Shown here: positions 1 to 64,000 of the stretch, one piece after another | How positions within the stretch are numbered: position 1 is the first letter of the stretch | How the letters are laid out: every line of letters starts with the position of its first letter | DNA from: Phycisphaerales bacterium | Lineage (GTDB): Bacteria; Planctomycetota; Phycisphaerae; UBA1845 | NCBI GenBank assembly: GCA_020639095.1 | Contig: JACKHH010000005.1 | Span: 56,574-120,573, forward strand | Reading direction: 5' to 3' | Length of the DNA: 64,000 bases | The notes under the pieces: generated by a model | What the model was told of the DNA's origin: nothing | The model's input: the letters and a program-made list of their open reading frames with translations, nothing else | The model's database searches: none | Program-made: the position numbers and the translations under genes

Positions 1-1
1 G

Positions 2-292
2 CTGTGCCATTCGCGGACGCGTGATCTTGCGGCGCTGGTGCGCGGTGCGGACATCATCATCGCTGCCGTTGGTAAACCCGAATTCATCGAAGCGGATTGG
101 GTGAAGCAGGGCGCGGTCGTCGTGGACGCGGGCTACAACCCGGGCAACGTGGGCGACGTCGACTTCGCAGGGGCTGCGGAGCGCGCATCACTGATCACCC
201 CTGTGCCTGGCGGCGTGGGTCCGATGACGATCGCGACGCTGATCGATCAGACTGCGGACGCGGCAGCGCAGCAACTGCGCGTTTCACTGTAG
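2..292 (+). CDS. folD: Bifunctional methylenetetrahydrofolate dehydrogenase/cyclohydrolase FolD, C-terminal part (5' end lies outside the window)
   Basis: The frame is open from position 2. The translation ...[28 protein letters not shown]...GYN...[14 protein letters not shown] matches conserved FolD C-terminal motifs. Stop codon at 290-292. Confidence 0.8.
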
Positions 293-551
293 CCTTTGGA
301 ATTGGCGCAGAGTTTTATCGGGCAAACTTTCGGCCTAATCGCCGCTCACATCACGAGTTAAATCTTCAATCCAAAATCAGCCACCGCGCTAGAATTCGGC
401 GGGTAAATCGGAGAGGCGTGAATTTCTCGTCGAGGTGCCCGAGCGCTGCGTTCGCGCTCCTGACGCTCGACGATGCCCGGCGGTGATGGTGCCGCCCGGC
501 AGTGTCAGATGGCGGCGTGAAAAGCCGCCCCGACTGCAAAGGGGGTCGAGA

Positions 552-1481
552 ATGGGCCTGTCTCGTCGTGGTTTCTTCCACACGCTGGGCGTCGTGGGGG
601 GCGGGACGCTCGCCAGCGCAACCTGCGCACGAGCCTCATCTGCCGGTCCGCAACGCGACCATTCCAACGACATGGGTGTGCTCGTCGATGTCACCAAGTG
701 CATCGGGTGTCGCCGCTGTGAGTACGCATGTCAGGAGGCGGCAGGGTTTGATCCCCCCGATATCGAATCATTCGAGGACAAGTCGGTGTTCGATGAGCAG
801 CGCCGACCAGTTGCACGCAGCCACACGGTGATCAACCGCTACAGCCGGCCCGACGGTTCGGGCCCGGTGTACAACAAGTTCAACTGCCTGCACTGCCTCG
901 ATCCCGCGTGTGCGTCCGCGTGTCTGGTCAGTGCATTCACCAAGAACGATACCGGACCGGTGGTGTACGATCCGAGTCGCTGCATGGGTTGTCGCTACTG
1001 CATGGTGGCGTGTCCGTTTGAGATTCCCACATACGACTACGACTATCCGCTGACGCCGCAGGTGCGCAAGTGCAACCTGTGCGCTCATCGTGTACCCAGC
1101 GAGCAGGAGTTGCCCGCGTGCGTGAAGATCTGCCCGGCAGAGGTGATGACCTACGGTCGGCGCGGTGATCTGCTCGAACTCGCGCACGAACGCATCGCGA
1201 ACAATCCGGACGTATACATCGATCACATCTACGGCGAGCACGAAGCCGGGGGCACGAGTTGGATGTGGATTTCCAACGTGCCCTTCGAGGAAATCGGTTT
1301 CCACAAAGTTGACAGCAAAGCGCCGCCGCGACGCACCGAGGCCATTCAGCACGGTGTTTTCAAGAATTTCCTGCCGCCGCTGATGTGGTACGGACTGCTC
1401 GGCGCGGCGATGTGGTTGACGCGGCCTGAGAAGAACGACGAATCGAAAGAGGGCGACCAGCACGCGGAGGTTCAATCGTGA
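552..1481 (+). CDS. Tat-exported 4Fe-4S ferredoxin-type subunit, NrfC/PsrB/HybA-like iron-sulfur protein
   Basis: AAAGGGGG ribosome-binding site at 539-546 and ATG at 552. Twin-arginine signal SRRGFFHTLGVVGGG. Several Cys clusters (CIGCRRCEYAC, CLHCLDPACASAC, CMGCRYCMVACP, CNLCAHRV...C..CP). The stop overlaps the next gene's start (1478). Confidence 0.85.
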   Translation: MGLSRRGFFHTLGVVGGGTLASATCARASSAGPQRDHSNDMGVLVDVTKCIGCRRCEYACQEAAGFDPPDIESFEDKSVFDEQRRPVARSHTVINRYSRPDGSGPVYNKFNCLHCLDPACASACLVSAFTKNDTGPVVYDPSRCMGCRYCMVACPFEIPTYDYDYPLTPQVRKCNLCAHRVPSEQELPACVKICPAEVMTYGRRGDLLELAHERIANNPDVYIDHIYGEHEAGGTSWMWISNVPFEEIGFHKVDSKAPPRRTEAIQHGVFKNFLPPLMWYGLLGAAMWLTRPEKNDESKEGDQHAEVQS

Positions 1482-2674
1482 GCGCGCATCATCATCCACC
1501 CCAGCCGATGAACCAGAAGCTGATCACGCCCGGCGTGCTGGTGCTGCTGATCCTGACCGGGATCGGTGTGTGCTTTGCGATCTGGCGTTTCATTTTCGGC
1601 ATCGGCTCGATTACAAACCTGGACAATCAGCATCCGTGGGGCATCTGGATCGCGATCGACGTGGCGACGGGCGTGGCGCTGGCGGCGGGTGGTTTCACAA
1701 CGGCTGCCCTGGCGCACATTTTCCATCGCGAGCACTATCACGCGGTGGTGCGGCCCGCACTGCTGACGGCGATGCTCGGGTACACGTTTGTGGGTCTCGG
1801 CTTGATGATTGACCTGGGTCGCTTCTACAACATCTGGCACCCGATTGTGCCGGCGATGTGGAGCGGTCACTCGGTGCTGTTCGAGGTCGGTTTGTGCGTG
1901 ATGTGCTACCTCACGGTGTTGTACATTGAGTTTTTGCCGATCGTGTGCGAGCGGTTGGAGAAGGAAGAGCGCTGGCCGCGTGTTCGCGTGTTCTGCATGA
2001 AGCTGAACGGGCTGGTCGGCAGGATCATGTTCTTCTTCATCATCGCGGGCGTCGTGCTCTCGTGTCTGCATCAGTCGTCGCTGGGCAACCTGATGGTGCT
2101 CGCCCCGTCGAAGATGCACGACCTGTGGGATACGCCGATTCTGTCGCTGCTATTCCTGCTTTCGGCATTCGCGGTCGGTTTTCCGATGGTGATCGTCGAG
2201 TCGATGGTGGCGTCGCGGTCGTTCAAGCTTAAACCGGAGATGCACATCCTCAGCCCCCTGGCGAAATTCGTGCCGGTATTGCTGGGGATATACCTTGGGT
2301 TCAAGGTGGGCGACCTCGCGGTGCGCGACAAGCTGAGCCTCATCGGCGAAGGCTCACCGCAGGCGACGATGTTCGTCGTTGAGATGGTGTTTGGGGTGAT
2401 CGCGCCGTTCATCATGCTGCTGTTCGCCCGCGTGCGAAAATCGCCGACGGGGTTGTTCATTGCGGCGCTCATGATCGTACTGGGCGTTGCGCTTAACCGA
2501 ATCAACGTATTCCTCGTCGCGTTTCAGCCGTTGTACCCGCAGAAGACCTACTTCCCGTCGATCGGAGAAGTGGCGGTGACCGTCGGTTTGATCTCGCTGC
2601 TGATCTTCTGTTATCGCGTCATCGTCAATTACTTCCCAGTTATCAGCCACCCCGGCCAAGCGAGAGCGACATGA
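1478..2674 (+). CDS. NrfD/PsrC-family polytopic membrane protein, quinol-interacting subunit
   Basis: 398 aa, highly hydrophobic with about 8-10 predicted TM helices. Translationally coupled to the upstream Fe-S gene and the downstream cytochrome gene (4-nt overlaps). This is the arrangement typical of NrfCD/PsrBC modules. Confidence 0.8.
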   Translation: MSAHHHPPQPMNQKLITPGVLVLLILTGIGVCFAIWRFIFGIGSITNLDNQHPWGIWIAIDVATGVALAAGGFTTAALAHIFHREHYHAVVRPALLTAMLGYTFVGLGLMIDLGRFYNIWHPIVPAMWSGHSVLFEVGLCVMCYLTVLYIEFLPIVCERLEKEERWPRVRVFCMKLNGLVGRIMFFFIIAGVVLSCLHQSSLGNLMVLAPSKMHDLWDTPILSLLFLLSAFAVGFPMVIVESMVASRSFKLKPEMHILSPLAKFVPVLLGIYLGFKVGDLAVRDKLSLIGEGSPQATMFVVEMVFGVIAPFIMLLFARVRKSPTGLFIAALMIVLGVALNRINVFLVAFQPLYPQKTYFPSIGEVAVTVGLISLLIFCYRVIVNYFPVISHPGQARAT

Positions 2675-3933
2675 ACGCCCGCAAGAGCATTGAACGGTTT
2701 TACTCGCGGCACCTGATCGGTTGCGTGTTGCTGATCGGAGGCTTGTCTCTGATCGGCGCCGTGCGTGCATCCGCACAGACGCAGGACAACGCACCGGTAG
2801 ATACGCCCGCACCCTCACCGCACGGCGCGGAGATCGCGGCGAAGGACTGCGCGAACTGCCACACCTGCGAGAAGCCGACGACCGACGAGCCGTGCTTGTT
2901 GCCGTGTTCGCGGCCCTCAACGGTAGCGATCGGACAGGCATTCAAGAGCAAAACAGGTCCCGACGTGGTGATCCTCGGTGAAATCGCGGACCGCTACCTC
3001 CCTGTGCCGTTCGACCACAAGGGGCACGCAGCCATGGCGGACATGACGCACGGTTGCGACGTGTGTCATCACTACACGCCGGAAGGGCTCGCGCACCCCG
3101 CGTGCAAGACGTGTCATGAGCTGAATCCCAAGCGCGTCGACATGCGCAAACCGAGCCTCAAAGGTGCGTATCACCGGCAGTGCATGAGCTGTCACCGCGA
3201 GTGGAGCGGAAACACCGAGTGCGGCGCGTGCCACGTGGAAACGGCGGACGCCAATGGCAACAAATCCGCGGTGCCGTCCAAGGACGACCTGATCGGCAGG
3301 ATGCACCCCCCGATTCAGGAACCGGAACTCCGCATTTACAAGACGAAGCTGGAAGGTCGCCCCAGCGCCGAAGTGCTCTTCCGTCACAAGGAGCACATTG
3401 ATCGTTATGGGATTTCCTGCGCGGAGTGCCATCGCGAGGACGGCTGCCAGCGCTGCCACAGCGATCAGAAGCAGCCCGAGCGCGTGCGTACGCTGGCCGA
3501 TCATCACAACCCGTGCGCTCGTTGCCACATGGATGTTGATCCGGCGAAAGAAGGCGCGAGTTGCGATGTGTGTCACTACGATCGGCGTACCGGCCCGCCG
3601 CGTCCATTCGAGCATCGCGTGAGCGATCTGCCGCTGATCAAGTATCACGCGGGTAACAGCTGTCGCGATTGCCACACGTCGCTGCCGTTCCAAAAGCTCG
3701 ATCGCGAATGCGGAACGTGTCACAAGGGCTGGTCGCAGGAGACTTTCGACCACGCAGCCGTTACCGGACAGACCCTCGACGACAATCACAAGGAAAACGA
3801 CTGTGCGGATTGCCACGTGGACCAGAAATACACGGTTCCGCCGGCGTGTGGTGAGTGCCACGACGAGGACGACGAACCGGTCATTCGTTTCCCCGATCGG
3901 CGGCCCGGTCCTTGGCGTCGGGCACCGTCGTAA
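2671..3933 (+). CDS. Multiheme c-type cytochrome, 13 CxxCH motifs, Sec signal peptide
   Basis: N-terminal signal LLIGGLSLIGAVRASAQ. Thirteen CxxCH sites counted by eye (CANCH, CDVCH, CKTCH, CMSCH, CGACH, CAECH, CQRCH, CARCH, CDVCH, CRDCH, CGTCH, CADCH, CGECH). Overlaps the NrfD-like gene by 4 nt. Confidence 0.85.
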   Translation: MNARKSIERFYSRHLIGCVLLIGGLSLIGAVRASAQTQDNAPVDTPAPSPHGAEIAAKDCANCHTCEKPTTDEPCLLPCSRPSTVAIGQAFKSKTGPDVVILGEIADRYLPVPFDHKGHAAMADMTHGCDVCHHYTPEGLAHPACKTCHELNPKRVDMRKPSLKGAYHRQCMSCHREWSGNTECGACHVETADANGNKSAVPSKDDLIGRMHPPIQEPELRIYKTKLEGRPSAEVLFRHKEHIDRYGISCAECHREDGCQRCHSDQKQPERVRTLADHHNPCARCHMDVDPAKEGASCDVCHYDRRTGPPRPFEHRVSDLPLIKYHAGNSCRDCHTSLPFQKLDRECGTCHKGWSQETFDHAAVTGQTLDDNHKENDCADCHVDQKYTVPPACGECHDEDDEPVIRFPDRRPGPWRRAPS

Positions 3934-4173
3934 CTTCAATTGCCAACTAACCTAGCGGCGATTCTCGTGTCTCCCTGTGAAAAGGCGGCGCGCGGTGCGC
4001 CGCCTGCTGGGGTGTTTGGCCCGCGCCGGTCGATCTTTACGGGCTCGTGGGCGCGTATTATGATCCCGGCAGTGCCGGAGTGGATTTGTGGACACGGTTA
4101 TGATGTGAAGATCACGAACCGTGGAGTGTCGACAACCGTCAATCGAAATAACAAAAGCAGAGGAGGCACGAAC

Positions 4174-4848
4174 ATGAGATCGATCCGGGTTATGGCAATC
4201 GTGGGACTGGTCGCCGCACTCGTGTGCGCGATGCAGTGGTCAACAACACCGGCGCAGGCGGGCGAGGGCACGACGATCTCGTCAGCGGCCGTCATCGCTG
4301 TGCTGGCCAGCGACGACAAGTACGAGTTCGAGGGCTCGAAGTCGTGCAAGAAGTGCCACATCAAGACATACAAGTCGTGGGAAGATACGCCGCACGCGAA
4401 GGCGCTCGAAACCTTAAAGCCGGGCAACGCCACCGAAGAGAAGGAAAAGCACAACCTCGATGCGGCGAAGGACTATTCGACCGATGAGAAGTGCCTCGCC
4501 TGCCACACCGTCGGTTACGGCAAGGCCGGTGGCTACGCGGTTCCCGACTCCGAGGACAAGAAGGCCGTCAAGGACGCTGAAGAGCGCGCGGGCGTGGGTT
4601 GCGAATCGTGCCACGGCGCGAGCAGCGGCTACATGGACCTGAAGGCCGAGATCAAGAAGGAAAAGCGTAAATACAAAACGTCGGAGCTGACGGCGCTTGG
4701 TCTGGTCGTGCCGACGGCTGAGACCTGCACGAAGTGCCACACCGAGGATCACCCGACGTTCGATCCGGAAGACAAGTTCGACTTCGACAAGATGAAAGAG
4801 AAGGGCCTGCACGAGATGGAAGGCCTGGAGCTGCGCGAGGACGAGTAA
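4174..4848 (+). CDS. Periplasmic tetraheme c-type cytochrome
   Basis: AGGAGG at 4161-4166 and ATG at 4174. Signal peptide MRSIRVMAIVGLVAALVCA. Four CxxCH sites (CKKCH, CLACH, CESCH, CTKCH). The ORF-track start at 3940 is a spurious 5' extension. Confidence 0.8.
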   Translation: MRSIRVMAIVGLVAALVCAMQWSTTPAQAGEGTTISSAAVIAVLASDDKYEFEGSKSCKKCHIKTYKSWEDTPHAKALETLKPGNATEEKEKHNLDAAKDYSTDEKCLACHTVGYGKAGGYAVPDSEDKKAVKDAEERAGVGCESCHGASSGYMDLKAEIKKEKRKYKTSELTALGLVVPTAETCTKCHTEDHPTFDPEDKFDFDKMKEKGLHEMEGLELREDE

Positions 4849-4894
4849 TCGCGTCCGCGACGCGGTTCACGCAGCAAGTTGTGACACCATCGGC

Positions 4895-4930
4895 GGCAGG
4901 GTTTGCAAGAGCAGACCCTGCCGTTTTTGT
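4895..4930 (+). terminator. Rho-independent terminator closing the 552-4848 cytochrome operon
   Basis: GGCAGGGT-(12 nt)-ACCCTGCC stem followed by GTTTTTGTG. Confidence 0.7.
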
Positions 4931-5059
4931 GTATCGGGTGCCAGCCGAGCGGTTGACGCGCGGTTGCCTGGATCGGTTCGAGGCGGTAGGGACAATTGGT
5001 GGTTGTAGCGCAAGAATCGGTTCTGCAGTCGCATATCGGTTCGAATTTCGCGGCGAGTC

Positions 5060-5299
5060 ATGGATAAGACGAGATTGCAGAATCTGCGGACGCAGTCGAT
5101 TCGAGCGTTGCCAGTTTGCGCAGTATTGCTGGTCTTGGTTGCGGGATTGCTGTTCGTCATCGGTCGGTATGTGACGATTCCGAGGTGGCTTGCCGCCGCA
5201 ATGTTGGGCGTGGGGATATTCACCGTTGCAGGCGATGCGATCAACATCGTTTACCTGACGCGCAGGCTGCGGCGCGTTGATCGCCGCGATACGGAATAG
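5060..5299 (+). CDS. Small hypothetical membrane protein (79 aa, 2 TM)
   Basis: ATG-initiated ORF with two hydrophobic helices (LPVCAVLLVLVAGLLFVIG, AAAMLGVGIFTVAG). Weak ribosome-binding site. Could be a spurious ORF. Confidence 0.3.
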   Translation: MDKTRLQNLRTQSIRALPVCAVLLVLVAGLLFVIGRYVTIPRWLAAAMLGVGIFTVAGDAINIVYLTRRLRRVDRRDTE

Positions 5300-5344
5300 C
5301 CATGCGTTACGCAGGAGAGCAGGGGAGACCGACCACGGTCGTCG

Positions 5345-6478
5345 CTACGGCAACCCGATTCCGATGGCATACAGGCTGATGTGCTTCTCGCCGAGGCTGT
5401 TGGCGACGAAGAGGTAGTATTGTGCCTCGAAGTTGTCGGGCACCAGTGCAGCGATGCCTGGCGGCAACGATTCGGCGACTGCGACGCCGACCGGCATGGG
5501 CGTGGCGCCGATGCCTTCATCTTCGCCGAGAAGCATGAGCAACTGGCCCTGCGCGTTGAACACGTGTACGCGGGAGAATTCGGGGTCGGCGACAAAGATG
5601 ACGCCATCCGGTCCCACCGCGAGGTGCCGGGGTTTTCCCATGTCGCCGTAACGATCGCCGGGCTGGCCCATGCTGATAAGCGGGCTGCCATCGGGCGTGA
5701 AGCCCTGGACCCGGCTGTTCATCATGTCGGAAACGAAGATGTTGCCCGCGCCGTCGACCGCGACACCCGCAGGGTAGTACAGCTTGCCCGCGTCGCTGCC
5801 CACGCCGCCGAACGACGAACGGGCTGCACCGCCGGGTATATCGAACACATCGATCTGGTGTGCCGCAACATCGGCGGCGAGCAGGGCTCCTGGGCGCGCC
5901 GCGATCGCGACGGGTCGGTACGCATCGCGACCGGCATTGAAGCGGTGCGGGTCCGCCCCCGGGGCGATGGCGACGATGTCGCCGCGATCCGCGTCCGCGA
6001 CGTACACGTTCCCATCGGCATCGGCGGCAACCGCCACCGGCTTTCCAAATGCGAGGTCGTCACCATTACCGAGCTTGCGAGCCTTACCGCTTTCCAAATC
6101 CCAATCATGCACCACGTTGGCGCCGGGGTCGCAGATGTACAGGTGATTGTCGCGGTACGCGATGCCGGCGGGGCGGGCGACGAACGGGCTCGCCAAACCG
6201 CCGCGCAGTGTGTCGGTCCAATGTTCGCCCACCCGCACCAGATCGTCCAGCGCGTTGAACGTTTTCAGGTGGACGACGTGGGCTGTTGCGTTCTTCGGGA
6301 AGTACGCGAGATCAGCCGTGATCGGTCGCGAAGCACAGCCCGTCAGAATCGAGACGCAAAGAGCGCCCGCGAACAGGCTCAAGCAGCGCGAACGGGCTCG
6401 CGACGTGGAAGACTTGATTGCGGATCGATCGGCGATGGGGCGGTTTCGCACGGTTATTTCCTGTGGCAGGTGAGGCAC
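5345..6478 (-). CDS. NHL-repeat (six-bladed beta-propeller) lipoprotein
   Basis: Lipobox LTGCAS after a hydrophobic signal. Repeated NHL-type blades (YICDPGANVVHDWD, VYVADADRGDIV, IFVSDMMNSRVQGF, IFVADPEFSRVHVF). Its start overlaps the end of the upstream cytochrome gene. Confidence 0.8.
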   Translation of the reverse strand: MPHLPQEITVRNRPIADRSAIKSSTSRARSRCLSLFAGALCVSILTGCASRPITADLAYFPKNATAHVVHLKTFNALDDLVRVGEHWTDTLRGGLASPFVARPAGIAYRDNHLYICDPGANVVHDWDLESGKARKLGNGDDLAFGKPVAVAADADGNVYVADADRGDIVAIAPGADPHRFNAGRDAYRPVAIAARPGALLAADVAAHQIDVFDIPGGAARSSFGGVGSDAGKLYYPAGVAVDGAGNIFVSDMMNSRVQGFTPDGSPLISMGQPGDRYGDMGKPRHLAVGPDGVIFVADPEFSRVHVFNAQGQLLMLLGEDEGIGATPMPVGVAVAESLPPGIAALVPDNFEAQYYLFVANSLGEKHISLYAIGIGLP

Positions 6479-7113
6479 AGGGCGCTGCCCGCGTTGCTCA
6501 TCACCAGCATGTGGTTGTAGCCGGATTCGTTATGCGGATCGTGGCACGAGAGGCACTCGACATATCCGTCGGGCAGCACGACCGCGCCGCTCGAAGTCAC
6601 GCGCGTGACCGGGTGATAGTCGTGCCCAAACCCGGGATAGGGAATTCCCACCGGATGGTTCGACCGGCCATGGCCCGCGACGCGCGTGCTCGGATGGAAC
6701 GTGTTCACCGGGCGCTCTTCGGAGATCGTCGGGATCATGTCGCTGGCGAGCGCACCGTCGTGGCAGCGCAGGCAAGTCAGCGTACCGGCACCCGGGTCGA
6801 AAATGCGACCCGCAAGGCGACGTCTGCCCGTGGGGTCGTTCGTCGTGGACATGTCGCGACGATTGAGCCGGCGCGTTTGCGCGGCTGTCGTGCCGAAACG
6901 GCGCGAGAGGTCGGCATTGGGATTCCACAACGGCCCCTGCTTGGGTGGTGTTTCCTGGTGGGGCGTGTGGCACGCGCCGCAGTTGTCATCCTTGGACCAC
7001 GCGGCGTTACTGAAATCGTGTTTGGAACCCTTGATGCCCGCCGTCGCGATGCCGGCGATCAGCAGCAGCGCACCCGGCAGGACGAGTTTCGAAATCCTAG
7101 CCGCTCGCTTCAT
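6454..7113 (-). CDS. Tetraheme c-type cytochrome (periplasmic)
   Basis: ATG at 7113..7111 sits in an ATGA overlap with the stop of the upstream 12-heme gene. Signal MKRAARISKLVLPGALLLIAGIATA. Four CxxCH sites (CGACH, CLRCH, CLSCH, CLTCH). The ORF-track start at 7380 is an antisense 5' extension. Confidence 0.8.
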   Translation of the reverse strand: MKRAARISKLVLPGALLLIAGIATAGIKGSKHDFSNAAWSKDDNCGACHTPHQETPPKQGPLWNPNADLSRRFGTTAAQTRRLNRRDMSTTNDPTGRRRLAGRIFDPGAGTLTCLRCHDGALASDMIPTISEERPVNTFHPSTRVAGHGRSNHPVGIPYPGFGHDYHPVTRVTSSGAVVLPDGYVECLSCHDPHNESGYNHMLVMSNAGSALCLTCHRK

Positions 7114-8918
7114 CGGTTCGCTCCCGTAATGCTCCTGCGGGTGCTCGTAACCCCTTTGGCTGAGCCGGTGCCCGCGTACGGATACCCAATGTGCGTCGAG
7201 CCGTGGCAGACCAACGTGCAGTTGCCCGCCAAACGACCCGTGTCTTCGTATTGCAGCAGACGACCAGTGCCGGTATCGGCTGCACTGACCACTGAAAGAT
7301 CGAAGTTGATCAGGTTGCTGTGATTGTTCGCATTGCCCTGACCGCGATAGACGCCGTGCGCGTCGTGGCACACACTGCACGGCGTGCGGAAGTCGACGAC
7401 GTGCCGGCGATGCAGCGGGAAGCTCTCATTGTTGAGGATGCTGTCGCGGCTGTGGCAACTGTAGCAGAGCGAGTACGCGTCAGCGCTTTCCGCGGTGAAG
7501 TCCGCTGTTTCATAGTTGCGAACGAGCAGCGGTTCATACAGCGAACCGTGCGGACCGTTGGCCCCGGTACCACCGGCGAAGCGCGCGTTGTCGCTGTTGT
7601 GGCAGTCGATGCACGTCACTGTGCTGCCGACACGCAGCGGGGCGATGAGGCTTACCACGTCGTTGTTGCGCCGTGGCCCAGCGACCGGGTGGAATGACGG
7701 GTTCGACGTCTGGAACTCGAGTCGCGTGTTCGTCTGCGTGACCTGCCGCGAATTCGCCTGTCGCGGCCGCAGCACACCGTCGCTGTGGCACTTGAAGCAG
7801 ATCTCGTAGCCGAACTGGGCTTCATCGATCGCGCGTCCGGTGATGGTGATGCCGTTCACACCGACGTTCGGACCCTTCACGGTCTGGCCGAGTGTGCCCT
7901 GCACGGCGCCGATGTTCCGCTCACGCGAGGCATGCGGATTATGGCAATCGACGCACTCGGCGTGCCGTGACATGTTAAAGGGCGTTTCCTCCGGATCGTG
8001 GATGCCGGTGCGCCAGCGGCTGTCGTGATTGCTGCGCTTGCCGAGATCGGCAGCGATGTTGTAACGCGCGACGTCGCCGCTGTGGCAGTTCAGGCAGTTG
8101 TCCTCCTCACGCTGGAAACGCAGCAGCCGTTCGCGCTGCGGCGCGGAGTGGATCTTGTGGCAACTCGCGCACGCGTTGTCCGCGACCGTCGAATACTTGA
8201 GTCGCTCACGCGGATCGACCGCACGCCCGCTGATCGTCTTCTTGCTCAGACCGTGCGCGCCGTGGCGCCAGCCGTTCATCTCGTGGCAGGAGACGCAGAT
8301 CGCGGACATCTGATCGGTGACGCGAAGGAACTCGCCGAGTTCGTTGTTGTGCGGATCGTGGCAGGTCGTGCAATGTACTTCGGCATGCACGCCCAGCGGC
8401 AACTCGCGCGAGACCACCTCGGGCGGACGGATTTCGCTGTCGACGTTGGCAAGCTGACGATCGTAACGGAACCCGATGGGGTGATCGTCTGAGAGGTCGT
8501 TGGTGAGATCGCTGTTCGCGTCGAACCGGCCCGGGGGCATGGTCCGCGCGGTCATGACGATCGGCTCGGTGATCGGACGCGAAAGCACGTTGCCCAGCGC
8601 GAGCGAACCGTCGTGACAGCTCAGGCACATTTTCGACGGGCCCGACGGCTGATCGATGCGCGCGTCGGTCGTCGAGCTTTCGTAGATGCGGTAGTAAAGC
8701 TGCGGATCCTCACGGTTCCACAGCGGCGTTTGCGGGGCTGCGTTGTGCGGCGTGTGGCAGAAGATGCACACCTCGTCCTCGTGGACAGCCCGGATACGAT
8801 TCGGCCCGCGCGCTGAGAGATCGTGCGGCGAGTTGACCACGGACTCGTCCGCGTAGGCGGCTGACGCGATCAGCCACACGATTCCACAGCCCATTGCTCG
8901 AAGCGCGACGTGCTTCAT
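7110..8918 (-). CDS. Dodecaheme c-type cytochrome (602 aa), Sec signal
   Basis: Signal MKHVALRAMGCGIVWLIASAAYA. Twelve CxxCH sites counted (CIFCH, CLSCH, CTTCH, CVSCH, CASCH, CLNCH, CVDCH, CFKCH, CIDCH, CYSCH, CSVCH, CTLCH). ATGA overlap with the NHL gene upstream (8915-8918). Confidence 0.85.
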   Translation of the reverse strand: MKHVALRAMGCGIVWLIASAAYADESVVNSPHDLSARGPNRIRAVHEDEVCIFCHTPHNAAPQTPLWNREDPQLYYRIYESSTTDARIDQPSGPSKMCLSCHDGSLALGNVLSRPITEPIVMTARTMPPGRFDANSDLTNDLSDDHPIGFRYDRQLANVDSEIRPPEVVSRELPLGVHAEVHCTTCHDPHNNELGEFLRVTDQMSAICVSCHEMNGWRHGAHGLSKKTISGRAVDPRERLKYSTVADNACASCHKIHSAPQRERLLRFQREEDNCLNCHSGDVARYNIAADLGKRSNHDSRWRTGIHDPEETPFNMSRHAECVDCHNPHASRERNIGAVQGTLGQTVKGPNVGVNGITITGRAIDEAQFGYEICFKCHSDGVLRPRQANSRQVTQTNTRLEFQTSNPSFHPVAGPRRNNDVVSLIAPLRVGSTVTCIDCHNSDNARFAGGTGANGPHGSLYEPLLVRNYETADFTAESADAYSLCYSCHSRDSILNNESFPLHRRHVVDFRTPCSVCHDAHGVYRGQGNANNHSNLINFDLSVVSAADTGTGRLLQYEDTGRLAGNCTLVCHGSTHIGYPYAGTGSAKGVTSTRRSITGANR

Positions 8919-10015
8919 GACCTGTTCCCGAGATAGTCAAACACCTGGATGCGGTGATTCGCGGAATCCGCCACCCAGATTCGATTGTTTTCGTCGATCG
9001 CCAGACCTGCGGGCAGGGCGAACTTGCCCGCGGTGTTGCCTTCCTGGCCGAAGGCGATCAACAAGGCTCCATTCTGATTGAACACCTGTACGTTCTCGAA
9101 CTGCGCGTCAACAACGTACAAATGCCTGTCGCCGTCGAACGCGACGCCCTTGGGCAGCGCGAAGTCCCCGGCAGCGTCGCCCTTGCGCCCGATCGCGCCG
9201 ACGAAATTGCCGTCGAGATCGAGTAGCTGCACGCGGAAGTTCGCGGAATCCGCTACTGCGATGCGCTCCGCGCCGTCCCAGGCGATGTGCGTGGGGCGGT
9301 TGAACGCGCCTCCGTCATTGCCGGGCCTGCCGATGCGGCGAATCAGTCTACCCGACGGGCTGAAGACGACGATGTCATTCGTGCCGCCGTCGACGACGTA
9401 AAGCTGATCACGCGTCGCGACGTATGCCAAGCCCACCGGCCTGTCCAACACGTCCGCACCGAAACGATGCCGCATATCACCGGCTTCGTCAAACTCAAGC
9501 ACTTCGCGGCGCTTGGCATCGGTAACAAAGATGCGACTGCCCACGAAACAAGCGCCGATCGGCGCGCCCAAGCGCTGGTCTTCCCAGCCAGTGACGAGGC
9601 GGTGCGTTCGCTCCACCAGGTTCACAATGTGCACGCCCGCAACGCCGACGTCCGCAACCGCGAGCAAGGGGCCCTTGCGTGCGAGCGAATGCGGCGACGA
9701 AAACTTGATCGGGCGACGGTTGCCGCGAAGCGCGGCTTGAAACGCTTCGCCACCGGACTTGCCGGCTTCCAGGTCGTCGCTACCGCTCAGCACGCCGACA
9801 AAACGAATGCGTGCGGGCTCGGGCGGTTTCGGCCAGACGCGCGTTTCGCCGCGCTGGCTGAAGAGTTCGCCCTTGGGTTGCGCGCATCCGGTGAACAACG
9901 TTGCGGCCAATACCGCTGCGAAAGCCCTCGTTGTTCTCCGCTCCCTGACAGTCGCGGCTCGGATTTTGCTTGCTCCTGCGCGCATCTGTTTGAGATTAGT
10001 TCCGCGCCAGGACAT
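8915..10015 (-). CDS. NHL-repeat beta-propeller lipoprotein
   Basis: Lipobox LFTGCAQ. NHL blades (IFVTDAKRREVLEFD, LYVVDGGTNDIVVF, IAVADSANFRVQLLD, LYVVDAQFENVQVFN, IWVADSANHRIQVFD). Overlaps the end of the beta-barrel gene by about 20 nt. Contains one copy of the 35-nt repeat (9931-9965). Confidence 0.8.
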   Translation of the reverse strand: MSWRGTNLKQMRAGASKIRAATVRERRTTRAFAAVLAATLFTGCAQPKGELFSQRGETRVWPKPPEPARIRFVGVLSGSDDLEAGKSGGEAFQAALRGNRRPIKFSSPHSLARKGPLLAVADVGVAGVHIVNLVERTHRLVTGWEDQRLGAPIGACFVGSRIFVTDAKRREVLEFDEAGDMRHRFGADVLDRPVGLAYVATRDQLYVVDGGTNDIVVFSPSGRLIRRIGRPGNDGGAFNRPTHIAWDGAERIAVADSANFRVQLLDLDGNFVGAIGRKGDAAGDFALPKGVAFDGDRHLYVVDAQFENVQVFNQNGALLIAFGQEGNTAGKFALPAGLAIDENNRIWVADSANHRIQVFDYLGNRS

Positions 10016-12128
10016 TTTCGAAATCGCGCCTCAACCGGAAATACACACCAACGTCGTCTTCCTCGCTGCCGGGTACGTCCAAGCGGTCGTACTCCACCAC
10101 GAATTCCGCGGTGAGTTCGCCGATCGCGTAATCAAAACCAGCCGACACGTCCCACGCGTTCGTCGTGCCGCGCACCGAGTCGTCCTGCCAACGGTAGGTG
10201 ACGCGCTCAAACGACGAGAGGCTTTCACGCAGGTACCAGCGGTGGTCAAGCTGAAGGTCGAGCCATGACACGTTGCGCTGATCCACGCCGCCTTCAAAGA
10301 AGAAGCGCGAGAACCGCACGGACGCGTCGAGCGAATGTTCCGACGTCTGAATGAAGCGATATAGACCGTTGAGGTGGAAGGCGTCGAAGGGCTCGACGGT
10401 GTCGTCGTAGATTTCGTACTCCGCGCCCAGCGTATACTTGGGCTGCTCGTAGCGAATACCGATGCGGTGGTGGTTTGTGCGATCGGCGTAGCGGGCGAAG
10501 CCGCGTGAGTAATCGGCTTCCTGGTTGCGGTACGAGAGGCGATAGTACGGCGTCAAGCCGTTGTCGAAACGCTGTTCGAGGCTGAAGTCGACCCGCATGG
10601 TGTCGAGCTTGCCGTCGGCTGGCGTCGAGTATTCGTAGTCAATCAGAATCGTTTCGTCATCGAGAATGCGCCCGGTCGCGATGCGGGAAATCTGCGTCCA
10701 CTGGCCGACCGTGACAATGAGGTAGTCGCGCAATGGCTGATATACCCGGCGATTCGCGGAATCGGTGACCACGATCGTGCCCGGAATCACGTTCGCATGT
10801 CGCAGCGTGATCTGCGTCGGGCCGCGGAACGTGGCGGACTCATTGAGCACCACGCGCGAACCGTTGTCACCGTTGACATCCTCCGTGTCGTACGCCAGTG
10901 CGAGGTTCGCCCACAACTGACCGTAGGGATTCTTGCGGTTGTACTGCCAATCAATCAATGCACCGTACTGCGTCGTTTGCACGTCGTTGTCAATGTCCTC
11001 ATACAGCCCGAACACGTCGACGGTCGTGGTAAGGTTCGTATAAAGCTGATGAATAAGCTGGAAGTCGGCGCGGTGCGTCGAGATGTCGTAGGCTTCGTAT
11101 TTCTCGCGATTGAACTGGTAGCGGTAGATCGTTGAAAGGTTGTCGTTGTGCTTCAACGTCAACTGCGGGCCGATTTCGAAGATGTCGCGGGCGAAGTCGC
11201 CGCTCTCTTCCTGCCAACGCATCCGCGTCCACAATTCATTCGCGTCGTCGGTACCGAAGGTGAACCGATCGTCGACAATGATCAGGTCGCGCGTGGTTTC
11301 GTAGGCATCGCGCAGGCCCTGATATTCCTGCTTGTTTTCCGCGTGTTCATACGTCGCGTTGATCGTGTGGTTTCGCGAGACCGTCCAGTCGACGCCATAG
11401 TTCAGCGTGCTGTCGGTGTAGTGCTCGTCGTCGTAGCGATCGCGATTGCCCGTGCGGTCGGTTTCGAGGTAGTCGTACCGCAGGTGCATCGAGAGGTCGT
11501 CCGCCACGTAGCTCCAGTCGGTACCGAAGCCGGTCTGGCGTTCGTCGAGCGACGGCTGGAAGCGGCGATTGATGCGATCGTCGCGGCGGATGGCGTACAC
11601 CGAACCCGAAAGCGGTTTGCCCTGGAAGAAGTTCATCCGCGCGTCGTAGAGCAGCAGCGTTCCGCTGTCATCGTCGCTGTAGTCCGCGGTGGGGCTGCGT
11701 TCGGAAAAGTGACTTTGCGTCAGGGCAAAGCTGAGATCGGCTTGGAAGGTGATGAAGCTTGGGTCGATGATCGTTCCGCCAAGACCAAGGCCGAAGCGCT
11801 CTTCGATATTCACATCGCGATTGGTTTGTGACCACTGCCGCCGGCCTTGCCTGCGCTGGCGAAGCTCGGAACGCACGCGCGTCTGATCAAACTGGGTTTC
11901 GAGTTCGAGGTAGCCGTCGAGGCGGTCGAGTGAGAAGTAACGCGGGCGTTCGCTGTCGTTGACCTCGTCGCTTTCATCCTGCGCAGCCGCGGAGGTCGCT
12001 GCAATAAGCAGCGTTGCGACGAACAGTGAAAAAGGGAACCGAACGGGGTTAGACCGCATGCCCATGATCGCTGCGTGCATCACATTCCTTAGAGCCATGG
12101 TCCGCGCCAAACAGACTCGTAGCCGCAC
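9996..12128 (-). CDS. Outer-membrane beta-barrel protein (about 690-710 aa), porin-like component of a putative porin-cytochrome conduit
   Basis: Probable start at the internal Met (about 12059) giving signal MRSNPVRFPFSLFVATLLIAATSAAAQ. The rest is rich in alternating aromatic/polar residues (Y, W, D, T, R) with no long hydrophobic helices, as in large beta-barrels of MtrB/OmbB-like size. It is the first gene of the minus-strand cytochrome/NHL operon. Confidence 0.6.
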   Translation of the reverse strand: MRLRVCLARTMALRNVMHAAIMGMRSNPVRFPFSLFVATLLIAATSAAAQDESDEVNDSERPRYFSLDRLDGYLELETQFDQTRVRSELRQRRQGRRQWSQTNRDVNIEERFGLGLGGTIIDPSFITFQADLSFALTQSHFSERSPTADYSDDDSGTLLLYDARMNFFQGKPLSGSVYAIRRDDRINRRFQPSLDERQTGFGTDWSYVADDLSMHLRYDYLETDRTGNRDRYDDEHYTDSTLNYGVDWTVSRNHTINATYEHAENKQEYQGLRDAYETTRDLIIVDDRFTFGTDDANELWTRMRWQEESGDFARDIFEIGPQLTLKHNDNLSTIYRYQFNREKYEAYDISTHRADFQLIHQLYTNLTTTVDVFGLYEDIDNDVQTTQYGALIDWQYNRKNPYGQLWANLALAYDTEDVNGDNGSRVVLNESATFRGPTQITLRHANVIPGTIVVTDSANRRVYQPLRDYLIVTVGQWTQISRIATGRILDDETILIDYEYSTPADGKLDTMRVDFSLEQRFDNGLTPYYRLSYRNQEADYSRGFARYADRTNHHRIGIRYEQPKYTLGAEYEIYDDTVEPFDAFHLNGLYRFIQTSEHSLDASVRFSRFFFEGGVDQRNVSWLDLQLDHRWYLRESLSSFERVTYRWQDDSVRGTTNAWDVSAGFDYAIGELTAEFVVEYDRLDVPGSEEDDVGVYFRLRRDFENVLARN

Positions 12129-12340
12129 GCATACTCCGTCCTCATTTCATCGGAAACGTATACGGGCGTTGATAAGCCTCTGCAAGCATAAACTGCGCGA
12201 GATTGTCTTTGCGATACTGATGAACGGGTCGAAGCCAGGGCGTACGCCGACCACCCGAGGTGAACGCCGAGACTTAAGACTCTTGCCGCGGCGAGGCGGC
12301 GACCGATTCTAGTATGGTTCTGGAAATTCGCTGCTTGAAA

Positions 12341-12369
12341 TTGACAACAATGTGCCTATGTTAGCATAG
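12341..12369 (+). promoter_or_regulatory. Candidate promoter with operator-like palindrome upstream of the pentaheme lipoprotein cytochrome gene
   Basis: TTGACA at 12341-12346. The palindrome CTATG-TTAG-CATAG at 12356-12369 overlaps a TAGCAT -10-like hexamer. AAAGGAG ribosome-binding site at 12391-12397 precedes ATG 12405. Confidence 0.35.
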
Positions 12370-12404
12370 CCATCAGATCAGCGCCGCCGAAAGGAGTCCG
12401 TGGC

Positions 12405-12992
12405 ATGCGCAAACTTCTCTGCGCGTTGGCAGTTTCTTCCTTCGCAATCGCCGTCGTGCTGGGCTGCGCTGCCGATACGCGCGACCGGCTTACCCGGTTC
12501 TTCTTCGAGGTTCCGGACGAGAGCGCGGAAGCGTCGGCTGAGAAGTCGTTCCCCACGCAGACCCCGCCACCGGAAATCAAGTTTCCTCCGCCGCGTTTCG
12601 CGTCATTGCACGATCCGTACGTCGAAAAGCAGTGCGACGCGTGCCACGACATGTCAGCGAAAATGGAGGTCAACAAGGATTTGCAGGCCTCGTGCGGCGA
12701 GTGTCACGACGACTACTTCGACAACGATGAAATCAAGCACGACCCGGTGGCTGAGGGCGATTGCCTGATGTGCCATTTGCCGCATCGCAGCGAGTACCCG
12801 GCGTTGCTGCGCCAGCCGGTGCTCGCAACCTGTTCAGATTGCCACGACGAACCGGCAGACCTGAGCGAGCCCGCCCATGCGGGCAAGGGCGCGGAGAACT
12901 GCACCACGTGCCACGATCCGCACTTCGGCGGCGAGCACTTGCTCAAAGCCGACTACAAAGGGCCAAAGGCCGCGGACGAGTCGGACGAATAA
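12405..12992 (+). CDS. Pentaheme c-type cytochrome lipoprotein
   Basis: Signal plus lipobox AVVLGCAAD. Five CxxCH sites (CDACH, CGECH, CLMCH, CSDCH, CTTCH). Good ribosome-binding site. Confidence 0.85.
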
Positions 12993-13072
12993 ATAAGATG
13001 AGCGGTACGCGGGCAGGTTTCGCCCGGGCGTGCCCAGCACTGCGTTCGCAGAAAACTCGACGGAGATTCGCC

Positions 13073-13648
13073 ATGTTGAAGAAGTCGGCCAACGGTTCAT
13101 CACGCAAAATGGTTCGTAAGTCCTGCGCTGTTGCGGCGCCCGTCGCATTGTTGTTTGCCGCGATGGTGCTCTGCGCCGGGTCCAGTGGCTGCGGAGCGAA
13201 CGCCGACGACATCCTCTTTCAAAGCCTGACCGCGACCGGCAACACCGCGTTCGATCTGCTGCTCACCGAGTTCGCCAACCAGGTGGCGGACGCCCTCAAT
13301 CCCGCACCGGTTGATGACGGTAACAATGACGGTGATGGGGACGGCGACGGTGATGGAGACGGCGATGGTGATGGAGACGGAGATGGCGATGGTGACGGTG
13401 ATGGGGATGGCGACGGCGGCGACGTGATTCCGATGGGTGACGCGGTCGCCGGCGAAGCAACCTTTGTGGCCGATGGCTGCAACCTGTGCCACGGCGATGC
13501 GGGACAGGGCGTATCGGCCCCCGCGCTCGCGGGCAACAATGAGTTGAGCGATCTCGAAACCCGTTTCGGCGGCGGGGCGAGCCACTTCGGCAAGACGCTG
13601 AGCGATCAGGATATCGAAGACGTCGCGACCTGGCTGCTCTCGTTGTAG
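13073..13648 (+). CDS. Monoheme class-I c-type cytochrome with signal peptide and a poly(Asp-Gly) linker
   Basis: ATG at 13073 (alternative ATG at 12998). Signal ...VALLFAAMVLCAGSSGC. (DG)n tract of about 30 residues encoded at about 13327-13420. A single CNLCH heme site followed by a Met-containing C-terminal segment. Confidence 0.7.
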   Translation: MLKKSANGSSRKMVRKSCAVAAPVALLFAAMVLCAGSSGCGANADDILFQSLTATGNTAFDLLLTEFANQVADALNPAPVDDGNNDGDGDGDGDGDGDGDGDGDGDGDGDGDGDGGDVIPMGDAVAGEATFVADGCNLCHGDAGQGVSAPALAGNNELSDLETRFGGGASHFGKTLSDQDIEDVATWLLSL

Positions 13649-13716
13649 CGCGGGGAGCAGCAACGACTGATCGCGCGACGATTCTCGCACGGTCGATCAC
13701 AACCTGACGAATAATC

Positions 13717-13760
13717 AATGCCCTGTAGCGGCAAACATCGCGCCGCTACAGGGCATTTGT
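13717..13760. terminator. Bidirectional Rho-independent terminator between convergent genes
   Basis: Perfect 16-bp stem AATGCCCTGTAGCGGC/GCCGCTACAGGGCATT with a 9-nt loop. T-rich on the right side and A-rich on the left side. Confidence 0.7.
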
Positions 13761-13842
13761 CATTGAGGTATTTACCTGTCCCGATCCGCTACCCGGCCCG
13801 GCAGTGGATCGTCCGGCAGATCAGGTAACCATCTCGCCTTCG

Positions 13843-16800
13843 CTACATGCCCGCGTCAAACGCAATTTGCAACTTCGCGAAGTCCTTGAGATCGACGTGG
13901 GCGTCGCGATTCAGATCGGCATCGTGGCAGCCCGGCAGCACTTCCGCAACCGGGCCAGTCAGGCAGTCTTCCAGCAACGCGAAGTCGGCAAGGTCCACGT
14001 CGCCGTCATCGTCGATGTCGCCCGCGAGCAGCACGCCGTATGCCTCGAACTCGTTGAGTGAACAGCCATTCGCGGTCGCGCCCACGTGGGCGTAGAGGCG
14101 GATGTATCGTGCGATTGCGTGCATATCGATCGACTCGGTCGCGCCGGCACCGTCCGTCGTGGCGTAGACATTCGTCCACGTGTCACCGTCGTCCGAAACG
14201 TCGATGTCGTACACCTGCGAATAGGCATCCGCCCATTTGAGCACGACCTGATCGACTTCGTAACGAGCACCCAGGTTGACTTCGAGCCACTGCGGATCAC
14301 CGTCTTCGCTTGCCCATGCCGTGCCCGCGTCGCCGTCAACCGCCAAATCGCCGACCAGCGCCATGCTGTTGACCGACGAGAGTTCGACGTCATCGAAGAG
14401 CACGTCAGCGCTTGAGCCCGCGATGGCGCCGCCCGCCAGTCGCAGCATGACCAACGCCTTGTCCGCGCCGGCAGGCGCCACGACATTGGTAAATCCAAAG
14501 TTGGCGTAGCTCTCGGTCAATCCGCCGCCGATGTCCAGGAACCCGGTCCCGCCAACAACGCCGCCGCCCGCATTCAGCCACTGCATGTTCATCTGCGCGA
14601 CAACGCTGACGCCCAGCGTGCCCAAACGGCGTGCCTTGGCTGACAGGTTGTACGTCTCGCCTGCAACGATCGAACCATCGGGCGTGATCTGCTGTGCGAG
14701 CGCTGCGGGACCGCCATCGGCGGCACCGACCACGCTGAGCTGGACGTGCCACGCGCCGCTGTTCGGGTTTGACGATTCGCGTGTGGCGGTCGCCGTCGAA
14801 CTGCCCGCGGGGAAACCGAGCAACGACCAGTTGTCGGCGTCGCTGCCGCTACCGTCTTCGAAGCCGCCGTTGAGCAGGAGCACGCCACTGGCTGCGGTCG
14901 ACGTGGTGACCGGCTTGCCCAGGGCAATGTTCTGCGGTGGATTGGTGACTTCGACCTGCACCTGATCGCTGCCCATCAAGCCGAGATTGTCGGTGACGGT
15001 CAATTCAAAAACGTAGGTGCCTTCGTAGAGGTCTTCGACGTCGGTCGTTGCCTGCGACGGATCGGTGATGGTCGCGGTCGCGGGGCCGCTGATCTGCGCC
15101 CACGCGTATGCAACGATGGTTCCGTCCGCGTCCCAGCCGCTACCGGTCAGCGTCGCGCTGTCGGTCGGCAGGGCGATGACCTGATCAGCGCCCGCGTCCG
15201 CGGTCGGTTCGGGTGTGGCCACTGTTACCGTCGCGCTGTCGCTGTCGGTGAGGTCGTCATCGTCCGTCACCGTCAGGCGGAATATGTAAGTGCCCTCGAC
15301 GAGATTGGACACGCCGAGCATCGCGGTGTTCGCGTTGGTGAGCGTTGCGTTCGACGGGCCGCTGATCTGCACCCAGGTAAAGTCGGTGATGACTCCGTCG
15401 TCGGTGCTCTGCGAACCGTCGAGCGTCGTGCTGTTGGTCGGGAGGATCAGCACTTGATCATCGCCGGCGTCCGCTTCGGGCAGGCCCGCGCCGACCGGTA
15501 ATGCATCACCGCCACCGAGCAGGCAGACATCGTCGAACTCGATATCCGAAATCGGTCCGTTGACGCCGAGAACCTGGAACAGCATGCTCACCTCGGTGAG
15601 ATTGACCGCGTCGATGATGTCGGCCATGGGGATTTCCAAAACGTGCCATTGACCGTCGCGGGCGAATCCGTACGGGTCGTTGCCCGCGGCGAATTCGATC
15701 CACTTCTGGTCGATGTCGTCGACGTTTCCGCTGCGCATGCCCAGGCGGAACGTTGTATTCGACGTCGTCTTCATCGCCAGGTGCAACGTGCTTTCGGGGA
15801 AGCGGAACGCGGAAAGGTTGTGCTTGATCGTCGGCGTGAAGGCCGCACCGAACCAGGTCAAACCGGGCACGGAGTAGAGCGACACACTTTCCGCGCCTTC
15901 GTACGGATCGTGCGATCCTTCCAGCAAGGTATGCTCCCAAATGTAGAAACCACCATCCGGGCCAAGGTCGTAGTTGCCCGCCGTCTTGTGCGCCGGGTCT
16001 TCGGTGAAGATACCGAAGCTGCCGTTCTCCGGCGTGGGACGTTCGACGCTCGGCGTCCAGTACATGTTGTCGATCGCGAACTGGAACGGGCCAGCCGATG
16101 GGTCGCCCGCGATCATGAACAACTGGCTGACCGTGTTGAAGTCGGTATTCAGAAACTTGTTCAACGGTACCACAACGTTGTGCCAGTTGCCGTCGCGCAC
16201 CAGACCGTAGTTGGTTACGCCATCCTCGAAGAGCACCCAGGCTTCACCGGACGTCGCGCTCTTGAGTCCGATCTTGAAATTCTCGGTGGACGTGGTCTTC
16301 ATCTGGAAGTGCAGGTAGCCGTCGGAGTAGTTCTTCAGGTTGCGATCGAATTGCGTGGAAAGCACGCCCATTCCCCACCAGGCGCCCGGAGCGGCTGACA
16401 TGCTCCAAACCTCGCTGCCTTCGTATGGGGTTTCCGCAACTTCGGTGAGGTTGTTCCAGATGAACAGGTCGGCATCGGTCTCGTACTGCACGTGGTTGTT
16501 GACCGGTGTGGTCTCGGTGAAGATTCCGAAGTCACCCGTCTCCTGCACGTCGTCGCCGTAGAACAGTTCCGTATCGCCGTTGTCGTAAATGCGGATGTAA
16601 TCGATGTACATCCTGCCGGGGAAAGGAGCGGTGATCGCGCCCGGATCGGTGATTTCGATGAAGTTCCATCCGCCGACCGCGACGTTCGTCAGGATGAACA
16701 TCGGCTCGTGGAACTCTTCCAGGTCGTCCGCCACCGGATCGCTGATGTCCAGCGACCAGTAGAGATCGCCATCGACGTAGGTCCTGATTTCCGTCGGCGT

Positions 16801-17511
16801 CCATTCCATCCTGAACAGGTGGTAGTCGTTGTAGAGCACCGTCGGCCTGTCGGTGTAGTCGGTGGTGTAGATGTGCTCGTCGTTGAGTTCCCAATGGCCC
16901 GCCGAAGAAACGCGCTGATTGACCAATCCTGCTTCTTTTCCGTCCTTGCGACCGAACTCCATGATGTCCAACTCGCCGCATCGCGGCCAGTCGATCGCGC
17001 CGTAGCTGCTGCCCATGATCCACAGCGCGGGCCAGATACCGTAGTCCACGTCAGGGAGTTTGATCCGCGCTTCGAGGGTGCCGTATTTGAACGAGAACCG
17101 GCCATTGGTAACCAGGCGGGACGAGGTGAACGCCTTGTCGCCGAGGAAGTAGTCGCGGCGGGCTTCGATCACCAGGCTGCCGTTGTCGATGCGAACGTTT
17201 TCCGGGCGGTTGGTGTAATACTGCAATTCCCCATTTCCAAAACCGCTGCCGCCGGTGTTGAAGGTCCAGGTGGAACGATCAATTTCGGGCCCGTCGAATT
17301 CGTCCGACCAGACCAGGGTCTGTCCGAAGGCCACGGATGTCAGAGACAACCCCACCAATGTTGCAAGAATGCAAACCGGATAGCTCTTCACGCTACGCCG
17401 TCCCTTCCTGTTGTCGCTCACGGTGCGGGAATGCACCGAAGGAATGAAATCGCAAACAGTCTCTGCGACTGTTTCAGGCCCATCGTATGAAGTATGGCTT
17501 GCACCTGTCAA
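13843..17511 (-). CDS. Secreted multidomain glycoside hydrolase family 16 beta-glucanase (laminarinase-like) with CBM-like, PKD/Ig-like and F5/8-type-C (discoidin) domains and a C-terminal dockerin-like module
   Basis: GH16 catalytic motif ELDIME within a WSDEF...GELDIMEF context. Two roughly 90-aa Ig/PKD-like repeats (VLILPTNSTTLDGSQS..., VIALPTDSATLTGSG...). A discoidin-like block (EVDQVVLKWADAYSQVYDIDVSDDGDTW). C-terminal DIDDDGDVDLADFA...DLNRDAHVDLKDFA dockerin-type Ca-binding repeats. The likely true start is GTG near 17385, preceded by AGGAAGGGA. The signal peptide is VKSYPVCILATLVGLSLTSVAFGQ. Confidence 0.75.
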   Translation of the reverse strand: MTGASHTSYDGPETVAETVCDFIPSVHSRTVSDNRKGRRSVKSYPVCILATLVGLSLTSVAFGQTLVWSDEFDGPEIDRSTWTFNTGGSGFGNGELQYYTNRPENVRIDNGSLVIEARRDYFLGDKAFTSSRLVTNGRFSFKYGTLEARIKLPDVDYGIWPALWIMGSSYGAIDWPRCGELDIMEFGRKDGKEAGLVNQRVSSAGHWELNDEHIYTTDYTDRPTVLYNDYHLFRMEWTPTEIRTYVDGDLYWSLDISDPVADDLEEFHEPMFILTNVAVGGWNFIEITDPGAITAPFPGRMYIDYIRIYDNGDTELFYGDDVQETGDFGIFTETTPVNNHVQYETDADLFIWNNLTEVAETPYEGSEVWSMSAAPGAWWGMGVLSTQFDRNLKNYSDGYLHFQMKTTSTENFKIGLKSATSGEAWVLFEDGVTNYGLVRDGNWHNVVVPLNKFLNTDFNTVSQLFMIAGDPSAGPFQFAIDNMYWTPSVERPTPENGSFGIFTEDPAHKTAGNYDLGPDGGFYIWEHTLLEGSHDPYEGAESVSLYSVPGLTWFGAAFTPTIKHNLSAFRFPESTLHLAMKTTSNTTFRLGMRSGNVDDIDQKWIEFAAGNDPYGFARDGQWHVLEIPMADIIDAVNLTEVSMLFQVLGVNGPISDIEFDDVCLLGGGDALPVGAGLPEADAGDDQVLILPTNSTTLDGSQSTDDGVITDFTWVQISGPSNATLTNANTAMLGVSNLVEGTYIFRLTVTDDDDLTDSDSATVTVATPEPTADAGADQVIALPTDSATLTGSGWDADGTIVAYAWAQISGPATATITDPSQATTDVEDLYEGTYVFELTVTDNLGLMGSDQVQVEVTNPPQNIALGKPVTTSTAASGVLLLNGGFEDGSGSDADNWSLLGFPAGSSTATATRESSNPNSGAWHVQLSVVGAADGGPAALAQQITPDGSIVAGETYNLSAKARRLGTLGVSVVAQMNMQWLNAGGGVVGGTGFLDIGGGLTESYANFGFTNVVAPAGADKALVMLRLAGGAIAGSSADVLFDDVELSSVNSMALVGDLAVDGDAGTAWASEDGDPQWLEVNLGARYEVDQVVLKWADAYSQVYDIDVSDDGDTWTNVYATTDGAGATESIDMHAIARYIRLYAHVGATANGCSLNEFEAYGVLLAGDIDDDGDVDLADFALLEDCLTGPVAEVLPGCHDADLNRDAHVDLKDFAKLQIAFDAGM

Positions 17512-17715
17512 TGGACTGGCGCGCGTTCCAGGTGGATTTCGCGCGAGTATTTCTGTTGCGGAAAGCGGCTGATTTCGCGCAGTTTATGGCCCGTCGGATT
17601 GGGAAAACGAGACGCGCGTGCTCGTCCTTGGTTGCTGTGACGTTGGCCAGCCTTTTTGGGGCGATTGTTGGCGTATTTGTTGCGTGGCGAGCGCTAAGGC
17701 GTTGCCGGATAGTGT

Positions 17716-19803
17716 TTACTTGGGGCCGTCGCTCCCTGCCAGTTCCTTGCCAAGGTTGACGCTCATCTTATCGGCTGCGTCGTTGACCTCGTCGGTCAGG
17801 GCATCGAGCACCTTGATGGCTGCGTCCGGATTGTGCAGGTGGTTCGCGTGGTTGAGTCGGATAAGAACGTTACGCGTATCCTCGAGCGTCTGCCGCGCCG
17901 CGTCCGCGCCGGAGGTGCGTGTCTTGTCCAGCACGGCCTCGAACTTGTCGCAATTCTCGAGGAACTTTGCCTGCACATCGTGGAACTTCGCGTCCCACTC
18001 GTCGAGCTTGCCGTCGTATTCGTCATCGTGGCAGTCGGCGCACACCGTGTTCATCTTCGCCCGCGTGAGTGGTTGTGACAGGTCGTGGCAGTCTGAGCAG
18101 CCGACATCGTCGGCCATCGGATCCGGTTCGATCTTGAAACGCGCGAAGACCGGATCGCTGCCCGCGAACAAGCCTTGCACGCCGGTATGGCACCCGGCGC
18201 AGGTAGTCTCCGGCGTGAGGCCGCCCGTGTGGCACTGATCGCAGCGCACGGCTGCGTGTGTTGCATCGAGTTCGTACGGATGCTGGAACTCGCCCTTGCT
18301 GATCAGATCCTTCTTCGACTCAACGTGTACGGTGTTGAGAAATGTGTGGCACGAACTGCACTCGTGGCTGATGGCATTGCCGTGCTGGTTCACGTGCTTG
18401 CCGTCGTGGCAGCGGAAGCACCCGGGCGATTCCAGGTGGCCGATGTTGTCGGGATACGTGCGCCAGTCGACGCGCATGTACGGGAAGAAGTTCTGGTCGT
18501 AGATCTGCGAGGTGGCTTCCGCCGCAGCACGGATTTTCTCGCCATCCTCTTCGAACTGCTTGGGATATTCCTTGCGGTAAAAATCGGAGATGCTCTTGAC
18601 GATGCCTTCGTGGGCTGCGTCGTCATTGGGATAGGTCACCGCCAGCGCTTTGACGGCTTCTCGTTTGATGTACGGAATGCCGGGGTCAATGCCGCCGGTT
18701 TCGAGGAACGCATTCACGCCGTCGCTGGGCGAGTGGAACTTGTGTGCGGGCCGATTGTGGCAGTCCATGCAGTCCATCATGCGCCGCTGGCCGTCCGGAG
18801 GCGTGCTGGCTGCGGCTTCGCCGTCGGAGCGGTAGATCAGCTCCTCGCCCGATTCGTCGATCCAGCGCACCCAGGGGATTTCCTGAAGCTTGTCGTCGGT
18901 GGCGATGTACTCGATTTTCCCGGAGAAAAGCATGTGTTTGTGGATACCCTCCGCGCGACCGGTGGCCAGGTCGGCGCCACCGGTTTTCACCAGCATCTCG
19001 ATGTCGCGACGCGTGTTGTTCTCGTCCGACTTGAAGCGTGCAATCTGGCGAAGCTGGGCGCCGAAGAACTTGTTCGGCCAGTGACACTGTTCGCAAGTTT
19101 CGCGCGCCGGGCGCAGTTGTTCGATTGCGGGAGGGATGGGGCGGTGATAGGTGTCGAACACCACGGCAAACACCTGCCGCGTGCCGGACAGCTTGGACTT
19201 TACGAACCAGCTCGCGCCGGAGCCGATGTGACACTCGGCGCAGGCGACGCGCGCGTGCGACGACCGGCTGAAAGCGACCGCCTGCGGTTCCATGACCGAG
19301 TGACACGCATTGGCACAAAACTGCGTCGAGTCGGTGTAGTGGTACCCGTGATAGCTGCTCACGCCGAGGATGGGCAAGAACAGCAGAATACCCAGCACGG
19401 TGAGCTTGGCCACGCGGCGCTGGCGGGGGTCGTTCAGGTTGATGCGTGGAAAACGCAACGACAACTTCTGCGTGGGATCGATGCGACGGATGCGCCAGCT
19501 CTTGAACAGGATACCCAAAGGCATCAACGCGACGCCGATGCCCATGAGCACTGGAATCGCGAGGTATCCGAAGATGTCGACGTACGGGTTGCTCGCGGGC
19601 GACACCACGGAGAACAACCCGAAGGTCAGCAGCAGGATGAGCGCCATGATGGCGATGTACATCCCGCCGATTGTGATCACGTTGTGCCACAGCGGATGCG
19701 CTTCGGTCTCGGGTTCCGATGACTTGGCGGCGCCCGGTGTCGAGGGCGTCGTGTTGCGCGATTCGTCACGTGGCGTGTCGTTGTGGTCTGGCATAGCGGT
19801 CAA
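17716..19803 (-). CDS. ImcH-like inner-membrane multiheme cytochrome of the NapC/NirT family (9 CxxCH plus 1 CxxxCH sites, 3 N-terminal TM helices)
   Basis: Three TM helices near the N-terminus. Motifs CANACH (CxxxCH), CAECH, CEQCH, CMDCH, CFRCH, CSSCH, CDQCH, CAGCH, CSDCH, CADCH. A membrane anchor followed by a tetraheme NapC-like core and then extra hemes matches the architecture described for Geobacter ImcH. Confidence 0.75.
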   Translation of the reverse strand: MTAMPDHNDTPRDESRNTTPSTPGAAKSSEPETEAHPLWHNVITIGGMYIAIMALILLLTFGLFSVVSPASNPYVDIFGYLAIPVLMGIGVALMPLGILFKSWRIRRIDPTQKLSLRFPRINLNDPRQRRVAKLTVLGILLFLPILGVSSYHGYHYTDSTQFCANACHSVMEPQAVAFSRSSHARVACAECHIGSGASWFVKSKLSGTRQVFAVVFDTYHRPIPPAIEQLRPARETCEQCHWPNKFFGAQLRQIARFKSDENNTRRDIEMLVKTGGADLATGRAEGIHKHMLFSGKIEYIATDDKLQEIPWVRWIDESGEELIYRSDGEAAASTPPDGQRRMMDCMDCHNRPAHKFHSPSDGVNAFLETGGIDPGIPYIKREAVKALAVTYPNDDAAHEGIVKSISDFYRKEYPKQFEEDGEKIRAAAEATSQIYDQNFFPYMRVDWRTYPDNIGHLESPGCFRCHDGKHVNQHGNAISHECSSCHTFLNTVHVESKKDLISKGEFQHPYELDATHAAVRCDQCHTGGLTPETTCAGCHTGVQGLFAGSDPVFARFKIEPDPMADDVGCSDCHDLSQPLTRAKMNTVCADCHDDEYDGKLDEWDAKFHDVQAKFLENCDKFEAVLDKTRTSGADAARQTLEDTRNVLIRLNHANHLHNPDAAIKVLDALTDEVNDAADKMSVNLGKELAGSDGPK

Positions 19804-19916
19804 TCCTGAATACGGAGCAACCAGCCCGACGAGTTTACTGCGCAGCAGCGCAAAGCATTACACGCGGAGGACACGCGCTGCCACCAGCCAAATGCACGCG
19901 GCGGCTGGCAATAACC

Positions 19917-22859
19917 TTAGCGATAGGCTTCGATCATCGCATAGACGATCAGAACGACTAGCGTCAACCCGATCAGCAGGGCGGTGGCCCCGAATATCTT
20001 GATCACCCGCAACGCCAGCGGCGACGGCGGATCGACCATGCGTTTGTCCAACTGGCCGCTCTCGACCATCTGCTGGTATTCCAGCGGGCGTTCGTGCTTC
20101 AACTCCGCCAGTGGCATTCTGCCGGTGAAGATCACCGTGTCCATCGGGAACTTCTCCGGACGCAGATTCGCGTTGAAGAAGTGGATGGTGAAGATGAATC
20201 CCGTCGCGAGCAGCGCCTCGTCGCTGTGGATGATCGTCGCGACGTTGATCAGCCAACCCGGCAGCACGTACGTGAACACCTCGGGGAACCAGAGGAACAC
20301 ACCGGTTGACCCGATGATCGCGATACCCCAGAACACCGCGAAGTAGTCGAACTTTTCCCAATAGGTCCAGCGGCCGTAATCGGGTTTGGGACCTCGGCCG
20401 ATGAACCACTTCATCGTCGCGAAGAACTCGCCAATGTCGCTGAATCGCGGCACGATCGACTCAGGACCGAAGATAAACGACCAGAGCGTCTTACCGCTTT
20501 CGATGTAGCGCTTGCGCAGGTCCCAGAGGTGGAAGACGAACAGCGTGAACATCGCCACCGCGCAGGTGCGGTGAATGAAACCAGCCGACTCGAACCCGCC
20601 CAACGCACGCGAGAGCGCCACCGCCCAACGCGTATAGCTGAACTTGAGCATCATGCCGGTAATCGCGAGCCCAAAGAAGCTCAGGATCATCACCAGGTGC
20701 ATGATCCGCACCTTGGGGACGAAGCGCATGTACTGCTTTGTCGTGGTGATGGTCAGTGCAGCCTCGGCTTGGCGAAGTTCCTTCCGCATGCGCCACGACC
20801 GTGGCAACCAAATCAGCGTGTGCAGCCCGAAGAATCCAAACGTGCCCACCAGCAGCGTCGTCATGCCCCAGAAGGCGTAGTACAACGCGGGGTACTTCTT
20901 CGGATCGTGATGCGTGGCGTGTGTCAGGTACCCCGCGAACTGGCGATGTGCGCCCGGGTGACATTGGGCGCAGGTCGCGACGATGTTGTCATGACTCAGC
21001 CGCGACTTGGGATCGGTCACGCGCAGGATGTCGTGCGCGCCGTGGCAGTCCTGGCACTTCGCGGTCTCGGCTTCCCCGAGCAGCGACACCTTGCCGTGAT
21101 ACGTGTCGTTGAAGTACGACTCGGTCAATTCCTGGTGACACTTGCCACACTGATCCATGATCGACAGCTTGAAATCGTTCTCGTCGGTGCGCGAGATCGA
21201 GTGCGGCGAATGGCAATCATTGCAACGCGGCAGGGCAGACATGCCCTGAAGCTGCGTATACTCCGGGTTGCCCGTCGGCGAGTGTACGCTGGTCGAGTAC
21301 TTGTCGTAGATGCCGTGGTGACACTCACCGCAAGTGGCTGCGATGTGGTCGGGGTTCACGCTGGCGGCTGGGTCGCTCGCGGGCAGCGCGCGGTGCGCGG
21401 TGTGGCAGCTCGTGCACGTCGCGGTCACGGTGAGCCCGCTCTCGAGCAGACCCTTGCCGTGGATGCTCATCGTGTAGTTCTGGACGATGTTGTGCTGTTC
21501 TCCGAGGTAGCGGACGGCGGCTTTTCCGCCTTCGCGGTGACACTTTCCGCAAAGCGTGGGCACGTTGATCGCGAAGGTTGGCGATTCGCGTACTTTGGCT
21601 TGCAGGATGGTCGGCGCGTCGTCTTTGATGCTGTGCTCAAGAATGCCGTGCGTTCCGTGGCAATCGGCACAGGCGGGTGCGTTGGGATCACCCTTCGCGT
21701 GCAGCGTGCCGTGAACGCTCATCTCATAGTCTGATACCGCAGCTTCATGGCAAATGGCGCAATCGACCTTCTGTTCGAGCGAGGCACAGGGACGCGTCGG
21801 GTCCGACGGATCGACACCCGTGTGACACTGCGCACACGCAACAACCTTTCGCCCGTGAATCGACTCCGCGTACTCTTCCGGATTCACGAACAGCGATTTG
21901 CCATCGGCGGTCGCGACAAGTTCCGGATCGCGGTGGCAGTGCAGACAGTCCGCATTCGCAAGACCGGTGTCATACGATGCTTTGCGGGCTTCGTGTGGTG
22001 AGTGGCACTCGACGCAGTTGGGAATCTTGTTCGGTTCCTTCTCCCACATCGAGCCGCGAATGATCTTGCGGTGTACGTTCTCAATGATGCCGTGACACTT
22101 CATGCACGTCGCGGTTACGTTCTCCTTCGAGATCGACGACTTGGGATCGTCGTGCGGGAGCACGTGGTGGCCCGTGTGACAACTGGTGCAGACCGCCGTC
22201 ACCACGAGCCCCTGTTTGAACAAGCCCTCGCCGTGGATGCTCTGCGTGTAGCGTTTGAGAATCTGATCCTGCGGAATGTCGTACGCACGCTCGACCGGTG
22301 CGCCTTCCGCGTGGCACTGTGCGCACATCTGCGGGACGTTGAACGGGGCGACGGCTGACTTCGGATCGGACAGCGGGACGATGTAGTGGTTGCCGTGGCA
22401 ATCCTGGCAGCGCGGCGCGAGCGGGTCTTCTTCCTCAAGACGCTGGCCGTGAATGCTCTCCGCGAACTCCTCTGCCGCTTCGTCGTGACACATCGTGCAA
22501 TCGACGCGCGCGAGATCGAACTTGTGCGGTAGCTCGGTGTCTTCGAGATCCTCGTGGCAGGTCACGCAGTCGAGGTCGGCGTGTACCGACTTGTTGAACT
22601 GCTCGAGGTCAACGAACAGCGAAACCTGACGATCCCCGCGCGTGCCCACGAGATTGCGGTCGCGCCCGTGACATTCCAGGCAGAACGCGTTGTCCTGGGC
22701 GAAGGCTGAGTTCGTCGATGCAGTCAGCGCGACGACTACGGCAGCACACGCCAATTGACACGGGGTAAGTCGAAAAGCAGGGATCCGCATGGGCATCTCT
22801 TGCGCTGGTCGTGGTTGATACGTGCAACAGTACGGGCGAACGCGGCCCGGCGGTTGCAC
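19917..22859 (-). CDS. CbcL-like fusion protein: N-terminal 19-heme c-type cytochrome domain plus C-terminal diheme cytochrome b (HydC/FdnI-like) membrane domain
   Basis: Signal peptide. Nineteen CxxCH sites counted by eye. The C-terminal roughly 330 aa carry 5-6 TM helices with conserved His residues, as in cytochrome b subunits of formate dehydrogenase and hydrogenase. Overall architecture matches Geobacter CbcL, but with many more hemes. Confidence 0.75.
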   Translation of the reverse strand: MQPPGRVRPYCCTYQPRPAQEMPMRIPAFRLTPCQLACAAVVVALTASTNSAFAQDNAFCLECHGRDRNLVGTRGDRQVSLFVDLEQFNKSVHADLDCVTCHEDLEDTELPHKFDLARVDCTMCHDEAAEEFAESIHGQRLEEEDPLAPRCQDCHGNHYIVPLSDPKSAVAPFNVPQMCAQCHAEGAPVERAYDIPQDQILKRYTQSIHGEGLFKQGLVVTAVCTSCHTGHHVLPHDDPKSSISKENVTATCMKCHGIIENVHRKIIRGSMWEKEPNKIPNCVECHSPHEARKASYDTGLANADCLHCHRDPELVATADGKSLFVNPEEYAESIHGRKVVACAQCHTGVDPSDPTRPCASLEQKVDCAICHEAAVSDYEMSVHGTLHAKGDPNAPACADCHGTHGILEHSIKDDAPTILQAKVRESPTFAINVPTLCGKCHREGGKAAVRYLGEQHNIVQNYTMSIHGKGLLESGLTVTATCTSCHTAHRALPASDPAASVNPDHIAATCGECHHGIYDKYSTSVHSPTGNPEYTQLQGMSALPRCNDCHSPHSISRTDENDFKLSIMDQCGKCHQELTESYFNDTYHGKVSLLGEAETAKCQDCHGAHDILRVTDPKSRLSHDNIVATCAQCHPGAHRQFAGYLTHATHHDPKKYPALYYAFWGMTTLLVGTFGFFGLHTLIWLPRSWRMRKELRQAEAALTITTTKQYMRFVPKVRIMHLVMILSFFGLAITGMMLKFSYTRWAVALSRALGGFESAGFIHRTCAVAMFTLFVFHLWDLRKRYIESGKTLWSFIFGPESIVPRFSDIGEFFATMKWFIGRGPKPDYGRWTYWEKFDYFAVFWGIAIIGSTGVFLWFPEVFTYVLPGWLINVATIIHSDEALLATGFIFTIHFFNANLRPEKFPMDTVIFTGRMPLAELKHERPLEYQQMVESGQLDKRMVDPPSPLALRVIKIFGATALLIGLTLVVLIVYAMIEAYR

Positions 22860-22930
22860 CGGCCCGGTATCGTTGACGAATCCGCGCGATTTCGCAACCG
22901 CTAAATCACCGCCGGCGGCCCGTTCGCCGA

Positions 22931-24940
22931 CTAGTGCTCGTGCTCCTCTTCGTCGTGGCTTCCGAGCGCGTTGTCTTCAACTTCCTCTTCCAGACGCGGT
23001 CGAAACTTTCGGCCCTTGAGTCGCGGCCCATCGGGATGCTCGTGGTCGTACATCACCTTCGACATGCGCCCCGCAAGCCACGCGGTATTCATCGGGTAAA
23101 CCGTCGGTTTGAAGACGGTGTGGTAAACGTGCCAGACGAGAATCGCCAGCGTCGCGAGCCACGCTTCGTAGTAGTGAATCACGAGCATGACGTCGAGGAA
23201 GCCTTTCGGCAGGCCCAGGCGGTTGGCGAGATAGTCAAACCAGAGAAAGATGCCGGTGCCCGTCATGATGATTGTACCCCAGACGAGCGCCCAGTATTCC
23301 GCCTTCTCCATGTAGCTGAAACGCTTGTACTTCGGCTCTTCCGCGCGGAGGCCGAGGAAGTACAGCGAGTTTTGCCAAACGTGGGTGAAGTCGGACATCG
23401 CCAGCACCATGTCGCGCACCCAATGACGCCCGCGGTGCGTGAACATGTAGAACAGGTGCCAGATCGACGTCGCCGTCATCACCACGGCGGCTCCACGATG
23501 AATATCACCGCGAATCTCGAATCCGCCTTCCCAACCAAAGATCAGCCGGGACCACCACGATTCCGAGAAGCGCAACGAGAAGCCGGTGATTACCAGTACG
23601 ATGAACGACACCATCAGCGCCCAGTGCTGCATCACTTCGTTCATGCTCAGGCGCTGCACGTGGGGGAGTTTCTTCGCGTCGCGCACCTTGCGGAACCAGT
23701 CGCCGATGTTGTGCAGCAACATCAAGCCGATCGTGGCCACGATGAGTACGATGTACAGCTTGCGGAAGAACTCCGCCCAACCAGTGTGCAGACCGGCACC
23801 GGTTTCGTGAATCTTCGTCTGAGCAAGGTCCTCGGTGATGCCCGGGTGACACTTGCCGCAGGTGTGCCGCAGGTTCGACGCGTTAATCGATGACGTCGGG
23901 TCGGTGGAAGGCAGGATGCGGTGCGCGCCGTGGCACGACGAACAGTTCGCCACTTTGAGGTCACCGGCTTTGCTCTTCAAACCGTGATAGCTGTCGATGT
24001 ACGACGCCAAGCGCCCGCCCGGCAAGCCGAATTTCTCATTGAGCACCGCCGATTCGTGGCAGGGGGCGCAGGTCTGCTCAGCAACGTGCGTGGGGCTGAC
24101 TGGCGAATTGGGATCGTCCGGCGGAATGATGCCATGCTCGCCGTGACAGGTGGTACACACCGGGGCAGCCATTTCGCCGCGTGCGACGAACTGCCCGTGG
24201 ATGCCTTCCCAAAAATCCCGCGATATCGGCTTGTGACATTTGCCGCAGGTGTCGGGAATGTTGAAGTGATACGTCGTCGATTCGGGGTCGCGCGGCGAGA
24301 GGATACGGTGCGCACTGGGCGCGCCGTCCGGGCCGGGCGATGAGTGGCAATCGTTGCACGTCGCGGAAAGGTAGATGCCTTTCTCCGTCGTGGCTTGGCC
24401 GTGTACGCTGCTTTCGTACATCTCGACCGGGCCGGCGCGCAGCACCTCGTGCTTGGCCAGCATGTTCAGGTTCGTATGGCACTTCAGGCACGTCTTCGGC
24501 AGGTTCACCGGGTGTACGCGCGAACGCTGATCCGCCACCGGCAGAATGTCGTGGTGACCGTGGCAATCCCAGCATTCGGGGATGTCGGGGTCGGTGTGAA
24601 CTTCGAGGCGACCGTGCTTCTTGTAGACCTCGGATTCGTCTTCGTGGCACTCCGCGCAGCCAATCAACTGAATGTCGCCGTGCGGGTGTTCGGATTCGAG
24701 GTTGACGTTGTCGGCGTCGATGTCACCGTGGCAGTCGTCGCATGACAGGTCGGAGTGAATCGACTTCGCGAGCAATTCCGCCGGCGGGCCGATCTCACGC
24801 GAAACCGCCTGGCTGTGGCACTTCGCGCAGCCTTCCAACTCCTGCTCCGGCTCGGCGAAAACCGGAGCGGCGAGGATGAGGGTCAGGATGATGGCTGGGG
24901 GAATCCATCGCGGGGAATGACGCAACTTCAAAAGGCTCAT
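22931..24940 (-). CDS. CbcL-like fusion protein: 11-heme c-type cytochrome domain plus C-terminal cytochrome b membrane domain
   Basis: Signal MSLLKLRHSPRWIPPAIILTLILAAPVFA. Eleven CxxCH sites. The C-terminal TM-rich domain is paralogous to that of the 19917-22859 protein. Acidic His-rich C-terminal tail (HDEEEHEH). Confidence 0.75.
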   Translation of the reverse strand: MSLLKLRHSPRWIPPAIILTLILAAPVFAEPEQELEGCAKCHSQAVSREIGPPAELLAKSIHSDLSCDDCHGDIDADNVNLESEHPHGDIQLIGCAECHEDESEVYKKHGRLEVHTDPDIPECWDCHGHHDILPVADQRSRVHPVNLPKTCLKCHTNLNMLAKHEVLRAGPVEMYESSVHGQATTEKGIYLSATCNDCHSSPGPDGAPSAHRILSPRDPESTTYHFNIPDTCGKCHKPISRDFWEGIHGQFVARGEMAAPVCTTCHGEHGIIPPDDPNSPVSPTHVAEQTCAPCHESAVLNEKFGLPGGRLASYIDSYHGLKSKAGDLKVANCSSCHGAHRILPSTDPTSSINASNLRHTCGKCHPGITEDLAQTKIHETGAGLHTGWAEFFRKLYIVLIVATIGLMLLHNIGDWFRKVRDAKKLPHVQRLSMNEVMQHWALMVSFIVLVITGFSLRFSESWWSRLIFGWEGGFEIRGDIHRGAAVVMTATSIWHLFYMFTHRGRHWVRDMVLAMSDFTHVWQNSLYFLGLRAEEPKYKRFSYMEKAEYWALVWGTIIMTGTGIFLWFDYLANRLGLPKGFLDVMLVIHYYEAWLATLAILVWHVYHTVFKPTVYPMNTAWLAGRMSKVMYDHEHPDGPRLKGRKFRPRLEEEVEDNALGSHDEEEHEH

Positions 24941-25219
24941 GATGCGCTCCGAACTCGTTGGCGCTTAGCAACTTACGAACCGGCCGGACAACTTTGGCGG
25001 ACCCTCCGGCCACCCGCCGATTCTAGATGGGTCATCGGATTCGGCTGTCAGAAAAGTTTGTTCTCGGCCCCTGGAGCGGGGTTTTCGTGGCGATGTTAAA
25101 CTTGCCGGACAGTCCGCGCTGGTGGAAAATGATCACATCGACCGCAGCTTGCGGATTTCCCGGAAACAAAAGCTCGATAGAATCGTCATATCCTACGGAA
25201 CGGGTCGGCCGACGGAGAC

Positions 25220-26308
25220 GTGATCGTGAAAGCTGGACGAGTTCAAGTCATCGCGCTGCTGGTGACGGTGGTGGCATGCGCGGCTGGGCGGACGGTACAT
25301 GCAACGGAAGTATTCGATTCCATCGACGCTGCGATGGACTACGCCAACACCGCATTGGCGCAAGATGAGAGCGAGCGACTCGGCGCGATTGTCATCTCGG
25401 TGGATGCCGACATCGACGAACCCGCGAGCGTGAACTGCGAATTCCGCATCTGGGCGGGTCGGCGATACCAGTCATTCAGAACCGATCAGGTGCTGGTGGA
25501 GGTCGGGAGTTGGGGGCCGGACTGCGGCGTGCGCCTGCGCGTGCCCGGTTTCCATGAGGTTGAGCGCAAGTTCGGCGTTATGCCCGGCGAGGTGCTCGTG
25601 CTTGAGGGCTTGCGGTTGGAGCAGGTCACCGAAGCCGATGCGGTGGACATCACCGGACTCGTCAAACTCGAAGACGACGCCAGTCCCGCGGGCGTTGATG
25701 TTCGCATCGGTGAAACGCGCGTGAAGACGGATGCGTACGGGCGTTTTCGCTTCCCGGGCTTGGGCGCGGGTGAGATTCGCGTTTCGGCGTACGCACCGGG
25801 ATTCGTCGGTATGTACGACACCATCGAAGCCAAACGCGGCGAGCGCAACTTCGTGATGCTCACCGGCTGGCAACCGCGGCGCGCCTACGTGCACTGGGGC
25901 TATCAACCGGATGGCAGCCACGATCTGAGTCGTGGCCTTGAAGAGGGTTACGCGATCATCTCCGACCAGGATATCGATCGAGTCAGCTTTGCAGAAGGTT
26001 TTAAAGATGTCCGCGGCGAGAGCGACTTCGCGGTCATGCAGCGTAAGGATCGCCTGATCATTCGCAACTTCGATGTCGGGAAAGGCAGGCCGGGCATTTT
26101 GCGGCTCGCTGAAACCAGCTTCGATGAAGTGGTGCAAGCGCCGGATGTGCCGTATCCGGAAAAGGACTACCCGCTGGACGAAGGGGATGTTTTCGTCTTC
26201 AAGTGCTATGACGGCGAGCACTACGCCAAGATCGAAGTCCTGCAACTCTTCGACAACGAAGAGGACTACGCGCGCGTGGTCAGCGACATGGCTCGTGGCG
26301 AACACTGA
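25220..26308 (+). CDS. Secreted hypothetical protein with a carboxypeptidase-regulatory-like (CarboxypepD_reg-type) beta-sandwich segment
   Basis: Probable GTG start at 25226, preceded by GGAGA. Signal VQVIALLVTVVACAAGRTVHA. Segment TDAYGRFRFPGLGAGEIRVSAYAPGF resembles CarboxypepD_reg folds. No catalytic motifs were recognised. Confidence 0.55.
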   Translation: MIVKAGRVQVIALLVTVVACAAGRTVHATEVFDSIDAAMDYANTALAQDESERLGAIVISVDADIDEPASVNCEFRIWAGRRYQSFRTDQVLVEVGSWGPDCGVRLRVPGFHEVERKFGVMPGEVLVLEGLRLEQVTEADAVDITGLVKLEDDASPAGVDVRIGETRVKTDAYGRFRFPGLGAGEIRVSAYAPGFVGMYDTIEAKRGERNFVMLTGWQPRRAYVHWGYQPDGSHDLSRGLEEGYAIISDQDIDRVSFAEGFKDVRGESDFAVMQRKDRLIIRNFDVGKGRPGILRLAETSFDEVVQAPDVPYPEKDYPLDEGDVFVFKCYDGEHYAKIEVLQLFDNEEDYARVVSDMARGEH

Positions 26309-26354
26309 CTCGCGTCGTTCGGCGCATCACTCCGTTAACTGAACACCTACTCCG

Positions 26355-26903
26355 TTACTTGAACACCTGATGGCACACCCACACGGCTGCCAGGATTCCA
26401 GCCAGGTCGGCGAGCAGGCCCGCGACCATTGCGTGACGCGTCTTCTTAATGCCCACCGATCCGAAGTAGAGCGCGAGGATGTAGAACGTGGTGTCGGTGC
26501 TGCCGAACATCGTCGACGCCACCTTCGCGTCGAACGAATCCGGATTCGCCTGGATGACTTCCGCGACGAGCCCCAGGCTGCCTGAACCCGAGAGCGGCTT
26601 CATCAGCGCGACGGGCACTACGTCAGCCGGCATGCCGATGCTCAGCGTCCACGGCGCGATCAGATCGGAGATGTAGTCCAGCGCTCCCGACGCGCGAAAC
26701 ACGCCGATGCCCACCAGGATCGCGATGATGTACGGCAGGATTTGCAGGAAAATCTCAAAGCCTTCCTTGCCGCCTTCGGTGAACGACTCGTACACCTTCA
26801 CGCGCTTGCACATCGCATAGCCGATGATCATGAAGAACAGCAGCGGGATGGTGAGCATCGACACCTGATTGACGACCAGCTTGAACATGTTCGCGGCGAT
26901 CAT
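26355..26903 (-). CDS. SpmB-like nucleoside-recognition (Gate) domain membrane protein
   Basis: Hydrophobic 182-aa protein whose sequence resembles spore-maturation protein B / YjiG-family proteins. Overlaps the upstream partner by 4 nt. Confidence 0.6.
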   Translation of the reverse strand: MIAANMFKLVVNQVSMLTIPLLFFMIIGYAMCKRVKVYESFTEGGKEGFEIFLQILPYIIAILVGIGVFRASGALDYISDLIAPWTLSIGMPADVVPVALMKPLSGSGSLGLVAEVIQANPDSFDAKVASTMFGSTDTTFYILALYFGSVGIKKTRHAMVAGLLADLAGILAAVWVCHQVFK

Positions 26904-27883
26904 GCGTCCACCTCCTGGCTGCTCGTGCCTTCGCCGCCCGACTCAGCCAGCGCGGCTTGCACGGCGAAGAAGGGCAGGCGACCGAGCAGCTTCGCAGCGA
27001 TGATTGCGGTGACGGTGGCTGTTCCGCCCGCGACCATACACGTTCCGATGATCTCGAACGGATTGCTGCAACCGGCGCTCTGACGCACGGCCAGCAGCGT
27101 CGTCGGGATCATCGCAAAGCCAGCCGTGTTGATCGCGAGCAGCATCACCTGTGCGTTCGTCGCAACGTGCTTGTGCGGGTTGAGCGACTGAAGGTGCTTC
27201 ATCGCCTTCAAGCCGAACGGGGTCGCGGCATTGCCCAGACCGAGCACGTTGCACGTGACGTTCATCAGGATTGCGCCGCTCGCGGGATGATCCTTGGGCA
27301 CGTCGGAAAAGAGAAAGCGGATGATCGGGTGGAACACGCGGGCGACGAGCTGCACGATGCCCGCAGCCTCTCCGACGCGCATCAGCCCGAGGAACAACAC
27401 CATCGTCGCGACGAGGCCCAGCGCGATATCGAAACCGATCTTGGCGTAGTCGAACGCGGCATTGGTGAACGCGGGAAGTGTCACCAGCGTGCCGTGACGC
27501 ACGCCGACGCCATTCACCGCCACGACGTAGTCACCAGCCGCCCGCGAGTCCCAGGTGAGCAGGAAGTGCTCGCCGACCGCCTCCGCTGAAATGAGCCACG
27601 GCTTGTCACCGGATTCCTCTTTCACGCGGGCGGAATCGTCGAAGCTCAGCGCGCCGTTCGCGAGCGTCAGCGCGAACGTGTAATCGGTGGGGGTGTCATC
27701 GCCCGCGAGTTGAATCGTCAGCGCGTTCTCGCCATCGACAAGCCTGTCCGCGGGTAGCACCGTTGACGTAGGCTGATAGTGCTGCACGACGCAAAGCGCG
27801 AATGCGCTGAGGACCATCAAGCCCCAGATCGTGTTGATGTTGAGCAGACCGCGCAACAGTTTGCCAAGAGAACCCATTGCCAC
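26900..27883 (-). CDS. SpmA-like nucleoside-recognition domain membrane protein with an N-terminal soluble extension
   Basis: The C-terminal roughly 180 aa are hydrophobic with motifs resembling the Gate/SpmA family (NVTCNVLGLGNAATPFG). An unusual roughly 110-aa non-membrane segment follows the first TM helix. Start is ATG 27876 or GTG 27883. Confidence 0.55.
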   Translation of the reverse strand: MAMGSLGKLLRGLLNINTIWGLMVLSAFALCVVQHYQPTSTVLPADRLVDGENALTIQLAGDDTPTDYTFALTLANGALSFDDSARVKEESGDKPWLISAEAVGEHFLLTWDSRAAGDYVVAVNGVGVRHGTLVTLPAFTNAAFDYAKIGFDIALGLVATMVLFLGLMRVGEAAGIVQLVARVFHPIIRFLFSDVPKDHPASGAILMNVTCNVLGLGNAATPFGLKAMKHLQSLNPHKHVATNAQVMLLAINTAGFAMIPTTLLAVRQSAGCSNPFEIIGTCMVAGGTATVTAIIAAKLLGRLPFFAVQAALAESGGEGTSSQEVDA

Positions 27884-28054
27884 TATGCCTCCGTCGTGTC
27901 ACGCAACCAAACGCAGCACACCAAGGGAGCCGCGCCGGAAAGAAAGCGGAATCCGAGCCGCGACTGTAAGGGAGCGGAAGAACAAAGAATGCCCGCAACA
28001 GCAGGACAAGTCAAAACAATCGAGAGACGCGCATTCAATGCGCGGAATGAAACC

Positions 28055-29743
28055 CTATCCGAACCGCCGCGCCGCGAGAAACGTCCGCGCACGCTCGACT
28101 GAGTATAAGCGGTCGCCTTCCTGCAAGCTGTCGATGCGCACTTCCGGTGGGCCGCTGTGCATGAAATGCGTAGGGGTAATTGCTACACCGACGTGGTAGA
28201 TTCGCCCACAGTTGTTGATGAAGTAGAGCAGGTCGCCGGGTGCGATCGCGTCGGGATTCCACCGCGTCGCCACCAGTCTGCCGCTAAGGAATTGCTGGCC
28301 CGCGTCACGCGGCAGAGCGAGCCCGCTGCGCAAGCTCGACTTCTGCGCGAGCCCGCTACAGTCCAGACCGATCGGTGATACCCCGCCATAAATGTATGGA
28401 ACGTGCAGCAATTCCAGGGCGGCAGAGATGCGTGCTTCGCCGTTGCGCGACGCATCCTGAATACGCACGTCCCGCGCGCCGACTTCGAGCGGGTCGTCGT
28501 GGGGATGCGTCAGGAGCATGCGCGCATCCGCTTCGCGCGCGATGGGCAGAACGGCTCCTCGTGGAATCCGCCTGCCCCCCAGATCGATATCACGCTGTAG
28601 TACCGCCCTTCGCGTCGCGGTGTAGGGCGCAAAGTCGGCTGCGGTGAGTATTCGCAAACGCTCCTCGCGCACCCAGCCCCAGTAGCCGTCGTCGCCGTGA
28701 ACGAGCAGGAACCCGTCTTTGTGATCGAGCAGGAGGACGGGTTCGCCATAGAGCAGTTGCGAACGCAGGCCAGCCGATTCGGACGGCGCGGCGTAGGTGA
28801 GCGCCATGCTTGCCAAGCATACGGCGAACCGCTCGCCGTTGAGTGCGCCGTCCTCCGGCAGCAGTCGAAGCTCGTTGATGACATTCTCGATGCCCACGCA
28901 GCGCAGCGCGTCGGCGAATGTGTCACGCAGCAGTGCGACGTTGGTTGCGCCGGCAATACGGACGGTGTCGCCTTCAACGGTGACATTAGGTTGGCAGTAA
29001 ACGAACGTGCGATCGGAAAACACCGTGCGGACAAAGGTGTCGCAGAACCACGCGGCGTATTCGATCGGCAGCTTGCCGTGCGGCCAGACACGCTCAGCCG
29101 TTTCCTGCATTTCCTGTTCCGGCGTGCGATCGACGAAACGCGGCACGGGTGTTGCGCTGGGGGAGGCGTGCGGCGTTGCGGCAGCCTGTTTCTGCACAAA
29201 GGCAATCATGCCGCGACAAACCGCCTCCGCGACCTTCTGCGGGATGAGACGTGTTTTTACTTCGCAAGCTTCCGCAGCCGTTGCGGTGATGGCGATACCG
29301 GTGGGCGCGGAGTTAGCTCGCAAGGATACATCGGGTAGGGCGTCAATCGTGTGGAATGCGTCGACGATCGCGGATTCGAGCGGCGACGATTGCGTGCTTC
29401 CGATTCGTGCTTGGACGGTGCACGTGAATTGTGTGTTGTCGGATGGCTCGGATTGGGAAAAGGTAATATCGACGACGACATCATTGCTTTCCGCTCCCTT
29501 ACAGTCGCGGCTCGGATTGTCGTCCGCGCGTGTCATGATGGGGATGCCGCCCGCTTGTTGCGTGAAGTGAAAGAGCACGCCCGCGGTCATGAGCGAAAGG
29601 TCATCAAGTCGCCGTTGCGCCGCGTCATGTGCTCCGCCGCCATTTGCGTCGATCACCACGACTTGTCCGCGCAGCGCATCCGCCTGCGGTCGCCAGGGCC
29701 GCACGTAGGTTTCGATCACGCGTTGAACGTTTTTCGTATCCAT
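28055..29743 (-). CDS. NlpC/P60-family cell-wall peptidase with a long N-terminal extension (possible amidase-like and SH3-like segments)
   Basis: C-terminal NlpC/P60 catalytic signature (LDCSGL...GDLLYF...HVGVAI). Likely starts are ATG 29743 (MDTKN) or 29800 (MPRAV). The 5' part of the track ORF (to 29941) lies in a structured non-coding region. Contains one copy of the 35-nt repeat at 29483-29517. The N-terminal VVVIDANGGG segment is only weakly amidase-3-like. Confidence 0.6.
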   Translation of the reverse strand: MDTKNVQRVIETYVRPWRPQADALRGQVVVIDANGGGAHDAAQRRLDDLSLMTAGVLFHFTQQAGGIPIMTRADDNPSRDCKGAESNDVVVDITFSQSEPSDNTQFTCTVQARIGSTQSSPLESAIVDAFHTIDALPDVSLRANSAPTGIAITATAAEACEVKTRLIPQKVAEAVCRGMIAFVQKQAAATPHASPSATPVPRFVDRTPEQEMQETAERVWPHGKLPIEYAAWFCDTFVRTVFSDRTFVYCQPNVTVEGDTVRIAGATNVALLRDTFADALRCVGIENVINELRLLPEDGALNGERFAVCLASMALTYAAPSESAGLRSQLLYGEPVLLLDHKDGFLLVHGDDGYWGWVREERLRILTAADFAPYTATRRAVLQRDIDLGGRRIPRGAVLPIAREADARMLLTHPHDDPLEVGARDVRIQDASRNGEARISAALELLHVPYIYGGVSPIGLDCSGLAQKSSLRSGLALPRDAGQQFLSGRLVATRWNPDAIAPGDLLYFINNCGRIYHVGVAITPTHFMHSGPPEVRIDSLQEGDRLYSVERARTFLAARRFG

Positions 29744-30569
29744 CTTGCCTACTTCTTTGTGAGACACTTGATCCTCATGCGCAACAACTGCGCGGGGCAT
29801 GATACCGCGCCGCGCGAGCGTCGCCCAACAGGCGGTATCGGCGTGCCAGCCCGCGTCATCGCGCGTTGCGAATCGCCGTATTTTCAGGGGACAAATGTGA
29901 TTTATACTTGACACCTTCCTGCGTTGAGGTATATTTCCCAAACACGTCGCGTTGGGCGGCGTGCATGTGTAGTGGAGGTTGCCATAGTGGCTACCCGTCA
30001 GCTCGACATTTTCAAAAGCAGCCGGCGAAACGAATGGCTCGCGCTATCGCTGATAAGCGGTGGGCTCATGCCGTTGGATTCCGCGTGCGGAATCACGTTC
30101 GCCCATGACGGGCCTCCCGGGTAGTGTGCAATTGTTTTTTGCCCATCCACCCCGGAGGCGCTTGCGACAGCGGCCTGCGGGGTTTTTTGTTGCGCATGTC
30201 TTTCCGCGTAACCCCTGACGGTCTCTTCGGTTAGCGATCGTATTGAACCGGTTGCAGTTGGTACGCGTGTCGATTGCCGGGGCTGTTGTGTCCCGATGCG
30301 ATGCGCGGACGGAGAAGGTGCGCGCATGTGTGCCACTGCTCTTGAGCAGTGGGACATGTCACAGAGCGTCGCTGCGTATCGCGTCCACTGCTCAAGAGCT
30401 GTGGCACAGGGTACGTCTCGCTCGCATGGAGAAAAGTCAATCCGCGCACGCGTTGCGCGGCGGCCTGAAGGATATGTCGGTTGTCGTACCGGCGGTGTGC
30501 GTGGGCATCGTTCGCTCGATTTGCTCGCGTACGTTCCGCGTGACGGGGTCTGAAGCGACAACGTAGCAT

Positions 30570-30645
30570 GTGTGAGAAGCTCAATGGTCGAGCAACACGA
30601 CTTAGGATCGTGCTGGTGCGGGTTCGAATCCCGCCTCAAACACCA
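30570..30645 (+). tRNA. tRNA-like gene (76 nt, encoded CCA). Anticodon loop reads UAG (Leu), but the variable loop is short like a class-I tRNA and there is a G3:A70 mismatch. Possible pseudo-tRNA or tRNA-derived attachment site
   Basis: Manual cloverleaf: acceptor GTGTGAG/CTCAAAC with one mismatch, D-stem GCTC/GAGC, anticodon stem CACGA/TCGTG with loop CTTAGGA, 5-nt variable loop, T-arm GCGGG-TTCGAAT-CCCGC, discriminator A, CCA. Confidence 0.45.
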
Positions 30646-31439
30646 ACCCGGAGTCGTCCCCCCGCCCCGCTCAGTCAACCGGCTGGTCGAGGCGGGGGGA
30701 TGACTCGCCCGGCGAATAGCCGGGACGGCGTAAGCCGCTACCGAGCCTTGGCGGGGAGAGTGCTTCGTCGCGTCGCCGGTTGTCCCGATCGCACCGTATG
30801 GGCTGCATCATCAGCCCGTGCGCCACGACGGGCGACACCGTCGAAGCGGTTCGAGCGAACGCGGATACCGCCGAGTCAAATCGCCAATCGTGCGATCTCG
30901 CGTCAGACGGAAAGCAGACGCGAGTTCGCACGAACGGCGGTCACTGACCCGGCTTAAGCGTTCGCCCACCGCGTTCCGCGGGGCGATGCGAGAGAAGGCT
31001 CTCCTCGTCGGGCAGCGGCGGCGAACGCGTTGAGCGACATGACACTGAATCGGGAAAGCAGAATAGGGATTTACGAAATAGCAGGATGGCAAACTCCTCC
31101 CCCTCTGGGGGAGGGCAGGGTGGGGGTAGTCAGCGAAAGTGTTCTTGAGTCAAAGACTCCTCCGCCGACTCAGAAACTGCATCGGTTCACGCGAAGTCGT
31201 CGCGCTTTGCAACGGCTTCGCTTGATGCCCTCCCCTTGCCCCTCCCGGAGGGCGGGGAGTTGGACCGTCCTGGCTATGTGGGGAAAGACCAATCCTGGTC
31301 GCGAATGCAGGCAGGATGCCTGCACCACAATACAGAACCCCGGGCGTCTAGTCCGGGGCGGAACAAACAGTGACGTCTCGACGTCGGGACGCACATGAGT
31401 TTGCATGAGCCCACGCGCTCGAGAAAGGAGGTTATATCC

Positions 31440-32561
31440 ATGTTGGGTTTGATTCGTATTCGTAAGCACGAGCGCGGTCTGCGGTTCCGTCACGGGGACT
31501 TTGTCGGCTTGCTGTTGCCGGGCCAGTACCGTCTGTGGAACCGCGCGCGCAACGCGATTGAGGTGTACAACACGCTCAATACGCGGTTCAAACACGATCT
31601 GCTCGACGTGTTGCTTGAGGATCGTGAGGTGCGCGCCGCGCTCACCATCGTGGACCTCAGCGACAATCAGCGTGCATTGCTCTGGAAGGATGACCGCCTC
31701 GCGGAAATCCTCGGGCCGGGGCGTCACGCCTTCTGGCGTACGCCGTACACGCTGACCGTTGAGACGTTCGAGGTTGATGCGTTCGGGCTCGAACACCCAC
31801 GGCTCGAAGCCATCTTGAGCCACCCGGGTGGGTCGCAGTGGTTGCAGGGCATCGACGTGGACGCACACGAAGAGGTGCTGCTCTACCGTGACGGCAAGCT
31901 CATCAAGCGTCTCGGCCAGGGGCGTTACGTCTACTGGAAGGGCGCCGGGCGTGTGACCTGGAAGGCGATCGATCTGCGCGAGCAACTCGCGGATGTCGCC
32001 GGTCAGGAAATCATGACCCGTGACAAGGTCACGCTGCGTGTGAACCTGCTCGTGGCCTACACGGTCGTCGACGTCGAGAAGGCGGTGTCGGTGGTGGCTG
32101 ACCACGCGCAGGCGCTGTACCGCGAGGCACAGTTGGCACTGCGTGCCGCGATCGGTACGCGCACGCTCGACGCGTTGCTCACGGACAAGGAGTCCGTTGG
32201 GAATGAGGTTGCGAATGTCCTGGCGAAGCGTTCAGCCGACTTCGGGGTGAGCGTCCGCAGCATCGGTCTGCGTGACATCATCCTGCCGGGTGAGATGAAG
32301 CTGATTCTCAACCAGGTAATCGAAGCCGAGAAGCAGGCCCAGGCGAACCTGATCCGTCGTCGTGAGGAAACGGCAGCCGCGCGTAGCCAGGCGAACACCG
32401 CCAAGCTGCTTGCGGAGAACCCGGTTCTCGCGCGGATGAAGGAGCTGGAGTCGCTGGCGGAGATTTTGGCCGGCACGAAGGCGACGTTCGTCCTCGGTTC
32501 GGGCGACCTGACCGATCAGGTCCGCAGCCTGGTGACGTCAGCCGTCCAGCAGCAGGCTTGA
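31440..32561 (+). CDS. SPFH/band-7 (stomatin/prohibitin-like) domain protein
   Basis: Strong ribosome-binding site AAAGGAGG then ATG 31440. Band-7 core with a coiled-coil C-terminus ([25 protein letters not shown]). The track start at 31395 is an upstream extension. Confidence 0.75.
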
Positions 32562-32596
32562 CCTCGAAACGGTGGTGAACAGTTCCTCCACCCAGG

Positions 32597-32640
32597 GGTG
32601 TCCGCACGGCCCCGACCCGTGCGGGCACCCTGCCTTTTTT
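32597..32640 (+). terminator. Rho-independent terminator after the SPFH gene
   Basis: CCGCACGG-CCCCGAC-CCGTGCGG hairpin followed by a T6 run (GCCTTTTTT). Confidence 0.6.
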
Positions 32641-32842
32641 AGTGTGTTGAGGTGGATCGCCGCCATCGGGTGGCCCAGGCCCTCTGGGCCTGGGGGCTTC
32701 GATTTATCGGGCAAACTCGCCGTTTCTCGTCTTGTAGCGACCGAAACGACGGGTGATCCATCATGCTTGCTCAATCACTACCCCAGTCCCGAAGGGCCTG
32801 GGCCACCCCTGACTGTTCGTAGCCACCTACAGCCCAATTGCC

Positions 32843-32870
32843 TTGCGTTGTGGAGGGACCCACATATAAT
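32843..32870 (+). promoter_or_regulatory. Sigma70-like promoter upstream of rpmE
   Basis: TTGCGT (32843-32848), a 16-nt spacer, then TATAAT (32865-32870), about 70 nt upstream of ATG 32941. Confidence 0.45.
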
Positions 32871-32940
32871 GCGTGGCTCGGTTGCGGCTCGGAATTGGCG
32901 GGTCGCGGAGTTGGCCTGCCCAGGTGAAGGACGGCAGACG

Positions 32941-33228
32941 ATGAAGAAAGAAATCCATCCCAAGTATCGCGAGGTTGTGTTCCACGACGTGGAAGCCGAC
33001 TACAAGATTCTTACGCGCTCGACCATCCAGACCAAGGATACGATTTCGCTCGACGGCAAGGAGTATCCGCTGGTCAAGCTCGAAATCTCCAGCGCGTCGC
33101 ACCCGTACTTCACCGGCGCGGAGAAGTTCGTGGACACGGCTGGTCGCGTCGAACGCTTCACCAAGAAGTTCGGTGGCGACTACTTCGCAAAGCCGACCAA
33201 GAAGAAGAAACCCGCTGGTCGCCTTTAA
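32941..33228 (+). CDS. rpmE: 50S ribosomal protein L31, Cys-less type B form
   Basis: [14 protein letters not shown]...HPYFTG...KFGG is a typical L31 sequence. No CxxC zinc motif, which indicates the type B paralogue. The ORF-track start at 32572 is spurious. Confidence 0.85.
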
Positions 33229-33348
33229 CAACCTGGTTCAAAATCCCAACCACGCATGCGCGGTCCGAGTGGCTGCCTGCGTGGTTTTTCTATGGGCGGA
33301 CCGTTTCGTGTCCACGTCACCGGCGACCCTGATCAAGTGAACTGAACC

Positions 33349-34443
33349 ATGGCCCAATCCGTCGATGAGAAACTGCTCAACAAACTCGCGGAGATCGCGG
33401 ATCGCCGCGCTTCGCTCGAAGCGCAGATGGCTGATCCCGAGATCGCCAGCGATCACAACAAAGCCATCGCACTCGCCAAGGAACTCGGCAAGCTGAAGTT
33501 CCTCACCGATCCGTACCGCGAGCTGCGCAAGACGCAAAAGAGCCTGGAAGAGGCGCGCGAACTCATGCACGACTCTGCCGGCGATCCCGACCTGCGCGAA
33601 CTCGCGGAAGCGGAGCTGCCCGATCTCGAAGAACGCTACGAGGAGCAGCTCGAAGCGCTCAAGGAACGCGTGGTGACGGCCGATGATGCCGCGATCGGCG
33701 CGGTCATGCTCGAAGTGCGCGCCGGGACCGGAGGCGATGAAGCCGGTCTCTTCGCCCGCGATCTCTACGAAATGTACCTGCGCTACTGCCAGCGCATGGG
33801 ATACAAAGTCGAGGTGCTCGATCAGTCGAGTGGCGAACTCGGCGGGCTCAAAGAAGTCATCATGACGATCCGGGGCGAAGGCGCGTGGCGTTCGCTGGGC
33901 TACGAAGGCGGCGGCCACCGCGTGCAACGCGTGCCCGAGACCGAAGCCCAGGGTCGCATCCACACCAGTGCAGCCACCGTTGCGGTCTATCCCGAGCCCG
34001 AGGAAGTCAACATCGACATCAACTGGGATGCCGACGTCGAGGAGCACGTCGCGCGGGCCAGCGGTCCGGGTGGGCAGAAGGTCAACAAAACATCGTCCGC
34101 GATCAAGCTGGTACACACCGAAACCGGTATCACCGTGAGTATCCAGGACGAAAAATCCCAGCACAAGAACCGCGCCAAAGCGCGGCGCATCCTCACGGGT
34201 CGCGTGTTCGATCATTACCAACGGCAGCAGACGGCAGCCGTCGACAGCGCCCGCAAGACGATGATCGGCAGCGGCGACCGTTCGCAGCGCATCCGCACGT
34301 ATAACTTCCCGCAGAACCGCTGCACCGATCACCGCATCGGCGTGACGCTCTACAGCCTCGATAAGATCATGCAGGGCGAACTCGACGAAATGATCGCGGC
34401 GCTGCAAACCTTCGACAAAGAGCAGCGCTTGAAAAACCTGTAG
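33349..34443 (+). CDS. prfA: Peptide chain release factor 1
   Basis: GGQ motif (SGPGGQKVNKT) and RF1-type codon-recognition loop (QRVPETEAQGRIHTSAATVAV, with PET in the PxT position). Confidence 0.85.
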   Translation: MAQSVDEKLLNKLAEIADRRASLEAQMADPEIASDHNKAIALAKELGKLKFLTDPYRELRKTQKSLEEARELMHDSAGDPDLRELAEAELPDLEERYEEQLEALKERVVTADDAAIGAVMLEVRAGTGGDEAGLFARDLYEMYLRYCQRMGYKVEVLDQSSGELGGLKEVIMTIRGEGAWRSLGYEGGGHRVQRVPETEAQGRIHTSAATVAVYPEPEEVNIDINWDADVEEHVARASGPGGQKVNKTSSAIKLVHTETGITVSIQDEKSQHKNRAKARRILTGRVFDHYQRQQTAAVDSARKTMIGSGDRSQRIRTYNFPQNRCTDHRIGVTLYSLDKIMQGELDEMIAALQTFDKEQRLKNL

Positions 34444-34460
34444 TCACGACAGGTGCCGAA

Positions 34461-35492
34461 TCAGTCGTTCGCGCGGTAGCGTCGGCCTAGCCCGATGAGT
34501 TTCTGAATGAGTTCCTCGTAGGTCATGCCGCCGGACTGCGCCGACAGAGAGAAGTCGTCGTCGTGCGCGAGGTCGGGGTTGGGGTTGGGTTCCAGCAGGT
34601 AGACGGTGCCATTGTCCGCCAGGCGCAGGTCCATGCGCGCGTAACCGTTCAACCCCAGCAGGCGATAAACGCGTTTGCAGATGTGGATGATGCGATCGGC
34701 GGCGCCTTCGGGCAGGTCACCGGCTTCGCCTGTGGTGATGCCGTGCCGTTTGCGATAGCTCGCGTTCCATTTCACGCTTTCCGATGCGATGCGGTGTACG
34801 CCGTCCGCGACCTTGTCGAAGTGCATTTCCCAAAGCGGGAACGTTTGCACGCGGTGATTGCCGATCATGCCGACGTAAAGCTCTCTCCCGGTGATGAACT
34901 GCTCGGCAATTGCGTCTGTTCCGACCTGCTCATGCACGTACGCGACGCGATCCGCGAGTTTCTCGTCGCTGGTGACCACCGAGGCTTGGGCGATGCCCAC
35001 GGAGCCGTGCTCCATCGTGGACTTGACGATGAGCGGGAAGGGTAGCTTGGCGGGTCGCTGCACGCGTTTGCCGCGATGGAAGACGACGAACGCGGGCGTG
35101 GCGATGCGGTGGTAGCGCAGGATCTTTTTCGCGGTGACCTTGCGCGTCGCGAGGATCAGGCTCGACGGATTGCACCCGGTATAGGCTGAGCCCATCAGTT
35201 CGAGAAAACCCAACACGTAGGGCACGTAGATGCCCTTGCCGCGAAACTCTTCGAGCAGGTTGAAGATGATGTGCGGTTTCTTTTCGACGACGGTTTTTCG
35301 GATGGGCGCGATATCATCGGAAACGCCGAGAATGGTGACGTCGTGCCCCAGGTCTTCGAGGGCGGTGACCACGTCGTACTCGGTGCGGAGCATGGCCACC
35401 TCGCGGTCGCTCATGCCCGAGAGGTCCTCGGGAGGGATGAAGTCCTCGTGCATGAGTGCGACGACGCGGAATTTCTTTGATCGTTTGCTCAT
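34461..35492 (-). CDS. ATP-grasp ligase of the D-alanine--D-alanine ligase family
   Basis: Ddl-like N-terminal and ATP-grasp core motifs (LIVKS...GS.G, EQFITGREL, NGYARMDLR..DG..YLLEPNPNPD). Overlaps the upstream HExxH gene by 4 nt. Confidence 0.65.
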   Translation of the reverse strand: MSKRSKKFRVVALMHEDFIPPEDLSGMSDREVAMLRTEYDVVTALEDLGHDVTILGVSDDIAPIRKTVVEKKPHIIFNLLEEFRGKGIYVPYVLGFLELMGSAYTGCNPSSLILATRKVTAKKILRYHRIATPAFVVFHRGKRVQRPAKLPFPLIVKSTMEHGSVGIAQASVVTSDEKLADRVAYVHEQVGTDAIAEQFITGRELYVGMIGNHRVQTFPLWEMHFDKVADGVHRIASESVKWNASYRKRHGITTGEAGDLPEGAADRIIHICKRVYRLLGLNGYARMDLRLADNGTVYLLEPNPNPDLAHDDDFSLSAQSGGMTYEELIQKLIGLGRRYRAND

Positions 35493-36553
35493 AGCGCCAA
35501 TCTCTGGGCTCCGCTTTGCAGGAAATTGGTGATCTGCATGGTCAGCAGAATTGCGACGTCGAGCTTGATATCCTCGACGGCGCGCGTCGCGTGCAGGTTG
35601 AGTTCGCGGCAGCGCGTGATCATCTCACGCAGCATGACGTTGATCGTGTACGAGTGCTGGCCGGTGATGACCGCGACCTTGCGGCTCAGCTCCGGTGCGG
35701 CGCGGCGCAGCAGGGCGACGGCCGATCGCGCGCCGACGGCATCGGCATTCGCGGGGAAGGTGCGGCGCAGGTCGCGATCGTAGAAGTCGGGCGAGTTCGC
35801 GGCGTAGCGATCGCGTTTTTCGGCGTAGTATTCGCGCAGCGTCTGCGTCAACTCCGGCAGCGGTTCGAGCGTTTCCTTGTTTCGTACCGGTGGTGTCTTG
35901 CCCGCGAGTTCCGCCATGAGTTCGTCAACATATTCCAGCTTCTTGAGCGCGGGCCAGCCGCGATACTGCTTGCGCCAATTTGAACCCGGCGCCAACCACA
36001 CGGCGAACGTTTCCGCAAAATCTTCCGACGGATGACTCTGCGCGTACCACCAGTCGAGGTGCAGCACGTACTTCTTGCTGAACGGTTTGGGGCGGTAGTA
36101 CTCGGGGTATGTTTTGGTTGACGGCCCGAAGAGTTTGCGCCACTGCGCCCGACGGTTCAGGCGATATGCGTTCTCCATCGCGTGCCCCGCTTCGTGTCGC
36201 AGGAGTCGCATGCACGACGATCGCGTGCCGCCCTCGACATCGAGCATCTGTTCGTCTTCGAGCTTGCGCAAACGTGGGTGCGCGAGGAAGAACGGAATCG
36301 CGATACCGGGCACGCCGTCCGGTGCGAACCAATCATGCGAGAACCAGCAGTGCGGGCGAAGTTTCAGCCGGCGCGCCTTCAACTCGTCATACAGCTCGCC
36401 GATGCGCTCCGCCACCGGTGTGCCTTCGATGCGCAAGCGTAGGTCGCAAAGGCGGACGTCGAGCAGCTTCTCATCAGGCAGTCGCGCCCAGGGGAACGTA
36501 CCCTGTGGCGCGTGATTGCTGTTGTCGATTTTGGTGGTACTGCGTTTCGGCAT
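35489..36553 (-). CDS. Putative zinc-dependent metallopeptidase (HExxH), function unknown
   Basis: HEAGH motif (LLRHEAGHAMENAY) with a downstream acidic residue. Co-transcribed with the ATP-grasp gene. Confidence 0.5.
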   Translation of the reverse strand: MPKRSTTKIDNSNHAPQGTFPWARLPDEKLLDVRLCDLRLRIEGTPVAERIGELYDELKARRLKLRPHCWFSHDWFAPDGVPGIAIPFFLAHPRLRKLEDEQMLDVEGGTRSSCMRLLRHEAGHAMENAYRLNRRAQWRKLFGPSTKTYPEYYRPKPFSKKYVLHLDWWYAQSHPSEDFAETFAVWLAPGSNWRKQYRGWPALKKLEYVDELMAELAGKTPPVRNKETLEPLPELTQTLREYYAEKRDRYAANSPDFYDRDLRRTFPANADAVGARSAVALLRRAAPELSRKVAVITGQHSYTINVMLREMITRCRELNLHATRAVEDIKLDVAILLTMQITNFLQSGAQRLAL

Positions 36554-36705
36554 TACTCAAACCTGTAGGATGCTAGGCGATTGTGAAGTTAGCAAGCGGT
36601 TCGCGGACTCTCCAGCCAATACCCGCGTGTCACCACCCATTGTCGCGACGGGCACACACCCCATACCTCACAAATCGTCGGAAATGTCAAGGAAAATCTG
36701 TAGTG

Positions 36706-37776
36706 TTAACGGCGTGAAGCGGCAGCCACGCGCACTTCGTAGACGCGGAATTTGCCGTCGTCTTCGATCGTTTTCCAACGTGGAAAGTGTGCATCGAGCA
36801 GTCGTGGGTAGGGGAGAAAACTGTTCGCGACAAAGCGCAAACGTCCGCCGGGATTGAGCAGCGAGACCGCTTCCGTCACCAGCCGCTCGCCCACGTCATG
36901 GGCGGTATTCACGCCGCGATGAAACGGCGGATTTGAGACGATCAGGTCGAATGATTCCGATACCTGATCGTACACATCGGAAGCGTAGACCGCGTCAGTG
37001 GGGAGGTTATTACGCTGCGCCGTACGCTTCGCGGCCGTCAGCGCGAGCGCGTCGCAATCGATCATTTCGACGCGTCGACCAGGTTCACGCTGATGCAGCC
37101 AAGCGCCGATGATCCCGCATCCGCAGCCCACGTCGAGCACGTTCATGCTCACGTCATCGACCAGCGTTTCGAGCAGCAGCTGCGTCCCGTGATCCAGCTC
37201 GCCGTGACTGAATACTCCGGGCAATGAGCACACTGTCACCGTCGTGTCGGCAACGGTGAACGCTTGCTCGGTGAACCATGGTTCAAGGTCGGTAGACACT
37301 GCGAGCGATGCGTTGCGCTGGGTTGCGCGCACGAGGGCGCAGCGTCGCGCGTTGTCGAGCGTCTCCACGGAAGCAAACATCTCGCCAAGCGCCGTGCGAG
37401 CCGGTTTGATGCCCGATCGCGTCTCGCCCGCGACGAGCACGCTACCGCTTTCTGCAAGCAACGCCGCGATCCGGTGAAATCCCATCTCACGCGCTTCACG
37501 TCCCTGCGGCAGATCAACGACTGCAAGCTCGAACGCGTTTGCCCGTGAGTCCGGCAGGTCGAACGCGACTTGTGAAATGCCCAGGGACTCCGCGTGCCGA
37601 CGCGTCACTTCGTACTCGCCGAAGTGCGTACACGTGACGGCTGACCCGCGCGGCAGGCAGTCATTCTCGTGCAGGTGCAACAGGTCGTCGGTATTCCAAC
37701 CGACGAACAGTACCGCACCAGCCGCTACATGCTGCGGACTGCGGGCAAGAAGTTGGGCGCGCGGCGAAGCGGACAT
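36706..37776 (-). CDS. Class I SAM-dependent rRNA (guanine-N2) methyltransferase, RsmC/RlmG-like
   Basis: ATG at 37776 (MSASPRAQL). SAM-binding site VLDVGCGCGIIG and the N-methyltransferase motif NPPFH. The track's 5' extension to 38118 is low-complexity and probably non-coding. Confidence 0.7.
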   Translation of the reverse strand: MSASPRAQLLARSPQHVAAGAVLFVGWNTDDLLHLHENDCLPRGSAVTCTHFGEYEVTRRHAESLGISQVAFDLPDSRANAFELAVVDLPQGREAREMGFHRIAALLAESGSVLVAGETRSGIKPARTALGEMFASVETLDNARRCALVRATQRNASLAVSTDLEPWFTEQAFTVADTTVTVCSLPGVFSHGELDHGTQLLLETLVDDVSMNVLDVGCGCGIIGAWLHQREPGRRVEMIDCDALALTAAKRTAQRNNLPTDAVYASDVYDQVSESFDLIVSNPPFHRGVNTAHDVGERLVTEAVSLLNPGGRLRFVANSFLPYPRLLDAHFPRWKTIEDDGKFRVYEVRVAAASRR

Positions 37777-37780
37777 GGGT

Positions 37781-39475
37781 TTACTGCGTTGCCGCATCCG
37801 AAGCCGCCTGCTTTTGCGCCAGCAGCGGCGAGGGCAAAAACGGCGGCTTGTCGAAATCGCGATCGACCGGGGTGAGGTCGAGTTCCTCGAAGAGCAATGC
37901 CGGAGCGACGACTGTTTGATACGAGTCGCCGCCTGGAATGTTGCGGACGAACGGCGTATCGCCCACCGCGAGAATCCGCTTGAACGCACGCAGCGTGATG
38001 CGTACATAATCGACGCCGCGAACGAGTTCCTCTCGTCCGTCGGGATAGACGCGGTAGACTTCGAGCGGCCCGGCTTGGCTGATCGAAGCGATACGCATGC
38101 CGAACGGAAGGTCTTCATCTTCCGCGGCTTCCAGCAGTTCTTCGCGCATGCCGGCAGCGTCCACTGCGTCGTCGCTGCTCATGATCAGGCAACTGATCGC
38201 GGCATCGGGATTATAAAAACCATTGCCGTGCCCGTTGGAGTGTTTGAGGGTGCGCGAAGGATTGCGCGACATGACCTGCGTTTGGAGTCGCCCACCTTCG
38301 ACAAGCTCCACCTTCTGAGCCGCGATGCCCTGATCGTCATGCTTGTACGCACCGAGCGCGAGCATGCCGTTGATGCGTTCCTGCGTCGGGTCGTCAATCA
38401 CACTCACCGAACGGGGTAAAATGCGTTTGCCGATCTTCTTCTCGAAGTCGTCGGGGTCGCTCCGCGAACCCACTGGCCGCTGCCCACCGGCAAAACGATC
38501 GGTGAATTGCACGCCGAACAGCCCGCTCGCGGGCTCGGGATCGAGCAGCACGGGCCCGGTGTACGCTTCCTTCAGACGTGGTGCGTTCTTGAGCTTGATG
38601 AGCCGCTCGGCAAGTTGCCGACACTGTATTGCGATCGCGTCACCCGATGGAAAGTCGGAAATCTTCTCGGCTGCGAAGGTGATCGTGTCGAACAGTTGCA
38701 TGCCGTCATCAGCTTGCACGGTCGCGCGGACCGTGAGTTGCATACCGGTACCGCCGTCGCGCACGCGGGTGCCTTCGCTGTTGACGAGATAGCGATTGCC
38801 GGCAGCGCCCTGAATGAGTGCGGACGATTCCTGCACATCGGGGAAGTCACGAAAGACGCGCGACGCGGCGCAGACGATCTGCTCCATCTCCGCGACCGGC
38901 AGCGTGAGTTCGTGCGGGGCTTCCAGCGCGACCACAGGTTCTTCGCGTGAGAAATCGTCAGGTTTGTCCTCGATGACCTTCTGTTCCATGAACGCGCGCT
39001 TGCGGGCGAAGATTTCGGCAACGCCTTTGTAGTTGCGATCCGTCGCCCACCAAAGGGCTTGGCGAATGGCGGTGTAGTCGTTGTCGATGGGCAGTGATCC
39101 GCCCGTGGACGATCCCCCGCGCCCCACGTTGGTGTTGTCCAGCTCGTACGAACCGACGCGCACGGTCACGCGCATGGGGCGGTTGTGATCAACCTGTTTG
39201 CTCGCGATGGATCCGAGTTCGGCAGCTACGTACGCCGTCTGGGTGTCCTGGGCCGCGTACTCGATGAAATACGGGTCAGCCAAATCGGGCAGGTGCAGTT
39301 CAGCCGTCTCGCGATTCAACTCATCGACCATGGCGCGGAGGATCACGTCGTCCTTGAGCGCTTGGTCGAGCGCGACGTCATCCGCGCGAACGATAGCGCT
39401 CCGCACCGTGCAGGCGCAGAGAAACGCAATAATGAAGCGGCCCGTTCGCCGCGTGGCGGTGTCACGATTTGTCAC
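37781..39475 (-). CDS. Secreted TldD/PmbA-family (peptidase U62) protein
   Basis: Signal peptide MTNRDTATRRTGRFIIAFLCACTVRSAIVRA. TldD/PmbA-like sequence throughout. Paralogous to the upstream gene. Confidence 0.65.
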   Translation of the reverse strand: MTNRDTATRRTGRFIIAFLCACTVRSAIVRADDVALDQALKDDVILRAMVDELNRETAELHLPDLADPYFIEYAAQDTQTAYVAAELGSIASKQVDHNRPMRVTVRVGSYELDNTNVGRGGSSTGGSLPIDNDYTAIRQALWWATDRNYKGVAEIFARKRAFMEQKVIEDKPDDFSREEPVVALEAPHELTLPVAEMEQIVCAASRVFRDFPDVQESSALIQGAAGNRYLVNSEGTRVRDGGTGMQLTVRATVQADDGMQLFDTITFAAEKISDFPSGDAIAIQCRQLAERLIKLKNAPRLKEAYTGPVLLDPEPASGLFGVQFTDRFAGGQRPVGSRSDPDDFEKKIGKRILPRSVSVIDDPTQERINGMLALGAYKHDDQGIAAQKVELVEGGRLQTQVMSRNPSRTLKHSNGHGNGFYNPDAAISCLIMSSDDAVDAAGMREELLEAAEDEDLPFGMRIASISQAGPLEVYRVYPDGREELVRGVDYVRITLRAFKRILAVGDTPFVRNIPGGDSYQTVVAPALLFEELDLTPVDRDFDKPPFLPSPLLAQKQAASDAATQ

Positions 39476-41192
39476 TGCGGGTCTCCAGGGCGATGGGGGC
39501 TTCGAGGATCGGCGGGCGATCCTGCGCCTTCTGCTTCTTCTCGATTTCGATCTGTTCGACGAGCACGCTCGGGGCGATTGCGGAAACCGGTACGCTGCCC
39601 GATTCCGCGCCGCAGATGCCGTTGAACACGGCTGGGTCGTCTCCCGTCTCGATGATCTTGGAAAAACACGTCAGCGGCGTACCGACAATGTCCACACCGC
39701 GCACGAGTTCATCAGGCCTGCCGTTAACAAAGACCTTGTAGACGATGATCGGCAGAACCTTGAACGCCTGCGGCCCGCCGCGTCGTGTCGTGGTGAACCC
39801 ACCGGAGATGTCCTCGAAGAGCAGGCCGTATTCCTTGTCCTGCGCCTTGCAGGTTTCAAGCAGTTTCGCGCGGAGTTCATCGAAGGGCACTTGACGCGTT
39901 GATTCGACGATCAGGTTGCCTTGCCGCCCGACGACGCGATTGCCCGGCTGGCGCCGACCATGGCCGTTTGATTTGACGATGCCGCGCGTCGGCGTGCGCG
40001 ACATGAGAAACGTTTCGAGCGTGCCCTTGTCGACGAGCGTGACCGGCTGGCTGGGTACGGCTTCGTCGTCGTAGGGGTAATACCCATTGAGTTCGATCTT
40101 GCCGAAGTTGGTTCGCGACGGGTCGTCGATCACGGTGAGGAAGTCCGGCAGCACCGGCTGGCCTAGCTTCTTCGCGAATGTTTGACCCTCTTCGACGTCC
40201 TTCTGACGGTGACCTTCGATGCGATGGCCGAAGATCTCGTGGAAGAACACGCCGGTTGCACGGTTGCGCAGGATCGCGGGCCCGATGTAGGGCTCGACAA
40301 TCGGAGCGGCCCGCAGCGCGAGCAGTTGCTCGATGACTTCATCAACCGCGTGCATCACGGTTTCATCGTCGGGCAGGCCTTCGGGCGTGTGCGCGTCGAA
40401 CGCGGTGTACTGCCAGAGTTCCATGCCGTCGTCCGCGATGGTCGAGGCGCGAATACCGATCCGCCACCAACCCTCGCCGTGCTGCAACTTACTGCCTTCG
40501 GAATTCACCAGCAGCGTGTTCGTGACGACACCGGTGAGCGCGACCGTCGAATCGTAGATCAGCGGATACTCGCGAAACTTCTGCGAGTAGCGGCGAATGC
40601 GCTCGATGTAAGGTTTGGGATCGACGGTGGTGTTGTCGAGTGATCGGATATCAACGACAGGTTCCTCACGCGAGAAGTCGTCGGACTGGTCTTCCTCCTC
40701 AACCTTGACTTTGAGATTGGCTTTGACCTGCGCGAGTCGTTTCACCGCGTCCTTGAACGCGCCGTCTGTCGCGAGCCAGATATTCTGGCGAATCGCCAGC
40801 GGATCGCCGTCGAGCGGGAGCAGCGCGGTGCGCCCGGAGCGATCGAACGAGCTGTACCCGCCCCGGCCCCTGATCTGCCGCGTGTTGTCGAGCGTGTAGT
40901 CGCCGCAGCGCAGGTCAACGTCGAGCGAGCGACGTTGCTGCGTGCCCTCGTTGGTCAGTGCACCCAGTTCGGCGCTGACGTTGCAGGTGCGCTGATCGGT
41001 GATGGTGTATTGAATGAAGTAGGGGGTTTGGCCGTCGGGTGTCTTGAGCGCTTCCGCCTGATGGTGGAGTTCCTCGTCGAGCAGCCCGAGCAGGGGGTGA
41101 GCGTCGGCGGCCAGTGCGCGCGGCGCGCCGACGAACATCACCGCAATGGCTGACAGGGCGGCGCAGCGCCAAGCCTGTTTTCGAATCGTCAT
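39462..41192 (-). CDS. Secreted TldD/PmbA-family (peptidase U62) protein
   Basis: ATG at 41192 preceded by GAGAGGA. Signal MTIRKQAWRCAALSAIAVMFVGAPRALA. The shared block PYFIQYTITDQ... (PYFIEYAAQDT... in the paralogue) confirms the family. Confidence 0.65.
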   Translation of the reverse strand: MTIRKQAWRCAALSAIAVMFVGAPRALAADAHPLLGLLDEELHHQAEALKTPDGQTPYFIQYTITDQRTCNVSAELGALTNEGTQQRRSLDVDLRCGDYTLDNTRQIRGRGGYSSFDRSGRTALLPLDGDPLAIRQNIWLATDGAFKDAVKRLAQVKANLKVKVEEEDQSDDFSREEPVVDIRSLDNTTVDPKPYIERIRRYSQKFREYPLIYDSTVALTGVVTNTLLVNSEGSKLQHGEGWWRIGIRASTIADDGMELWQYTAFDAHTPEGLPDDETVMHAVDEVIEQLLALRAAPIVEPYIGPAILRNRATGVFFHEIFGHRIEGHRQKDVEEGQTFAKKLGQPVLPDFLTVIDDPSRTNFGKIELNGYYPYDDEAVPSQPVTLVDKGTLETFLMSRTPTRGIVKSNGHGRRQPGNRVVGRQGNLIVESTRQVPFDELRAKLLETCKAQDKEYGLLFEDISGGFTTTRRGGPQAFKVLPIIVYKVFVNGRPDELVRGVDIVGTPLTCFSKIIETGDDPAVFNGICGAESGSVPVSAIAPSVLVEQIEIEKKQKAQDRPPILEAPIALETRSDKS

Positions 41193-41245
41193 GCCGAAAG
41201 TGATCCTCTCAAACGTGGCGAGGTTGCAGAAGCGCCCGCGCCGAG

Positions 41246-41872
41246 TCAGATACCGTATCCGCGTCCTTCCGCAACGGCGCGCAGCGCCTGCATGAGGTTG
41301 GCGACGAAGATGCACGTGCTCGCCAATGTTACCACCACCACCAGCAGCATGCATCCATTGACCACCGTCGTTCCGCTGATCCGCGCGTCGGACTGAAGCG
41401 TGGCGATGATGTGCGGGCGGGCGAGCACGAACATGGAAAGTAGTACGGCTCCTATCGTCGGCCAGATGGTGATGGAATGTACAAAACTGTAAATCCACAC
41501 GCTACGCGACACAGCAGCCGTCTCCAACCCGTCGCGCGCTCGCAAAAAGTGCCCGCGGAGCACGTATTCTGGGACGGGTTCGCCTTGCGGATCGTCGGGG
41601 TTGACCACGAAGCGAATGCATCCATTGCGCGCGTCGCCCTGGAAATACCAATAGAAGAAGGTGTAGACGGCGAAGTTCGCCAGTCCGAGGAAGATAGCCG
41701 CCACGAGGATGCGATTGCGGTTGACGCGCTTCACGTTAGCGGCTGCGCTCCTTCGCAGGGGGGGGTGGTTAGCTTGCGGCGATGACGCCTTCCATCGGTG
41801 ACGATGCCGTGGCATACGCCCGGGCGGGTATCCGGCCCGCGCGGTACGCGAGGCGACCCGCTTCGATCGCAT
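41246..41872 (-). CDS. Hypothetical membrane protein (about 170 aa, 4 TM)
   Basis: Hydrophobic helices are present. The start is probably GTG near 41758 ([10 protein letters not shown]) rather than the track start. No recognisable domain. Confidence 0.4.
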
Positions 41873-42593
41873 GGGCCATCGCCCGCGCCATCGCGATCGG
41901 GTCAGCCGCTCCCGCGATGCCCGTGTTCAGCAGCACACCGTCCGCGCCCAACTCCATCGCAACGGCGACGTCGGATGCGGTACCCACCCCGGCATCGACG
42001 ATCACCGGGTAGTCGGGATCGTCGCCCTTGAGATACTCCAGGCACAGGCGGATGTTGTTCTTGTTGAGAATTCCCAACCCGCTGCCGATCGGGGCGCCGG
42101 CGGGCATCACGCTGACCGCGCCCGCGTCCTTCAAGCGCTTCGCGAGAATGGGATCGTCGTTGGTGTACACCAGGACTTCGAAGCCAAGCTCGACGAGTTT
42201 CTCGGTGGCGGCGAGCGTGCCGATCGGTTCGGGCAGCAGCGTCTTCTTGTCCGCGAGCACTTCGAGCTTCACCCACTTCGCACCGGGGTTGCCCAGGCCC
42301 TCGAGCAGTTCGCGGCTTAGGCGGGCACTGCGGATCGCGTCGTCCGCGTTGAAGCAACCGGCGGTGTTGGGCAGCACGGTGATGCGTGAGAGGTCGAGGT
42401 GGTCGATGATGTTGTCCTGCTTCGCGCCGCCCTCAGGTGAGAGCACGTCGCGGCGAACCGCCACCGTAACAACCTCCGACTCCGAGGCTGCGATCGCCTC
42501 CTCCATCACCGGATAGTTCGCGTACTTGCCCGTGCCCACGAAAAGCCGCGAGCGAAACTCAAACGAACCCACGCAATACCTGTCATCCACCAT
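41769..42593 (-). CDS. thiG: Thiazole synthase
   Basis: Full-length ThiG-like sequence (FVGTGKY...VLPNTAGC...KLEVL.D...LLPEP...[12 protein letters not shown]...[13 protein letters not shown]). Confidence 0.85.
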
Positions 42594-42818
42594 TTATCCG
42601 CCCCCCACGAACGTGACGATCTCGATCTGATCGCCATCTTGAATCGTCGTCTCGCCGAACGTCGCACGCGGCACCAGGTCCTTGTTGATCTCGACCGCGA
42701 CGCGGATCGGCTCAAGCTTCAACCCGTCGAGCAAGTCGCGCATGGTCGTACCGGCGGCGAGCGTTTCCTGCTTGCCGTTGACGGTCACGCGAATCGAATT
42801 CTCGACGGTTTGGCTCAT
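42594..42818 (-). CDS. thiS: Sulfur carrier protein ThiS
   Basis: Seventy-three-aa protein ending in GG ([10 protein letters not shown]), immediately upstream of thiG. An alternative start lies at 42848. Confidence 0.75.
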
Positions 42819-42997
42819 TCCGCGGGGATTATAAGAGGACACCTGCATATCCTCAACGCGATGCTGGGACGGCTGGTGGGAGAGCGCCAAGTGTGCCACT
42901 GCTCTTGAGCAGTGGAGTCGATGGCGAGTGGGCCGCACAGATCATGACCACTGCTCAAGAGCAGTGGCACGCGGAAGCATGATCACTGGAACTGCGA

Positions 42998-43888
42998 CTA
43001 CAGAATGCCCTGCTCCGCACCCAACACATACCCCATGATGCGGTACGCGACGCGGGCTGCCAGGAACTCGGTGACGGCTTGGCCAGGAATGGGCATTACT
43101 TCGACGACGTCAGCCGCGACGATCTTCTTCGTCTTCGCGACCGCACGCAGCATGCGCATCACCTGATACCACTCCAGCCCGCCGGGAACCGGTGTGCCCG
43201 TACCGGGTGCGTATGCCGGGTCGAACCCGTCGATGTCCACAGTGACGTAGACCTTGTCGCCGAGCGTTTCGATCACCTGCCCGATCCAATCGTCGGACCG
43301 CGCACACTCCGCGGCCATGATCGGGGTGATACCGGCCTTTGGCATGAACTCGAGTTCTTCCGCGCACACGTTGCGGATGCCGACGGGCACGAGCTTCTCA
43401 GCGTGTTCGAGACAGCGGCGCATCACGCTGGCGTGCGACCACTTGGAACCCTGGTAGCTGTCGCGCAGGTCGAGATGCGCGTCGAGTTGCAGAATGGAGA
43501 TCTTCCCCTCGCGTTCCGCGACTGCCCGCACCAGTCCCGACGTCACGCCATGCTCACCGCCAAATCCGAACAGGAACTTGCCATCGGCCACCACCTTTTT
43601 GGCAGCGGCATAGATGGCTTCATGCGTCTCGTGTGGATCGCCCGAGGGGGCAATAACCGGCGGCAGGACGGCAATACCCGATTCGCACGGGTAGGTGCCG
43701 AGTTCCTCGTCGTAGTCTTCAAGATGGTCGGATGCGGCGATGATCGCATCCGGTCCGCGGCGCGTGCCCGATTGAAAACTGACGGTCGCGTCGTAGGGGA
43801 TTGGCAGAATCGCAAATCGCGCCGGTGCGTAATCGCTAAGCGGCGGTTCCAGACAGCAAAACGAATGGCGCGACGAGGATTCGTTCAT
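42998..43888 (-). CDS. speB: Agmatinase (ureohydrolase/arginase family)
   Basis: Mn-binding signatures DAHLDLRD and VTVDIDGFDPAYAPGTGTP. Lies next to a pyruvoyl-dependent arginine decarboxylase gene. Confidence 0.7.
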   Translation of the reverse strand: MNESSSRHSFCCLEPPLSDYAPARFAILPIPYDATVSFQSGTRRGPDAIIAASDHLEDYDEELGTYPCESGIAVLPPVIAPSGDPHETHEAIYAAAKKVVADGKFLFGFGGEHGVTSGLVRAVAEREGKISILQLDAHLDLRDSYQGSKWSHASVMRRCLEHAEKLVPVGIRNVCAEELEFMPKAGITPIMAAECARSDDWIGQVIETLGDKVYVTVDIDGFDPAYAPGTGTPVPGGLEWYQVMRMLRAVAKTKKIVAADVVEVMPIPGQAVTEFLAARVAYRIMGYVLGAEQGIL

Positions 43889-43916
43889 TCAAGTACTCGC
43901 GAAGGTGGCTATCGGT

Positions 43917-44480
43917 CTAGTCGTAAACGAACACGGCAGCCGCAACCACCGTGGTCCACAGCCCGTTCTTGTCGCCCTGGGCGGTCTGAACGGTCGCCTG
44001 CGTCTTTACGACGAGCTTTTTCGACTTGTAGATTTCGCGGCGCTTGTCGTACGCGGTCTCCGGGTCGAGGTCCAGACCGTAGGTGGTCGCGAGCATACTC
44101 GCAGCCATGTCCTCGACATGGTCGCCGCAATGCTTGTGCGTCAGACCAAAACCGTGATGCTCGGAGATGTAGCCGAAGTCATCGCGGTTGGCGGGCAATG
44201 CCAAACCAATGCCGGCAGCCGCCAAGCGGTATGGCTCGTTCGTGCGGCACTCCGCCAGAACGCAGTGGACAATGCCGCCCGGCTTCAGCTTCGCCACGCC
44301 CTTGGCGCGGGAAACGATCTTGCACTTCGGGGGGAAGATGCTCGAAACGGTGACCAGGTTGTACGCGGCGATGCCGGCTTGGCGCAGCGCGACTTCGAAC
44401 GATTGCAGGCTGTGCTTGTGAACGCCGACGCCGCGTGTGAAGAACATTTCCGTGGGGACAATTTGTGCCGTCATAAGCAT
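43917..44480 (-). CDS. pdaD: Pyruvoyl-dependent arginine decarboxylase (PdaD family)
   Basis: Self-cleavage and active-site region FEVALRQAGIAAYNLVTVSSIFPP matches the PdaD FDxAL..AGI.N.NL..xSSI.PP signature. Confidence 0.65.
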   Translation of the reverse strand: MLMTAQIVPTEMFFTRGVGVHKHSLQSFEVALRQAGIAAYNLVTVSSIFPPKCKIVSRAKGVAKLKPGGIVHCVLAECRTNEPYRLAAAGIGLALPANRDDFGYISEHHGFGLTHKHCGDHVEDMAASMLATTYGLDLDPETAYDKRREIYKSKKLVVKTQATVQTAQGDKNGLWTTVVAAAVFVYD

Positions 44481-44706
44481 GCTCCATTACGAAGGCTGAG
44501 GACCGACAAAGCGGGGCGATTATAGAATTCGACGGCTCGCACGCAACGCCTTGGCGTCGCCAAATGCGATATATCTTTTCTTTGCGTCGAGCGGGCTGGT
44601 TCGCTAAATAGTCCTGTGTGACAACGCGTCAGCCGGCATTGTGCCGCGTGATCGTCACAGGTTGCCGCAGAATCCCGCGCACGAGCCCATAACGAGCGAT
44701 TGAGCC

Positions 44707-46173
44707 TTGCCACCACACACCTACGAAATCTGGTCGCTCGTTCCGCCGGTCCTAGCCATCACGCTGGCCATCGCAACGCGCCAGGTGTTCCTCTCGCTCT
44801 TTGCGGGAATCTGGGTGGGATATCTCGTCATCGCACAGTGGAATCCCTTACTCGCCAGCGTGGAGGCGCTTGAAGCGTGCGTTGCGGTCTTCAAGGACCA
44901 CGGCAACACGTGCGTGATCCTTTTCTCCGCGATGGTTGGGTCGTTGATCGCCGGCGTGCAGCGGAGCGGGGGCGTTGACGGGTTTGTGCAGTTCGCCCAG
45001 ACGTCACGAATTGTACGCGGGCGGCGCAGTGCCGGACTGCTCGCGATGGCGGTGGGCATGGCCACCTTCATCGAGTCGAGCATCGTGTGCCTGGTGACCG
45101 GTGCGGTGGCCAGACCGATCTTCGACAAGCTGCGGATGTCACGCGAGAAGCTTGCGTACGTTTGCGACACCGTGTCCGCGCCCACGTGCGTGATGATTCC
45201 GCTGAACGGGTGGGGGGCGTTCGTGCTGGCCCAGCTTGTGGCGTCGGGGTTGGTTGATGATCCCGTGCCGCTGCTCGTCCACGCGGTGCCGCTGAACTTC
45301 TACGCCATCACCAGCCTTGTCATGCTGTTCGTCGTGCTCGTGACGGGCTGGGACATCGGGCCGATGCGCGAAGCCGAACGCCGTGCCCGCGAAGAGGGCA
45401 AACTGCTCCGCGACGGCGCCAAGCCCATGATCACCGACGAGGTGCTCGCGATGCCGCCCGAGCCCGGCGTGACGCCGCGGGCACACAATATGATTCTGCC
45501 CATCGCGGTGATGGTCGCGATGGTGCCTGTCAGCTTGTACTACACCGGCGTCACCAGTCTCGAGCCGGGCACTCCGCGCGAGTTCTGGAATATTCTGCGG
45601 GCGTGTTCCGGAAACACTTCGGTGTTCTATGCGGTGACAACTGCCGTCGTCTTCGCCGGGGCGCTCTACCGCTTGCAGGGCATCATGACGGTCAAGGAGT
45701 ATGTGGACGTTGCGATCAAGGGCGCGTCAGCGCTGGTACCGCTGGCGCTGCTGATGGTCTTCGCGTTCGCCATTGGCCACCTCTGTCGCCACGAACTGCA
45801 CACCGGTGATTACGTCGCGTCGGTGATTGGGAAAGGCATGCCCAAGTGGCTGGTGCCGGGCGCGGTGTTTGCGATCTCCTGCTTTATTGCTTTCTCCACG
45901 GGCACGAGCTTCGGCACGTTCGCGATCATGTTGTCGATCGCACTGCCCGTGGCGGACACGATCGGTGTCCGCATGGACCTGGTCGTAGCCGCTGTCCTTG
46001 GTGGCGGGGTCTTCGGCGACCACTGCTCGCCAATTTCCGACACCACTATCGTATCATCCATGGCCTCAGCATCCGACCACATCGACCACGTCAGAACACA
46101 ACTACCCTACGCACTAATGGCCGGGGGCATCGCGCTGGTTCTGTATTTATTGGCAGGAATCGCACTCGTTTAG
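44707..46173 (+). CDS. Na+/H+ antiporter NhaC-family transporter
   Basis: Polytopic membrane protein of 488 aa with NhaC-like sequence. Non-ATG (TTG) start in the track. The exact start is uncertain. Confidence 0.6.
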   Translation: MPPHTYEIWSLVPPVLAITLAIATRQVFLSLFAGIWVGYLVIAQWNPLLASVEALEACVAVFKDHGNTCVILFSAMVGSLIAGVQRSGGVDGFVQFAQTSRIVRGRRSAGLLAMAVGMATFIESSIVCLVTGAVARPIFDKLRMSREKLAYVCDTVSAPTCVMIPLNGWGAFVLAQLVASGLVDDPVPLLVHAVPLNFYAITSLVMLFVVLVTGWDIGPMREAERRAREEGKLLRDGAKPMITDEVLAMPPEPGVTPRAHNMILPIAVMVAMVPVSLYYTGVTSLEPGTPREFWNILRACSGNTSVFYAVTTAVVFAGALYRLQGIMTVKEYVDVAIKGASALVPLALLMVFAFAIGHLCRHELHTGDYVASVIGKGMPKWLVPGAVFAISCFIAFSTGTSFGTFAIMLSIALPVADTIGVRMDLVVAAVLGGGVFGDHCSPISDTTIVSSMASASDHIDHVRTQLPYALMAGGIALVLYLLAGIALV

Positions 46174-46284
46174 CGGCGACCCGAAGGGGAGCGCGTGTTT
46201 GGCGCTACCGCGTACTTTGCCACGGTCATCATTGATCAGAGGTATGACACCGTTATCGTTAGTGCGTAGTGATCATTGAACGCA

Positions 46285-47050
46285 CGCTCGCGTTCCGCTC
46301 GCCGCTAAACGTGGGTTTGTGGGGACAAGTGGCGGTCGGCGAATCAATCGAATCGGGCCACGAATGACCATTCTTGACGGCGCTTCCCCTCTTTGATTGG
46401 GTTTTGTGTTACATAGTCGATTGCGGTACGTAGTGCCGCTTCGCTGTTGAGGAACACACGCCAATGCCCGCGCGACCACATGCGTGGTGGCAGGTCACCT
46501 GAGTCTCCTCCGAATTCAGCGAGCGGGTGAACTCGCTCACGGGTGACCTGCTTTGTGGCTGCGGCTTTTGCCAGATTGATGATTTGTTCAACGCTATAGC
46601 GGTGTCGCGCGACAACCAAGTGTACGTGTTCGGGCATAATGCTGCATGCCCAGACAACCACCCCTGATTTCGCGAAGTAAGCGGCGAATCCGCGAGCAAT
46701 CGCACGCGCTTGCACGCCGGTCCAGGTGACCGGTGGATATCGCAAGGATTGCTTTGCACGAAGGCGCAGTTTGTGATCGTGCTCTTTTCCGGCTTGGGAT
46801 TGCCGCGTCCTCGCGACCTTGGCCGGCCCAAACTTTCGAAGCTCCCAGCAGCGAACGAAGTCGGACCATGACCCCCGAGGATCGTTAGGCAGCCAAAACC
46901 CGTACGCGCCAAGGATGACGTGATATCCGAGCACCATGATAAAGGACCCGCGGATACACCGTGCCACAGGCAATAGCGTTCATCGGCGCCCAGAATGGGG
47001 ACATTCTGATCGCGCCATACGCGCTCGCGTTCCGCTCGCCGCTAAACGTG
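46285..47050. mobile_element. Putative IS200/IS605-like or RAYT-associated unit: Y1 transposase gene bounded by 29-bp perfect direct repeats
   Basis: CGCTCGCGTTCCGCTCGCCGCTAAACGTG occurs at 46285-46313 and at 47022-47050. The only gene between them is the HUH transposase. A hairpin GTGCGT-(12 nt)-ACGCAC lies just left of the left copy. Confidence 0.5.
46344..46937 (-). CDS. Y1 (HUH) tyrosine transposase, IS200/IS605-family / REP-associated (RAYT-like)
   Basis: HUH motif HVHLVV and a downstream catalytic Tyr region. ATG at 46937 (MVLGYHVIL...). The track start at 46973 is a TTG. Confidence 0.7.
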   Translation of the reverse strand: MVLGYHVILGAYGFWLPNDPRGSWSDFVRCWELRKFGPAKVARTRQSQAGKEHDHKLRLRAKQSLRYPPVTWTGVQARAIARGFAAYFAKSGVVVWACSIMPEHVHLVVARHRYSVEQIINLAKAAATKQVTRERVHPLAEFGGDSGDLPPRMWSRGHWRVFLNSEAALRTAIDYVTQNPIKEGKRRQEWSFVARFD

Positions 47051-48088
47051 AGGAACGCTGGTTTGACGAATTCCCAATCCCGGCGAATCACCCGGCAGGA
47101 CTACGCCCTCTTTCAGCGTCAACCCCTCAAACGGATCCTCCGCCAGCAGCAGATGTCCGTCGATGTCGGCGTAGTCCACCAGCGATGCGATGTGCGCCGC
47201 CGGTGCAACGCCCAGCGATGTTTCCGTCATGCAGCCGAGCATGACCTGCATCTTTCGGCTTCGCGCGTCGGCGATCATGCGCAGCGCTTCGCGGATGCCA
47301 CCGCACTTGCTGAGTTTGACATTGATGCCGTCGTACACGCCGTCGAGTCGCGGCACATCGGAGGGGCGGACAGAGTCTTCATCCGCGATGAGCGGGGTGA
47401 CCGCGAGCTTGCGGGCTGAGCGCACCGCGTCGAGTTCACCGGCCTTCGTGGGCTGCTCGATGAATTCGAGTTCAAACGGCGCTACGCCCTGCATGCGTTC
47501 GATGATATCCTCCGGCGGCCAGCCGCAATTCGCATCGACGCGCAGCGTTTTGTCCGGCGCAAGCCGGCGCATCTCGGTCAGCGTTTCGATCTCCGCGTCC
47601 GTGCCCACCTTGATCTTGAGCACTTTGAAGTCAGCGGCTTGCGCAACCTTCTCGGGCAACAATTCAAGCCGGTCGATGCCGATAGTCATCGACGTTGGCG
47701 GCGTCTTCGTTGGATCGAGCCCGAGCATCTTCCATACGGGAATTCCCCGTCGCTTGCCGATCCAATCGTGCACCGCGGCATCGATGCCCGCGACCGCGGC
47801 ACGTTCATCATCAAACGCATCGAGCAAACGATCGATAATACCGTCAACGTCTTCCAAATCATCGCCAAGCATGTCGCTCGCGGACGCGACCGTCTGCTCG
47901 ATTGATTCAAGCGTGTGGCCGTAGTAGGGCACCGGGACCGCCTCGCCCATGCCGACAATGCCGTCATGTTCGAGCGTGATCGCGATGCGAACGATCTCGG
48001 TCGAGTCGGCGCGTGCCGAGCTTCCGGAACGAGCGATCCGAAACGGATAACGAAGCCGAGCAGTGATACGTTCAGTGGAGAGTTTCAT
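47042..48088 (-). CDS. Enolase-superfamily enzyme (mandelate racemase/muconate lactonizing family; dipeptide epimerase-like)
   Basis: KIKVG, RVDANCGW, FIEQP and the D/E/D metal-ligand pattern. ATG at 48088. Its 3' end abuts the right repeat of the transposase unit. Confidence 0.65.
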   Translation of the reverse strand: MKLSTERITARLRYPFRIARSGSSARADSTEIVRIAITLEHDGIVGMGEAVPVPYYGHTLESIEQTVASASDMLGDDLEDVDGIIDRLLDAFDDERAAVAGIDAAVHDWIGKRRGIPVWKMLGLDPTKTPPTSMTIGIDRLELLPEKVAQAADFKVLKIKVGTDAEIETLTEMRRLAPDKTLRVDANCGWPPEDIIERMQGVAPFELEFIEQPTKAGELDAVRSARKLAVTPLIADEDSVRPSDVPRLDGVYDGINVKLSKCGGIREALRMIADARSRKMQVMLGCMTETSLGVAPAAHIASLVDYADIDGHLLLAEDPFEGLTLKEGVVLPGDSPGLGIRQTSVPHV

Positions 48089-48126
48089 GGCTGCGAGGAT
48101 AGCGATCGGCAAGGCGATGGTCCAAC

Positions 48127-48503
48127 GGCAGGTGTGAGGCTTGTTGGTTAGGCTTGAGGCTTGAGACCTGAGGCTTGAGGAGAAGGGTACGCGTCACCGC
48201 GGGTGGACTGACAAGCTCTGCTTGTCAGTGGGACGTAGAACGAGTGGCGTCAATCGTAGAGTCCATGGACAAGCAAAGCTTGTCCATGCCACCCGACCAA
48301 TACAAATGCGCAATGAGAAGAGAATCAGAACCCCGGGCGCCAAGCCCGGAGCAAATAGCAGGAAATCTCAAGGCAACAAGAAGACGCGCCGACCGCCATC
48401 CCTACAAGCCTCAAGCCTCAAGCCTCAAGCCTCAAGCCTCAAGCCTCAAGCCTCAAGCCTCAAGCCTCAAGCCTCAAGCTTCAAGCCTCAGACCTCAAGC
48501 CTC
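48127..48503. repeat. Complex structured repeat, copy 1: inverted blocks of a 9-nt tandem repeat flanking a roughly 225-nt palindromic core
   Basis: Left block GAGGCTTGA-type units at 48127-48178. Core with palindromes CTGACAAGCTCTGCTTGTCAG (48208-48228) and CCATGGACAAGC-AAA-GCTTGTCCATG (48263-48288), plus the CCCCGGGCGCCAAGCCCGG hairpin. Right block of about 11 units of GCCTCAAGC at 48405-48503, the reverse complement of the left block. Confidence 0.8.
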
Positions 48504-48942
48504 GCCCCCCCCGGCGACGCAGTGTCACCACCGCAAGCACAACGCCCGCCCCCAGCGCATCCGCCACGAAGTCCTCAATGTCGCGATGCCTGCCCGACAG
48601 CGGTTGCAGTATCTCCGTCAGCGCGCCAAAGGCCGCGAAGATCGCCCACCAGCGCAGCGCCCACGCGCGCGTACACGTCTCACCCGCCGACCGCCGCGCG
48701 AGCGCGCCCAAGTACGCAAGGATCGCAAACGTCGTAAAGTGAACAACCAGGCCCTTTTTCGAAATGACAATCGGTGGACGCGGCACCTTCGGCGAGAGCA
48801 GCAATCCCGTCAGCGTGACCCAGTACACCGCCCACGCCGCGACGATCAGGCGATGCCAGCGAATCAACAACGGCTGGTGACCAACATCGGGCGAGTCAGT
48901 CACGCCGCGCTCCGCTCGTGGCTGGTTCTTCCTCGTAGACAA
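48481..48942 (-). CDS. VanZ-like family membrane protein
   Basis: Four TM helices and the VanZ-like pattern (LTEILQPLSGRHRDIEDFVADALG). The C-terminal codons run into the 9-mer tandem repeat. Overlaps the parA-like gene's 3' end. Confidence 0.5.
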   Translation of the reverse strand: MSTRKNQPRAERGVTDSPDVGHQPLLIRWHRLIVAAWAVYWVTLTGLLLSPKVPRPPIVISKKGLVVHFTTFAILAYLGALARRSAGETCTRAWALRWWAIFAAFGALTEILQPLSGRHRDIEDFVADALGAGVVLAVVTLRRRGGRGLRSEA

Positions 48943-50149
48943 TTGGGATGGAGCGCTTCACCGGTGCGGGCGATGCATGCGCCGGTGCGGGCGTCGGAGC
49001 GGGTTGCACCGGCTCAGCCGCTTCAATTGGTGCGGGCGCTTCGTGTTCTTCTTCGATCGCGGGTTCCGAAGTGGCCGCGACTTCTTCTACCACTTCGTCC
49101 ACTTCCGCGATCGCCTCGGCTGGTTCCGGAGTGCCAGATTCTGTCACATCATCCGGACCGAGCGCAACGCGATCACCGGCATCGAACACCGGTGTCGTAT
49201 CAGCCGGCGGTTCACTTGCTTCCGCGACAACCTCCGGCTCCTGATCCGGAGAAGTAACCTCGGCAACTTCTTCTGCCGGGGGCTCAGCTTCCGTGATCGC
49301 TTCATCCGCACCAGCGGCAGCCACCGGCCGCTTTGCCGGCGTGGCGGCGAAGACCACTTCCGCATCAACGCCAAGCACCTCAGCCGTCAGTGACGCATAA
49401 TCAATCGCGCCGTTGCTTCGCGGTGCGTACTCCGCGATGGTCATGCCGTGACTCGGGCACTCCGCCAGCTTGATGTTGCGGCGGATGATCGTGTCGAACA
49501 CCTTGGCATTCGCCCAAGGCGCATCGGTTCCACGCGACTCGTCGAGAAACGCAGCCAGATCGGCCGACACTTCGCCTGCGAGCCGCGTACCGGCTTCGTA
49601 CATGCAGAGGATGATACCGGTCAGCGATAGTTCACCGTTGATCCGATCCTTCACCAGCCGGATCGTTTCCAGCAACTTGCCCACGCCCTGGAGCGCAAGG
49701 AAGTGCGGCTGCATCGGCACGAAAACCTCGTTCATCGCCGCCAGCCCGTTGATCGTGAGCACGCCGAGCGACGGCGGGCAGTCGATCAGGATGTAGTCGT
49801 ACGCGTCGCCGTGTGCCCGCAACGCGTCGCGGAGAATCACCTCGCGACCCATTACGCTCACAAGTTCCATCTCAGCCGCCGCCAGGTCAATGTGCGAACA
49901 CACCAGCGTGAGATTTTCGCGCGCCTCAACGGCAGCGTCGGCGATGGGCACGTTGTCGGTGAGCACGTCGTAAATGCTGGGCCGGTCGGAGTCCGGTTCG
50001 AAGCCCAGGTGCATGGTGAGGTTGGCTTGCGGATCGAGGTCGATGAGCAGGCACTTCTTGCCGGTGGCTGCGAGGGCAGCCCCCACGTTGCAGCAAGAGG
50101 TCGTCTTACCCACGCCGCCTTTTTGATTGATGATCGCGATTCGTCGCAT
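48896..50149 (-). CDS. ParA/MinD-family P-loop ATPase with a roughly 165-aa acidic Pro/Glu/Ala-rich C-terminal tail
   Basis: Deviant Walker A motif INQKGGVGKTT, plus DLDPQ and LIDCPP motifs. The tail (EPPAEEVAEVTSPDQEPEVVAEASEPP...) is low-complexity. Confidence 0.8.
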   Translation of the reverse strand: MRRIAIINQKGGVGKTTSCCNVGAALAATGKKCLLIDLDPQANLTMHLGFEPDSDRPSIYDVLTDNVPIADAAVEARENLTLVCSHIDLAAAEMELVSVMGREVILRDALRAHGDAYDYILIDCPPSLGVLTINGLAAMNEVFVPMQPHFLALQGVGKLLETIRLVKDRINGELSLTGIILCMYEAGTRLAGEVSADLAAFLDESRGTDAPWANAKVFDTIIRRNIKLAECPSHGMTIAEYAPRSNGAIDYASLTAEVLGVDAEVVFAATPAKRPVAAAGADEAITEAEPPAEEVAEVTSPDQEPEVVAEASEPPADTTPVFDAGDRVALGPDDVTESGTPEPAEAIAEVDEVVEEVAATSEPAIEEEHEAPAPIEAAEPVQPAPTPAPAHASPAPVKRSIPIVYEEEPATSGARRD

Positions 50150-50351
50150 CGGTCATCCCTTACCGATTCGGGGCAGGATTTCCCAGCAGCCGGAGGGTGT
50201 CCGTAATCGAATCGACCGTCGCCGGAGATTTCGCCCAAGCTGCCTATTCTGCGAGGATCATATCGCACGCAGGCGACGAGGTGAAGGAGGAATTCGCAAG
50301 CAAGGTGCGGGGTTGTGAGTTTTGATGGTAAGACGTGCCGTGAAGGCGTGA

Positions 50352-50620
50352 GGCTTGAGACCCGAGGCTTGAGAAGTAAGAGACGCGCTGTCGCGGGCGG
50401 CACTGACAAGCTCTGCTTGTCAGTGGGGCGAAGAACGAGTGGCGTCATGTGTTGAGTCCATGGACAAGCAAAGCGCGTCCATGCCACCCGAGCTATTCGA
50501 CTATTGCGTTGGGAGGAGAATCAGAACCCCGGGCGCCAAGCCCGGGGCAATTGGCACGAAACCTCAAGGCGAAGTGAAGACGCACTGACCACAACCTACA
50601 AGCCTCAAGCCTACAACGTC
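50352..50620. repeat. Complex structured repeat, copy 2 (shorter paralogue of 48127-48503)
   Basis: Shares GTGAGGCTTGAGAC...GAGGCTTGAG, CTGACAAGCTCTGCTTGTCAG (50403-50423), GAACGAGTGGCGTCA, TCCATGGACAAGCAAAGC, GAATCAGAACCCCGGGCGCCAAGCCCGGGG, and the terminal CAAGCCTCAAGCCTACAA with copy 1. Confidence 0.8.
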
Positions 50621-50874
50621 AGAAGCGCATCGATCAGATCTTCGTCCTCGATGCCCAGGTCGTGATATGCCGCACGCTTCTCGTCTTCGGAGAGCGTATC
50701 ATCGGCTGCGATGGCTTCGAGATCGTCCAGCACATAGATCTGCCCGTTCTCGCCGGTCTCGGCATTGTCGAAGTCCGGGTTGCGGGCGGTGAATACACCG
50801 CAGCCAGTCGGCAGCAGAGCGAGCCCGCCAAGGAGGCAAAGGGTGGCCAGTCGATTCCAGGTCATGGGCTTCAT
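50611..50874 (-). CDS. Small acidic lipoprotein (about 87 aa)
   Basis: ATG at 50874 (MKPMTWNRLATLCLLGGLALLPTGCG lipobox). Acidic C-terminus. The track start at 51060 is an extension. Confidence 0.5.
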   Translation of the reverse strand: MKPMTWNRLATLCLLGGLALLPTGCGVFTARNPDFDNAETGENGQIYVLDDLEAIAADDTLSEDEKRAAYHDLGIEDEDLIDALLTL

Positions 50875-51070
50875 GCTCAATAGTATCGTCAATTCAGAGT
50901 CCAGCCGCCACACCGCCGGGGATCGGCAATAGGGGGCACTGCGGGTGGCACGGTCTTGCGCAGCAAGGCCGTGGTCCGTTCCCGGTCGCCCATGGCCGGA
51001 CTTCGCCAGACCATGCCACCCCGACCGCGGAGACAGCGAGGCCGCAGGGTTTTTCCGCACAATCGGCTGC

Positions 51071-51805
51071 TCAATCCCAGATCAGCAGCCAAGCCCGCAG
51101 CCCAGTCGGTATGCCGCCGGCCTGGGCGATGGTCGCGTCATCGGCTTCGATGGCTCCGTCCGTTTGCAGGATGGCTGCCAAGCCTTCGACGTCGTCCCGG
51201 GGCCGGTCCGTCACCACGATCGCCGCGGTGGCGGCCGGCTCGGTGTCCTCGTCGGCGATCTGGAGCAGGATGCGGGTCCGCCCGTCAGCCGTCCACGTGC
51301 TGAACAACCCGCGATAGAAGTCCAGCGGCGGGTGGGGCATCACGTTCGGCGCGATGCAGTACGCGTCGTCCGCGTCTGCCAGGAAGGCGTCCCAAGCGAC
51401 CGACCCGCTGCCCTGCGATGCCGACCGGCCATAGAGTTCGATCATCCGGTGATAGAGCTGCGAAATCCGCCCGACCCAGCCCGTGGCCATCTCGCCGACG
51501 GTCACGCTCACCACGCGGCCATCAGCCAGGCGCAACTCGGACACCGCCTGCCCCTCGCCGTGCACGCTCGAACAATGCACCACGTCGCCCCAGCGAATGC
51601 GCTCAAACCCGTCCGCACGCCGAACGATCAGCGACACCGGCGTGAAGAAGTACGTGCCCTTGTAGATGCCATAAACCAATTCCCCATCCACAAGCGGAAC
51701 CACTTCAGGCCGACACCCATCGGCAAACCGAGCACAATCCGAGTCCGGCCTCTCCCGCAACTCGCGAGCGAACAACTGCAAGATCAATCCCTTTGCATCC
51801 GGCAT
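51071..51805 (-). CDS. Hypothetical protein (244 aa)
   Basis: Long ORF with good coding character. No motif recognised. Confidence 0.45.
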   Translation of the reverse strand: MPDAKGLILQLFARELRERPDSDCARFADGCRPEVVPLVDGELVYGIYKGTYFFTPVSLIVRRADGFERIRWGDVVHCSSVHGEGQAVSELRLADGRVVSVTVGEMATGWVGRISQLYHRMIELYGRSASQGSGSVAWDAFLADADDAYCIAPNVMPHPPLDFYRGLFSTWTADGRTRILLQIADEDTEPAATAAIVVTDRPRDDVEGLAAILQTDGAIEADDATIAQAGGIPTGLRAWLLIWD

Positions 51806-51956
51806 GGCTTATCCCTCTGCGGAATCCGGCGTAGCAAGAAACCCAAATGCGATTGTACCCACGATCGTGGCAATGCAACCTCTCCCGCCAGGTAAAATCC
51901 ACATCACGAGGCCGGGGGTGCGACAGCACCCGCTTTCCGCGCAGCGGCCTAGGCCG

Positions 51957-52077
51957 GGGCTTCAGCCCCGGTGAAGCGCTATCCATCAAAGCCTGTGCCC
52001 CGCCGTAGGCGGCGAGGCGGCGGGGGCAGGAGAGGCAGGCAGGCCGCACCCAACCGGCAAACGCCCGGCCTAGGCCT
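51957..52077. repeat. GGCCTAGGCC-containing hairpin element (long inverted repeat with internal sub-hairpins). A related copy lies at about 63263-63330
   Basis: GCGCAGCGGCCTAGGCCGGGGCTTCAGCCCCGG ... CCCGGCCTAGGCCTGCGCG. A second locus reads CCGGGGCTAAAGCCCCGGCCTAGGCCGGCCCTTCAAGGCCGG. Confidence 0.55.
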
Positions 52078-52432
52078 GCGCGGTACAGGATCGACGGCTG
52101 TTCGTTTGGGATTTGCCACTACAGCATCACGAAGCCGAGTCGAGTTCGACGAAATCGGCGTCAGCGAAACCCGCACGTGATGGGCGAATTACCAAACACT
52201 GACGGCGGCCCCCAATCGGAGCCGGAGGCATTTCGTAAAGATACGCCTATGCATGGAATCACCCAATGAGAGTAGTCTTGTGACGCGCGAATAGTGTATA
52301 ATCCACGCAAGAAGCGGTGGTTGGCCGACAGTAGCACACCACATACTTCGCGTGCGTAATGGGAAAACTCCATTACGTTGCGCGTCCAGGCCGATTCATC
52401 CGGCGAGTCGCAGCGCCGGTGGAGGATCGAAC

Positions 52433-53065
52433 GTGAGCAAGCCGCATCGGTGGCCAATCCAAAGCGTTGCCGCAATCCTCATCCTCACGGCGATCACTAC
52501 GCCCGCAGCGGGGACCGTTCTGACTATTGAATTCGACGGAGTCATTGATTTCGTTGAGGATACACTGCCGTTCAGCGATACCATCGGGATCGGGACGCCG
52601 TTCGAGGGTAGCTACAGCTACGATTCGGATACTCCGGACAACTTCCCTAACGACCCAACCGCCGGTGGGTATTCATTTCCGAATTCTAGTATGTCATTCA
52701 AGATTGGAGATCTTGCATTCTCTACTCCCGATTTGAGAATGACGATTTGGGATATTTCACTATTCGATGTCTACGAGGTGTCGAATAGCTCGCCGTTCAG
52801 TGCTCACGGCGTCGACTGGGGATTGGCAAGGATCACCCTGCGAGACGACACCGGTACGGCGCTTGCAAGCGATGCCTTACCTGTCAACGCGCCCGACCTG
52901 GAAGACTTTGATTTCGCTAGAGCCTTGCTGCTACGCCGTATCGATCAACGCGAGTCGTCGATCAAGGGAACGGTTACATCGATAAGGCTGGTCCCTGAGC
53001 CCGGTACGCTAACATTTCTCGCTACGGGCTTGTTTCTCTGTGCGCATCGTCGAACATCGCGATAA
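52433..53065 (+). CDS. PEP-CTERM sorting-domain protein
   Basis: GTG at 52433 preceded by GGAGGA. Signal peptide. C-terminal VPEPGTLTFLATGLFLCAHRRTSR (PEP motif, TM helix, basic tail). Confidence 0.75.
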   Translation: MSKPHRWPIQSVAAILILTAITTPAAGTVLTIEFDGVIDFVEDTLPFSDTIGIGTPFEGSYSYDSDTPDNFPNDPTAGGYSFPNSSMSFKIGDLAFSTPDLRMTIWDISLFDVYEVSNSSPFSAHGVDWGLARITLRDDTGTALASDALPVNAPDLEDFDFARALLLRRIDQRESSIKGTVTSIRLVPEPGTLTFLATGLFLCAHRRTSR

Positions 53066-53393
53066 ACCAAGCACCAGACCTTGGTCCGATGGTCGTATGT
53101 TTGCATACGAAAACGGGGCAGATACGTTGTTGCAGGCCCCGAATCATCCAGGGTTTTACCGCACCAACTCGAGCATTGACCTTCGTTATTTCGGGCCGAA
53201 GGAAAAAGGGGATGCGCCTTCGTCATCGCAGGTGTGTATAATTGTCACAGGCGGAAGCGGCGATTTAGCGATTGATTTCTACATGCTCCAACGCTCGCGC
53301 GATGAGAATGAACCAGCGGTTGTCATGGAGGCAAACGCGACGTTTGCGGTTCAGGATTGATAATCGGCAGACGGAATCGGTTGGGCAATACTC

Positions 53394-54026
53394 ATGTGGC
53401 GCAGATTGAAGGCACAACCCACCATTACTCTCGCTGTAGCTTTCGCCCTCGGGCCCGGCGTTGCCCGCGCAGCGGGGGACCTAGTCGCCGTTAGATTCGA
53501 CGGTGTCTTGGATTATGTCGAGGATGGGTTGCCTTTTAGTGATGACCTGGCGCCGGGTATGCTGTTCACCGGTAGATATAGCTACGATTCGGGCGTGGCA
53601 GACAATGCCCCAGAAAACGGGTCAGTCGGTGGATATAGTTTCCCCAATCGCGCAATGTCGGTGACGGTCGGTCCGATGGATTTTGCGACGGAAGATTTGG
53701 CGATTGGAATCACTAACCATTCCGTATTGGACAATTACTCGGCGGGGAATGAATCTGATTTCGTCGCAAACGGCCTCTTGTGGCATGTAATGGCGATTAC
53801 GCTTCGTGACACGACCGCGACAGCGTTTTCCAGCGATGCGCTGCCCGTCGGCCCACCCAATCTCGACGACTTCGAGTTCGCCCGAATCTTCTTCCTTTTG
53901 CAGCCCAATCGCCTTTCCCCATCGGTGACGGGACAGCTTACATCGATAAGGTTGGTCCCTGAGCCAGGGACGCTATCGTTGCTCGTTGCGGGCTTGTTTC
54001 TCTGCGCGCATCGCCGAACACTGTGA
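53394..54026 (+). CDS. PEP-CTERM sorting-domain protein (paralogue of 52433-53065)
   Basis: Signal peptide. C-terminal VPEPGTLSLLVAGLFLCAHRRTL. About 45% identical by eye to the upstream paralogue. Confidence 0.75.
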   Translation: MWRRLKAQPTITLAVAFALGPGVARAAGDLVAVRFDGVLDYVEDGLPFSDDLAPGMLFTGRYSYDSGVADNAPENGSVGGYSFPNRAMSVTVGPMDFATEDLAIGITNHSVLDNYSAGNESDFVANGLLWHVMAITLRDTTATAFSSDALPVGPPNLDDFEFARIFFLLQPNRLSPSVTGQLTSIRLVPEPGTLSLLVAGLFLCAHRRTL

Positions 54027-54413
54027 TGGCCCAAGAGCCGGACCATGGTCCCACGATCGCCTGCTCAACTTCGAAGGGACGGGGCACCCATCGACAATAT
54101 GGCCGGCGCGCCGCGTGTTGACGGTCGTCAACGGAGCGTTGTGTTTTCCCTATGACCGCGCTGCGGCGTTGTTTTATTCACAGGGCTGCCTCAGAAGTTT
54201 CCACAGGTGACCTTGGGTTTCCGGAAGCACCTTGCGCATTAACGCGGTGATATCAGCGGATTTGCGTTGCATCTTGTTCGCGTTGCGGCTACTTTCTATT
54301 GGTTCGGCTGAGTTTCGCTCAGTCCCATAAACCCCGCCTTTGCAGTGCTGCCAGCGGGCTTGCACCAGCCAGGGATTGGCTGTTTACTTGCGTAACAGGA
54401 GGTTACAACGCCC

Positions 54414-57400
54414 GTGATTCTTAAACGCGTGGCCATGTCCGGTTTCAAGAGCTTCGCCGACCGGGTCGAATTCGAGTTCGCCCCGGGGGTGACGTGTATC
54501 GTCGGCCCCAACGGCTGCGGTAAGAGCAACGTCGTCGACGCATTCAAGTGGGTCCTCGGCGAGCAGTCCGCCCGTTCCCTCCGAGGGCGGCAGATGCTGG
54601 ACATGATCTTCAACGGCTCGTCGGCTCGGAAGAGCGCCGGCATGGCTCAGGTCGACCTGATCTTCGGCAACGAGGACCGTACCCTGCCCATCGATCGTGA
54701 CGAGGTCTCGATCACACGCAAGCTCTTCCGCAGCGGCGAAAGCGAGTACATGGTTTGTGGCGAACCCTCCCGCCTCAAGGACATCCGCGAGATGTTCATG
54801 GATACCGGCGTGGGCACCACCGCGTACGCCGTCATCGAGCAGGGCAAGGTCGAAGGCCTGCTGCACTCGTCGCCGACCGAGCGGCGGGTGATCTTTGAAG
54901 AGGCGGCTGGTATCAGTAAGTACCGCGCCCGCAAGAAAGAGGCTGAACGCAAGCTGGGCCGCACCGAGCAGAACCTGCTCCGCCTTGCGGACATCGTCGA
55001 GGAAGTCGAGAAGCGTCTCCGCAGCGTCAAGCTCCAAGCCGGTAAGGCCCGCAACTTCCAGGAATACGATCAGCGTCTCCGCGAGCTGCGCGCCAGCTTC
55101 GCGATGGCTGAGTATCACCGCTTTTCACAGGCCCTCGTCTCCGTTCAGAAGTTGGTCGACGAAGCCAACGACGAAGGTTCGCGTCTGCGTACCACCATCG
55201 ATCAGAACGAAGCAAAAGCGGCTGAGTTTCTGGGGCAGTCCGACGCACTCTCCGAAGAGATCGCCGCCTGCGACAACCGGCTGGTGAATGTGCGGTCGGA
55301 GGTGTCCGCCAACGAGGAACGCGTAGAAGCCGCCAACAAGCGTATCGAAGAGCAGCAGGCGGCGCTCCAGCGCGCTCAGCAGCGTTTGACGGCTGATGAG
55401 GAGCGAAGTCGCGAGCAGCACGCCGAACTCGACGAGGTTCAGGAGCACGCGCACGCGTTGCAGGAAGAAACGCACGCGCAGAACAGCGTCATCGACGAAC
55501 TCACCGGCAAGGAGCAAACGCTCAACCGCAACCTCACGCAGTCGCAAGCGGTTCTCGAAGACGAAAAAGCCGGTATCTTCGACCTGCTTCGCCGCACCTC
55601 GCAACTGCACAACGAAATCACCAGCCTGGCCCAGCATTCGGAAAACCTCAGCGATCAGAAGGGTCGCCTGAGCGAGCGCGATGCCGCGATCTCCACCGAA
55701 CTGGAGCAGATCATTACGCGTCGCAGCGCGCTCGACGGCAAGCTGCGCGAGGTCGAGGACTTGATCGAACGCGACACGCAGCGGCTTGAGGAGAAGAAGG
55801 AAGCCGCCCGCATCGTCGACGCGGAACGGGCTGAATACACCGAGCAACTCGCGGAAGCGAAAGAAGCCCGCAGCGCGCTGATGAGCCGGCGGCAGGTCTT
55901 GCAGGATCTTCAGAAGCGCATGGACGGCGTCGGTGCCGGTGTGCGGCAGATCCTTGATCGCAAGCTGCTCACCGAAGGTGAAGCCGCCATGGAGGCGGTG
56001 TACGGTCTGGTCGCGGACGCGTTCGAGACCGACGTGCCCCGTGCCCACATCGTGGAAGCCGCCATCGGCGATCACGACCAGCACCTTGTGGTGCGTGAGA
56101 GTGCAGCCTTCCTCGCGGATCCAGGTCTGCTGGCGAACCTGCCGGAGCGTACGACGATTCTGTGTCTCGATCGTCTGCCGCAATCCGAGCCGTGTGCGGA
56201 CTTCAGCGATCAGCCTGGTTTTGTCGCACCGGCACAATCGTTCGTGCGTTACACCGAAACATTGGAGCCGCTCGCGCGGGCGCTCCTCGGCAAGACGATC
56301 GTGGTCGACACGCTGGCGAATGCGCTGGCGATGTCTGCTGTTGATCCCGGCGGGCATCGTTTCGTCACGCTTGATGGCGAAGTCGTCGAGCCGGATGGTC
56401 GCGTGCGCATCGGCCCGCCGCACAGCAGTGCCGGGCTGATCTCGCGTCGGACCGAGCTGCGCAGCATCGATGTGCAGCTTAGCGAACTCGGCGCGAGGAT
56501 TGACGAACTGGCTGACGCGTTGAATCGCAGCTCGGCTCAGAACCTGCACCTTGAGCAGGTGCAGCAGGAACTGCGTACCGCGATCTACGAACTGCACACC
56601 GCGCGGGTTGAGACGCGTGCCGCGTTACAGAGCATTGAGGAGTCGATCCGTCGGCTCACATCAGAGCAGCCGTTGATCGCCGGTGAGGTCGCGTCGATCG
56701 AGCAGGAGTTGGCGGAAGCGGCTGCCCGGTCGTCGCAGACGCAGACGTCGCTCGTCGAGCTTGAGCAGTCGAGCAAGGAACGCGAAGCCCACGTCGCATC
56801 GTTGCAGGAAGAGATCGCCGCGCTGGTGATTGAACGCGACGCGATCGCCGTGAAACTGACCGAAGCGCGGGTGGCTGCGGGCCAGTTGATGGAGAAGCGG
56901 GCCGCAGCGGCTGAGACGATCAACGCGCTGCGTCGCAGCATCCGAACGGCTGAGGAAGCGGTGGAAGCCGCTCAGCACGAGATCGAAGACTGCAAGGCGC
57001 GCATTGAAGAGTCGACAGCGGCCATCGCGACCAGCAGGGAGCGGCTCGCGGAGTTGCAGGAAACGCTCACGCAGGTGGAGAATGAGGGCCGGGAACTGCG
57101 TCGCCGCCGCGAAGAGTTGCGCTCGGCGATGGAGGAACTCGCGTCGGCTACGCGTGAACTGCGTCGCAACCTGGGTGAGGCTGAGCAGCGGCTCCACGAG
57201 CAGCAGATGGCGCTTCAGGAGGCGAAGATTCACCGCGACGAGTTGATCGCCCGCGTTCGCGACGAACTCGAACTCGACCTTGCGCAGATGTACGAAAGCT
57301 ACGAGCACGCCGATCAGGATTGGCAGGCGGTCGAGGACGAGATCGCGGAACTGCGGCAAAAGATCCAGCGCTTGGGGAATATCAATCTCGACGCGATCAC

Positions 57401-57995
57401 GGAACTCGAAGAGTTGGAGGAACGTGAGGCGTTCCTTTCGGGTCAGCGCAACGACCTGGAGGATGCCCGCAAGCAGCTCGATACGCTGATTACGCAGCTC
57501 AATACCGAGTGCGAGAAGCGCTTCAGCGAGGCGTTCTACGCGATCCGCGACAACTTCCGCGAGCTGTTCCGCAAGCTCTTCGGCGGCGGAAAAGCCGACA
57601 TCATCCTGGAGAACCCCGACGATCCGCTGGAAACCGGCATTGAAATTCTCGCGCGTCCTCCGGGCAAGGAGTTGCAGAGCATCACTTTGATGAGCGGTGG
57701 CGAGAAGAGCATGACCGCGATCGCGCTGCTGATGAGTATCTTCCGCAGCCGGCCCAGTCCGTTCGCGATCCTCGACGAGGTGGACGCCGCGCTCGACGAA
57801 GCCAACAACGAGCGGTTCAACGGCATCATTCAGGAGTTCCTGGACCGCTCGCAGTTCATCGTCATTACGCACAGCAAGCGAACGATGAGCATCGGAGACC
57901 AGATGTACGGCGTCACCATGCAAGAGCCGGGCGTCTCCACCCGCGTAAGCGTGAAGTTCGAGACGAAAGAAAACGAAGCCAGCGCGGTGGCGTGA
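54414..57995 (+). CDS. smc: Chromosome segregation protein SMC
   Basis: GTG start. Walker A motif GPNGCGKSN, long coiled coils, central hinge, C-terminal LSGGEKS...ILDEVDAALD signature. Confidence 0.9.
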   Translation: MILKRVAMSGFKSFADRVEFEFAPGVTCIVGPNGCGKSNVVDAFKWVLGEQSARSLRGRQMLDMIFNGSSARKSAGMAQVDLIFGNEDRTLPIDRDEVSITRKLFRSGESEYMVCGEPSRLKDIREMFMDTGVGTTAYAVIEQGKVEGLLHSSPTERRVIFEEAAGISKYRARKKEAERKLGRTEQNLLRLADIVEEVEKRLRSVKLQAGKARNFQEYDQRLRELRASFAMAEYHRFSQALVSVQKLVDEANDEGSRLRTTIDQNEAKAAEFLGQSDALSEEIAACDNRLVNVRSEVSANEERVEAANKRIEEQQAALQRAQQRLTADEERSREQHAELDEVQEHAHALQEETHAQNSVIDELTGKEQTLNRNLTQSQAVLEDEKAGIFDLLRRTSQLHNEITSLAQHSENLSDQKGRLSERDAAISTELEQIITRRSALDGKLREVEDLIERDTQRLEEKKEAARIVDAERAEYTEQLAEAKEARSALMSRRQVLQDLQKRMDGVGAGVRQILDRKLLTEGEAAMEAVYGLVADAFETDVPRAHIVEAAIGDHDQHLVVRESAAFLADPGLLANLPERTTILCLDRLPQSEPCADFSDQPGFVAPAQSFVRYTETLEPLARALLGKTIVVDTLANALAMSAVDPGGHRFVTLDGEVVEPDGRVRIGPPHSSAGLISRRTELRSIDVQLSELGARIDELADALNRSSAQNLHLEQVQQELRTAIYELHTARVETRAALQSIEESIRRLTSEQPLIAGEVASIEQELAEAAARSSQTQTSLVELEQSSKEREAHVASLQEEIAALVIERDAIAVKLTEARVAAGQLMEKRAAAAETINALRRSIRTAEEAVEAAQHEIEDCKARIEESTAAIATSRERLAELQETLTQVENEGRELRRRREELRSAMEELASATRELRRNLGEAEQRLHEQQMALQEAKIHRDELIARVRDELELDLAQMYESYEHADQDWQAVEDEIAELRQKIQRLGNINLDAITELEELEEREAFLSGQRNDLEDARKQLDTLITQLNTECEKRFSEAFYAIRDNFRELFRKLFGGGKADIILENPDDPLETGIEILARPPGKELQSITLMSGGEKSMTAIALLMSIFRSRPSPFAILDEVDAALDEANNERFNGIIQEFLDRSQFIVITHSKRTMSIGDQMYGVTMQEPGVSTRVSVKFETKENEASAVA

Positions 57996-58238
57996 CGAAC
58001 AACGGCTTGAACCGCCAAGACTCCAAGACGCCAAGGACAGATGGTGTCTTGGTGACGAGTGACGAGTGACGAGTGACGAAGGCGAGACGCCGGCCTGAAC
58101 TCGCGACGTGCGACTTTTGACCTTCGACTTGCAACCTTTGACTTGCAACCCGTGATCTTCGATCAGCGACTTATCACCCAACAATGTTGTTCTTGGAGCC
58201 TTGGCGCCTTGGCGGTTCAATCCCGCAGTTAATCGTCC

Positions 58239-58634
58239 ATGAAAGAAAAATCCGAGTCGATTGCTGAGATCCGCGTGCGGTATGCCGAGTGCGACCCGAT
58301 GGGGTTGTTGCACCACGCGAAGTATTTTGAGTACCTGGAACTCGCGCGTACGGAACTCCTGCGGCAGCAGGGGATGAGTTACCGCGAGTGCGAGGAGCGG
58401 GGCGTGTACTTCGTCGTCGCCCGCTTCGAGATCCGCTACAAAGCCCCCATCCACTACGACGACGTGGTCACGATCCACACCACGGTCGACCGCATCACCC
58501 GCACCCGCGTAGACCACAGCTACCGCATGAGCGTGGGCAAAGTCCTCTGCACGGAAGCCAACTCCACCCTAGCCTGCGTAAGCCAAGAAGGCCGCCCAAT
58601 CCTCATGCCGGACAATCTGTGGCCAAACACGTAA
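58239..58634 (+). CDS. Acyl-CoA thioesterase, 4HBT/YbgC family
   Basis: The sequence VRYAECDPMGLLHHAKYFEYLELAR...YFVVARFEIRYKAP is typical of a hot-dog-fold thioesterase. Confidence 0.75.
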   Translation: MKEKSESIAEIRVRYAECDPMGLLHHAKYFEYLELARTELLRQQGMSYRECEERGVYFVVARFEIRYKAPIHYDDVVTIHTTVDRITRTRVDHSYRMSVGKVLCTEANSTLACVSQEGRPILMPDNLWPNT

Positions 58635-58701
58635 CACAGTACCTCGTGGGTTTTCTGGCGACTGAAGTAATAACAACTTGAACGGTAAGGAAGGTGTCGC
58701 G

Positions 58702-59390
58702 TCATCCCGTGGCGTCTGGTGAATCACGCTCCTGGCGATTGTGACTGAGGCGCTTAGAGATGAGCTCCGCCACTGCATCTGGGGTTCTTGTGCCAACATC
58801 GACATAACCATCGGTGGAGTAAAATCCAGGGATTTCGCAATCGTCGAACCGAAACGGCATGATCGAGCTCCCACGGCGTTTCTTGATGATGTCGAGTAGC
58901 GCCCGCCATTCCATTCTGCACCAGTCCTTGCGCTCGTAATCTGCGCATAGGAATACGACAACTAACTCGGACCTGTCGTGGTAGATCGATTGCAGGTAGG
59001 GTAGGAGGTCGATGCGAGCCAGTCGGTGCTCAAAGCGGCGATCGTAGAATACGTTCTCAGGCTTAAGGAATCGTTGCAGCGCTCTGTCGACTTCTTCCAC
59101 GAATTCTCTCTTTTCGCCAGGAAACGAAAGTGCGACGGCGAACTCGAAACCTCGCGATGTCGCCGCTTTGCTATCCGACTCGAGTAGAACCGTACCTGGT
59201 GGTTTGACACCTCCGCTGCCATCAGGACCTCCCGCGACAAGTGAGAATATGTGGTAGTCGACACCTGGTACTCTTGTTTCCTCCTCTGTGCCGTCTGGCA
59301 AGTATCTGCACTCAGTTGCGACCGTTCCTTCAAAATCCTGTTTGGCCAGTTCCCCTTCAGATGTCAGCCGTAATTCTATGAAATTGCCTA
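58702..59390 (-). pseudogene. C-terminal fragment of an IS-disrupted gene encoding a TIR-domain protein
   Basis: TIR-like core ALSFPGEKREFVEEV...VFYDRRFEHRLARIDLLPYL...ELVVVFLCADYERKDWCRMEW. On the minus strand, the reading frame is open from the IS5 boundary (59388) through to the stop at 58702. Confidence 0.65.
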
Positions 59391-60224
59391 GAACCTATCC
59401 CAGAACCTCTTTGAGTAGTAGTAATGTGCAGCCGAGATGAAGGAAGCCTTGGAACATCATAGTCGATTTCTCCCAGCGGATGCACAGCCGACGGTAGTGC
59501 TGAATCCATGCAATCGTGCGCTCCACCGTCCAGCGCCGTTTGTACCTGCGCAGTGCGCGGCTGTCCTGGGTCTTGTGTTTCTTCTTGCGGTTGCTTCGGT
59601 GCGGGGAGATCAACTCGATCCCCTGCGCATCCAACTCGGCATCGAGCGCGTCGCTGTCATAAGCCTTGTCACCAACGATGCGCTCGGGCGTTTCTTCGGT
59701 GAGCATGAAGTTGAACAGCCGCTGCACCAATTGGGATTCGTGCGGGCTGGCGGAAGTCGTGTCGACGGCGACCGGCAACCCCTTGGCATCGACCAAAACC
59801 ATTATTTTTACGCCTTTTCCTGCTTTCGTGCTGCCGATGCCATCACCGCCACCACGCGCCTTGCTGAAGGTGCCGTCGATATGACATTCATACAATCGAA
59901 AGCCGTCGCGCTCTTCAACTACACGACCGGCATCGCGCATGATGTTCTCGAAGACGCGACCCTCGACCCAGCGTTTGAACCAACGATGAACCGAACTCTT
60001 CGAGCCGAATCGCTTGGGGAGGTCTTTCCACTTCGCACCGTTGTCGAGAATCCAGAAGATACCTTGAACGGCATTGCGTTTGTCCACTGGTGGTCGTCCG
60101 CCCTTGGGGCTGGGCGTGTGATCGGGAATCCGTTCCACCAACCAGTCCAACTGTTCGTCCGTGAGTTTAAGCATGGCCACTTATAACATGACCATAATGG
60201 AAAACCAAGTAATGGGATAGGTTC
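59391..60224. mobile_element. IS5-family insertion sequence (about 834 bp) with terminal inverted repeats and a 2-bp TA target-site duplication
   Basis: Left end GAACCTATCCCA (59391-) and right end TGGGATAGGTTC (-60224) are inverted repeats. TA at 59389-59390 is duplicated at 60225-60226. A single DDE transposase ORF lies between them. Confidence 0.8.
59395..60180 (-). CDS. IS5-family DDE transposase
   Basis: 261 aa with the N-terminal HTH-like LTDEQLDWLVERIP and DDE-region sequence typical of the IS5/IS427 group. Confidence 0.85.
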   Translation of the reverse strand: MAMLKLTDEQLDWLVERIPDHTPSPKGGRPPVDKRNAVQGIFWILDNGAKWKDLPKRFGSKSSVHRWFKRWVEGRVFENIMRDAGRVVEERDGFRLYECHIDGTFSKARGGGDGIGSTKAGKGVKIMVLVDAKGLPVAVDTTSASPHESQLVQRLFNFMLTEETPERIVGDKAYDSDALDAELDAQGIELISPHRSNRKKKHKTQDSRALRRYKRRWTVERTIAWIQHYRRLCIRWEKSTMMFQGFLHLGCTLLLLKEVLG

Positions 60225-60226
60225 TA

Positions 60227-60536
60227 ATCTAAGATGTACCTTTGTATTCTGAAGCCCATTGATTCCAAGAAAATCGTTGACCTTTTGTCCGAGCACTCGC
60301 CCGAAATCGCCGGACACACGCCATACGGTATGGATGCACTCATTCCTGTCGTCGAGTGTAATTGTGACCGGCAGCCGCGCTTCGACAAACCCGCCCTTTA
60401 CCAGACGATCAATCGCTTTTTCATGAGTATTTGTTAGTCGATCCCATGCTAGTGGAGCCCAAGTACTTGGAAGCGTGAGTATCCAATAGCAAACCGCTCG
60501 TTCAAAAGGCGAAACATTTACCGGATCTTGAGCCAT
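60227..60536 (-). pseudogene. N-terminal fragment (103 codons) of the IS-disrupted TIR-domain gene
   Basis: In-frame with the 58702-59390 fragment once the IS and one TA copy are removed. The bridging codon TTA is reconstituted. Lies in a lower-GC patch (60227-60600). Confidence 0.6.
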
Positions 60537-60663
60537 AGCGCGACGGGATACTCCATGCTGAAGCTTTCGTCAAGCCAGCTTCATGGCACTCAATTGTCGC
60601 GCGCGATGCTGCGCCGCGGGCGGTGGAGATGCACAGTAATGGTCGATTGAGGTGGTGTGCTCG

Positions 60664-61302
60664 TCAGATCGTAATCGGCCGACCCGCCTTGATGTCTTCG
60701 ATCAGCTTCTGCACCTGCGGCCACTGGTCGGCGTAGGGGGCGACCAGGAAGGTGCGGAGCTTTTCCGCATCGAAGACCTCGAGCATCACCAACTGCGCGA
60801 AATCTGACACGTCTTGCAGGCGGCGCTGGGCGCGTTCTATGTTGATCATCGAGACGTACTTGGCAGCCGCGAGCGCTTCGGGGCTGGGGATCGCTCGCTC
60901 GTGATTGAGGATTTCCTTGAGCACTTCGTTGCTGCGGGCATCGAGGACGTCGAGCGCAAATCCCGGAAAACGCAATGCGGCGCCAAGGTTGTCGTGCTCG
61001 GCTTGGTGGTCCTTGGCCCATTTGCGGATTCGGACGAACGTCTGGCCACTGACAAGATAGTCTGTGTCCTCCGTGAATCGTGGCTTCGTGTAGTGCGCGA
61101 GTGCCTTGGCACCGATGAGGACGTGCTTGCCAGATTCGATCAACTCCACCAATTCATTACGTTCGGGCATTCGCTCTTTTTCCTCGCGCGCCGCGTATAC
61201 ACGTTCGACCATGGCTGAGACCATCTGGTCGGACGAGCTGGCTTGGGGACTTGGCCTGATCACGTTCCTATTGTACCCGATAGTGCGTGATCGCGCTTGC
61301 AC
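60664..61302 (-). CDS. Putative nucleotidyltransferase, AbiEii/DUF1814-like (abortive-infection / toxin-antitoxin-type)
   Basis: Motif HVLIGAKALAHYTKPRFTEDTDYLV resembles the GG.AL..y...R.S.DIDF nucleotidyltransferase signature of AbiEii-type proteins. Adjacent to the TIR gene remnant. Assignment is tentative. Confidence 0.4.
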   Translation of the reverse strand: MQARSRTIGYNRNVIRPSPQASSSDQMVSAMVERVYAAREEKERMPERNELVELIESGKHVLIGAKALAHYTKPRFTEDTDYLVSGQTFVRIRKWAKDHQAEHDNLGAALRFPGFALDVLDARSNEVLKEILNHERAIPSPEALAAAKYVSMINIERAQRRLQDVSDFAQLVMLEVFDAEKLRTFLVAPYADQWPQVQKLIEDIKAGRPITI

Positions 61303-61494
61303 TTCGTGACTTCCGTTCCGGACATCCGGACACTGAGTGCGTCGCCCGGTATCTGAGGATTTCTGGCTCGTGATTCACCAGATTTGCGGGTTTCTCGGCC
61401 TGCACTGCTCGACAGTTCCGGCACAGCGTGCTACGATATTTAAAAATAGTGACACGCGTCGTGTGATGCACGATATACCTTGAGGGCACAACCA

Positions 61495-62976
61495 ATGCTT
61501 CGTGTGTGGAAACTCTGCCTTGTCGGTCTTGCAATCGCCTGTTGCCCGGCTCTGGGGCATGAGATTGGTGGGGCGCCTGCCGTTGTGATTGATACCGATT
61601 TGGGGATCGATGATGCCGTGACTTTGGCGGCGGTATTGCAGAGTCCTGATTTTAATGTCGTCGGGGTTGTGGCCAGCGTGGGGGTGGCGGATGCCGAGAG
61701 CGGGGTGCGGCACCTGGAGCGGTTGCTGGATCGCTTCAACCGTGGCGACGTGCCGCTGTACGCACCCGCCAGTCGTGTTGGTCTGCCGGTCCCGCCGTTT
61801 CGATCGTTCGCACAGGCGGCATGGGACGAGGTGTTGCCGGGCGATGTTCCCGCGCGACACGTAGCATTCGATCCCCGCGCGTTTGCGCCGCGGACCGGCA
61901 AGGTCACCGTGCTTGCACTCGGGCCGCTCACCAACGTGGCGGCTGCCCTGACGGCTGAGCCCGAACTTGCCGAACGCATCGAGCGCATCGTGGTGGCTGG
62001 CGCGCCTGAGGGATGGAATTGCCAATTCGATCCCGACGCCTATCGTGCGGTGGTCGCATCAGGCGTCCCGGTCGTACACATCGAAGCCGGTGACTTCGGA
62101 CACAAGCCACTCGACTGGAGCGAAGGCGCCCTGGCAGGGCAGAAGCCGACGTCCATCGGCGCCAACTTCGTCCGCGATCTGCTCAGCGGCCCCGGCGTCC
62201 GCGATCACTATCTGACGGGCCTGGATCACCTGGGCGACGAACTTGCGCTGCTCTATCTCGTCGACCACGATGTCTTCAAACCAGTGGCCGACGCGAATCC
62301 GCCCGCATTCGTTCCCGTGAACGACACCTTCCCAGCCGAGGCGCTCCGCCGCTGCATCGAACGAGGTCGGCAACGCAAGGCGCGCGTCGTCTTCAGCGAG
62401 CACGCAGTCCCCGACATGATGCTTCAGCCGGACATCGTCGAACGGCGTGCACGTATCCTCGCGGCAAACGGTCCGGACGAGTGGTTTGCGCAGCTCCAGA
62501 TGAACGAACTGCACGACCACCTCGGTGCGTATTCGGTCATCGGCGTGAAGATGGGCCTGCGTGCGGCGGAGCTGCTCAATGCACCGCCACACAGCATCCG
62601 CGTGACGTCCTACGCGCCGCCCGCTCCGCCGGTGAGCTGCATCAATGACGGCATCATCGTCTCAACCGGCGCGACGCCGGGCAGGGCACTTTTCACGGCA
62701 GAGCCGAGCACCGACGGTCCGCTGCGTGTCGCGTTCGAGTACAACGACCGGCGGATCGTCCTCGCGCTCAAACCGGAATACGTCGGGAAGATCCGCGAGC
62801 AGATCAAAGCGCTTCTCGCCAAATACACGCTCGAAGACGCCGAGTACTGGTCCGGCGTGCGGCGCGCGGGCCTCGACATTTGGGAGAAGTGGCACCGCCG
62901 CGACCTCTTCAACGTCGTCGCGGTCGAGAATGTCGCAGGGCAAACATCGGCTGATCAGGCCGATCAACCCATGTAA
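61495..62976 (+). CDS. Secreted fusion protein: inosine-uridine-preferring nucleoside hydrolase domain plus C-terminal FmdE-like domain
   Basis: ATG at 61495 preceded by GAGGG. Signal MLRVWKLCLVGLAIACCPALG. IUNH aspartate cluster VVIDTDLGIDDAVTLAA. C-terminal HLGAYSVIGVKMGLRAAELL resembles the FmdE/FwdE family. Confidence 0.65.
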   Translation: MLRVWKLCLVGLAIACCPALGHEIGGAPAVVIDTDLGIDDAVTLAAVLQSPDFNVVGVVASVGVADAESGVRHLERLLDRFNRGDVPLYAPASRVGLPVPPFRSFAQAAWDEVLPGDVPARHVAFDPRAFAPRTGKVTVLALGPLTNVAAALTAEPELAERIERIVVAGAPEGWNCQFDPDAYRAVVASGVPVVHIEAGDFGHKPLDWSEGALAGQKPTSIGANFVRDLLSGPGVRDHYLTGLDHLGDELALLYLVDHDVFKPVADANPPAFVPVNDTFPAEALRRCIERGRQRKARVVFSEHAVPDMMLQPDIVERRARILAANGPDEWFAQLQMNELHDHLGAYSVIGVKMGLRAAELLNAPPHSIRVTSYAPPAPPVSCINDGIIVSTGATPGRALFTAEPSTDGPLRVAFEYNDRRIVLALKPEYVGKIREQIKALLAKYTLEDAEYWSGVRRAGLDIWEKWHRRDLFNVVAVENVAGQTSADQADQPM

Positions 62977-63404
62977 TCACGCATGGGGTGCACGCGGAGT
63001 GCGCTGCCGCAACCGTGGCCAGGATGCGGGAACAAAGGCACGCATTTGCGCTGATGCGTAAATCTTGACAGTGGGTGCGGGTTGGTTCATCATCACTCGG
63101 TAACGAGCAAGGGATGGGCGCGTTACGGGTCATTTGCGGCCCGTTTTTTTGTGCCCGGACGGCGAGGGAAGATGTTTGTTAATGTGACGGTGCTCGGAAG
63201 CAAGTAGGTGATGTACGAGTCGAGAACCCCGCTGAAGCGGGCTGCGAGAATTGCGCGCGGCATCCGTAACCGGGGCTAAAGCCCCGGCCTAGGCCGGCCC
63301 TTCAAGGCCGGTGAGAGATCGCTGCCCAATCCGCAATCGAGCCCGGTTCACCGGGCTTCTCGACCAGCCCAGGGTGAGGCCTGGCGATTTTATTGGGAAT
63401 TCTC

Positions 63405-64000
63405 ATGGCGATGAAGACTTCTCCGCACACGGCTGTTGTTGGTTTGGCTTGGGGTGACGAGGGCAAGGGCAAGATCGTTGACCTGCTCTGCGCGGACTAC
63501 GACATCGTCGTGCGCTACAACGGTGGAGCCAATGCCGGGCACACCGTCTGCATTGGCGACAAGAAGTTCGCATTGCACCTGCTGCCCGTTGGCGTGTTGC
63601 GCGAGGGCGTTGTCGGCGTAATCGGGCCGGGTGTGGTTGTCGATCCTGTTGCGCTCCTTGCGGAACTTGATGAACTCGCCCAACGCGGCATGGACGTGTC
63701 GAAGCGGTTGCGTATCAGCGATCGCGCCCATCTGGTGATGCCGTATCACAAGATCGAGGATCGTCTGCGCGAGGGCGGTGGAGCCGCTCAGAAGATCGGC
63801 ACGACCGCGCGCGGTATCGGCCCGTGTTATGCGGACAAGATGTTGCGATCACCTGCACTACGCGTCGCGGATTTGCTTGATTTGCAGGGCGTGGAGACGC
63901 GCGTGCGGAAGACTGTGGACGGCAAGCGGAGCATTTTCCAAGCCCGCTACGGCGACGATGGTGACCTCAACTTCGGTGAGATCTGGGCTGACATGCGCAT
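63405..64000 (+). CDS. purA: Adenylosuccinate synthetase, N-terminal part (continues beyond the window)
   Basis: GDEGKGKIVD P-loop, NAGHTV, and GTTARGIGPCYADK motifs. Confidence 0.9.
   Translation, partial: MAMKTSPHTAVVGLAWGDEGKGKIVDLLCADYDIVVRYNGGANAGHTVCIGDKKFALHLLPVGVLREGVVGVIGPGVVVDPVALLAELDELAQRGMDVSKRLRISDRAHLVMPYHKIEDRLREGGGAAQKIGTTARGIGPCYADKMLRSPALRVADLLDLQGVETRVRKTVDGKRSIFQARYGDDGDLNFGEIWADMR

Follow-up and report, generated by a model that had tools for sequence, protein, structure and literature searches.

A three-gene cassette joining HybAB/HmcBC-like subunits to a 13-haem cytochrome c in a Phycisphaerales bacterium: a probable quinone:multihaem-cytochrome oxidoreductase

We focus here on a gene cassette in a 64,000-nt stretch of DNA from a Phycisphaerales bacterium (assembly GCA_020639095.1, contig JACKHH010000005.1, positions 56,574-120,573, forward strand). 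This whole stretch is referred to as the window, and its numbering is used throughout. The cassette consists of three genes, A, B and C, flanked by a folD-like gene and a c554-like gene (gene D), and it sits in an island with approximately 77 CxxCH motifs, whose products include one NapC/NirT-like protein and a pair of proteins resembling CbcL. The features are as follows.

293..551, + strand: upstream intergenic region of 259 nt, between the 3' end of the folD-like gene and gene A
552-1481, + strand: gene A, Tat-signal 4x[4Fe-4S] protein, 309 aa (from the ORF, motifs and profiles)
1478-2674, + strand: gene B, NrfD-superfamily membrane subunit, 398 aa, GTG start
2671-3933, + strand: gene C, cytochrome c with 13 CxxCH motifs, 420 aa
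4036..4064, + strand: sigma-70-like promoter, TTTACG-N17-TATGAT, 110 nt upstream of gene D
4174..4848, + strand: gene D, tetrahaem c554-family cytochrome, 224 aa (from Pfam, PDB and four CxxCH motifs)
4892..4935, + strand: intrinsic terminator with a 15-bp GC-rich stem (4892-4925), a 4-nt loop and a T-run

Genes A, B and C are joined by 4-nt overlaps, GTGA spanning the stop codon of gene A and ATGA that of gene B, so that the translational coupling of the Fe-S, NrfD-like and 13-haem genes proposed in a preliminary description of this DNA holds at both junctions. AGGGGG lies 6 nt ahead of the gene A ATG. The region at 293..551 is presumed to carry the promoter and 5'UTR of the cassette; a promoter scan of positions 1-5400 found no consensus within it, and the only promoter-like match in the scanned stretch is that at 4036..4064, between genes C and D. 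The mechanically called ORF of gene D begins at 3940, but the true start is almost certainly the ATG at 4174, which has GGAGG 8 nt upstream and opens a putative signal peptide (MRSIRVMAIVGLVAALVCA...AQA). The C-D gap is 240 nt long. In the otherwise divergent C-D gaps of two related genomes (loci L001 and L002), the sole conserved block is CTTTAC...GGGCGCG.(T/A)TTA(T/C)GAT, and since a promoter is thus conserved within the gap, gene D is probably transcribed also, or separately, from a promoter of its own. As first described, the tetrahaem gene is followed by a clean terminator (folding energy -30.7 kcal/mol, z = -5.3; none of 200 shuffled sequences was as stable). The further proposal of one terminated operon holds only in part, in view of the 240-nt gap and the conserved promoter of gene D.

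The product of gene A begins with MGLSRRGFFHTLG, a twin-arginine motif, and its 16 Cys fall into four groups of the ferredoxin type, placed as in E. coli HybA, with which it shares 34% identity over its full length, including the C-terminal tail. Among the NCBIfam models, HmcB is its best match (343.6 bits, cut-off 420), HybA comes close to its cut-off but stays below it (244.1 versus 263 bits), and NrfC and QrcC score 72.6 bits (cut-off 377.6) and 57.9 bits (cut-off 400); the top PDB match is FdnH (1KQF, 7e-33). We thus predict a Tat-exported, periplasm-facing electron-transfer subunit of the HybA/HmcB type that has a hydrophobic segment at its C-terminus as an anchor. For gene B, the best profile match is HybB (375.7 bits, cut-off 450), followed by HmcC (296.3 bits, cut-off 550) and QrcD (126 bits, cut-off 570), and identity to E. 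coli HybB is 36% (E 7e-74). It scores 76 bits against Pfam NrfD, gave no match to the NrfD equivalog model at E <= 0.01, and aligns with E. coli NrfD by BLASTP only marginally (E 0.001 over 158 aa). Hydropathy indicates about 10 transmembrane helices, versus 8 in NrfD, and the only relative in the PDB is ActC (6F0K_C, E 1e-4). All 19 of the gene B homologues sampled match the HybB, HmcC and QrcD models, and only three match the NrfD model.

Genes A and B thus fall in the HybA/HybB-HmcB/HmcC clade, and the label "NrfC/NrfD-type" that they were first given is too coarse, since profiles and identity place both subunits among HybAB/HmcBC with NrfD as a marginal relative. As neither reaches any curated equivalog cut-off, we extrapolate what they do from relatives with 31-36% identity. 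HybB R89, Y99, E148 and H184 are proton-pathway residues that have been functionally tested in E. coli. Their counterparts in gene B, R92, Y102, E151 and H198, are invariant in our alignment A2 and retained in 74-80 of the 82 sequences of a wider alignment. Gene B is predicted to be a cofactor-less subunit that interacts with quinone, and within the NrfD superfamily it belongs to the HybB/HmcC branch.

Gene C has exactly 13 CxxCH motifs, and searches of its sequence for CxxCK, Cx3-4CH and CX15CH-type motifs found none; CxxCK is likewise absent from gene D. The protein starts with a signal/anchor helix and a haem 1 with a Cys-rich motif, followed by an Hmc/9Hcc-like tetrahaem c3 domain (residues ~96-192) and c7/GSU1996-like domains (~218-400). 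Its homologues are HmcA, 9Hcc and GSU1996, only electron-carrier class III cytochromes. The KPGLKGAYHRQCMxCH motif is common to gene C and the C-terminal c3 domain of HmcA/9Hcc, and scores against the curated models are low (54 bits for HmcA, in a single domain, cut-off 400; 44 bits for 9HemeCytC, cut-off 640). The AF2 model is of moderate quality (pLDDT 70.8). Across the family, 13 CxxCH motifs and 13 further, non-motif (distal) His are invariant, a count that suggests bis-His ligation at all 13 haems, and three additional conserved Cys beside haem 1 could form an unusual ligand or site. Given the lack of a reductase-type haem motif and the 13 invariant His per 13 haems, gene C is probably a pure electron carrier, and we agree with the original reading on both counts: the cytochrome has no CxxCK catalytic haem, and an electron-transfer-only module rather than a terminal reductase describes it best. 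Gene D, which would be secreted, is a candidate periplasmic shuttle; it scores 78.8 bits against Pfam Cytochrome_C554 (gathering score 20.8) and matches N. europaea c554 in the PDB (1BVB, 2e-23).

The A-B-C cassette is retained in at least 544 species genomes spread over about ten phyla, and its cytochrome has 13 haems in every case. The hosts include Planctomycetota, Ignavibacteria and Zixibacteria and are not sulfate reducers. The order is A-B-C in about 70 of 79 loci, which come from at least 10 phyla, and C-A-B in four. The NrfD-like and 13-haem proteins are fused in P0263, a fusion reproduced in two assemblies, and again in P0246. A sister clade of cassettes (e.g. L036) has the same 13-haem cytochrome with a B subunit that reaches 552 bits against the HmcC cut-off of 550, and there the order is the hmc-like C-A-B. 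CbcL-like proteins repeatedly adjoin the cassette, and a gene D homologue lies within 10 kb at about 10 of 79 loci. Other multihaem genes are absent from that distance at 48 of the 79. No HmcDEF-like genes adjoin the cassette in the window. Neither the window nor 80 related loci yielded an NrfA or a hydrogenase, the latter sought by tblastn using HybO and HybC of E. coli as queries, and no formate dehydrogenase was found in the 80 loci. The preliminary description had the module feeding the neighbouring conduit, a cluster of NHL, multihaem and 30-strand-barrel genes at 5345-12992, and this relationship is not conserved: of 79 loci, only about 4 have conduit genes at a distance of 10 kb or less from the cassette. 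In CP070744, a 5.7-Mb genome, more than 570 kb separate the two.

Taken together, we consider it probable that A, B and C are the three subunits of an inner-membrane quinone:multihaem-cytochrome oxidoreductase of the Hmc/Nhc/Hyd-2 type. Its 13-haem cytochrome would stand where the known systems have a hydrogenase or a cytochrome with 9 or 16 haems. Gene B would bind menaquinone or menaquinol. Gene A, on the periplasmic face and anchored by its C-terminal helix, would relay electrons through four [4Fe-4S] clusters, and gene C, tethered by its N-terminal helix, would exchange them with other cytochromes of the periplasm, in one direction or the other, along 13 bis-His haems. Its partners in this genome would include gene D and the cluster of NHL, multihaem and beta-barrel genes at 5345-12992, and possibly further proteins. 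We infer complex formation with gene A, the quinone chemistry, the partners and the direction. The conserved HybB proton-pathway residues suggest that turnover is probably proton-coupled, conserving or consuming proton motive force (pmf) depending on direction. For this cytochrome-rich island, we lean modestly towards quinol oxidation with outward electron flow. The earlier label of quinol dehydrogenase presumes that direction, although the nearest characterised relatives (Hyd-2, Hmc, Nhc and Qrc) are quinone reductases, whose electrons enter the quinone pool or cross the membrane.

The same complex could work in reverse, as a cytochrome:menaquinone oxidoreductase like Nhc, Qrc and Hyd-2 that uses or generates pmf. 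The quinone pool would then be filled from periplasmic or extracellular donors, among them Fe(II), reduced humics, a cathode, a partner cell, and H2 or formate by way of soluble cytochromes. We regard this as rather unlikely. In its favour, HybAB, HmcBC/NhcBC and QrcCD all act so, the pmf-linked residues of HybB are kept, and gene D is similar to N. europaea c554, a protein that takes electrons from HAO in the direction of the quinone pool. What weighs against it is the setting, as CbcL-like proteins recur beside the cassette and a NapC/NirT-like protein is also near in the window, both families being outward-transfer quinol oxidases in model organisms; host lineages are moreover mostly organoheterotrophs, and the 80 loci contain neither hydrogenase nor formate dehydrogenase.

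The other two readings give the cytochrome a different role. In the first, gene C would act as the terminal reductase for some soluble or colloidal acceptor (a metal, nitrite/hydroxylamine or a sulfur compound, for instance), which would make ABC a complete quinol:substrate reductase like NrfABCD or MccACD. In favour of this reading are the cassettes that stand alone, without another multihaem gene nearby, at 48 of 79 loci, the conserved Cys cluster beside haem 1 and the ability of bis-His multihaem cytochromes to reduce metals non-specifically. We nevertheless judge it highly improbable, because CxxCK and CX15CH-type motifs are absent, the invariant distal His equal the haems in number at exactly 13, homology is restricted to electron-carrier class III cytochromes and insoluble acceptors are out of reach from the periplasm; the lack of a catalytic haem thus favours a quinone:multihaem-cytochrome oxidoreductase. 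Least credible of all is that A and B serve as membrane module to an enzyme encoded elsewhere, either a [NiFe] hydrogenase like those of group 2 or another periplasmic dehydrogenase, with the cytochrome as an accessory. HybB does top the gene B profiles and gene A comes near the HybA cut-off, but the scores stay under the equivalog cut-offs, a search of the whole 64-kb window and of the 80 loci found no HybO/HybC-like sequence, and gene C is translationally coupled to B and in some genomes fused to it.

To our knowledge, Shewanella, Geobacter and Desulfovibrio are the only bacteria in which the routes of extracellular and periplasmic electron transfer have been mapped well, and we know of no defined gateway like CymA, ImcH or CbcL in Phycisphaerae, Ignavibacteria, Zixibacteria and related phyla. 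These three groups are abundant and mostly uncultured members of sludge, sediment and aquifer communities, and the cassette offers a concrete, testable candidate for the inner-membrane entry or exit point in them. It is sharply defined, with three genes and always 13 haems in hundreds of species. We tentatively raise the possibility, as one somewhat short of an even chance, that it is a distinct, unnamed respiratory complex and the main pmf-coupled gateway between menaquinone and the electron-transfer chains of the periplasm or the exterior in Phycisphaerae, Ignavibacteria, Zixibacteria, Calditrichia, Gemmatimonadota and relatives. If so, it would be a functional counterpart of CymA, ImcH and CbcL, with the c3+c7-type 13-haem subunit serving as a membrane-tethered periplasmic wire. 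The cassette overturns no current idea. Most likely it varies the known Hmc/Nhc/Hyd-2 type and is not a separate new system, its composition having precedents in the literature.

The closest of these precedents are Hmc (HmcABCDEF) and Nhc (NhcABCD) of Desulfovibrio, which have the same composition: as in that class, a class III multihaem cytochrome c, an HmcB-like Fe-S protein and a 10-helix NrfD-like protein are encoded together. On the other hand, the cytochromes of Hmc and Nhc have 16 or nine haems rather than 13, the domains of HmcA are not colinear with those of gene C, and the cassette is ordered B-C-A-like (Fe-S, membrane, cytochrome). All three proteins score below the curated equivalog cut-offs, so neither HmcB nor HmcC equivalogs are present, and HmcA, HmcD, HmcE (cytochrome b), HmcF (HdrD-like) and nine-haem NhcA are missing, as is NhcD, with no small membrane ORF between genes C and D. 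E. coli HybA and HybB resemble A and B in the Tat signal, the 16 Cys, the C-terminal anchor, approximately 10 helices, 34% and 36% identity and the required HybB residues, but their partner in Hyd-2 is the HybOC hydrogenase, here replaced by a 13-haem cytochrome, and the Hyd-2 equivalog cut-offs are not reached. HybAB with a hydrogenase, HmcBC with a 16-haem, NhcBC with a 9-haem and the cassette with a 13-haem cytochrome form a natural series that addresses how a quinone module is re-used with differing periplasmic partners, and how such a module is coupled to pmf.

More distant are NrfCD of E. coli and SirCD of Shewanella, which share with A and B the superfamilies of the four-cluster ferredoxin and the NrfD-like protein. 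NrfD and PsrC have 8 helices unlike gene B, to which they are only marginally similar, and NrfC lacks the C-terminal domain and anchor of gene A; the Nrf and Sir partners have catalytic haems (CxxCK in NrfA; SirA), whereas gene C has none, and neither NrfC and NrfD equivalogs nor NrfA accompany it. Experiments on SirCD show that a module of this kind can stand in for CymA as the electron source of periplasmic cytochromes. Of the ACIII and Qrc components, the molybdopterin-like ActB1/QrcB, the penta- or hexahaem ActA/QrcA and, for ACIII, ActD/E/F are absent from positions 1-5000. Gene D shares the four haems and the Cytochrome_C554 domain of N. europaea c554 but differs in having no HAO context and in scoring below the Nitrosomonas CycA equivalog cut-off (99.9 versus 400 bits). 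The gene order was initially set against that of Nrf, Sir, Psr and ACIII, the only systems then compared, but Hmc, Nhc, Cbc3 and Cbc4 share the composition, and order varies within the family. Cbc3 (CbcVWX) and Cbc4 (CbcSTU) of Geobacter sulfurreducens are likewise three-gene Fe-S, membrane and multihaem c modules, putative menaquinol:cytochrome c oxidoreductases that have been proposed as gateways from menaquinone to periplasmic cytochromes in extracellular electron transfer. The likeness is one of composition and, for Cbc3, of listed order, which is that of the cassette; unlike gene C, CbcX has 5 haems and CbcS is a NapC/NirT-type tetrahaem protein with a membrane anchor. Finally, Fe-S, NrfD-like and multihaem clusters have already been described in the genomes of MBNT15 SHF-111, Melioribacter roseus and Ca. 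Methanoperedens, where they are hypothesised to be quinol:electron-acceptor reductases that supply multihaem cytochromes of the periplasm with electrons for reducing metals. As judged from the genome descriptions only, with 3-6 haems in Methanoperedens, these clusters resemble the cassette and may include true members of the 13-haem family.

The best-supported reading of genes A, B and C, which together form a cassette, is that of a three-subunit quinone:multihaem-cytochrome oxidoreductase in the architectural class of Hmc and Nhc, the Desulfovibrio multihaem transmembrane complexes, and of Escherichia coli hydrogenase-2 (Hyd-2, with its membrane module HybA/HybB). The functional guess of the preliminary description, a quinol dehydrogenase module that distributes electrons, was essentially right, and ORF listing and motif counting confirm the four plus-strand genes on which it was built:

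552-1481, plus strand: gene A, 309 aa, Tat-exported 4x[4Fe-4S] protein; its N-terminus, MGLSRRGFFHTLG, is a twin-arginine signal
1478-2674, plus strand: gene B, 398 aa, NrfD-superfamily membrane subunit; GTG start overlapping the stop of A (GTGA)
2671-3933, plus strand: gene C, 420 aa, 13-haem cytochrome; ATG start overlapping the stop of B (ATGA)
From 3940 as a mechanical ORF, plus strand: gene D, tetrahaem cytochrome; credible start at ATG 4174, with a GGAGG ribosome-binding site and a signal peptide
4892-4925: strong terminator, a 15-bp hairpin with a T-run

The 16 cysteines of A fall into four ferredoxin-type groups, positioned as in E. coli HybA. The GTG start of B is supported by the residues before the first internal Met, which already align to E. 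coli HybB. D has four CxxCH motifs and belongs to the c554 family (Pfam, 78.8 bits; PDB 1BVB at 2e-23). The terminator hairpin (−30.7 kcal/mol, z = −5.3) was matched in stability by none of 200 shuffles. The four genes had been taken as one terminated operon, and both genes and terminator stand, but D very likely has a promoter of its own, since the 240-nt gap between C and D contains the sole sigma-70-like match within positions 1-5400 (TTTACG-17-TATGAT at 4036-4064), which is also the only conserved block when this gap is aligned to its counterparts in two related genomes. As no terminator separates C from D, read-through from one to the other is possible. Rfam found no family within 1-5400 and just a tRNA at 30570.

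A and B were placed by curated NCBIfam profile scores and pairwise comparisons (E. coli proteins from MG1655).

Scores of A and B against curated NCBIfam models
A, HmcB model: 343.6 bits (cut-off 420)
A, HybA model: 244.1 bits (cut-off 263)
A, NrfC model: 73 bits (cut-off 377.6)
A, DsrO model: 79 bits (cut-off 200)
A, QrcC model: 58 bits (cut-off 400)
B, HybB model: 375.7 bits (cut-off 450)
B, HmcC model: 296.3 bits (cut-off 550)
B, QrcD model: 126 bits (cut-off 570)

The NCBIfam models for NrfD, PsrC and DsrP gave no match to B. B aligns with E. coli HybB over its full length (36% identity, E 7e-74) and with E. coli NrfD marginally (E 0.001), while A shares 34% identity with HybA in an alignment that takes in the C-terminal domain and the hydrophobic tail, its alignment to NrfC being confined to the ferredoxin core. 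A phmmer search of the PDB with B gave no match, and with a profile of the B family the one match is ActC, from alternative complex III (6F0K_C, E 1e-4). To our knowledge, no structure exists for this clade. Profile scores and missing subunits rule out membership of the ACIII, Qrc, Psr and Dsr families. B has about 10 hydropathy peaks, as have HybB and NhcC, against 8 for NrfD and PsrC, the two helix classes distinguished for NrfD-type subunits in PMC8076601. In the account that PMC8076601 gives of Lubek et al. 2019, replacement of HybB R89, Y99, E148 and H184 reduces hydrogen oxidation, an effect relieved by a protonophore. These residues correspond to R92, Y102, E151 and H198 of B, which do not vary in a cross-phylum alignment of 19 sequences and are found in 74-80 of the 82 sequences of a broader alignment. 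The conservation of these proton-pathway residues of HybB suggests that the ABC complex would be coupled to the pmf.

By its profile and motif matches, C is a class III cytochrome. Searched as a single sequence, it finds the tetrahaem domain at the C-terminus of HmcA and of nine-haem cytochrome c, and a 114-sequence profile finds HmcA at 2.7e-28 over several domains and 9Hcc at about 1e-18, its residues ~218-368 matching fragments of the Geobacter dodecahaem GSU1996; the motif KPGLKGAYHRQCMxCH is common to C and HmcA. The CxxCH count is exactly 13, and all are kept in each of the 114 homologues. Exactly 13 non-motif histidines are likewise invariant in a 20-sequence alignment (H116, 119, 134, 168, 212, 239, 242, 278, 279, 315, 326, 361 and 373), 11 of them remaining so across all 114 sequences, where H212 and H278 still reach 90% conservation or more. 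Motif counting found no CxxCK or longer haem motif in C, which, together with these histidines, argues that all its haems would be bis-His electron carriers. Residues 60-79 (window 2848-2907) read C60xxC63H-x-C66-x8-C75-x3-C79, with three extra cysteines straight after haem 1. C66, C75 and C79 are invariant or nearly so among the 114 homologues and are dispensable for haem attachment; a disulfide, an unusual haem ligand and a metal site are possibilities for their role.

Homologues of C are widespread, with 637 matches in a word-indexed database, 142 clusters at 50% identity in an exhaustive search (E <= 1e-30) and at least 544 species genomes in a GTDB scan. Synteny was counted over the best 79 loci, using tblastn with the window proteins. 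These comprise 33 from Planctomycetota (mostly Phycisphaerae), 21 from Ignavibacteria, 8 from Zixibacteria, 2 from Gemmatimonadota and single ones from Calditrichia, Lentisphaeria, Verrucomicrobia, Marinimicrobia, Bacteroidota and Desulfobacterota-like lineages, the remainder being unclassified; the C homologues there are annotated merely as "cytochrome c3 family" or hypothetical. The order FeS-NrfD-cytochrome holds in about 70 of the 79, and four (L039-L042) have the hmc-like order cytochrome-FeS-NrfD. There are two cassette clades. In that of the window, HybB is the best-scoring model for B (354-376 bits); B of the second is 31-37% identical to the window protein and scores as HmcC, and at locus L036 B passes the HmcC equivalog cut-off (552 vs 550 bits). 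E. coli HybB and the two clades are mutually near-equidistant, at 31-37% identity. The cassette is tandemly duplicated in about six loci (L001/L006, L002, L008, L011, L021, L024), and the copies sometimes differ, one belonging to the HybB-like clade and the other to the HmcC-like clade. In the window the cassette occurs once; it is nearest to the first copy in L001 (92% identity in B) and is followed directly by the c554-like gene, which in L001 comes after copy 2.

B and C are also found as natural NrfD::13-haem fusions, P0263 (792 aa; L088:6001-8379) and P0246 (803 aa), each with the Fe-S gene before it; the P0263 gene has the same sequence in a JGI assembly and in an independent Logan one. 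At the fusion junction the N-terminal helix of C serves as a transmembrane linker, and the fusions provide Rosetta-stone evidence that B and C act as one complex. At L058:11315-13183, L043:11203-13095 and about 10 other Ignavibacteria and Calditrichia loci, genes for a sensor kinase and then a response regulator come after the cassette; the kinase, a HAMP-HisKA-HATPase protein with a single CxxCH motif, is a possible haem-based redox sensor that would control the cassette.

The cassette and D lie in an exceptionally cytochrome-rich island, with about 77 haem motifs in 25 kb in all. Beyond the terminator it comprises:

5345-12128, minus strand: putative conduit genes for an NHL lipoprotein, a 4-haem cytochrome, an 11-12-haem cytochrome, a second NHL lipoprotein and a 689-710-aa protein
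9996-12065, minus strand: the last-named of these proteins (about 690 aa, matching no Pfam family), called the barrel protein below
12405-12992, plus strand: 5-haem lipoprotein, divergent from the minus-strand conduit genes
17716-24940, minus strand: three putative quinone-interacting cytochromes, one NapC/NirT-type and two CbcL-like

The barrel protein (100% identical to NCBI H6817_03555) is confidently predicted as a beta-barrel of about 30 strands (pLDDT 86.6) with a small inserted domain at residues 403-461, and resembles large outer-membrane barrels, LptD and MtrB included, which makes a porin-cytochrome conduit plausible. Members of its family share 54-76% identity across many Phycisphaerae, a higher conservation than that of the surrounding cytochromes. 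Six genes (divergent 5-haem lipoprotein, barrel, NHL lipoprotein, ~600-aa 11-12-haem cytochrome, ~200-aa 4-haem cytochrome and second NHL lipoprotein) keep order and orientation between window 5345-12992 and L087 (CP070744, 2.735-2.757 Mb), and NHL-containing multihaem clusters of Desulfovibrio ferrophilus are reminiscent of them. The protein with the NapC/NirT N-terminus has 695 aa and 9-10 haems; the CbcL-like fusions join 19 and 11 haems to a b561-type (Ni_hydr_CYTB) membrane domain. At 13073-13648 (plus strand), inside ORF 12761-13648, a lipoprotein-like monohaem cytochrome c follows a long (Asp-Gly)n linker (DGDGDG...), and at 13843-17511 (minus strand) a secreted, multi-domain, apparently carbohydrate-active protein of 1222 aa with a dockerin-like C-terminus, probably unrelated to electron transfer, splits the island.

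The cassette had been proposed to feed this conduit. The two are adjacent here and in the closest relative, but only about 4 of the 79 loci (L006, L007, L012 and partly L069) have conduit genes at 10 kb or less from the cassette, and in the 5.67-Mb CP070744 the conduit cluster is at 2.74 Mb and two cassettes are at 1.97 and 2.16 Mb. The link is thus loose; cassette and conduit are independent, separately conserved modules, their adjacency happenstance. Genes of the c554-like type occur near the cassette in about 10 of the 79 loci, CbcL-like genes are near it in 17 of the 79 and directly downstream in 17 of 80 related loci, and in 48 of the 79 other multihaem genes are absent nearby. Neither a hydrogenase nor NrfA was found in the window or 80 related loci, and both were rejected as partners. 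Only one gene near any cassette hints at a catalytic-type cytochrome: it lies just 3' of the 13-haem gene in one Planctomycetota locus (L010:11464-12390) and is weakly similar to NrfA (22% identity, E 1.7e-4).

In the proposed mechanism, B would provide the quinone site, periplasmic A four [4Fe-4S] clusters and membrane-tethered C 13 haems, and the complex would exchange electrons with soluble or outer-membrane cytochromes. Since a cytoplasmic subunit (HmcEF) is absent, electrons would end at, or start from, the quinone pool, as has been proposed for Nhc. As to direction, the characterised relatives of ABC reduce quinone, and inward flow through ABC on to quinone is accordingly a serious, if somewhat less probable, reading. 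The genomic company (CbcL-like and NapC/NirT-like proteins, the porin-cytochrome cluster), on the other hand, speaks for outward flow, as do earlier genome-based proposals of quinol oxidation for similar clusters in MBNT15 (PMC9386147), Melioribacter (PMC3534657) and Methanoperedens (PMC7082337). Experimental support for this direction comes from Shewanella, where SirCD can replace CymA, as cited in PMC11434368. We thus lean towards outward flow by quinol oxidation.

Searches of the literature found nothing relevant on 13-haem (tridecahaem) cytochromes or on Mros_1570-1572, and the NrfCD cluster goes unmentioned in the multi-omics paper on Melioribacter. This kind of system is already known: PMC8076601 reviews Hmc and Nhc, and in Geobacter both Cbc4 and Cbc3, which combines FeS, a membrane subunit and a 5-haem c, are recognised as putative menaquinol:cytochrome c oxidoreductases. 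"Fe-S + NrfD-like + multihaem" clusters have also been pointed out in genome papers; the novelty initially argued for was overstated. What is new is that a specific 13-haem family, strongly conserved and with a chimeric c3+c7-type cytochrome, is now delineated; also new are its association with membrane modules of two related clades, the breadth of the cassette over about ten phyla, and the B::C fusions. As the 13-haem cassette falls below the curated cut-offs of every named family, it is a variant of this known kind of system.

Follow-up and report, generated by a model that had tools for sequence, protein, structure and literature searches.

A compact gene cluster of OmcE-family cytochromes, a giant beta-barrel and two beta-propeller lipoproteins in a Phycisphaerales bacterium

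The cluster starting at position 5345 of the 64,000-nucleotide stretch of DNA analysed here (the window) is a compact variant, in a new phylum, of a known, poorly understood outer-membrane electron-transfer module. This kind of module combines OmcE "nanowire"-type cytochromes with a giant beta-barrel and two beta-propeller lipoproteins. Judging from its gene products, whose localisation is predicted from signal sequences, the cluster is probably an OmcE/uet-type module for extracellular electron transfer at the outer membrane. The ORF map placed all six ORFs where the first-pass annotation had described one minus-strand operon of five genes and a divergent one. The operon encodes the barrel, an NHL lipoprotein (NHL1), a 12-heme cytochrome (the dodecaheme), a 4-heme cytochrome (the tetraheme) and a second NHL lipoprotein (NHL2), and the divergent gene encodes a pentaheme lipoprotein. 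The translational coupling of the 12-heme gene to both neighbours was also confirmed by inspection of the sequence, with ATGA overlaps at 8915–8918 and 7110–7113. There is a 20-nt overlap between the barrel and NHL1 ORFs, and one of 25 nt between the longest ORFs of the tetraheme and NHL2. The intergenic region between the two divergent operons (12129–12404, no strand assigned) showed a single weak sigma-70-like site on the plus strand (12335–12362), which is not above chance expectation.

The identity of the cytochromes as OmcE-family proteins had been missed by the first-pass annotation. The tetraheme (6454–7113, minus strand; longest ORF 6454–7380) is UetA-like and 219 aa long when started at the ATG at 7113, within the ATGA that it shares with the dodecaheme stop. 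It carries a signal peptide (...IATA/GIKGSKHD) and four CxxCH motifs, which are invariant relative to OmcE together with the four distal histidines. Full-length matches were obtained with the OmcE of D. soudanensis (9YUQ, E 6.9e-16) and of G. sulfurreducens (7TFS, E 1.3e-6). On these sequence grounds it belongs to the OmcE nanowire-subunit family and is a candidate polymerising subunit; the four conserved distal histidines are necessary for polymerisation and are not proof of it.

The dodecaheme (7110–8918, minus strand, 602 aa) is counted as a 12-heme protein because it contains 11 CxxCH motifs plus one CxxxxCH (CTLVCH). Its head (residues 1–214, positions 8277–8918, minus strand) consists of a signal peptide and an OmcE-like tetraheme module. 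Residues 15–213 matched the OmcE filament subunits over their full length (7TFS, E 3.5e-28; 9YUQ, E 5.5e-26), the eight cysteines and eight histidines of the OmcE heme sites are all invariant, and His32, 58, 146 and 190 are kept in 100% of 36 UetJ-like proteins. The tail (residues 215–602, positions 7110–8276, minus strand) is by motif count an octaheme, with seven CxxCH and the terminal CxxxxCH. A search for sequence relatives of the tail in the PDB returned none; homologs were found across phyla with E-values as low as 1e-100. In loci of Geothrix, other Acidobacteriota and Nitrospirae, the tail is encoded as a protein in its own right (7 hemes, about 400 aa), behind an OmcE-like tetraheme. 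By these sequence comparisons, the dodecaheme is a fusion of an octaheme tail to an OmcE-like tetraheme head. Its identity across Phycisphaerae is 66–83%, and a gammaproteobacterial cytochrome with 11 CxxCH (undecaheme) shares 35% identity over the full length (E 9e-93). Structure prediction gave a pLDDT of 38. The DmsE-family model scored 49.5 bits against a cut-off of 192, in agreement with the earlier remark that this protein does not resemble MtrA or OmaB. The OmcE-like head may root or cap an OmcE-type filament at the barrel.

The barrel gene (9996–12128, minus strand) encodes a protein of the UetC-like family with a Sec-type signal peptide (...LLIAATSAAA/QDES), no heme motif and a single cysteine. 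The longest ORF gives 710 aa, and the NCBI annotation 694 aa, corresponding to a start at 12080. Its beta-barrel-like composition had been pointed out before, and the high-confidence AlphaFold2 model is indeed all-beta (pLDDT 87.3) with a predicted barrel of about 30 strands. The structural matches of the model were outer-membrane barrels only, with MtrB at the top by TM-score. Both the model and the conservation pattern revealed a small inserted beta domain (residues ~434–500, positions 10629–10829, minus strand). In the model, short strands at 453–501 break the barrel run. In a BLASTP comparison with a gammaproteobacterial barrel, the sole strong segment corresponded to residues 317–499. The region of the insert contains many invariant or near-invariant residues, for example in RNRN and VTD..NRR.Y, and the inserted domain is the segment of the barrel best conserved across phyla. 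It may have a docking or plug role.

The divergent gene (12405–12992, plus strand) encodes a cytochrome of 195 aa with five CxxCH motifs and the lipobox VVLGC. Its match to the MtrA chain 6r2q_A (E 2.3e-7) indicates, at the sequence level, MtrA-like heme repeats; the score with the DmsE-family model was 41.6 bits, below the cut-off of 192. In most phyla a 5-heme gene of ~190–230 aa lies directly upstream of the barrel gene, and in Phycisphaerae it is divergent from it. The module runs past the right edge given in the first-pass annotation, with a class-I monoheme cytochrome c lipoprotein after the pentaheme (about 13073–13648, plus strand). This protein has Pfam matches to Cytochrom_C and Cytochrome_CBB3, one CNLCH motif and a long (GD)n acidic linker, and its gene is kept downstream of the pentaheme in the Phycisphaerae loci L001/L049, L065 and L040 (E 1e-16 to 1e-20).

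NHL1 (8915–10015, minus strand, 366 aa, lipobox LFTGC) is a six-bladed NHL beta-propeller lipoprotein (Pfam NHL, E 3e-24), with protein-binding NHL domains as its best PDB relatives (E 4e-66). NHL2 (5345–6478, minus strand, 377 aa with an approximate start, lipobox ILTGC) is the second such propeller (Pfam NHL, E 1.7e-17). The motif count found no heme motif in either. The NHL1 gene is kept as a partner immediately ahead of the dodecaheme gene: at other loci, each of the 36 propellers that directly precede a UetJ-like gene scored nearer to NHL1 than to NHL2. NHL2 is the partner of the tetraheme, which is adjoined by a propeller gene in most loci.

The same six genes were found in synteny, with different flanks, in another Phycisphaerales genome (CP070744.1). 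The recurrence of the gene set was also seen more widely: a tetraheme, a UetJ-like protein, a barrel and at least two NHL genes were present together in 25 of the 80 fetched loci, from at least 12 phylum-level groups. In view of this synteny in CP070744.1 and of the many other phyla, the cluster is far from a chance gathering of genes. The evolutionary units are three gene pairs: pentaheme and barrel, NHL and dodecaheme, tetraheme and NHL. To the left (435–4848, plus strand), Pfam matches and heme counts identified an NrfC-like 4Fe-4S protein, an NrfD-like membrane protein, a 13-heme c3/c7 cytochrome and a c554-like tetraheme; these form a putative inner-membrane/periplasmic feeder, tied to the module by adjacency only. 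A strong hairpin with a T-run is located at 4892–4925. To the right (17716–24940, minus strand) are three multiheme proteins, recognised in the same way: a 9-heme NapC/NirT-like protein, and a 19-heme and an 11-heme protein each fused to a cytochrome b561-type membrane domain in a CbcL-like architecture. Their domain architecture suggests quinol oxidoreductases. The feeder-like and quinol-oxidoreductase-like neighbours are not conserved beside the module in CP070744.1.

The first-pass annotation had proposed an Mtr/Pcc-like conduit. What stands of this is an outer-membrane multiheme module with a very large barrel, and extracellular electron transfer is therefore a sensible function. The plain Mtr-like mechanism loses ground: with the tetraheme and the dodecaheme head in the OmcE family, it becomes more likely that the module serves a polymerising cytochrome as its conduit or assembly site. 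We propose that electrons of the quinol pool would reach the periplasm, possibly via the neighbouring NrfCD-type and cytochrome b/c fusion proteins, and that the pentaheme lipoprotein would be their way into the barrel. The heme chain of the dodecaheme, presumed to fit in or on the barrel, would then carry them across the outer membrane and hand them to OmcE-like tetraheme subunits outside the cell. The tetrahemes would most likely polymerise through the known inter-subunit His-heme ligation of OmcE, and the two propeller lipoproteins are most likely cytochrome-specific assembly or scaffold factors, not redox proteins. The direction is unfixed by the sequence; we favour outward flow, in a heterotroph reducing minerals, humics or partner cells.

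It is a doubtful but real possibility that electrons flow inward, as has been proposed for the Tenderiales uet: Fe(II) minerals, cathodes or partner cells would be the donors, and the acceptors would be periplasmic cytochrome c together with an oxidase or reductase. Multiheme conduits are reversible in principle, the closest described cluster is uet, defined in a cathode-oxidising autotroph and occurring also in iron-oxidising Gallionella (bioRxiv 10.1101/2022.05.06.490989), and the conserved seventh gene in Phycisphaerae encodes a class-I monoheme cytochrome c, the usual feeder of terminal oxidases. However, the neighbouring genes, with quinol-side modules of CbcL-like and NrfCD-like type and a hydrolase of GH16 polysaccharides, suit an electron-disposing heterotroph, Phycisphaerae MAGs in a survey bear mostly reductive-type EET markers, and the examined part of the window showed no genes for carbon fixation or an oxidase. 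A plain porin-cytochrome conduit without polymer, with the pentaheme and/or the dodecaheme in the barrel as MtrA is in MtrB and the tetraheme as a monomeric surface or periplasmic cytochrome, is unlikely though it keeps some weight. The MtrA-like pentaheme gene adjoins the barrel gene as mtrA does mtrB, MtrB is the top structural match, and filaments have been demonstrated for no uet-type cluster (bioRxiv 10.1101/2022.05.06.490989). Against it, the tetraheme retains over its full length all heme ligands of the filament-forming OmcE proteins, and the nearest relatives of the validated OmcE proteins are free-standing tetrahemes of this cluster type rather than dodecaheme heads. The tetraheme also evolves far faster than the dodecaheme head (distances of 0.41–0.47 versus 0.16–0.21 within Phycisphaerae), which suits an exposed filament subunit; the pair would match a polymer subunit that is exposed and a core part that is buried.

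A further reading makes the barrel and the propeller pair a non-conducting, usher-like machine for both secretion and assembly of OmcE-like cytochromes, with electrons taking another route. The propellers lack heme motifs, and OmcS nanowire assembly has been proposed, as summarised in PMC13194489 and in bioRxiv 10.1101/2025.10.22.684050, to use a porin-like pathway that includes a prolyl isomerase, channel proteins and a beta-propeller protein (Shen et al. 2025). We rate this as rather improbable: the pentaheme–barrel pair and a non-lipoprotein 12-heme rod are what a conduit requires, and the part of the window that was examined showed no further porin-cytochrome genes. One barrel could both secrete and conduct, so the two roles are not mutually exclusive. 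It is very hard to believe in a periplasmic redox enzyme system without conduit, in which catalytic propellers (e.g., lactonase- or oxidoreductase-like) would be served by the cytochromes. The propellers do have weak Pfam matches to SGL/gluconolactonase-like and Vgb-lyase families, but these represent generic six-blade similarity, as opposed to the protein-binding NHL relatives, and propellers co-occur with OmcE-family cytochromes and the giant barrel in many phyla.

Our preferred reading, a conduit or assembly site serving a polymerising cytochrome, has relatives among described clusters. Filaments are formed by OmcE and its D. soudanensis homolog, and have been shown only for Desulfuromonadia OmcE; one account describes the physiological role of cytochrome filaments as debated (PMC11077965). 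Large barrels and propeller lipoproteins are markers of OmcE-type clusters (bioRxiv 10.1101/2025.10.22.684050). The Desulfuromonadia "minimal omcE cluster" (two beta-propeller lipoproteins, OmcE, two multiheme cytochromes and a large barrel; same source) resembles the cluster of the window but is without the UetJ-like protein, and no homology was detectable between the window barrel and the 750-aa Desulfuromonas barrel (hmmsearch E 0.1–0.4; hhalign probability 0.4%). The published uetABCDEFGHIJ core, proposed for electron uptake in Tenderiales, includes two NHL proteins, a tetraheme, an 11-CxxCH cytochrome and a large barrel (bioRxiv 10.1101/2022.05.06.490989). The locus L075 has the published uet order (OmcE-like first gene, PPIase, barrel, trihemes, two NHL, UetJ-like last gene), and its barrel is only weakly homologous to that of the window. 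Paired NHL propellers, taken in the first pass as foreign to known conduits, are already known module parts, because the uet and minimal omcE clusters carry them; NHL proteins are present also in the DFE cytochrome clusters of Desulfovibrio ferrophilus (PMC5815863). The suggestion of an undescribed module is likewise abandoned, as the cluster matches the uet core (UetA, UetC, UetH, UetI and UetJ) and resembles the minimal omcE cluster. The PPIase, trihemes and cupredoxin of uet are missing from the window, where an MtrA-like pentaheme and a monoheme c lipoprotein are present instead.

The cluster comprised five genes on the minus strand and a divergent group on the plus strand, and all the ORFs listed in the first-pass annotation were recovered in our ORF map. 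The barrel gene (9996–12128) encoded a 710 aa protein with a Sec signal peptide, a single cysteine and no heme motif; its start in the public annotation (MAG Phycisphaerales bacterium H6817_03555) was placed 16 codons later than that of the longest ORF. It was followed on the same strand by NHL1 (8915–10015), the dodecaheme gene (7110–8918, 602 aa, 11 CxxCH and one CxxxxCH motifs), the tetraheme gene, the true start of which was the ATG at position 7113 (219 aa, four CxxCH, Sec signal peptide), and NHL2 (5345–6478). Both of the ATGA overlaps previously described within this operon were present in the sequence. The pentaheme lipoprotein gene (12405–12992, plus strand) was divergent from the barrel operon. 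Lipoboxes were predicted in NHL1, NHL2 and the pentaheme, and ordinary signal peptides in the barrel, the dodecaheme and the tetraheme. Pfam matches over the cluster consisted of NHL repeats, found in both NHL proteins, and of “paired CXXCH” motifs. Scanning the cluster for promoters and terminators yielded nothing above chance expectation, apart from a strong hairpin at 4892–4925 (15 bp stem and T-run), which ended the upstream plus-strand operon. The pentaheme gene was followed on the plus strand by an ORF lying outside the segment initially delimited (13073–13648), encoding a lipoprotein of approximately 191 aa in which a long acidic (GD)n linker precedes a C-terminal monoheme class-I cytochrome c domain. 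Other Phycisphaerae loci had it at the same position (E 1e-16 to 1e-20), and in this class the module thus probably includes it as a seventh member.

The tetraheme matched the OmcE of D. soudanensis (PDB 9YUQ), the subunit of a cryo-EM nanowire bundle (bioRxiv 10.1101/2025.10.22.684050), with an E-value of 6.9e-16 and 36% identity (residues 10–219 against 5–218 of the chain), and that of G. sulfurreducens (PDB 7TFS) with an E-value of 1.3e-6 (residues 10–219 against 9–232). It was a secreted protein with exactly four CxxCH motifs, and its length fell within the range of approximately 200–240 aa retained for OmcE. Petersen et al. recognize OmcE subunits by four distal histidines in addition to those of the heme motifs. 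In a four-way alignment of the tetraheme, the N-terminal part, or head, of the dodecaheme (residues 1–214) and both solved OmcE proteins, the eight heme cysteines, the four motif histidines and the four distal histidines were all invariant. The large outer-membrane barrel and the beta-propeller lipoprotein for which the same authors filter the neighborhood were encoded in the same operon as the tetraheme. Judged by these features, the tetraheme is a member of the OmcE nanowire-subunit family. The OmcE proteins validated as filaments were closest to the free-standing tetrahemes of clusters resembling the uet cluster, not to the dodecaheme heads, and within Phycisphaerae the tetraheme diverged faster than the head (distances of 0.41–0.47 versus 0.16–0.21).

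The dodecaheme contained a second OmcE module. Its residues 15–213 aligned to 7TFS (E 3.5e-28) and to 9YUQ (E 5.5e-26), both matches being stronger than those of the tetraheme. Because this segment aligns to OmcE with its ligands invariant, the protein, to judge from the alignment, joins an OmcE-like tetraheme head to an octaheme tail (residues 215–602). No PDB relative of the tail was found. Across 36 UetJ-like proteins (relatives of the dodecaheme, after UetJ of the uet cluster), the 24 heme cysteines were conserved in at least 94%, and the four OmcE-type distal histidines of the head in 100%, as was His222, located 10 residues past the fourth motif. The chain passed from head to tail just where the fourth heme motif ends, and OmcE itself terminates at this point. 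Full-length identity with a gammaproteobacterial homolog was 35%. The “ninth histidine”, the stopper criterion of Petersen et al., was rejected as a general feature of the head, H178/H182 being found in only 17% across phyla; both residues were invariant in Phycisphaerae. An AlphaFold2 model of the dodecaheme, computed with 63 homologs of low diversity and with heme left out, reached a pLDDT of 38 and was discarded. In the pentaheme, the heme repeats locally resembled those of MtrA (6r2q chain A, E 2.3e-7).

The AlphaFold2 model of the barrel (63 homologs) was all-beta and confident (pLDDT 87.3, pTM 0.71), with approximately 30 long antiparallel strands, which sustains the earlier proposal of a barrel as opposed to an alpha-helical or soluble protein. 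The closest structural match by TM-score was MtrB, and a family-profile search of the PDB returned no sequence relative. Conservation between phyla was highest in a small beta domain that interrupts the barrel (10629–10829, minus strand, residues ~434–500), with the motifs RNRN and VTD..NRR.Y..G.DY. Among 1.84 billion proteins, the barrel family amounted to 1818 representatives at 50% identity with E ≤ 1e-3, and to 1229 with E ≤ 1e-10. Neither the window barrel nor its family was covered by a Pfam model, nor the family by an NCBIfam model, and clusters of this kind are therefore easily overlooked in annotation.

An OmcE-alignment scan of one genome per GTDB species confirmed at least 450 stretches, and the best 80 loci were analyzed. 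Profiles of the barrel, the propellers and the OmcE module were built and mapped onto all 80. A locus was counted as carrying the full set if it encoded an OmcE-like tetraheme, a homologous barrel, two or more NHL proteins and a protein of ~540–700 aa bearing an OmcE-like head and about 11 CxxCH motifs. The synteny extended over many phyla: the set was present in 25 of these 80 best loci, and in 22 of the 50 loci of at least 15 kb. The carriers belonged to Phycisphaerae and other Planctomycetota, Verrucomicrobiota, Desulfobulbaceae, Calditrichota, Ignavibacteria, Bacteroidota, Chlorobiota, Myxococcota, Acidobacteriota, Nitrospirota, Campylobacterota, and Alpha- and Gammaproteobacteria. Single-sequence phmmer searches found counterparts of all six window proteins in these loci. 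Three pairs of genes travelled together and were permuted between phyla, namely the pentaheme with the barrel, an NHL gene with the dodecaheme, and the tetraheme with an NHL gene. The complete genome of another Phycisphaerales (CP070744.1) possessed the same six genes with unrelated flanks, and the module is therefore a self-contained unit. Petersen et al. (bioRxiv 10.1101/2025.10.22.684050) listed five phyla in which OmcE homologs have porins nearby, Planctomycetota not being one of them, and the examined literature naming both Planctomycetota and OmcE yielded no description of an OmcE-type cluster in this phylum.

In five loci from Nitrospirae, Thermoanaerobaculia and Geothrix (Acidobacteriota; L011, L013, L015, L016, L025), the dodecaheme was split in two, an OmcE-like tetraheme of ~230–240 aa coming first and a homolog of the octaheme tail, with 7 hemes and ~400 aa, coming next. 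By homology of the parts, the split and joined forms are a natural fission or fusion pair. One of the split forms (L015) belongs to Geothrix fermentans DSM 14018, a cultured Fe(III) reducer. Giant cytochromes were also seen beside OmcE-like genes, with 46 CxxCH in 2393 aa in the MAG TamC13-38 (L045, 10728–17909) and 42 CxxCH in 1027 aa in a Geothrix sp. (L025, 15553–18636).

The anchoring of nanowires, the entry of electrons into them and their secretion have been named as unanswered questions (PMC12307469; Petersen et al., bioRxiv 10.1101/2025.10.22.684050). The window cluster combines an OmcE-family subunit, a fusion bearing a second OmcE module as its head, a giant barrel and an MtrA-like pentaheme, and this combination of genes leads to a concrete, testable model of a rooted nanowire. 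We propose, as a tentative and still rather doubtful possibility, that the UetJ-like 11+1-heme cytochrome is the root or terminal adaptor of OmcE-type nanowires. Its head would be an OmcE paralog docking on the end of the tetraheme polymer via the OmcE His–heme interface, and its octaheme rod would continue from the heme-4 end, through or on the ~30-strand barrel, to the MtrA-like periplasmic pentaheme. As for the mechanism at large, the pentaheme lipoprotein and the barrel probably form the periplasm-facing half of the conduit, by analogy with the adjacency of mtrA and mtrB, the dodecaheme probably provides the transmembrane or outer heme chain, and the tetraheme probably polymerizes outside the cell. 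The ten hemes of MtrA span approximately 8 nm, and eight hemes would therefore span an outer membrane. In the adaptor model, the tail of the dodecaheme would occupy the position of the “next subunit”, leaving the free face of the head for the polymer, and the exit of the chain at the fourth heme motif, where OmcE ends, fits such an arrangement. The propellers, which lack heme, may each help to assemble or scaffold a particular cytochrome, a role like that proposed for the OmcS companion genes in the account summarized in PMC13194489. If the adaptor model were true, a single complex would be at the same time a porin–cytochrome conduit, a nanowire anchor and an electron-entry point, and it would exist in more than 10 bacterial phyla including Planctomycetota. 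The module is common in Phycisphaerae, which widens the range of bacteria possibly capable of extracellular electron transfer, and other carriers belong to phyla rarely thought to be electroactive (Bacteroidota, Ignavibacteria, Calditrichota, Verrucomicrobiota, Myxococcota and Acidobacteriota). This is of relevance to iron, manganese and carbon cycling in sediments.

The neighborhood bears on the direction of the electron flow. On the plus strand, the operon at 435–4848, resembling a feeder, encodes an NrfC-like 4Fe-4S protein, an NrfD-like membrane protein, a 13-heme c3/c7-type cytochrome and a c554-like tetraheme, and looks like a quinol:cytochrome oxidoreductase module. On the other side, three multiheme genes in a row (17716–24940, minus strand) encode a 9-heme NapC/NirT-like protein and two cytochromes, of 19 and 11 hemes, which both carry a fused cytochrome b561-type membrane domain in a CbcL-like architecture. 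Between the cytochrome clusters, a minus-strand gene (13843–17511) encodes a secreted protein of 1222 aa with GH16, PKD, F5/8 type C and dockerin domains, which fits a polysaccharide-degrading lifestyle. The flanking quinol-side-like genes could link the module to the quinol pool; they were not conserved beside it elsewhere (CP070744.1). Because of these neighbors and of the GH16 hydrolase gene, the outward disposal of electrons by a heterotroph is somewhat more likely than uptake. Electron uptake is nevertheless a plausible direction, as the conserved monoheme cytochrome c of Phycisphaerae and the precedent of the uet cluster both speak for it.

In the first-pass annotation, the cluster was considered to follow the logic of the Mtr/Pcc conduits (MtrCAB; OmaB-OmbB-OmcB). 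The layout is indeed shared, in that a large barrel insulates the multiheme chain and a lipoprotein cytochrome serves as partner; the repeats of the pentaheme are MtrA-like, and the fold of the barrel is closest to MtrB by TM-score. However, no protein reached the thresholds of MtrA/DmsE, MtrC/OmcA or MtrB, and membership of MtrA, MtrB and MtrC was rejected on curated cut-offs. The MtrA/DmsE decaheme model TIGR03508 gave 49.5 bits for the dodecaheme and 41.6 bits for the pentaheme against a cut-off of 192.2. As for the surface decahemes MtrC/OmcA, the matches to domains II/IV of MtrC/MtrF were sub-threshold or local, and the dodecaheme is not a lipoprotein. No porin of the MtrB/PioB family was recognized in the cluster, and all scores of the cluster proteins against the NCBIfam models of MtrA/DmsE, MtrC and NrfB were far under the cut-offs. 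The window barrel has approximately 30 strands versus 26 in MtrB, and the Mtr/Pcc systems are devoid of OmcE-family cytochromes and NHL propellers, whereas the window has both.

NHL propellers adjoin multiheme cytochromes in the clusters DFE_0448-0451 and DFE_0461-0465 of D. ferrophilus IS5, with no porin or barrel apparent (PMC5815863; PMC9769857); the likeness to the window is drawn from the published descriptions. HMM surveys have reported “DFE variants” and CbcL in Phycisphaerae MAGs. The osc (OmcS companion) cluster of Geobacter sulfurreducens, as far as the work of Shen et al. 2025 is summarized in PMC13194489, similarly encodes a nanowire cytochrome together with channel-like and beta-propeller-like proteins for folding, secretion and filament morphology. 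According to the same summary, it differs by the hexaheme OmcS, which belongs to another cytochrome family, and by a prolyl isomerase that is absent from the window; its accessory proteins are likened to those of the window by description.

The omcE clusters of Desulfuromonadia were compared at the level of sequence. In the smallest of them, as described by Petersen et al. (bioRxiv 10.1101/2025.10.22.684050), OmcE and a large barrel are encoded together with a pair of multiheme cytochromes and a pair of beta-propeller lipoproteins, a content matched in kind by the window. Two such loci, situated between resB/ccsB and ffh, were compared directly, one from Desulfuromonas versatilis (L082, AP024355.1, 5536–13169) and one from a related MAG (L083, 645–8338). 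Their OmcE and both NHL lipoproteins (E 1e-28 to 1e-45) were homologous to those of the window, one multiheme cytochrome was related to the pentaheme (E 1e-18 to 1e-21), and the large barrel was without a Pfam family in both. The expected homology between the window barrel and the 750 aa Desulfuromonas barrel was undetectable (hmmsearch E 0.1–0.4; hhalign probability 0.4%). Neither locus had a UetJ-like protein, i.e., a dodecaheme with an OmcE-like head; in its place was an 8-heme protein of ~330 aa matching the window proteins weakly. Such an 8-heme cytochrome was also observed beside some uet-like clusters of Desulfobulbaceae and other Deltaproteobacteria (L041, 15366–16355; L063, 18523–19518; L019, L020 and L014), and no clear copy adjoined the window cluster. 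The barrel with no detectable relation to that of the window and the lack of a UetJ-like protein in Desulfuromonas argue for at least two types of OmcE-associated clusters, the Desulfuromonadia type and the uet-like type, and by gene content the window is of the latter. Filaments are experimentally proven in the Desulfuromonadia type, whereas the uet-like type, including the window, is known from its genes.

The uet (undecaheme electron transfer) cluster uetABCDEFGHIJ was described in Ca. Tenderia electrophaga/Tenderiales and in some Gallionella (bioRxiv 10.1101/2022.05.06.490989; PMC10734462). It encodes the tetraheme UetA, the prolyl isomerase UetB, the 28-strand barrel UetC, the trihemes UetD/E/G, the cupredoxin UetF, the NHL proteins UetH/I and UetJ with 11 CxxCH; UetA and UetJ were not connected to OmcE, and UetJ was said to have no other conserved domain (bioRxiv 10.1101/2022.05.06.490989). 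No paper drawing the link between UetJ and OmcE was found in the searchable literature. Homologs of the five core members UetA, UetC, UetH, UetI and UetJ were found together in the window, as the tetraheme, the Pfam-less barrel, the two NHL proteins and the ~600 aa cytochrome. The matches to uet-type loci were strong for the tetraheme, the NHL proteins and the UetJ-like protein; those of the barrel were strong to intermediate loci and weak to loci with the strict uet order (E 1e-6 to 1e-11). One locus (L075) showed exactly the published gene order. Its first gene was OmcE-like (E 6e-18 to the window tetraheme), its second encoded a SurA-like PPIase, a Pfam-less ORF of 618 aa was its sole match to the barrel profile (E 4e-6), trihemes were present, and the last genes encoded two NHL proteins and a protein with an OmcE-like head. 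From this comparison, the window corresponds to a uet core without UetB, UetD/E/G and UetF, as no ORF for the prolyl isomerase, the c7 trihemes or the cupredoxin was found at 5345–13648. The MtrA-like pentaheme and the monoheme c lipoproteins stand in place of the missing parts, the gene order is permuted, the ccsAB/nrfG/bat genes are absent downstream, and the host is a Phycisphaerales bacterium instead of an autotrophic gammaproteobacterium. The initial view of an undescribed module, with paired NHL propellers foreign to known conduits, has to be abandoned, since the published uet and omcE clusters carry paired propellers. Taken at the level of sequence, the window module is a compact and widespread variant of the uet/omcE-type cluster, here in Planctomycetota.

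Follow-up and report, generated by a model that had tools for sequence, protein, structure and literature searches.

Three inner-membrane multi-haem cytochromes of the ImcH and CbcL families in a putative single transcription unit of a Phycisphaerales bacterium

Results

Three consecutive minus-strand genes of a Phycisphaerales bacterium encode one ImcH-family cytochrome (gene A) and two CbcL-like fusions of a multi-haem c domain with a cytochrome b domain (genes B and C). With a probability of roughly 0.7, we regard this trio as one transcription unit of three inner-membrane (mena)quinol:periplasmic-cytochrome oxidoreductases, likely serving extracellular electron transfer (EET). Judged from their sequences, the proteins are new members of known families, to which functions are attributed by homology. 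The window referred to below is the whole stretch of DNA that was analyzed (64,000 nt).

Genes and locus layout

A preliminary description of this DNA had listed three minus-strand open reading frames (ORFs), all of which are in place. Gene C (22931-24940, minus strand) codes for a 669-aa c/b fusion with 11 CxxCH haems, gene B (19917-22790, minus strand; up to 22859 with a GTG start) for a 957-aa c/b fusion with 19 CxxCH haems, and gene A (17716-19794 or 19803, minus strand) for a 692-aa long form of ImcH with 10 haems. The genes are consecutive, as that description had it; the one it called first, gene A, is in fact the last transcribed, the order on the minus strand being C, B, A. The C-B and B-A gaps measure approximately 140 and 122 nt, respectively. 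A hairpin scan found no terminator-like hairpins in either gap, with 8 hairpins in the region against 10.9 expected from shuffled sequence. A divergent intergenic region (24941-25219, no strand assigned), presumed to hold the C-B-A promoter, parts gene C from its 5' neighbor, a plus-strand gene at 25220-26308. We infer that C, B, and A are co-transcribed as a single unit. All three ORFs are intact, and their GC3 of 0.79-0.81 is similar to that of the adjacent genes.

A putative outer-membrane conduit is located at 7110-12128 of the same window. The trio had been placed directly downstream of these conduit genes, but relative to the coding strand its position is upstream, and the intervening ~5.6 kb hold two plus-strand ORFs as well as a GH16/PKD/dockerin gene of 1222 aa. 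The unrelated GH16 gene in this position counts against a link to the conduit.

Gene A belongs to the ImcH family

Translation of gene A likely starts at the ATG at 19794, giving 692 aa, the same length as a 100% identical match (P0241). Nine CxxCH motifs and one CANACH site (CX3CH) amount to 10 haem sites, and the protein scores 32 bits against the Pfam profile Cytochrom_NNT (NapC/NirT; cutoff 24.1); counts and Pfam thereby agree with the NapC/NirT-type anchor and 10 haems, CANACH included, that had been described. Hydropathy places three TM helices at residues 47-65, 78-96, and 128-146 and reveals no further TM segments beyond these N-terminal ones. The CANACH site (residues 160-165) begins 14 residues past TM3 and reads CANACHSVM, i.e., CX3CHxxM, a motif invariant in both long and short ImcH-like forms. 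The CX3CH motif is kept in 120/120 homologues of gene A, and all 10 haem sites in 119 of them. NrfH was matched in the domain searches as well, and residues 133-244 align with NrfH (2j7a_C), indicating an NrfH-like quinol module.

According to the published descriptions available, ImcH is marked by three N-terminal TM helices (Levar 2014; Zhong & Shi 2018), and family members combine a CX3CH first motif with 5-9 CX2CH motifs, 6-10 haems in all (PMC6295460). Gene A exhibits every one of these hallmarks and is, by sequence comparison, an ImcH family member. Residues E127, K173, Q179, and Y188, named around haem 1 of ImcH from Geobacter sulfurreducens (GSU3259), as well as H137, correspond at a constant offset of +28 to D155, K201, Q207, Y216, and H165 of gene A. 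Among 106 long homologues and 24 short ImcH-like ORFs taken from the loci, Met168, Lys201, and Gln207 are invariant, position 155 is Asp or Glu (one Asn), and position 216 is mainly Tyr or Phe. The first seven haem motifs share the spacing of the ImcH homologues tabulated in PMC6295460 (Table S3), with a near-constant offset of +27 to +31. Like GSU3259, gene A combines three N-terminal TM helices with a CX3CH beside TM3 and NapC/NirT/NrfH homology. It differs in size: GSU3259 has 7 haems in ~500-520 aa, whereas the 10 sites in 692 aa of gene A mark the upper end of the 6-10 haems published, and its three extra haems and a helical tail of ~100 aa are all C-terminal. Moreover, Geobacter imcH, which is needed to reduce high-potential acceptors, is monocistronic, unlike gene A in the putative C-B-A unit. 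The homologue search showed the long form to be typical of Phycisphaerae and Planctomycetota.

Genes B and C are CbcL-like c/b fusions

In gene B, the likely start is not the GTG at 22859 (980 aa) but Met24 of the listed ORF, which leaves 957 aa, since this start yields a Sec signal peptide (AFA-QD) and matches a 957-aa NCBI/nr record (P0001, 100% identical). Its 19 CxxCH motifs are laid out as one, two copies of an 8-haem module, and a final two; each is 97-100% conserved in 115 homologues. The haem domain is followed by six TM helices with an FdnI-type cytochrome b domain (31.9 bits against Pfam Ni_hydr_CYTB, PF01292; gathering cutoff 30.1), so that counts and Pfam support the 19 motifs and diheme cytochrome b domain originally reported.

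Gene C, likewise confirmed by counts and Pfam in its reported 669 aa, 11 CxxCH motifs, and gene B-like b-type domain, comprises a Sec signal peptide (VFA-EP), a 5-TM FdnI-type b domain, and a cytoplasmic tail that is acidic and rich in His. Gene C scores 47.2 bits against PF01292 (gathering cutoff 30.1) and 46 bits against TIGR01583 (FdnI), the latter under that model's cutoff. None of the 11 motifs varies among 89 homologues. The family profile matches 1kqf_C (E 1.2e-4), with FdnI His18/57/155/169 aligned to H439/H481/H589/H604, and the AF2 model (pLDDT 71.5) has FdnI 1kqf_C as its top Foldseek match (TM 0.71), followed by HyaC.

The signal peptides on both proteins place their c domains in the periplasm. 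Across the 115 and 89 homologues of genes B and C, respectively, there are enough conserved non-motif His residues to supply the distal ligands, while no Met is conserved; the four His residues that ligate haem in FdnI are retained without exception in both families. Both membrane domains find their best structural match in FdnI (1KQF/1KQG chain C), which is the cytochrome b556 subunit of E. coli formate dehydrogenase-N. In contrast to this separate 4-TM subunit, which is fed by an FeS subunit and reduces menaquinone, B and C have an extra TM helix before the b domain (B another one after it) and a fused haem c chain as electron partner, and their presumed direction is quinol oxidation. The preliminary description had staked its reading on two points, a cytochrome b identity of the membrane domains and conservation of the haem motifs in orthologues: Pfam, the FdnI alignment, and Foldseek all agree on the former, and the motifs are conserved in the homologues of genes A, B, and C.

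Published feature tables, one family member from the literature listing, and a CbcL fragment read by OCR served to link the trio to the CbcL and ImcH families. Both B and C combine the N-terminal multi-haem c domain and C-terminal dihaem b domain of the CbcL/MtrH/MtoC family. In the available text and tables of Zhong & Shi 2018 (PMC6295460), most members have six TM helices and a few 4-5; gene B has six, and the five of gene C are inside this variation. Within-family identities there range from 28.6 to 100%, with 35% between CbcL and MtrH or MtoC. Gene B reaches this same range, being 35% identical along 687 aa to P0385, a CbcL-type representative with 9 haems (~46% in the b domain); against P0385, gene C shows 25% identity along 557 aa. 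A 62% identity between gene B and the OCR fragment of GSU0274 (CbcL) covers 50 aa only and is weak.

Nineteen haems had been called exceptional, a view we do not uphold: Zhong & Shi 2018 documents homologues with 3-23 haem motifs, among them several 19-haem proteins of ~910-950 aa, and exactly 19 motifs occur in 106/120 of the clusters closest to gene B. The 19-haem homologues from Caldithrix abyssi (Cabys_319), Solibacteraceae SbA3, and Ignavibacteria GWF2_33_9 (OGU58019.1), as listed in its Table S2, match gene B in motif spacing, with ~920-950 aa and 6 TM helices, and differ only in host lineage; OGU58019.1 (locus L065) is 50% identical to gene B. Relatives of gene B occur in at least 599 species-level genomes of many phyla, with at least 14 phyla named among the 80 loci listed. 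Gene B is classified as the Phycisphaerales orthologue of this catalogued 19-haem subfamily, and gene C as a member of a 5-TM paralogue class of the same family.

CbcL of G. sulfurreducens (GSU0274) shares with B and C a signal peptide and a bis-His multi-haem c domain fused to an FdnI/HydC-type b domain, as well as the lack of FeS, flavin, or molybdopterin subunits; its 6-TM layout is common to gene B, whereas gene C lacks the sixth helix. CbcL sensu stricto has nine haems, ~615-625 aa, and a Desulfuromonadia-type spacing; it is needed for acceptors below -0.1 V and is oxidatively gated, with V205 and F525 reported for its potential-dependent gating. We considered and rejected an assignment of gene B or C as CbcL in this sense (a GSU0274 orthologue), as both proteins depart from it in haem number, in length, and in motif spacing. 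The 9 haems and 619 aa of GSU0274 compare with 19 haems and 957 aa in gene B, a surplus attributable to the duplicated 8-haem module. The sequences should therefore be named CbcL-family or CbcL-like, as subfamilies separate from CbcL.

Pairing and fusion of the B and C classes

The view that CbcL was duplicated and greatly haem-expanded in this genome does not fit the data. Genes B and C are 30% identical, each is represented by a distinct set of orthologues across phyla, and they differ systematically in topology (6 versus 5 TM), TM6 being absent from 33/33 C-like partners, a fixed trait of the C class, and present in 75/77 B-like proteins. Their paralogy is consequently ancient and not the result of a recent duplication.

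Synteny was counted at 50 gene B loci flanked by 3 kb or more of sequence. Gene B is accompanied by a C-like and an ImcH-like gene at 15 of these loci and by a C-like gene alone at another 12, and the trio recurs in other phyla. Neither partner is found within 10 kb at 20/50 loci, showing that the trio is not obligatory. In two lineages, C-like and B-like proteins are naturally fused into one polypeptide of 1566-1636 aa with 30-32 haems. The respective clusters (P0006 and P0091) have 12 and 6 member sequences, by which a gene-calling or assembly artefact is partly excluded. Topology permits such a C::B fusion solely because the C-terminus of protein C is cytoplasmic. Zhong & Shi 2018 (PMC6295460) reported, in the text available, that other cytochrome c genes are often found next to cbcL/mtrH/mtoC; that text makes no mention of pairing with a 5-TM paralogue or of fusions. 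Geobacter cbcL is a single gene, in contrast to the usually paired 19-haem and 5-TM classes. Being usually adjacent and sometimes fused, B and C probably function jointly and may form a hetero-complex.

Discussion

By homology, the trio would offer two kinds of exit for quinol electrons. In gene A, quinol would be oxidized at the periplasmic face, in the NrfH-like site beside haem 1. Both the protons and the electrons would exit on this side, rendering the step electroneutral, as published for ImcH, and the 10-haem chain would take the electrons into the periplasm. In genes B and C, by analogy with FdnI and Geobacter CbcL, quinol would be oxidized near the cytoplasmic-side haem of the membrane-spanning dihaem b domain. 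Protons would be freed inside the cell, whereas the electrons would cross via the two b haems and enter the covalently attached periplasmic chain of 19 (B) or 11 (C) haems. This route would conserve less energy but be aided by the membrane potential; for CbcL, a cytoplasmic-side quinone site has been proposed in the literature, together with a lower growth yield. From there, electrons may pass to periplasmic or outer-membrane cytochromes, e.g., the putative conduit at 7110-12128, and on to an extracellular acceptor. The potential-tuned respiratory branch put forward in the preliminary description is a reasonable analogy with Geobacter.

It is vanishingly improbable that these haem-rich ORFs are pseudogenes in decay or artefacts of sequencing error, assembly error, or motif-rich low-complexity sequence, and nothing was found in favor of such a reading. 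The intact ORFs with the GC3 of their neighbors and the confident AF2 models speak against it, and the retention of every haem motif and distal His in ~90-115 homologues at 55-80% identity already refutes it. A more serious alternative, which we nevertheless hold to be unlikely, is a general quinol-dehydrogenase hub in the manner of CymA, NapC, or NrfH, delivering electrons to periplasmic reductases or soluble acceptors with no extracellular link. The NapC/NirT/NrfH relatives of gene A do serve periplasmic reductases, no cytochrome partner is encoded near gene B at 20 of the 50 loci, and an unrelated gene parts the trio from the putative conduit. However, genes for Nrf, Nap, Tor, or Dms catalytic subunits were not found adjoining the trio, and chains of 11-19 haems are longer than a soluble periplasmic enzyme requires. 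The window is, furthermore, rich in large multi-haem cytochromes and contains a beta-barrel/NHL/11-haem cluster, and FeGenie-type surveys score Phycisphaerae CbcL matches alongside other EET genes.

Homology does not settle which way the electrons flow, since the CbcL/MtrH/MtoC family occurs in Fe(III) reducers and Fe(II) oxidizers alike, and the literature available to us names no sequence feature that tells the directions apart. The trio might thus run in reverse, as quinone reductases fed by Fe(II), a cathode, or reduced humics, as proposed for MtoC. FdnI, the closest structural relative of both membrane domains, is itself a quinone reductase using periplasmic electrons. We rate this reversal as quite improbable, given that ImcH homologues have, in the sources available, so far been reported in reducers only, and an ImcH gene is part of the putative C-B-A unit. 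Moreover, the surroundings are heterotroph-like (glycoside hydrolase, peptidases), and no Cyc2, MtoA, or MtoB-type markers were seen within the 64-kb window.

Returning to quinol oxidation toward the periplasm as the preferred reading, a bolder and tentative extension is that the 19-haem/6-TM B and the 9-16-haem/5-TM C proteins are halves of an obligate hetero-complex. It would hold ~30 c haems and 4 b haems, would often be accompanied by ImcH, and would be widespread in Planctomycetota, Acidobacteriota, Ignavibacteriota, Zixibacteria, and other phyla. Adjacency in over half of the well-flanked loci, the lack of TM6 in 33/33 partners, and the fusions in two lineages point this way. If this holds true, the B-C complex might reach across a large part of the periplasm with no need of soluble carriers, and such a "double CbcL" would constitute a major uncharacterized quinol-to-periplasm wire outside Desulfuromonadia.

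Organization and haem content of the cytochrome trio

The three cytochrome genes of this Phycisphaerales MAG are consecutive open reading frames (ORFs) on the minus strand, with C read first, B second, and A last. Gene C (22931-24940) encodes 669 aa with 11 CxxCH motifs, followed by gene B (19917-22859; 957 aa counted from Met24 at 22790, the probable start, and 980 aa counted from the GTG) with 19 CxxCH motifs and gene A (17716-19803, probable ATG at 19794; 692 aa) with nine CxxCH motifs plus the CANACH site. These haem-motif counts are exactly those reported in the preliminary description. Proteins 100% identical to the trio are recorded at NCBI (P0001, P0121, and P0241), and the GC3 of the three genes (0.79-0.81) matches that of the surrounding genes. 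The intergenic gaps within the trio measure ~140 and 122 nt, the upstream neighbor (25220-26308) is divergent, and a hairpin scan revealed no terminator-like hairpin in the C-B or the B-A gap. C-B-A is likely to form a single transcription unit; a promoter and terminator scan, in which sites were no commoner than in shuffled sequence, is neutral on this call.

Evaluation of the homologues showed the haem motifs to be conserved in all three families. Each of the 19 CxxCH motifs of B is retained in 97-100% of 115 full-length homologues (55-80% identical), the 11 motifs of C occur without exception in 89 homologues, and the CX3CH plus nine CxxCH sites of A are found in 119 out of 120 homologues. 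This conservation excludes a pseudo-haem region or a sequencing error, which the preliminary description had named as the outcome to be expected if orthologues lacked the motifs. Within the same 115 homologues of B, 18 non-motif histidines of the c domain are conserved, as are two that closely follow the last motif, and no methionine is conserved; bis-His ligation of all B haems would thus fit.

Gene A belongs to the ImcH family

ImcH proteins (GSU3259 in Geobacter sulfurreducens) are defined by three transmembrane (TM) helices, a membrane-adjoining CX3CH, and 5-9 additional CxxCH motifs (Levar 2014; Zhong & Shi 2018, PMC6295460). Three TM helices are located at the N-terminus of A, and its residues 133-244 align with the quinol dehydrogenase NrfH (2j7a_C), with CANACHSVM facing the CxxCHxM of NrfH. 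Residues E127, H137, K173, Q179, and Y188 are conserved in ImcH, with Q179 predicted to ligate haem 1 from the distal side (Pimenta et al., bioRxiv 2023). They are matched in A by D155, H165, K201, Q207, and Y216 at a constant offset of +28. H165, M168, K201, and Q207 never vary among 106 homologues of the long form and 24 of the short form; in the same set, position 155 is Asp or Glu with one Asn only, and position 216 is Tyr or Phe with one Val only. Furthermore, the first seven haem sites show the spacing of the ImcH homologues in Table S3 of Zhong & Shi (PMC6295460). Based on the TM helices, the CX3CH, the conserved residues, and the haem-site spacing, A can be assigned from its sequence to the ImcH family. 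Compared with ImcH it represents a long form, extended by three C-terminal haems and a tail of ~100 aa, which is common in Phycisphaerae and Planctomycetota. Its haem number lies at the top of the published range of the family (6-10).

Genes B and C carry cytochrome b domains of the FdnI type

In both B and C, the membrane domain matches Ni_hydr_CYTB (PF01292) above the gathering score of Pfam, and the nearest named NCBIfam model is FdnI, the cytochrome b subunit of E. coli formate dehydrogenase-N, at a score under its cutoff. FdnI was also the best structural match to an AlphaFold2 model of C (mean pLDDT 71.5; Foldseek target-normalized TM score 0.71), followed by CybB and HyaC. A profile of the C family matched the FdnI structure (1kqf_C) with an E-value of 1.2e-4, pairing FdnI His18, 57, 155, and 169, which we take from the literature on the formate dehydrogenase-N structure to be the haem-b ligands, with H439, H481, H589, and H604 of C. 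These correspond to H698, H740, H855, and H870 of B, and all four positions are invariant in both families. The membrane domain is thus upheld as cytochrome b by Pfam, fold, and ligand alignment, so that the principal outcome named in the preliminary description as refuting it, a domain other than cytochrome b, did not arise, and the placement of A with ImcH and of B and C with the CbcL type in the preliminary description proved right, given the ImcH hallmarks of A and the fused cytochrome b of B and C.

In both proteins one TM helix precedes the four-helix b core according to hydropathy and models. A further C-terminal TM helix is present in B only; the C-terminus of C is instead a cytoplasmic tail that is acidic and rich in His. 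Since both proteins start with a Sec signal peptide, their haem c domains are predicted to be periplasmic. Two additional histidines show little or no variation in either family (B H657 and H754, window ~20822 and ~20531; C H410 and H495), one located in the additional first TM helix (TM0) and the other where TM2 ends on the cytoplasmic side. They may serve a quinone site, a third haem, or another purpose. Thr replaces H754 in P0385, a 632-aa representative of the nine-haem CbcL type, so that H754 is not a family-wide feature.

Relation to CbcL and the nineteen haems

CbcL of G. sulfurreducens (GSU0274) comprises 619 aa and nine haems. P0385 likewise has nine haems, with the motif spacing of a Bdellovibrio homologue that Table S2 of PMC6295460 places beside those of Geobacter and Desulfuromonas. 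B is 35% identical to P0385 over 687 aa (E 3e-124), C only 25% (E 8e-50). As Geobacter CbcL itself shares 35% identity with MtrH or MtoC (Zhong & Shi 2018, PMC6295460), B falls inside the accepted divergence of the CbcL/MtrH/MtoC family, and C is a more distant paralogue. Neither is orthologous to GSU0274, and CbcL-family proteins is the proper name for both. A genome scan with B returned no Geobacter among the 80 closest loci, and no solved structure of CbcL or ImcH was found in the PDB sequences by phmmer searches with A and C or with the C-family profile. A 50-aa CbcL fragment, taken from a noisy OCR of the supplementary alignment of Antunes 2022 with two letters patched by hand, is 62% identical to B, which counts as weak evidence.

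The haem chain of B is organized as 1 + 8 + 8 + 2 and contains an internal duplication, with residues 60-288 and 302-554 being 35% identical (E 8e-46) and each segment hosting eight haems. C aligns best with the second module, the tail, and the b domain of B (30% identity).

Nineteen haems on one membrane subunit had been described as exceptional, a view that does not stand against the published family range of 416-1034 aa and 3-23 haem motifs in 15 phyla (Zhong & Shi, Front Microbiol 2018, PMC6295460). Among the entries in Table S2 of that study are 6-TM proteins with 19 haems (913-952 aa; Caldithrix abyssi, Solibacteraceae, Ignavibacteria, Bacteroidetes, and Marinilabiliales) and proteins with 11 haems (650-760 aa; Opitutus, Lentisphaerae, and Planctomycetes). 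In its motif spacing, B follows the Caldithrix 19-haem entry throughout, offset only by three short insertions, and the Ignavibacteria GWF2_33_9 entry (locus L065) is 50% identical to B over the full length. Exactly 19 motifs occur in 106 of the 120 protein-database clusters closest to B, and at least 599 genomes (scanned with one genome per species) contain a relative. The 80 closest loci cover Planctomycetota, Acidobacteriota, Ignavibacteriota, Bacteroidota, Myxococcota, Zixibacteria, Eisenbacteria, Hydrogenedentota, Omnitrophota, Gemmatimonadota, KSB1, Krumholzibacteriia, Elusimicrobia, Calditrichota, and others. The b domain alone retrieved 387 cluster representatives at E <= 1e-30; haem counts ranged from 0 to 22 in the 96 representatives of >=400 aa within the best 150 of these. 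CbcL matches in Phycisphaerae MAGs are also already known from HMM-based surveys. The trio is composed of new members of known, catalogued families, whose haem expansion and range have been published.

Recurrence of two distinct classes

To describe the genomic surroundings, ORFs in the 80 loci of the genome scan were sorted with BLAST, using A, B, C, and their sub-domains as references, and partners within 10 kb were counted in the 50 loci whose flanks reach 3 kb or more on either side of the B homologue. Both a second c/b fusion and an ImcH-like gene were found in 15 of the 50 loci, the second fusion only in 12, the ImcH-like gene only in three, and neither in 20. Gene order varies (C-B-A, C-A-B, or A-B with C on the opposite strand). 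The second fusion was closer to C than to B in every case, with 9-16 haems where complete, and the sixth TM helix was missing in all 33 C-like partners while being present in 75 of 77 B-like proteins. The constantly C-like partner and the sixth-helix difference identify B and C as two old, structurally distinct classes traveling together. The locally duplicated and greatly haem-expanded CbcL of the preliminary description is not borne out: a recent duplication is ruled out by the 30% identity, the separate sets of orthologues, and the fixed 6-TM/5-TM difference.

In seven well-flanked loci (L017, L021, L023, L035, L044, L081, and L085), hosted by Ignavibacteria, Chlorobi, Melioribacter, and Acidobacteriota, the B-type protein is split into separate adjacent genes for a 19-21-haem c domain (664-741 aa) and a b subunit (~285-310 aa). 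Conversely, head-to-tail C-like/B-like fusions were encountered in two clusters, P0006 (locus L005, 2568-7478; 1636 aa, 32 haems, 12 member sequences) and P0091 (1566 aa, 30 haems, six member sequences). They join a C-like part of 11-13 haems to a B-like part of 19 haems, keep both b domains, and are connected by a TM helix that corresponds to the former signal peptide of B, a topology that requires the odd number of helices found in the C class. In a Rosetta-stone reading these fusions hint that B and C may act together. At L005, an ImcH-like gene is found near P0006 inside a Rieske/cytochrome b operon. Modest novelty lies in the fixed pairing of a 6-TM with a 5-TM protein, in the naturally occurring fusions, in the split variants, and in the trio recurring in different phyla.

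Proposed electron flow

By homology with ImcH and NrfH, A would oxidize quinol at the periplasmic face near haem 1, with protons and electrons leaving on the same side. Such same-side release was shown for Geobacter ImcH and is inferred for A by analogy. In B and C, the two b haems of the FdnI-type domain would span the membrane. Bond and colleagues argue from such an arrangement that Geobacter CbcL oxidizes quinol with protons delivered to the cytoplasm, which would explain a ~50% lower growth yield; by analogy, cytoplasmic proton release would also accompany quinol oxidation by B and C. Their fused haem chains would then carry the electrons on to cytochromes of the periplasm or the outer membrane. 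By analogy with Geobacter, where the oxidases serve different potential windows, those encoded here may be divided in a similar way, as the preliminary description suggested.

Quinol oxidation by these proteins has a rival in the reverse direction, quinone reduction as suggested for MtoC, to which we attach a lower probability. The same holds for a purely periplasmic role of the trio, a possible yet less probable alternative to electron export. A redox loop, in which the ImcH-like protein oxidizes quinol outside and a CbcL-like protein reduces quinone inside, was rejected, as a single quinone pool provides no driving force.

Further loci in the window

A plausible recipient of these electrons is a putative outer-membrane conduit of three overlapping or adjacent genes at 7110-12128 (minus strand). 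It encodes an 11-haem cytochrome of 602 aa with paired-CxxCH and MtrC-like domains, an NHL-repeat beta-propeller of 366 aa, and a protein of 710 aa that has a signal peptide, lacks any Pfam or NCBIfam match, and by composition looks like an outer-membrane beta-barrel. Four clustered genes at 435-4848 (plus strand) encode a 4Fe-4S protein similar to HmcB/HybA (343 bits to HmcB), a membrane subunit of the NrfD family that resembles HybB/HmcC, a cytochrome c with 13 haems, and a tetrahaem cytochrome of c554-like type; this cluster resembles a further Hmc/Cbc-type complex and would be the fourth quinone-interacting module.

Between the putative conduit and the trio, 13843-17511 (minus strand) encodes a secreted protein of 1222 aa with GH16, PKD, F5/8 type C, and dockerin domains, which appears unrelated to electron transfer and is followed by a strong hairpin with a 17-bp stem (13757-13717). 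In the 218-aa ORF at 32572-33228 (plus strand), only residues 124-201 match ribosomal protein L31, and its true start probably lies far downstream of the listed one.

Significance

The trio reveals no new kind of system, and CbcL matches in Phycisphaerae had also been published before. By a Phycisphaerales example, the trio extends two families of inner-membrane quinol oxidases that serve as genomic markers of extracellular electron transfer. The arrangement of an ImcH, a 19-haem protein, and its 5-TM paralogue represents a recurrent module across many little-studied phyla, which helps to read FeGenie-type surveys and to choose a tractable organism for testing.
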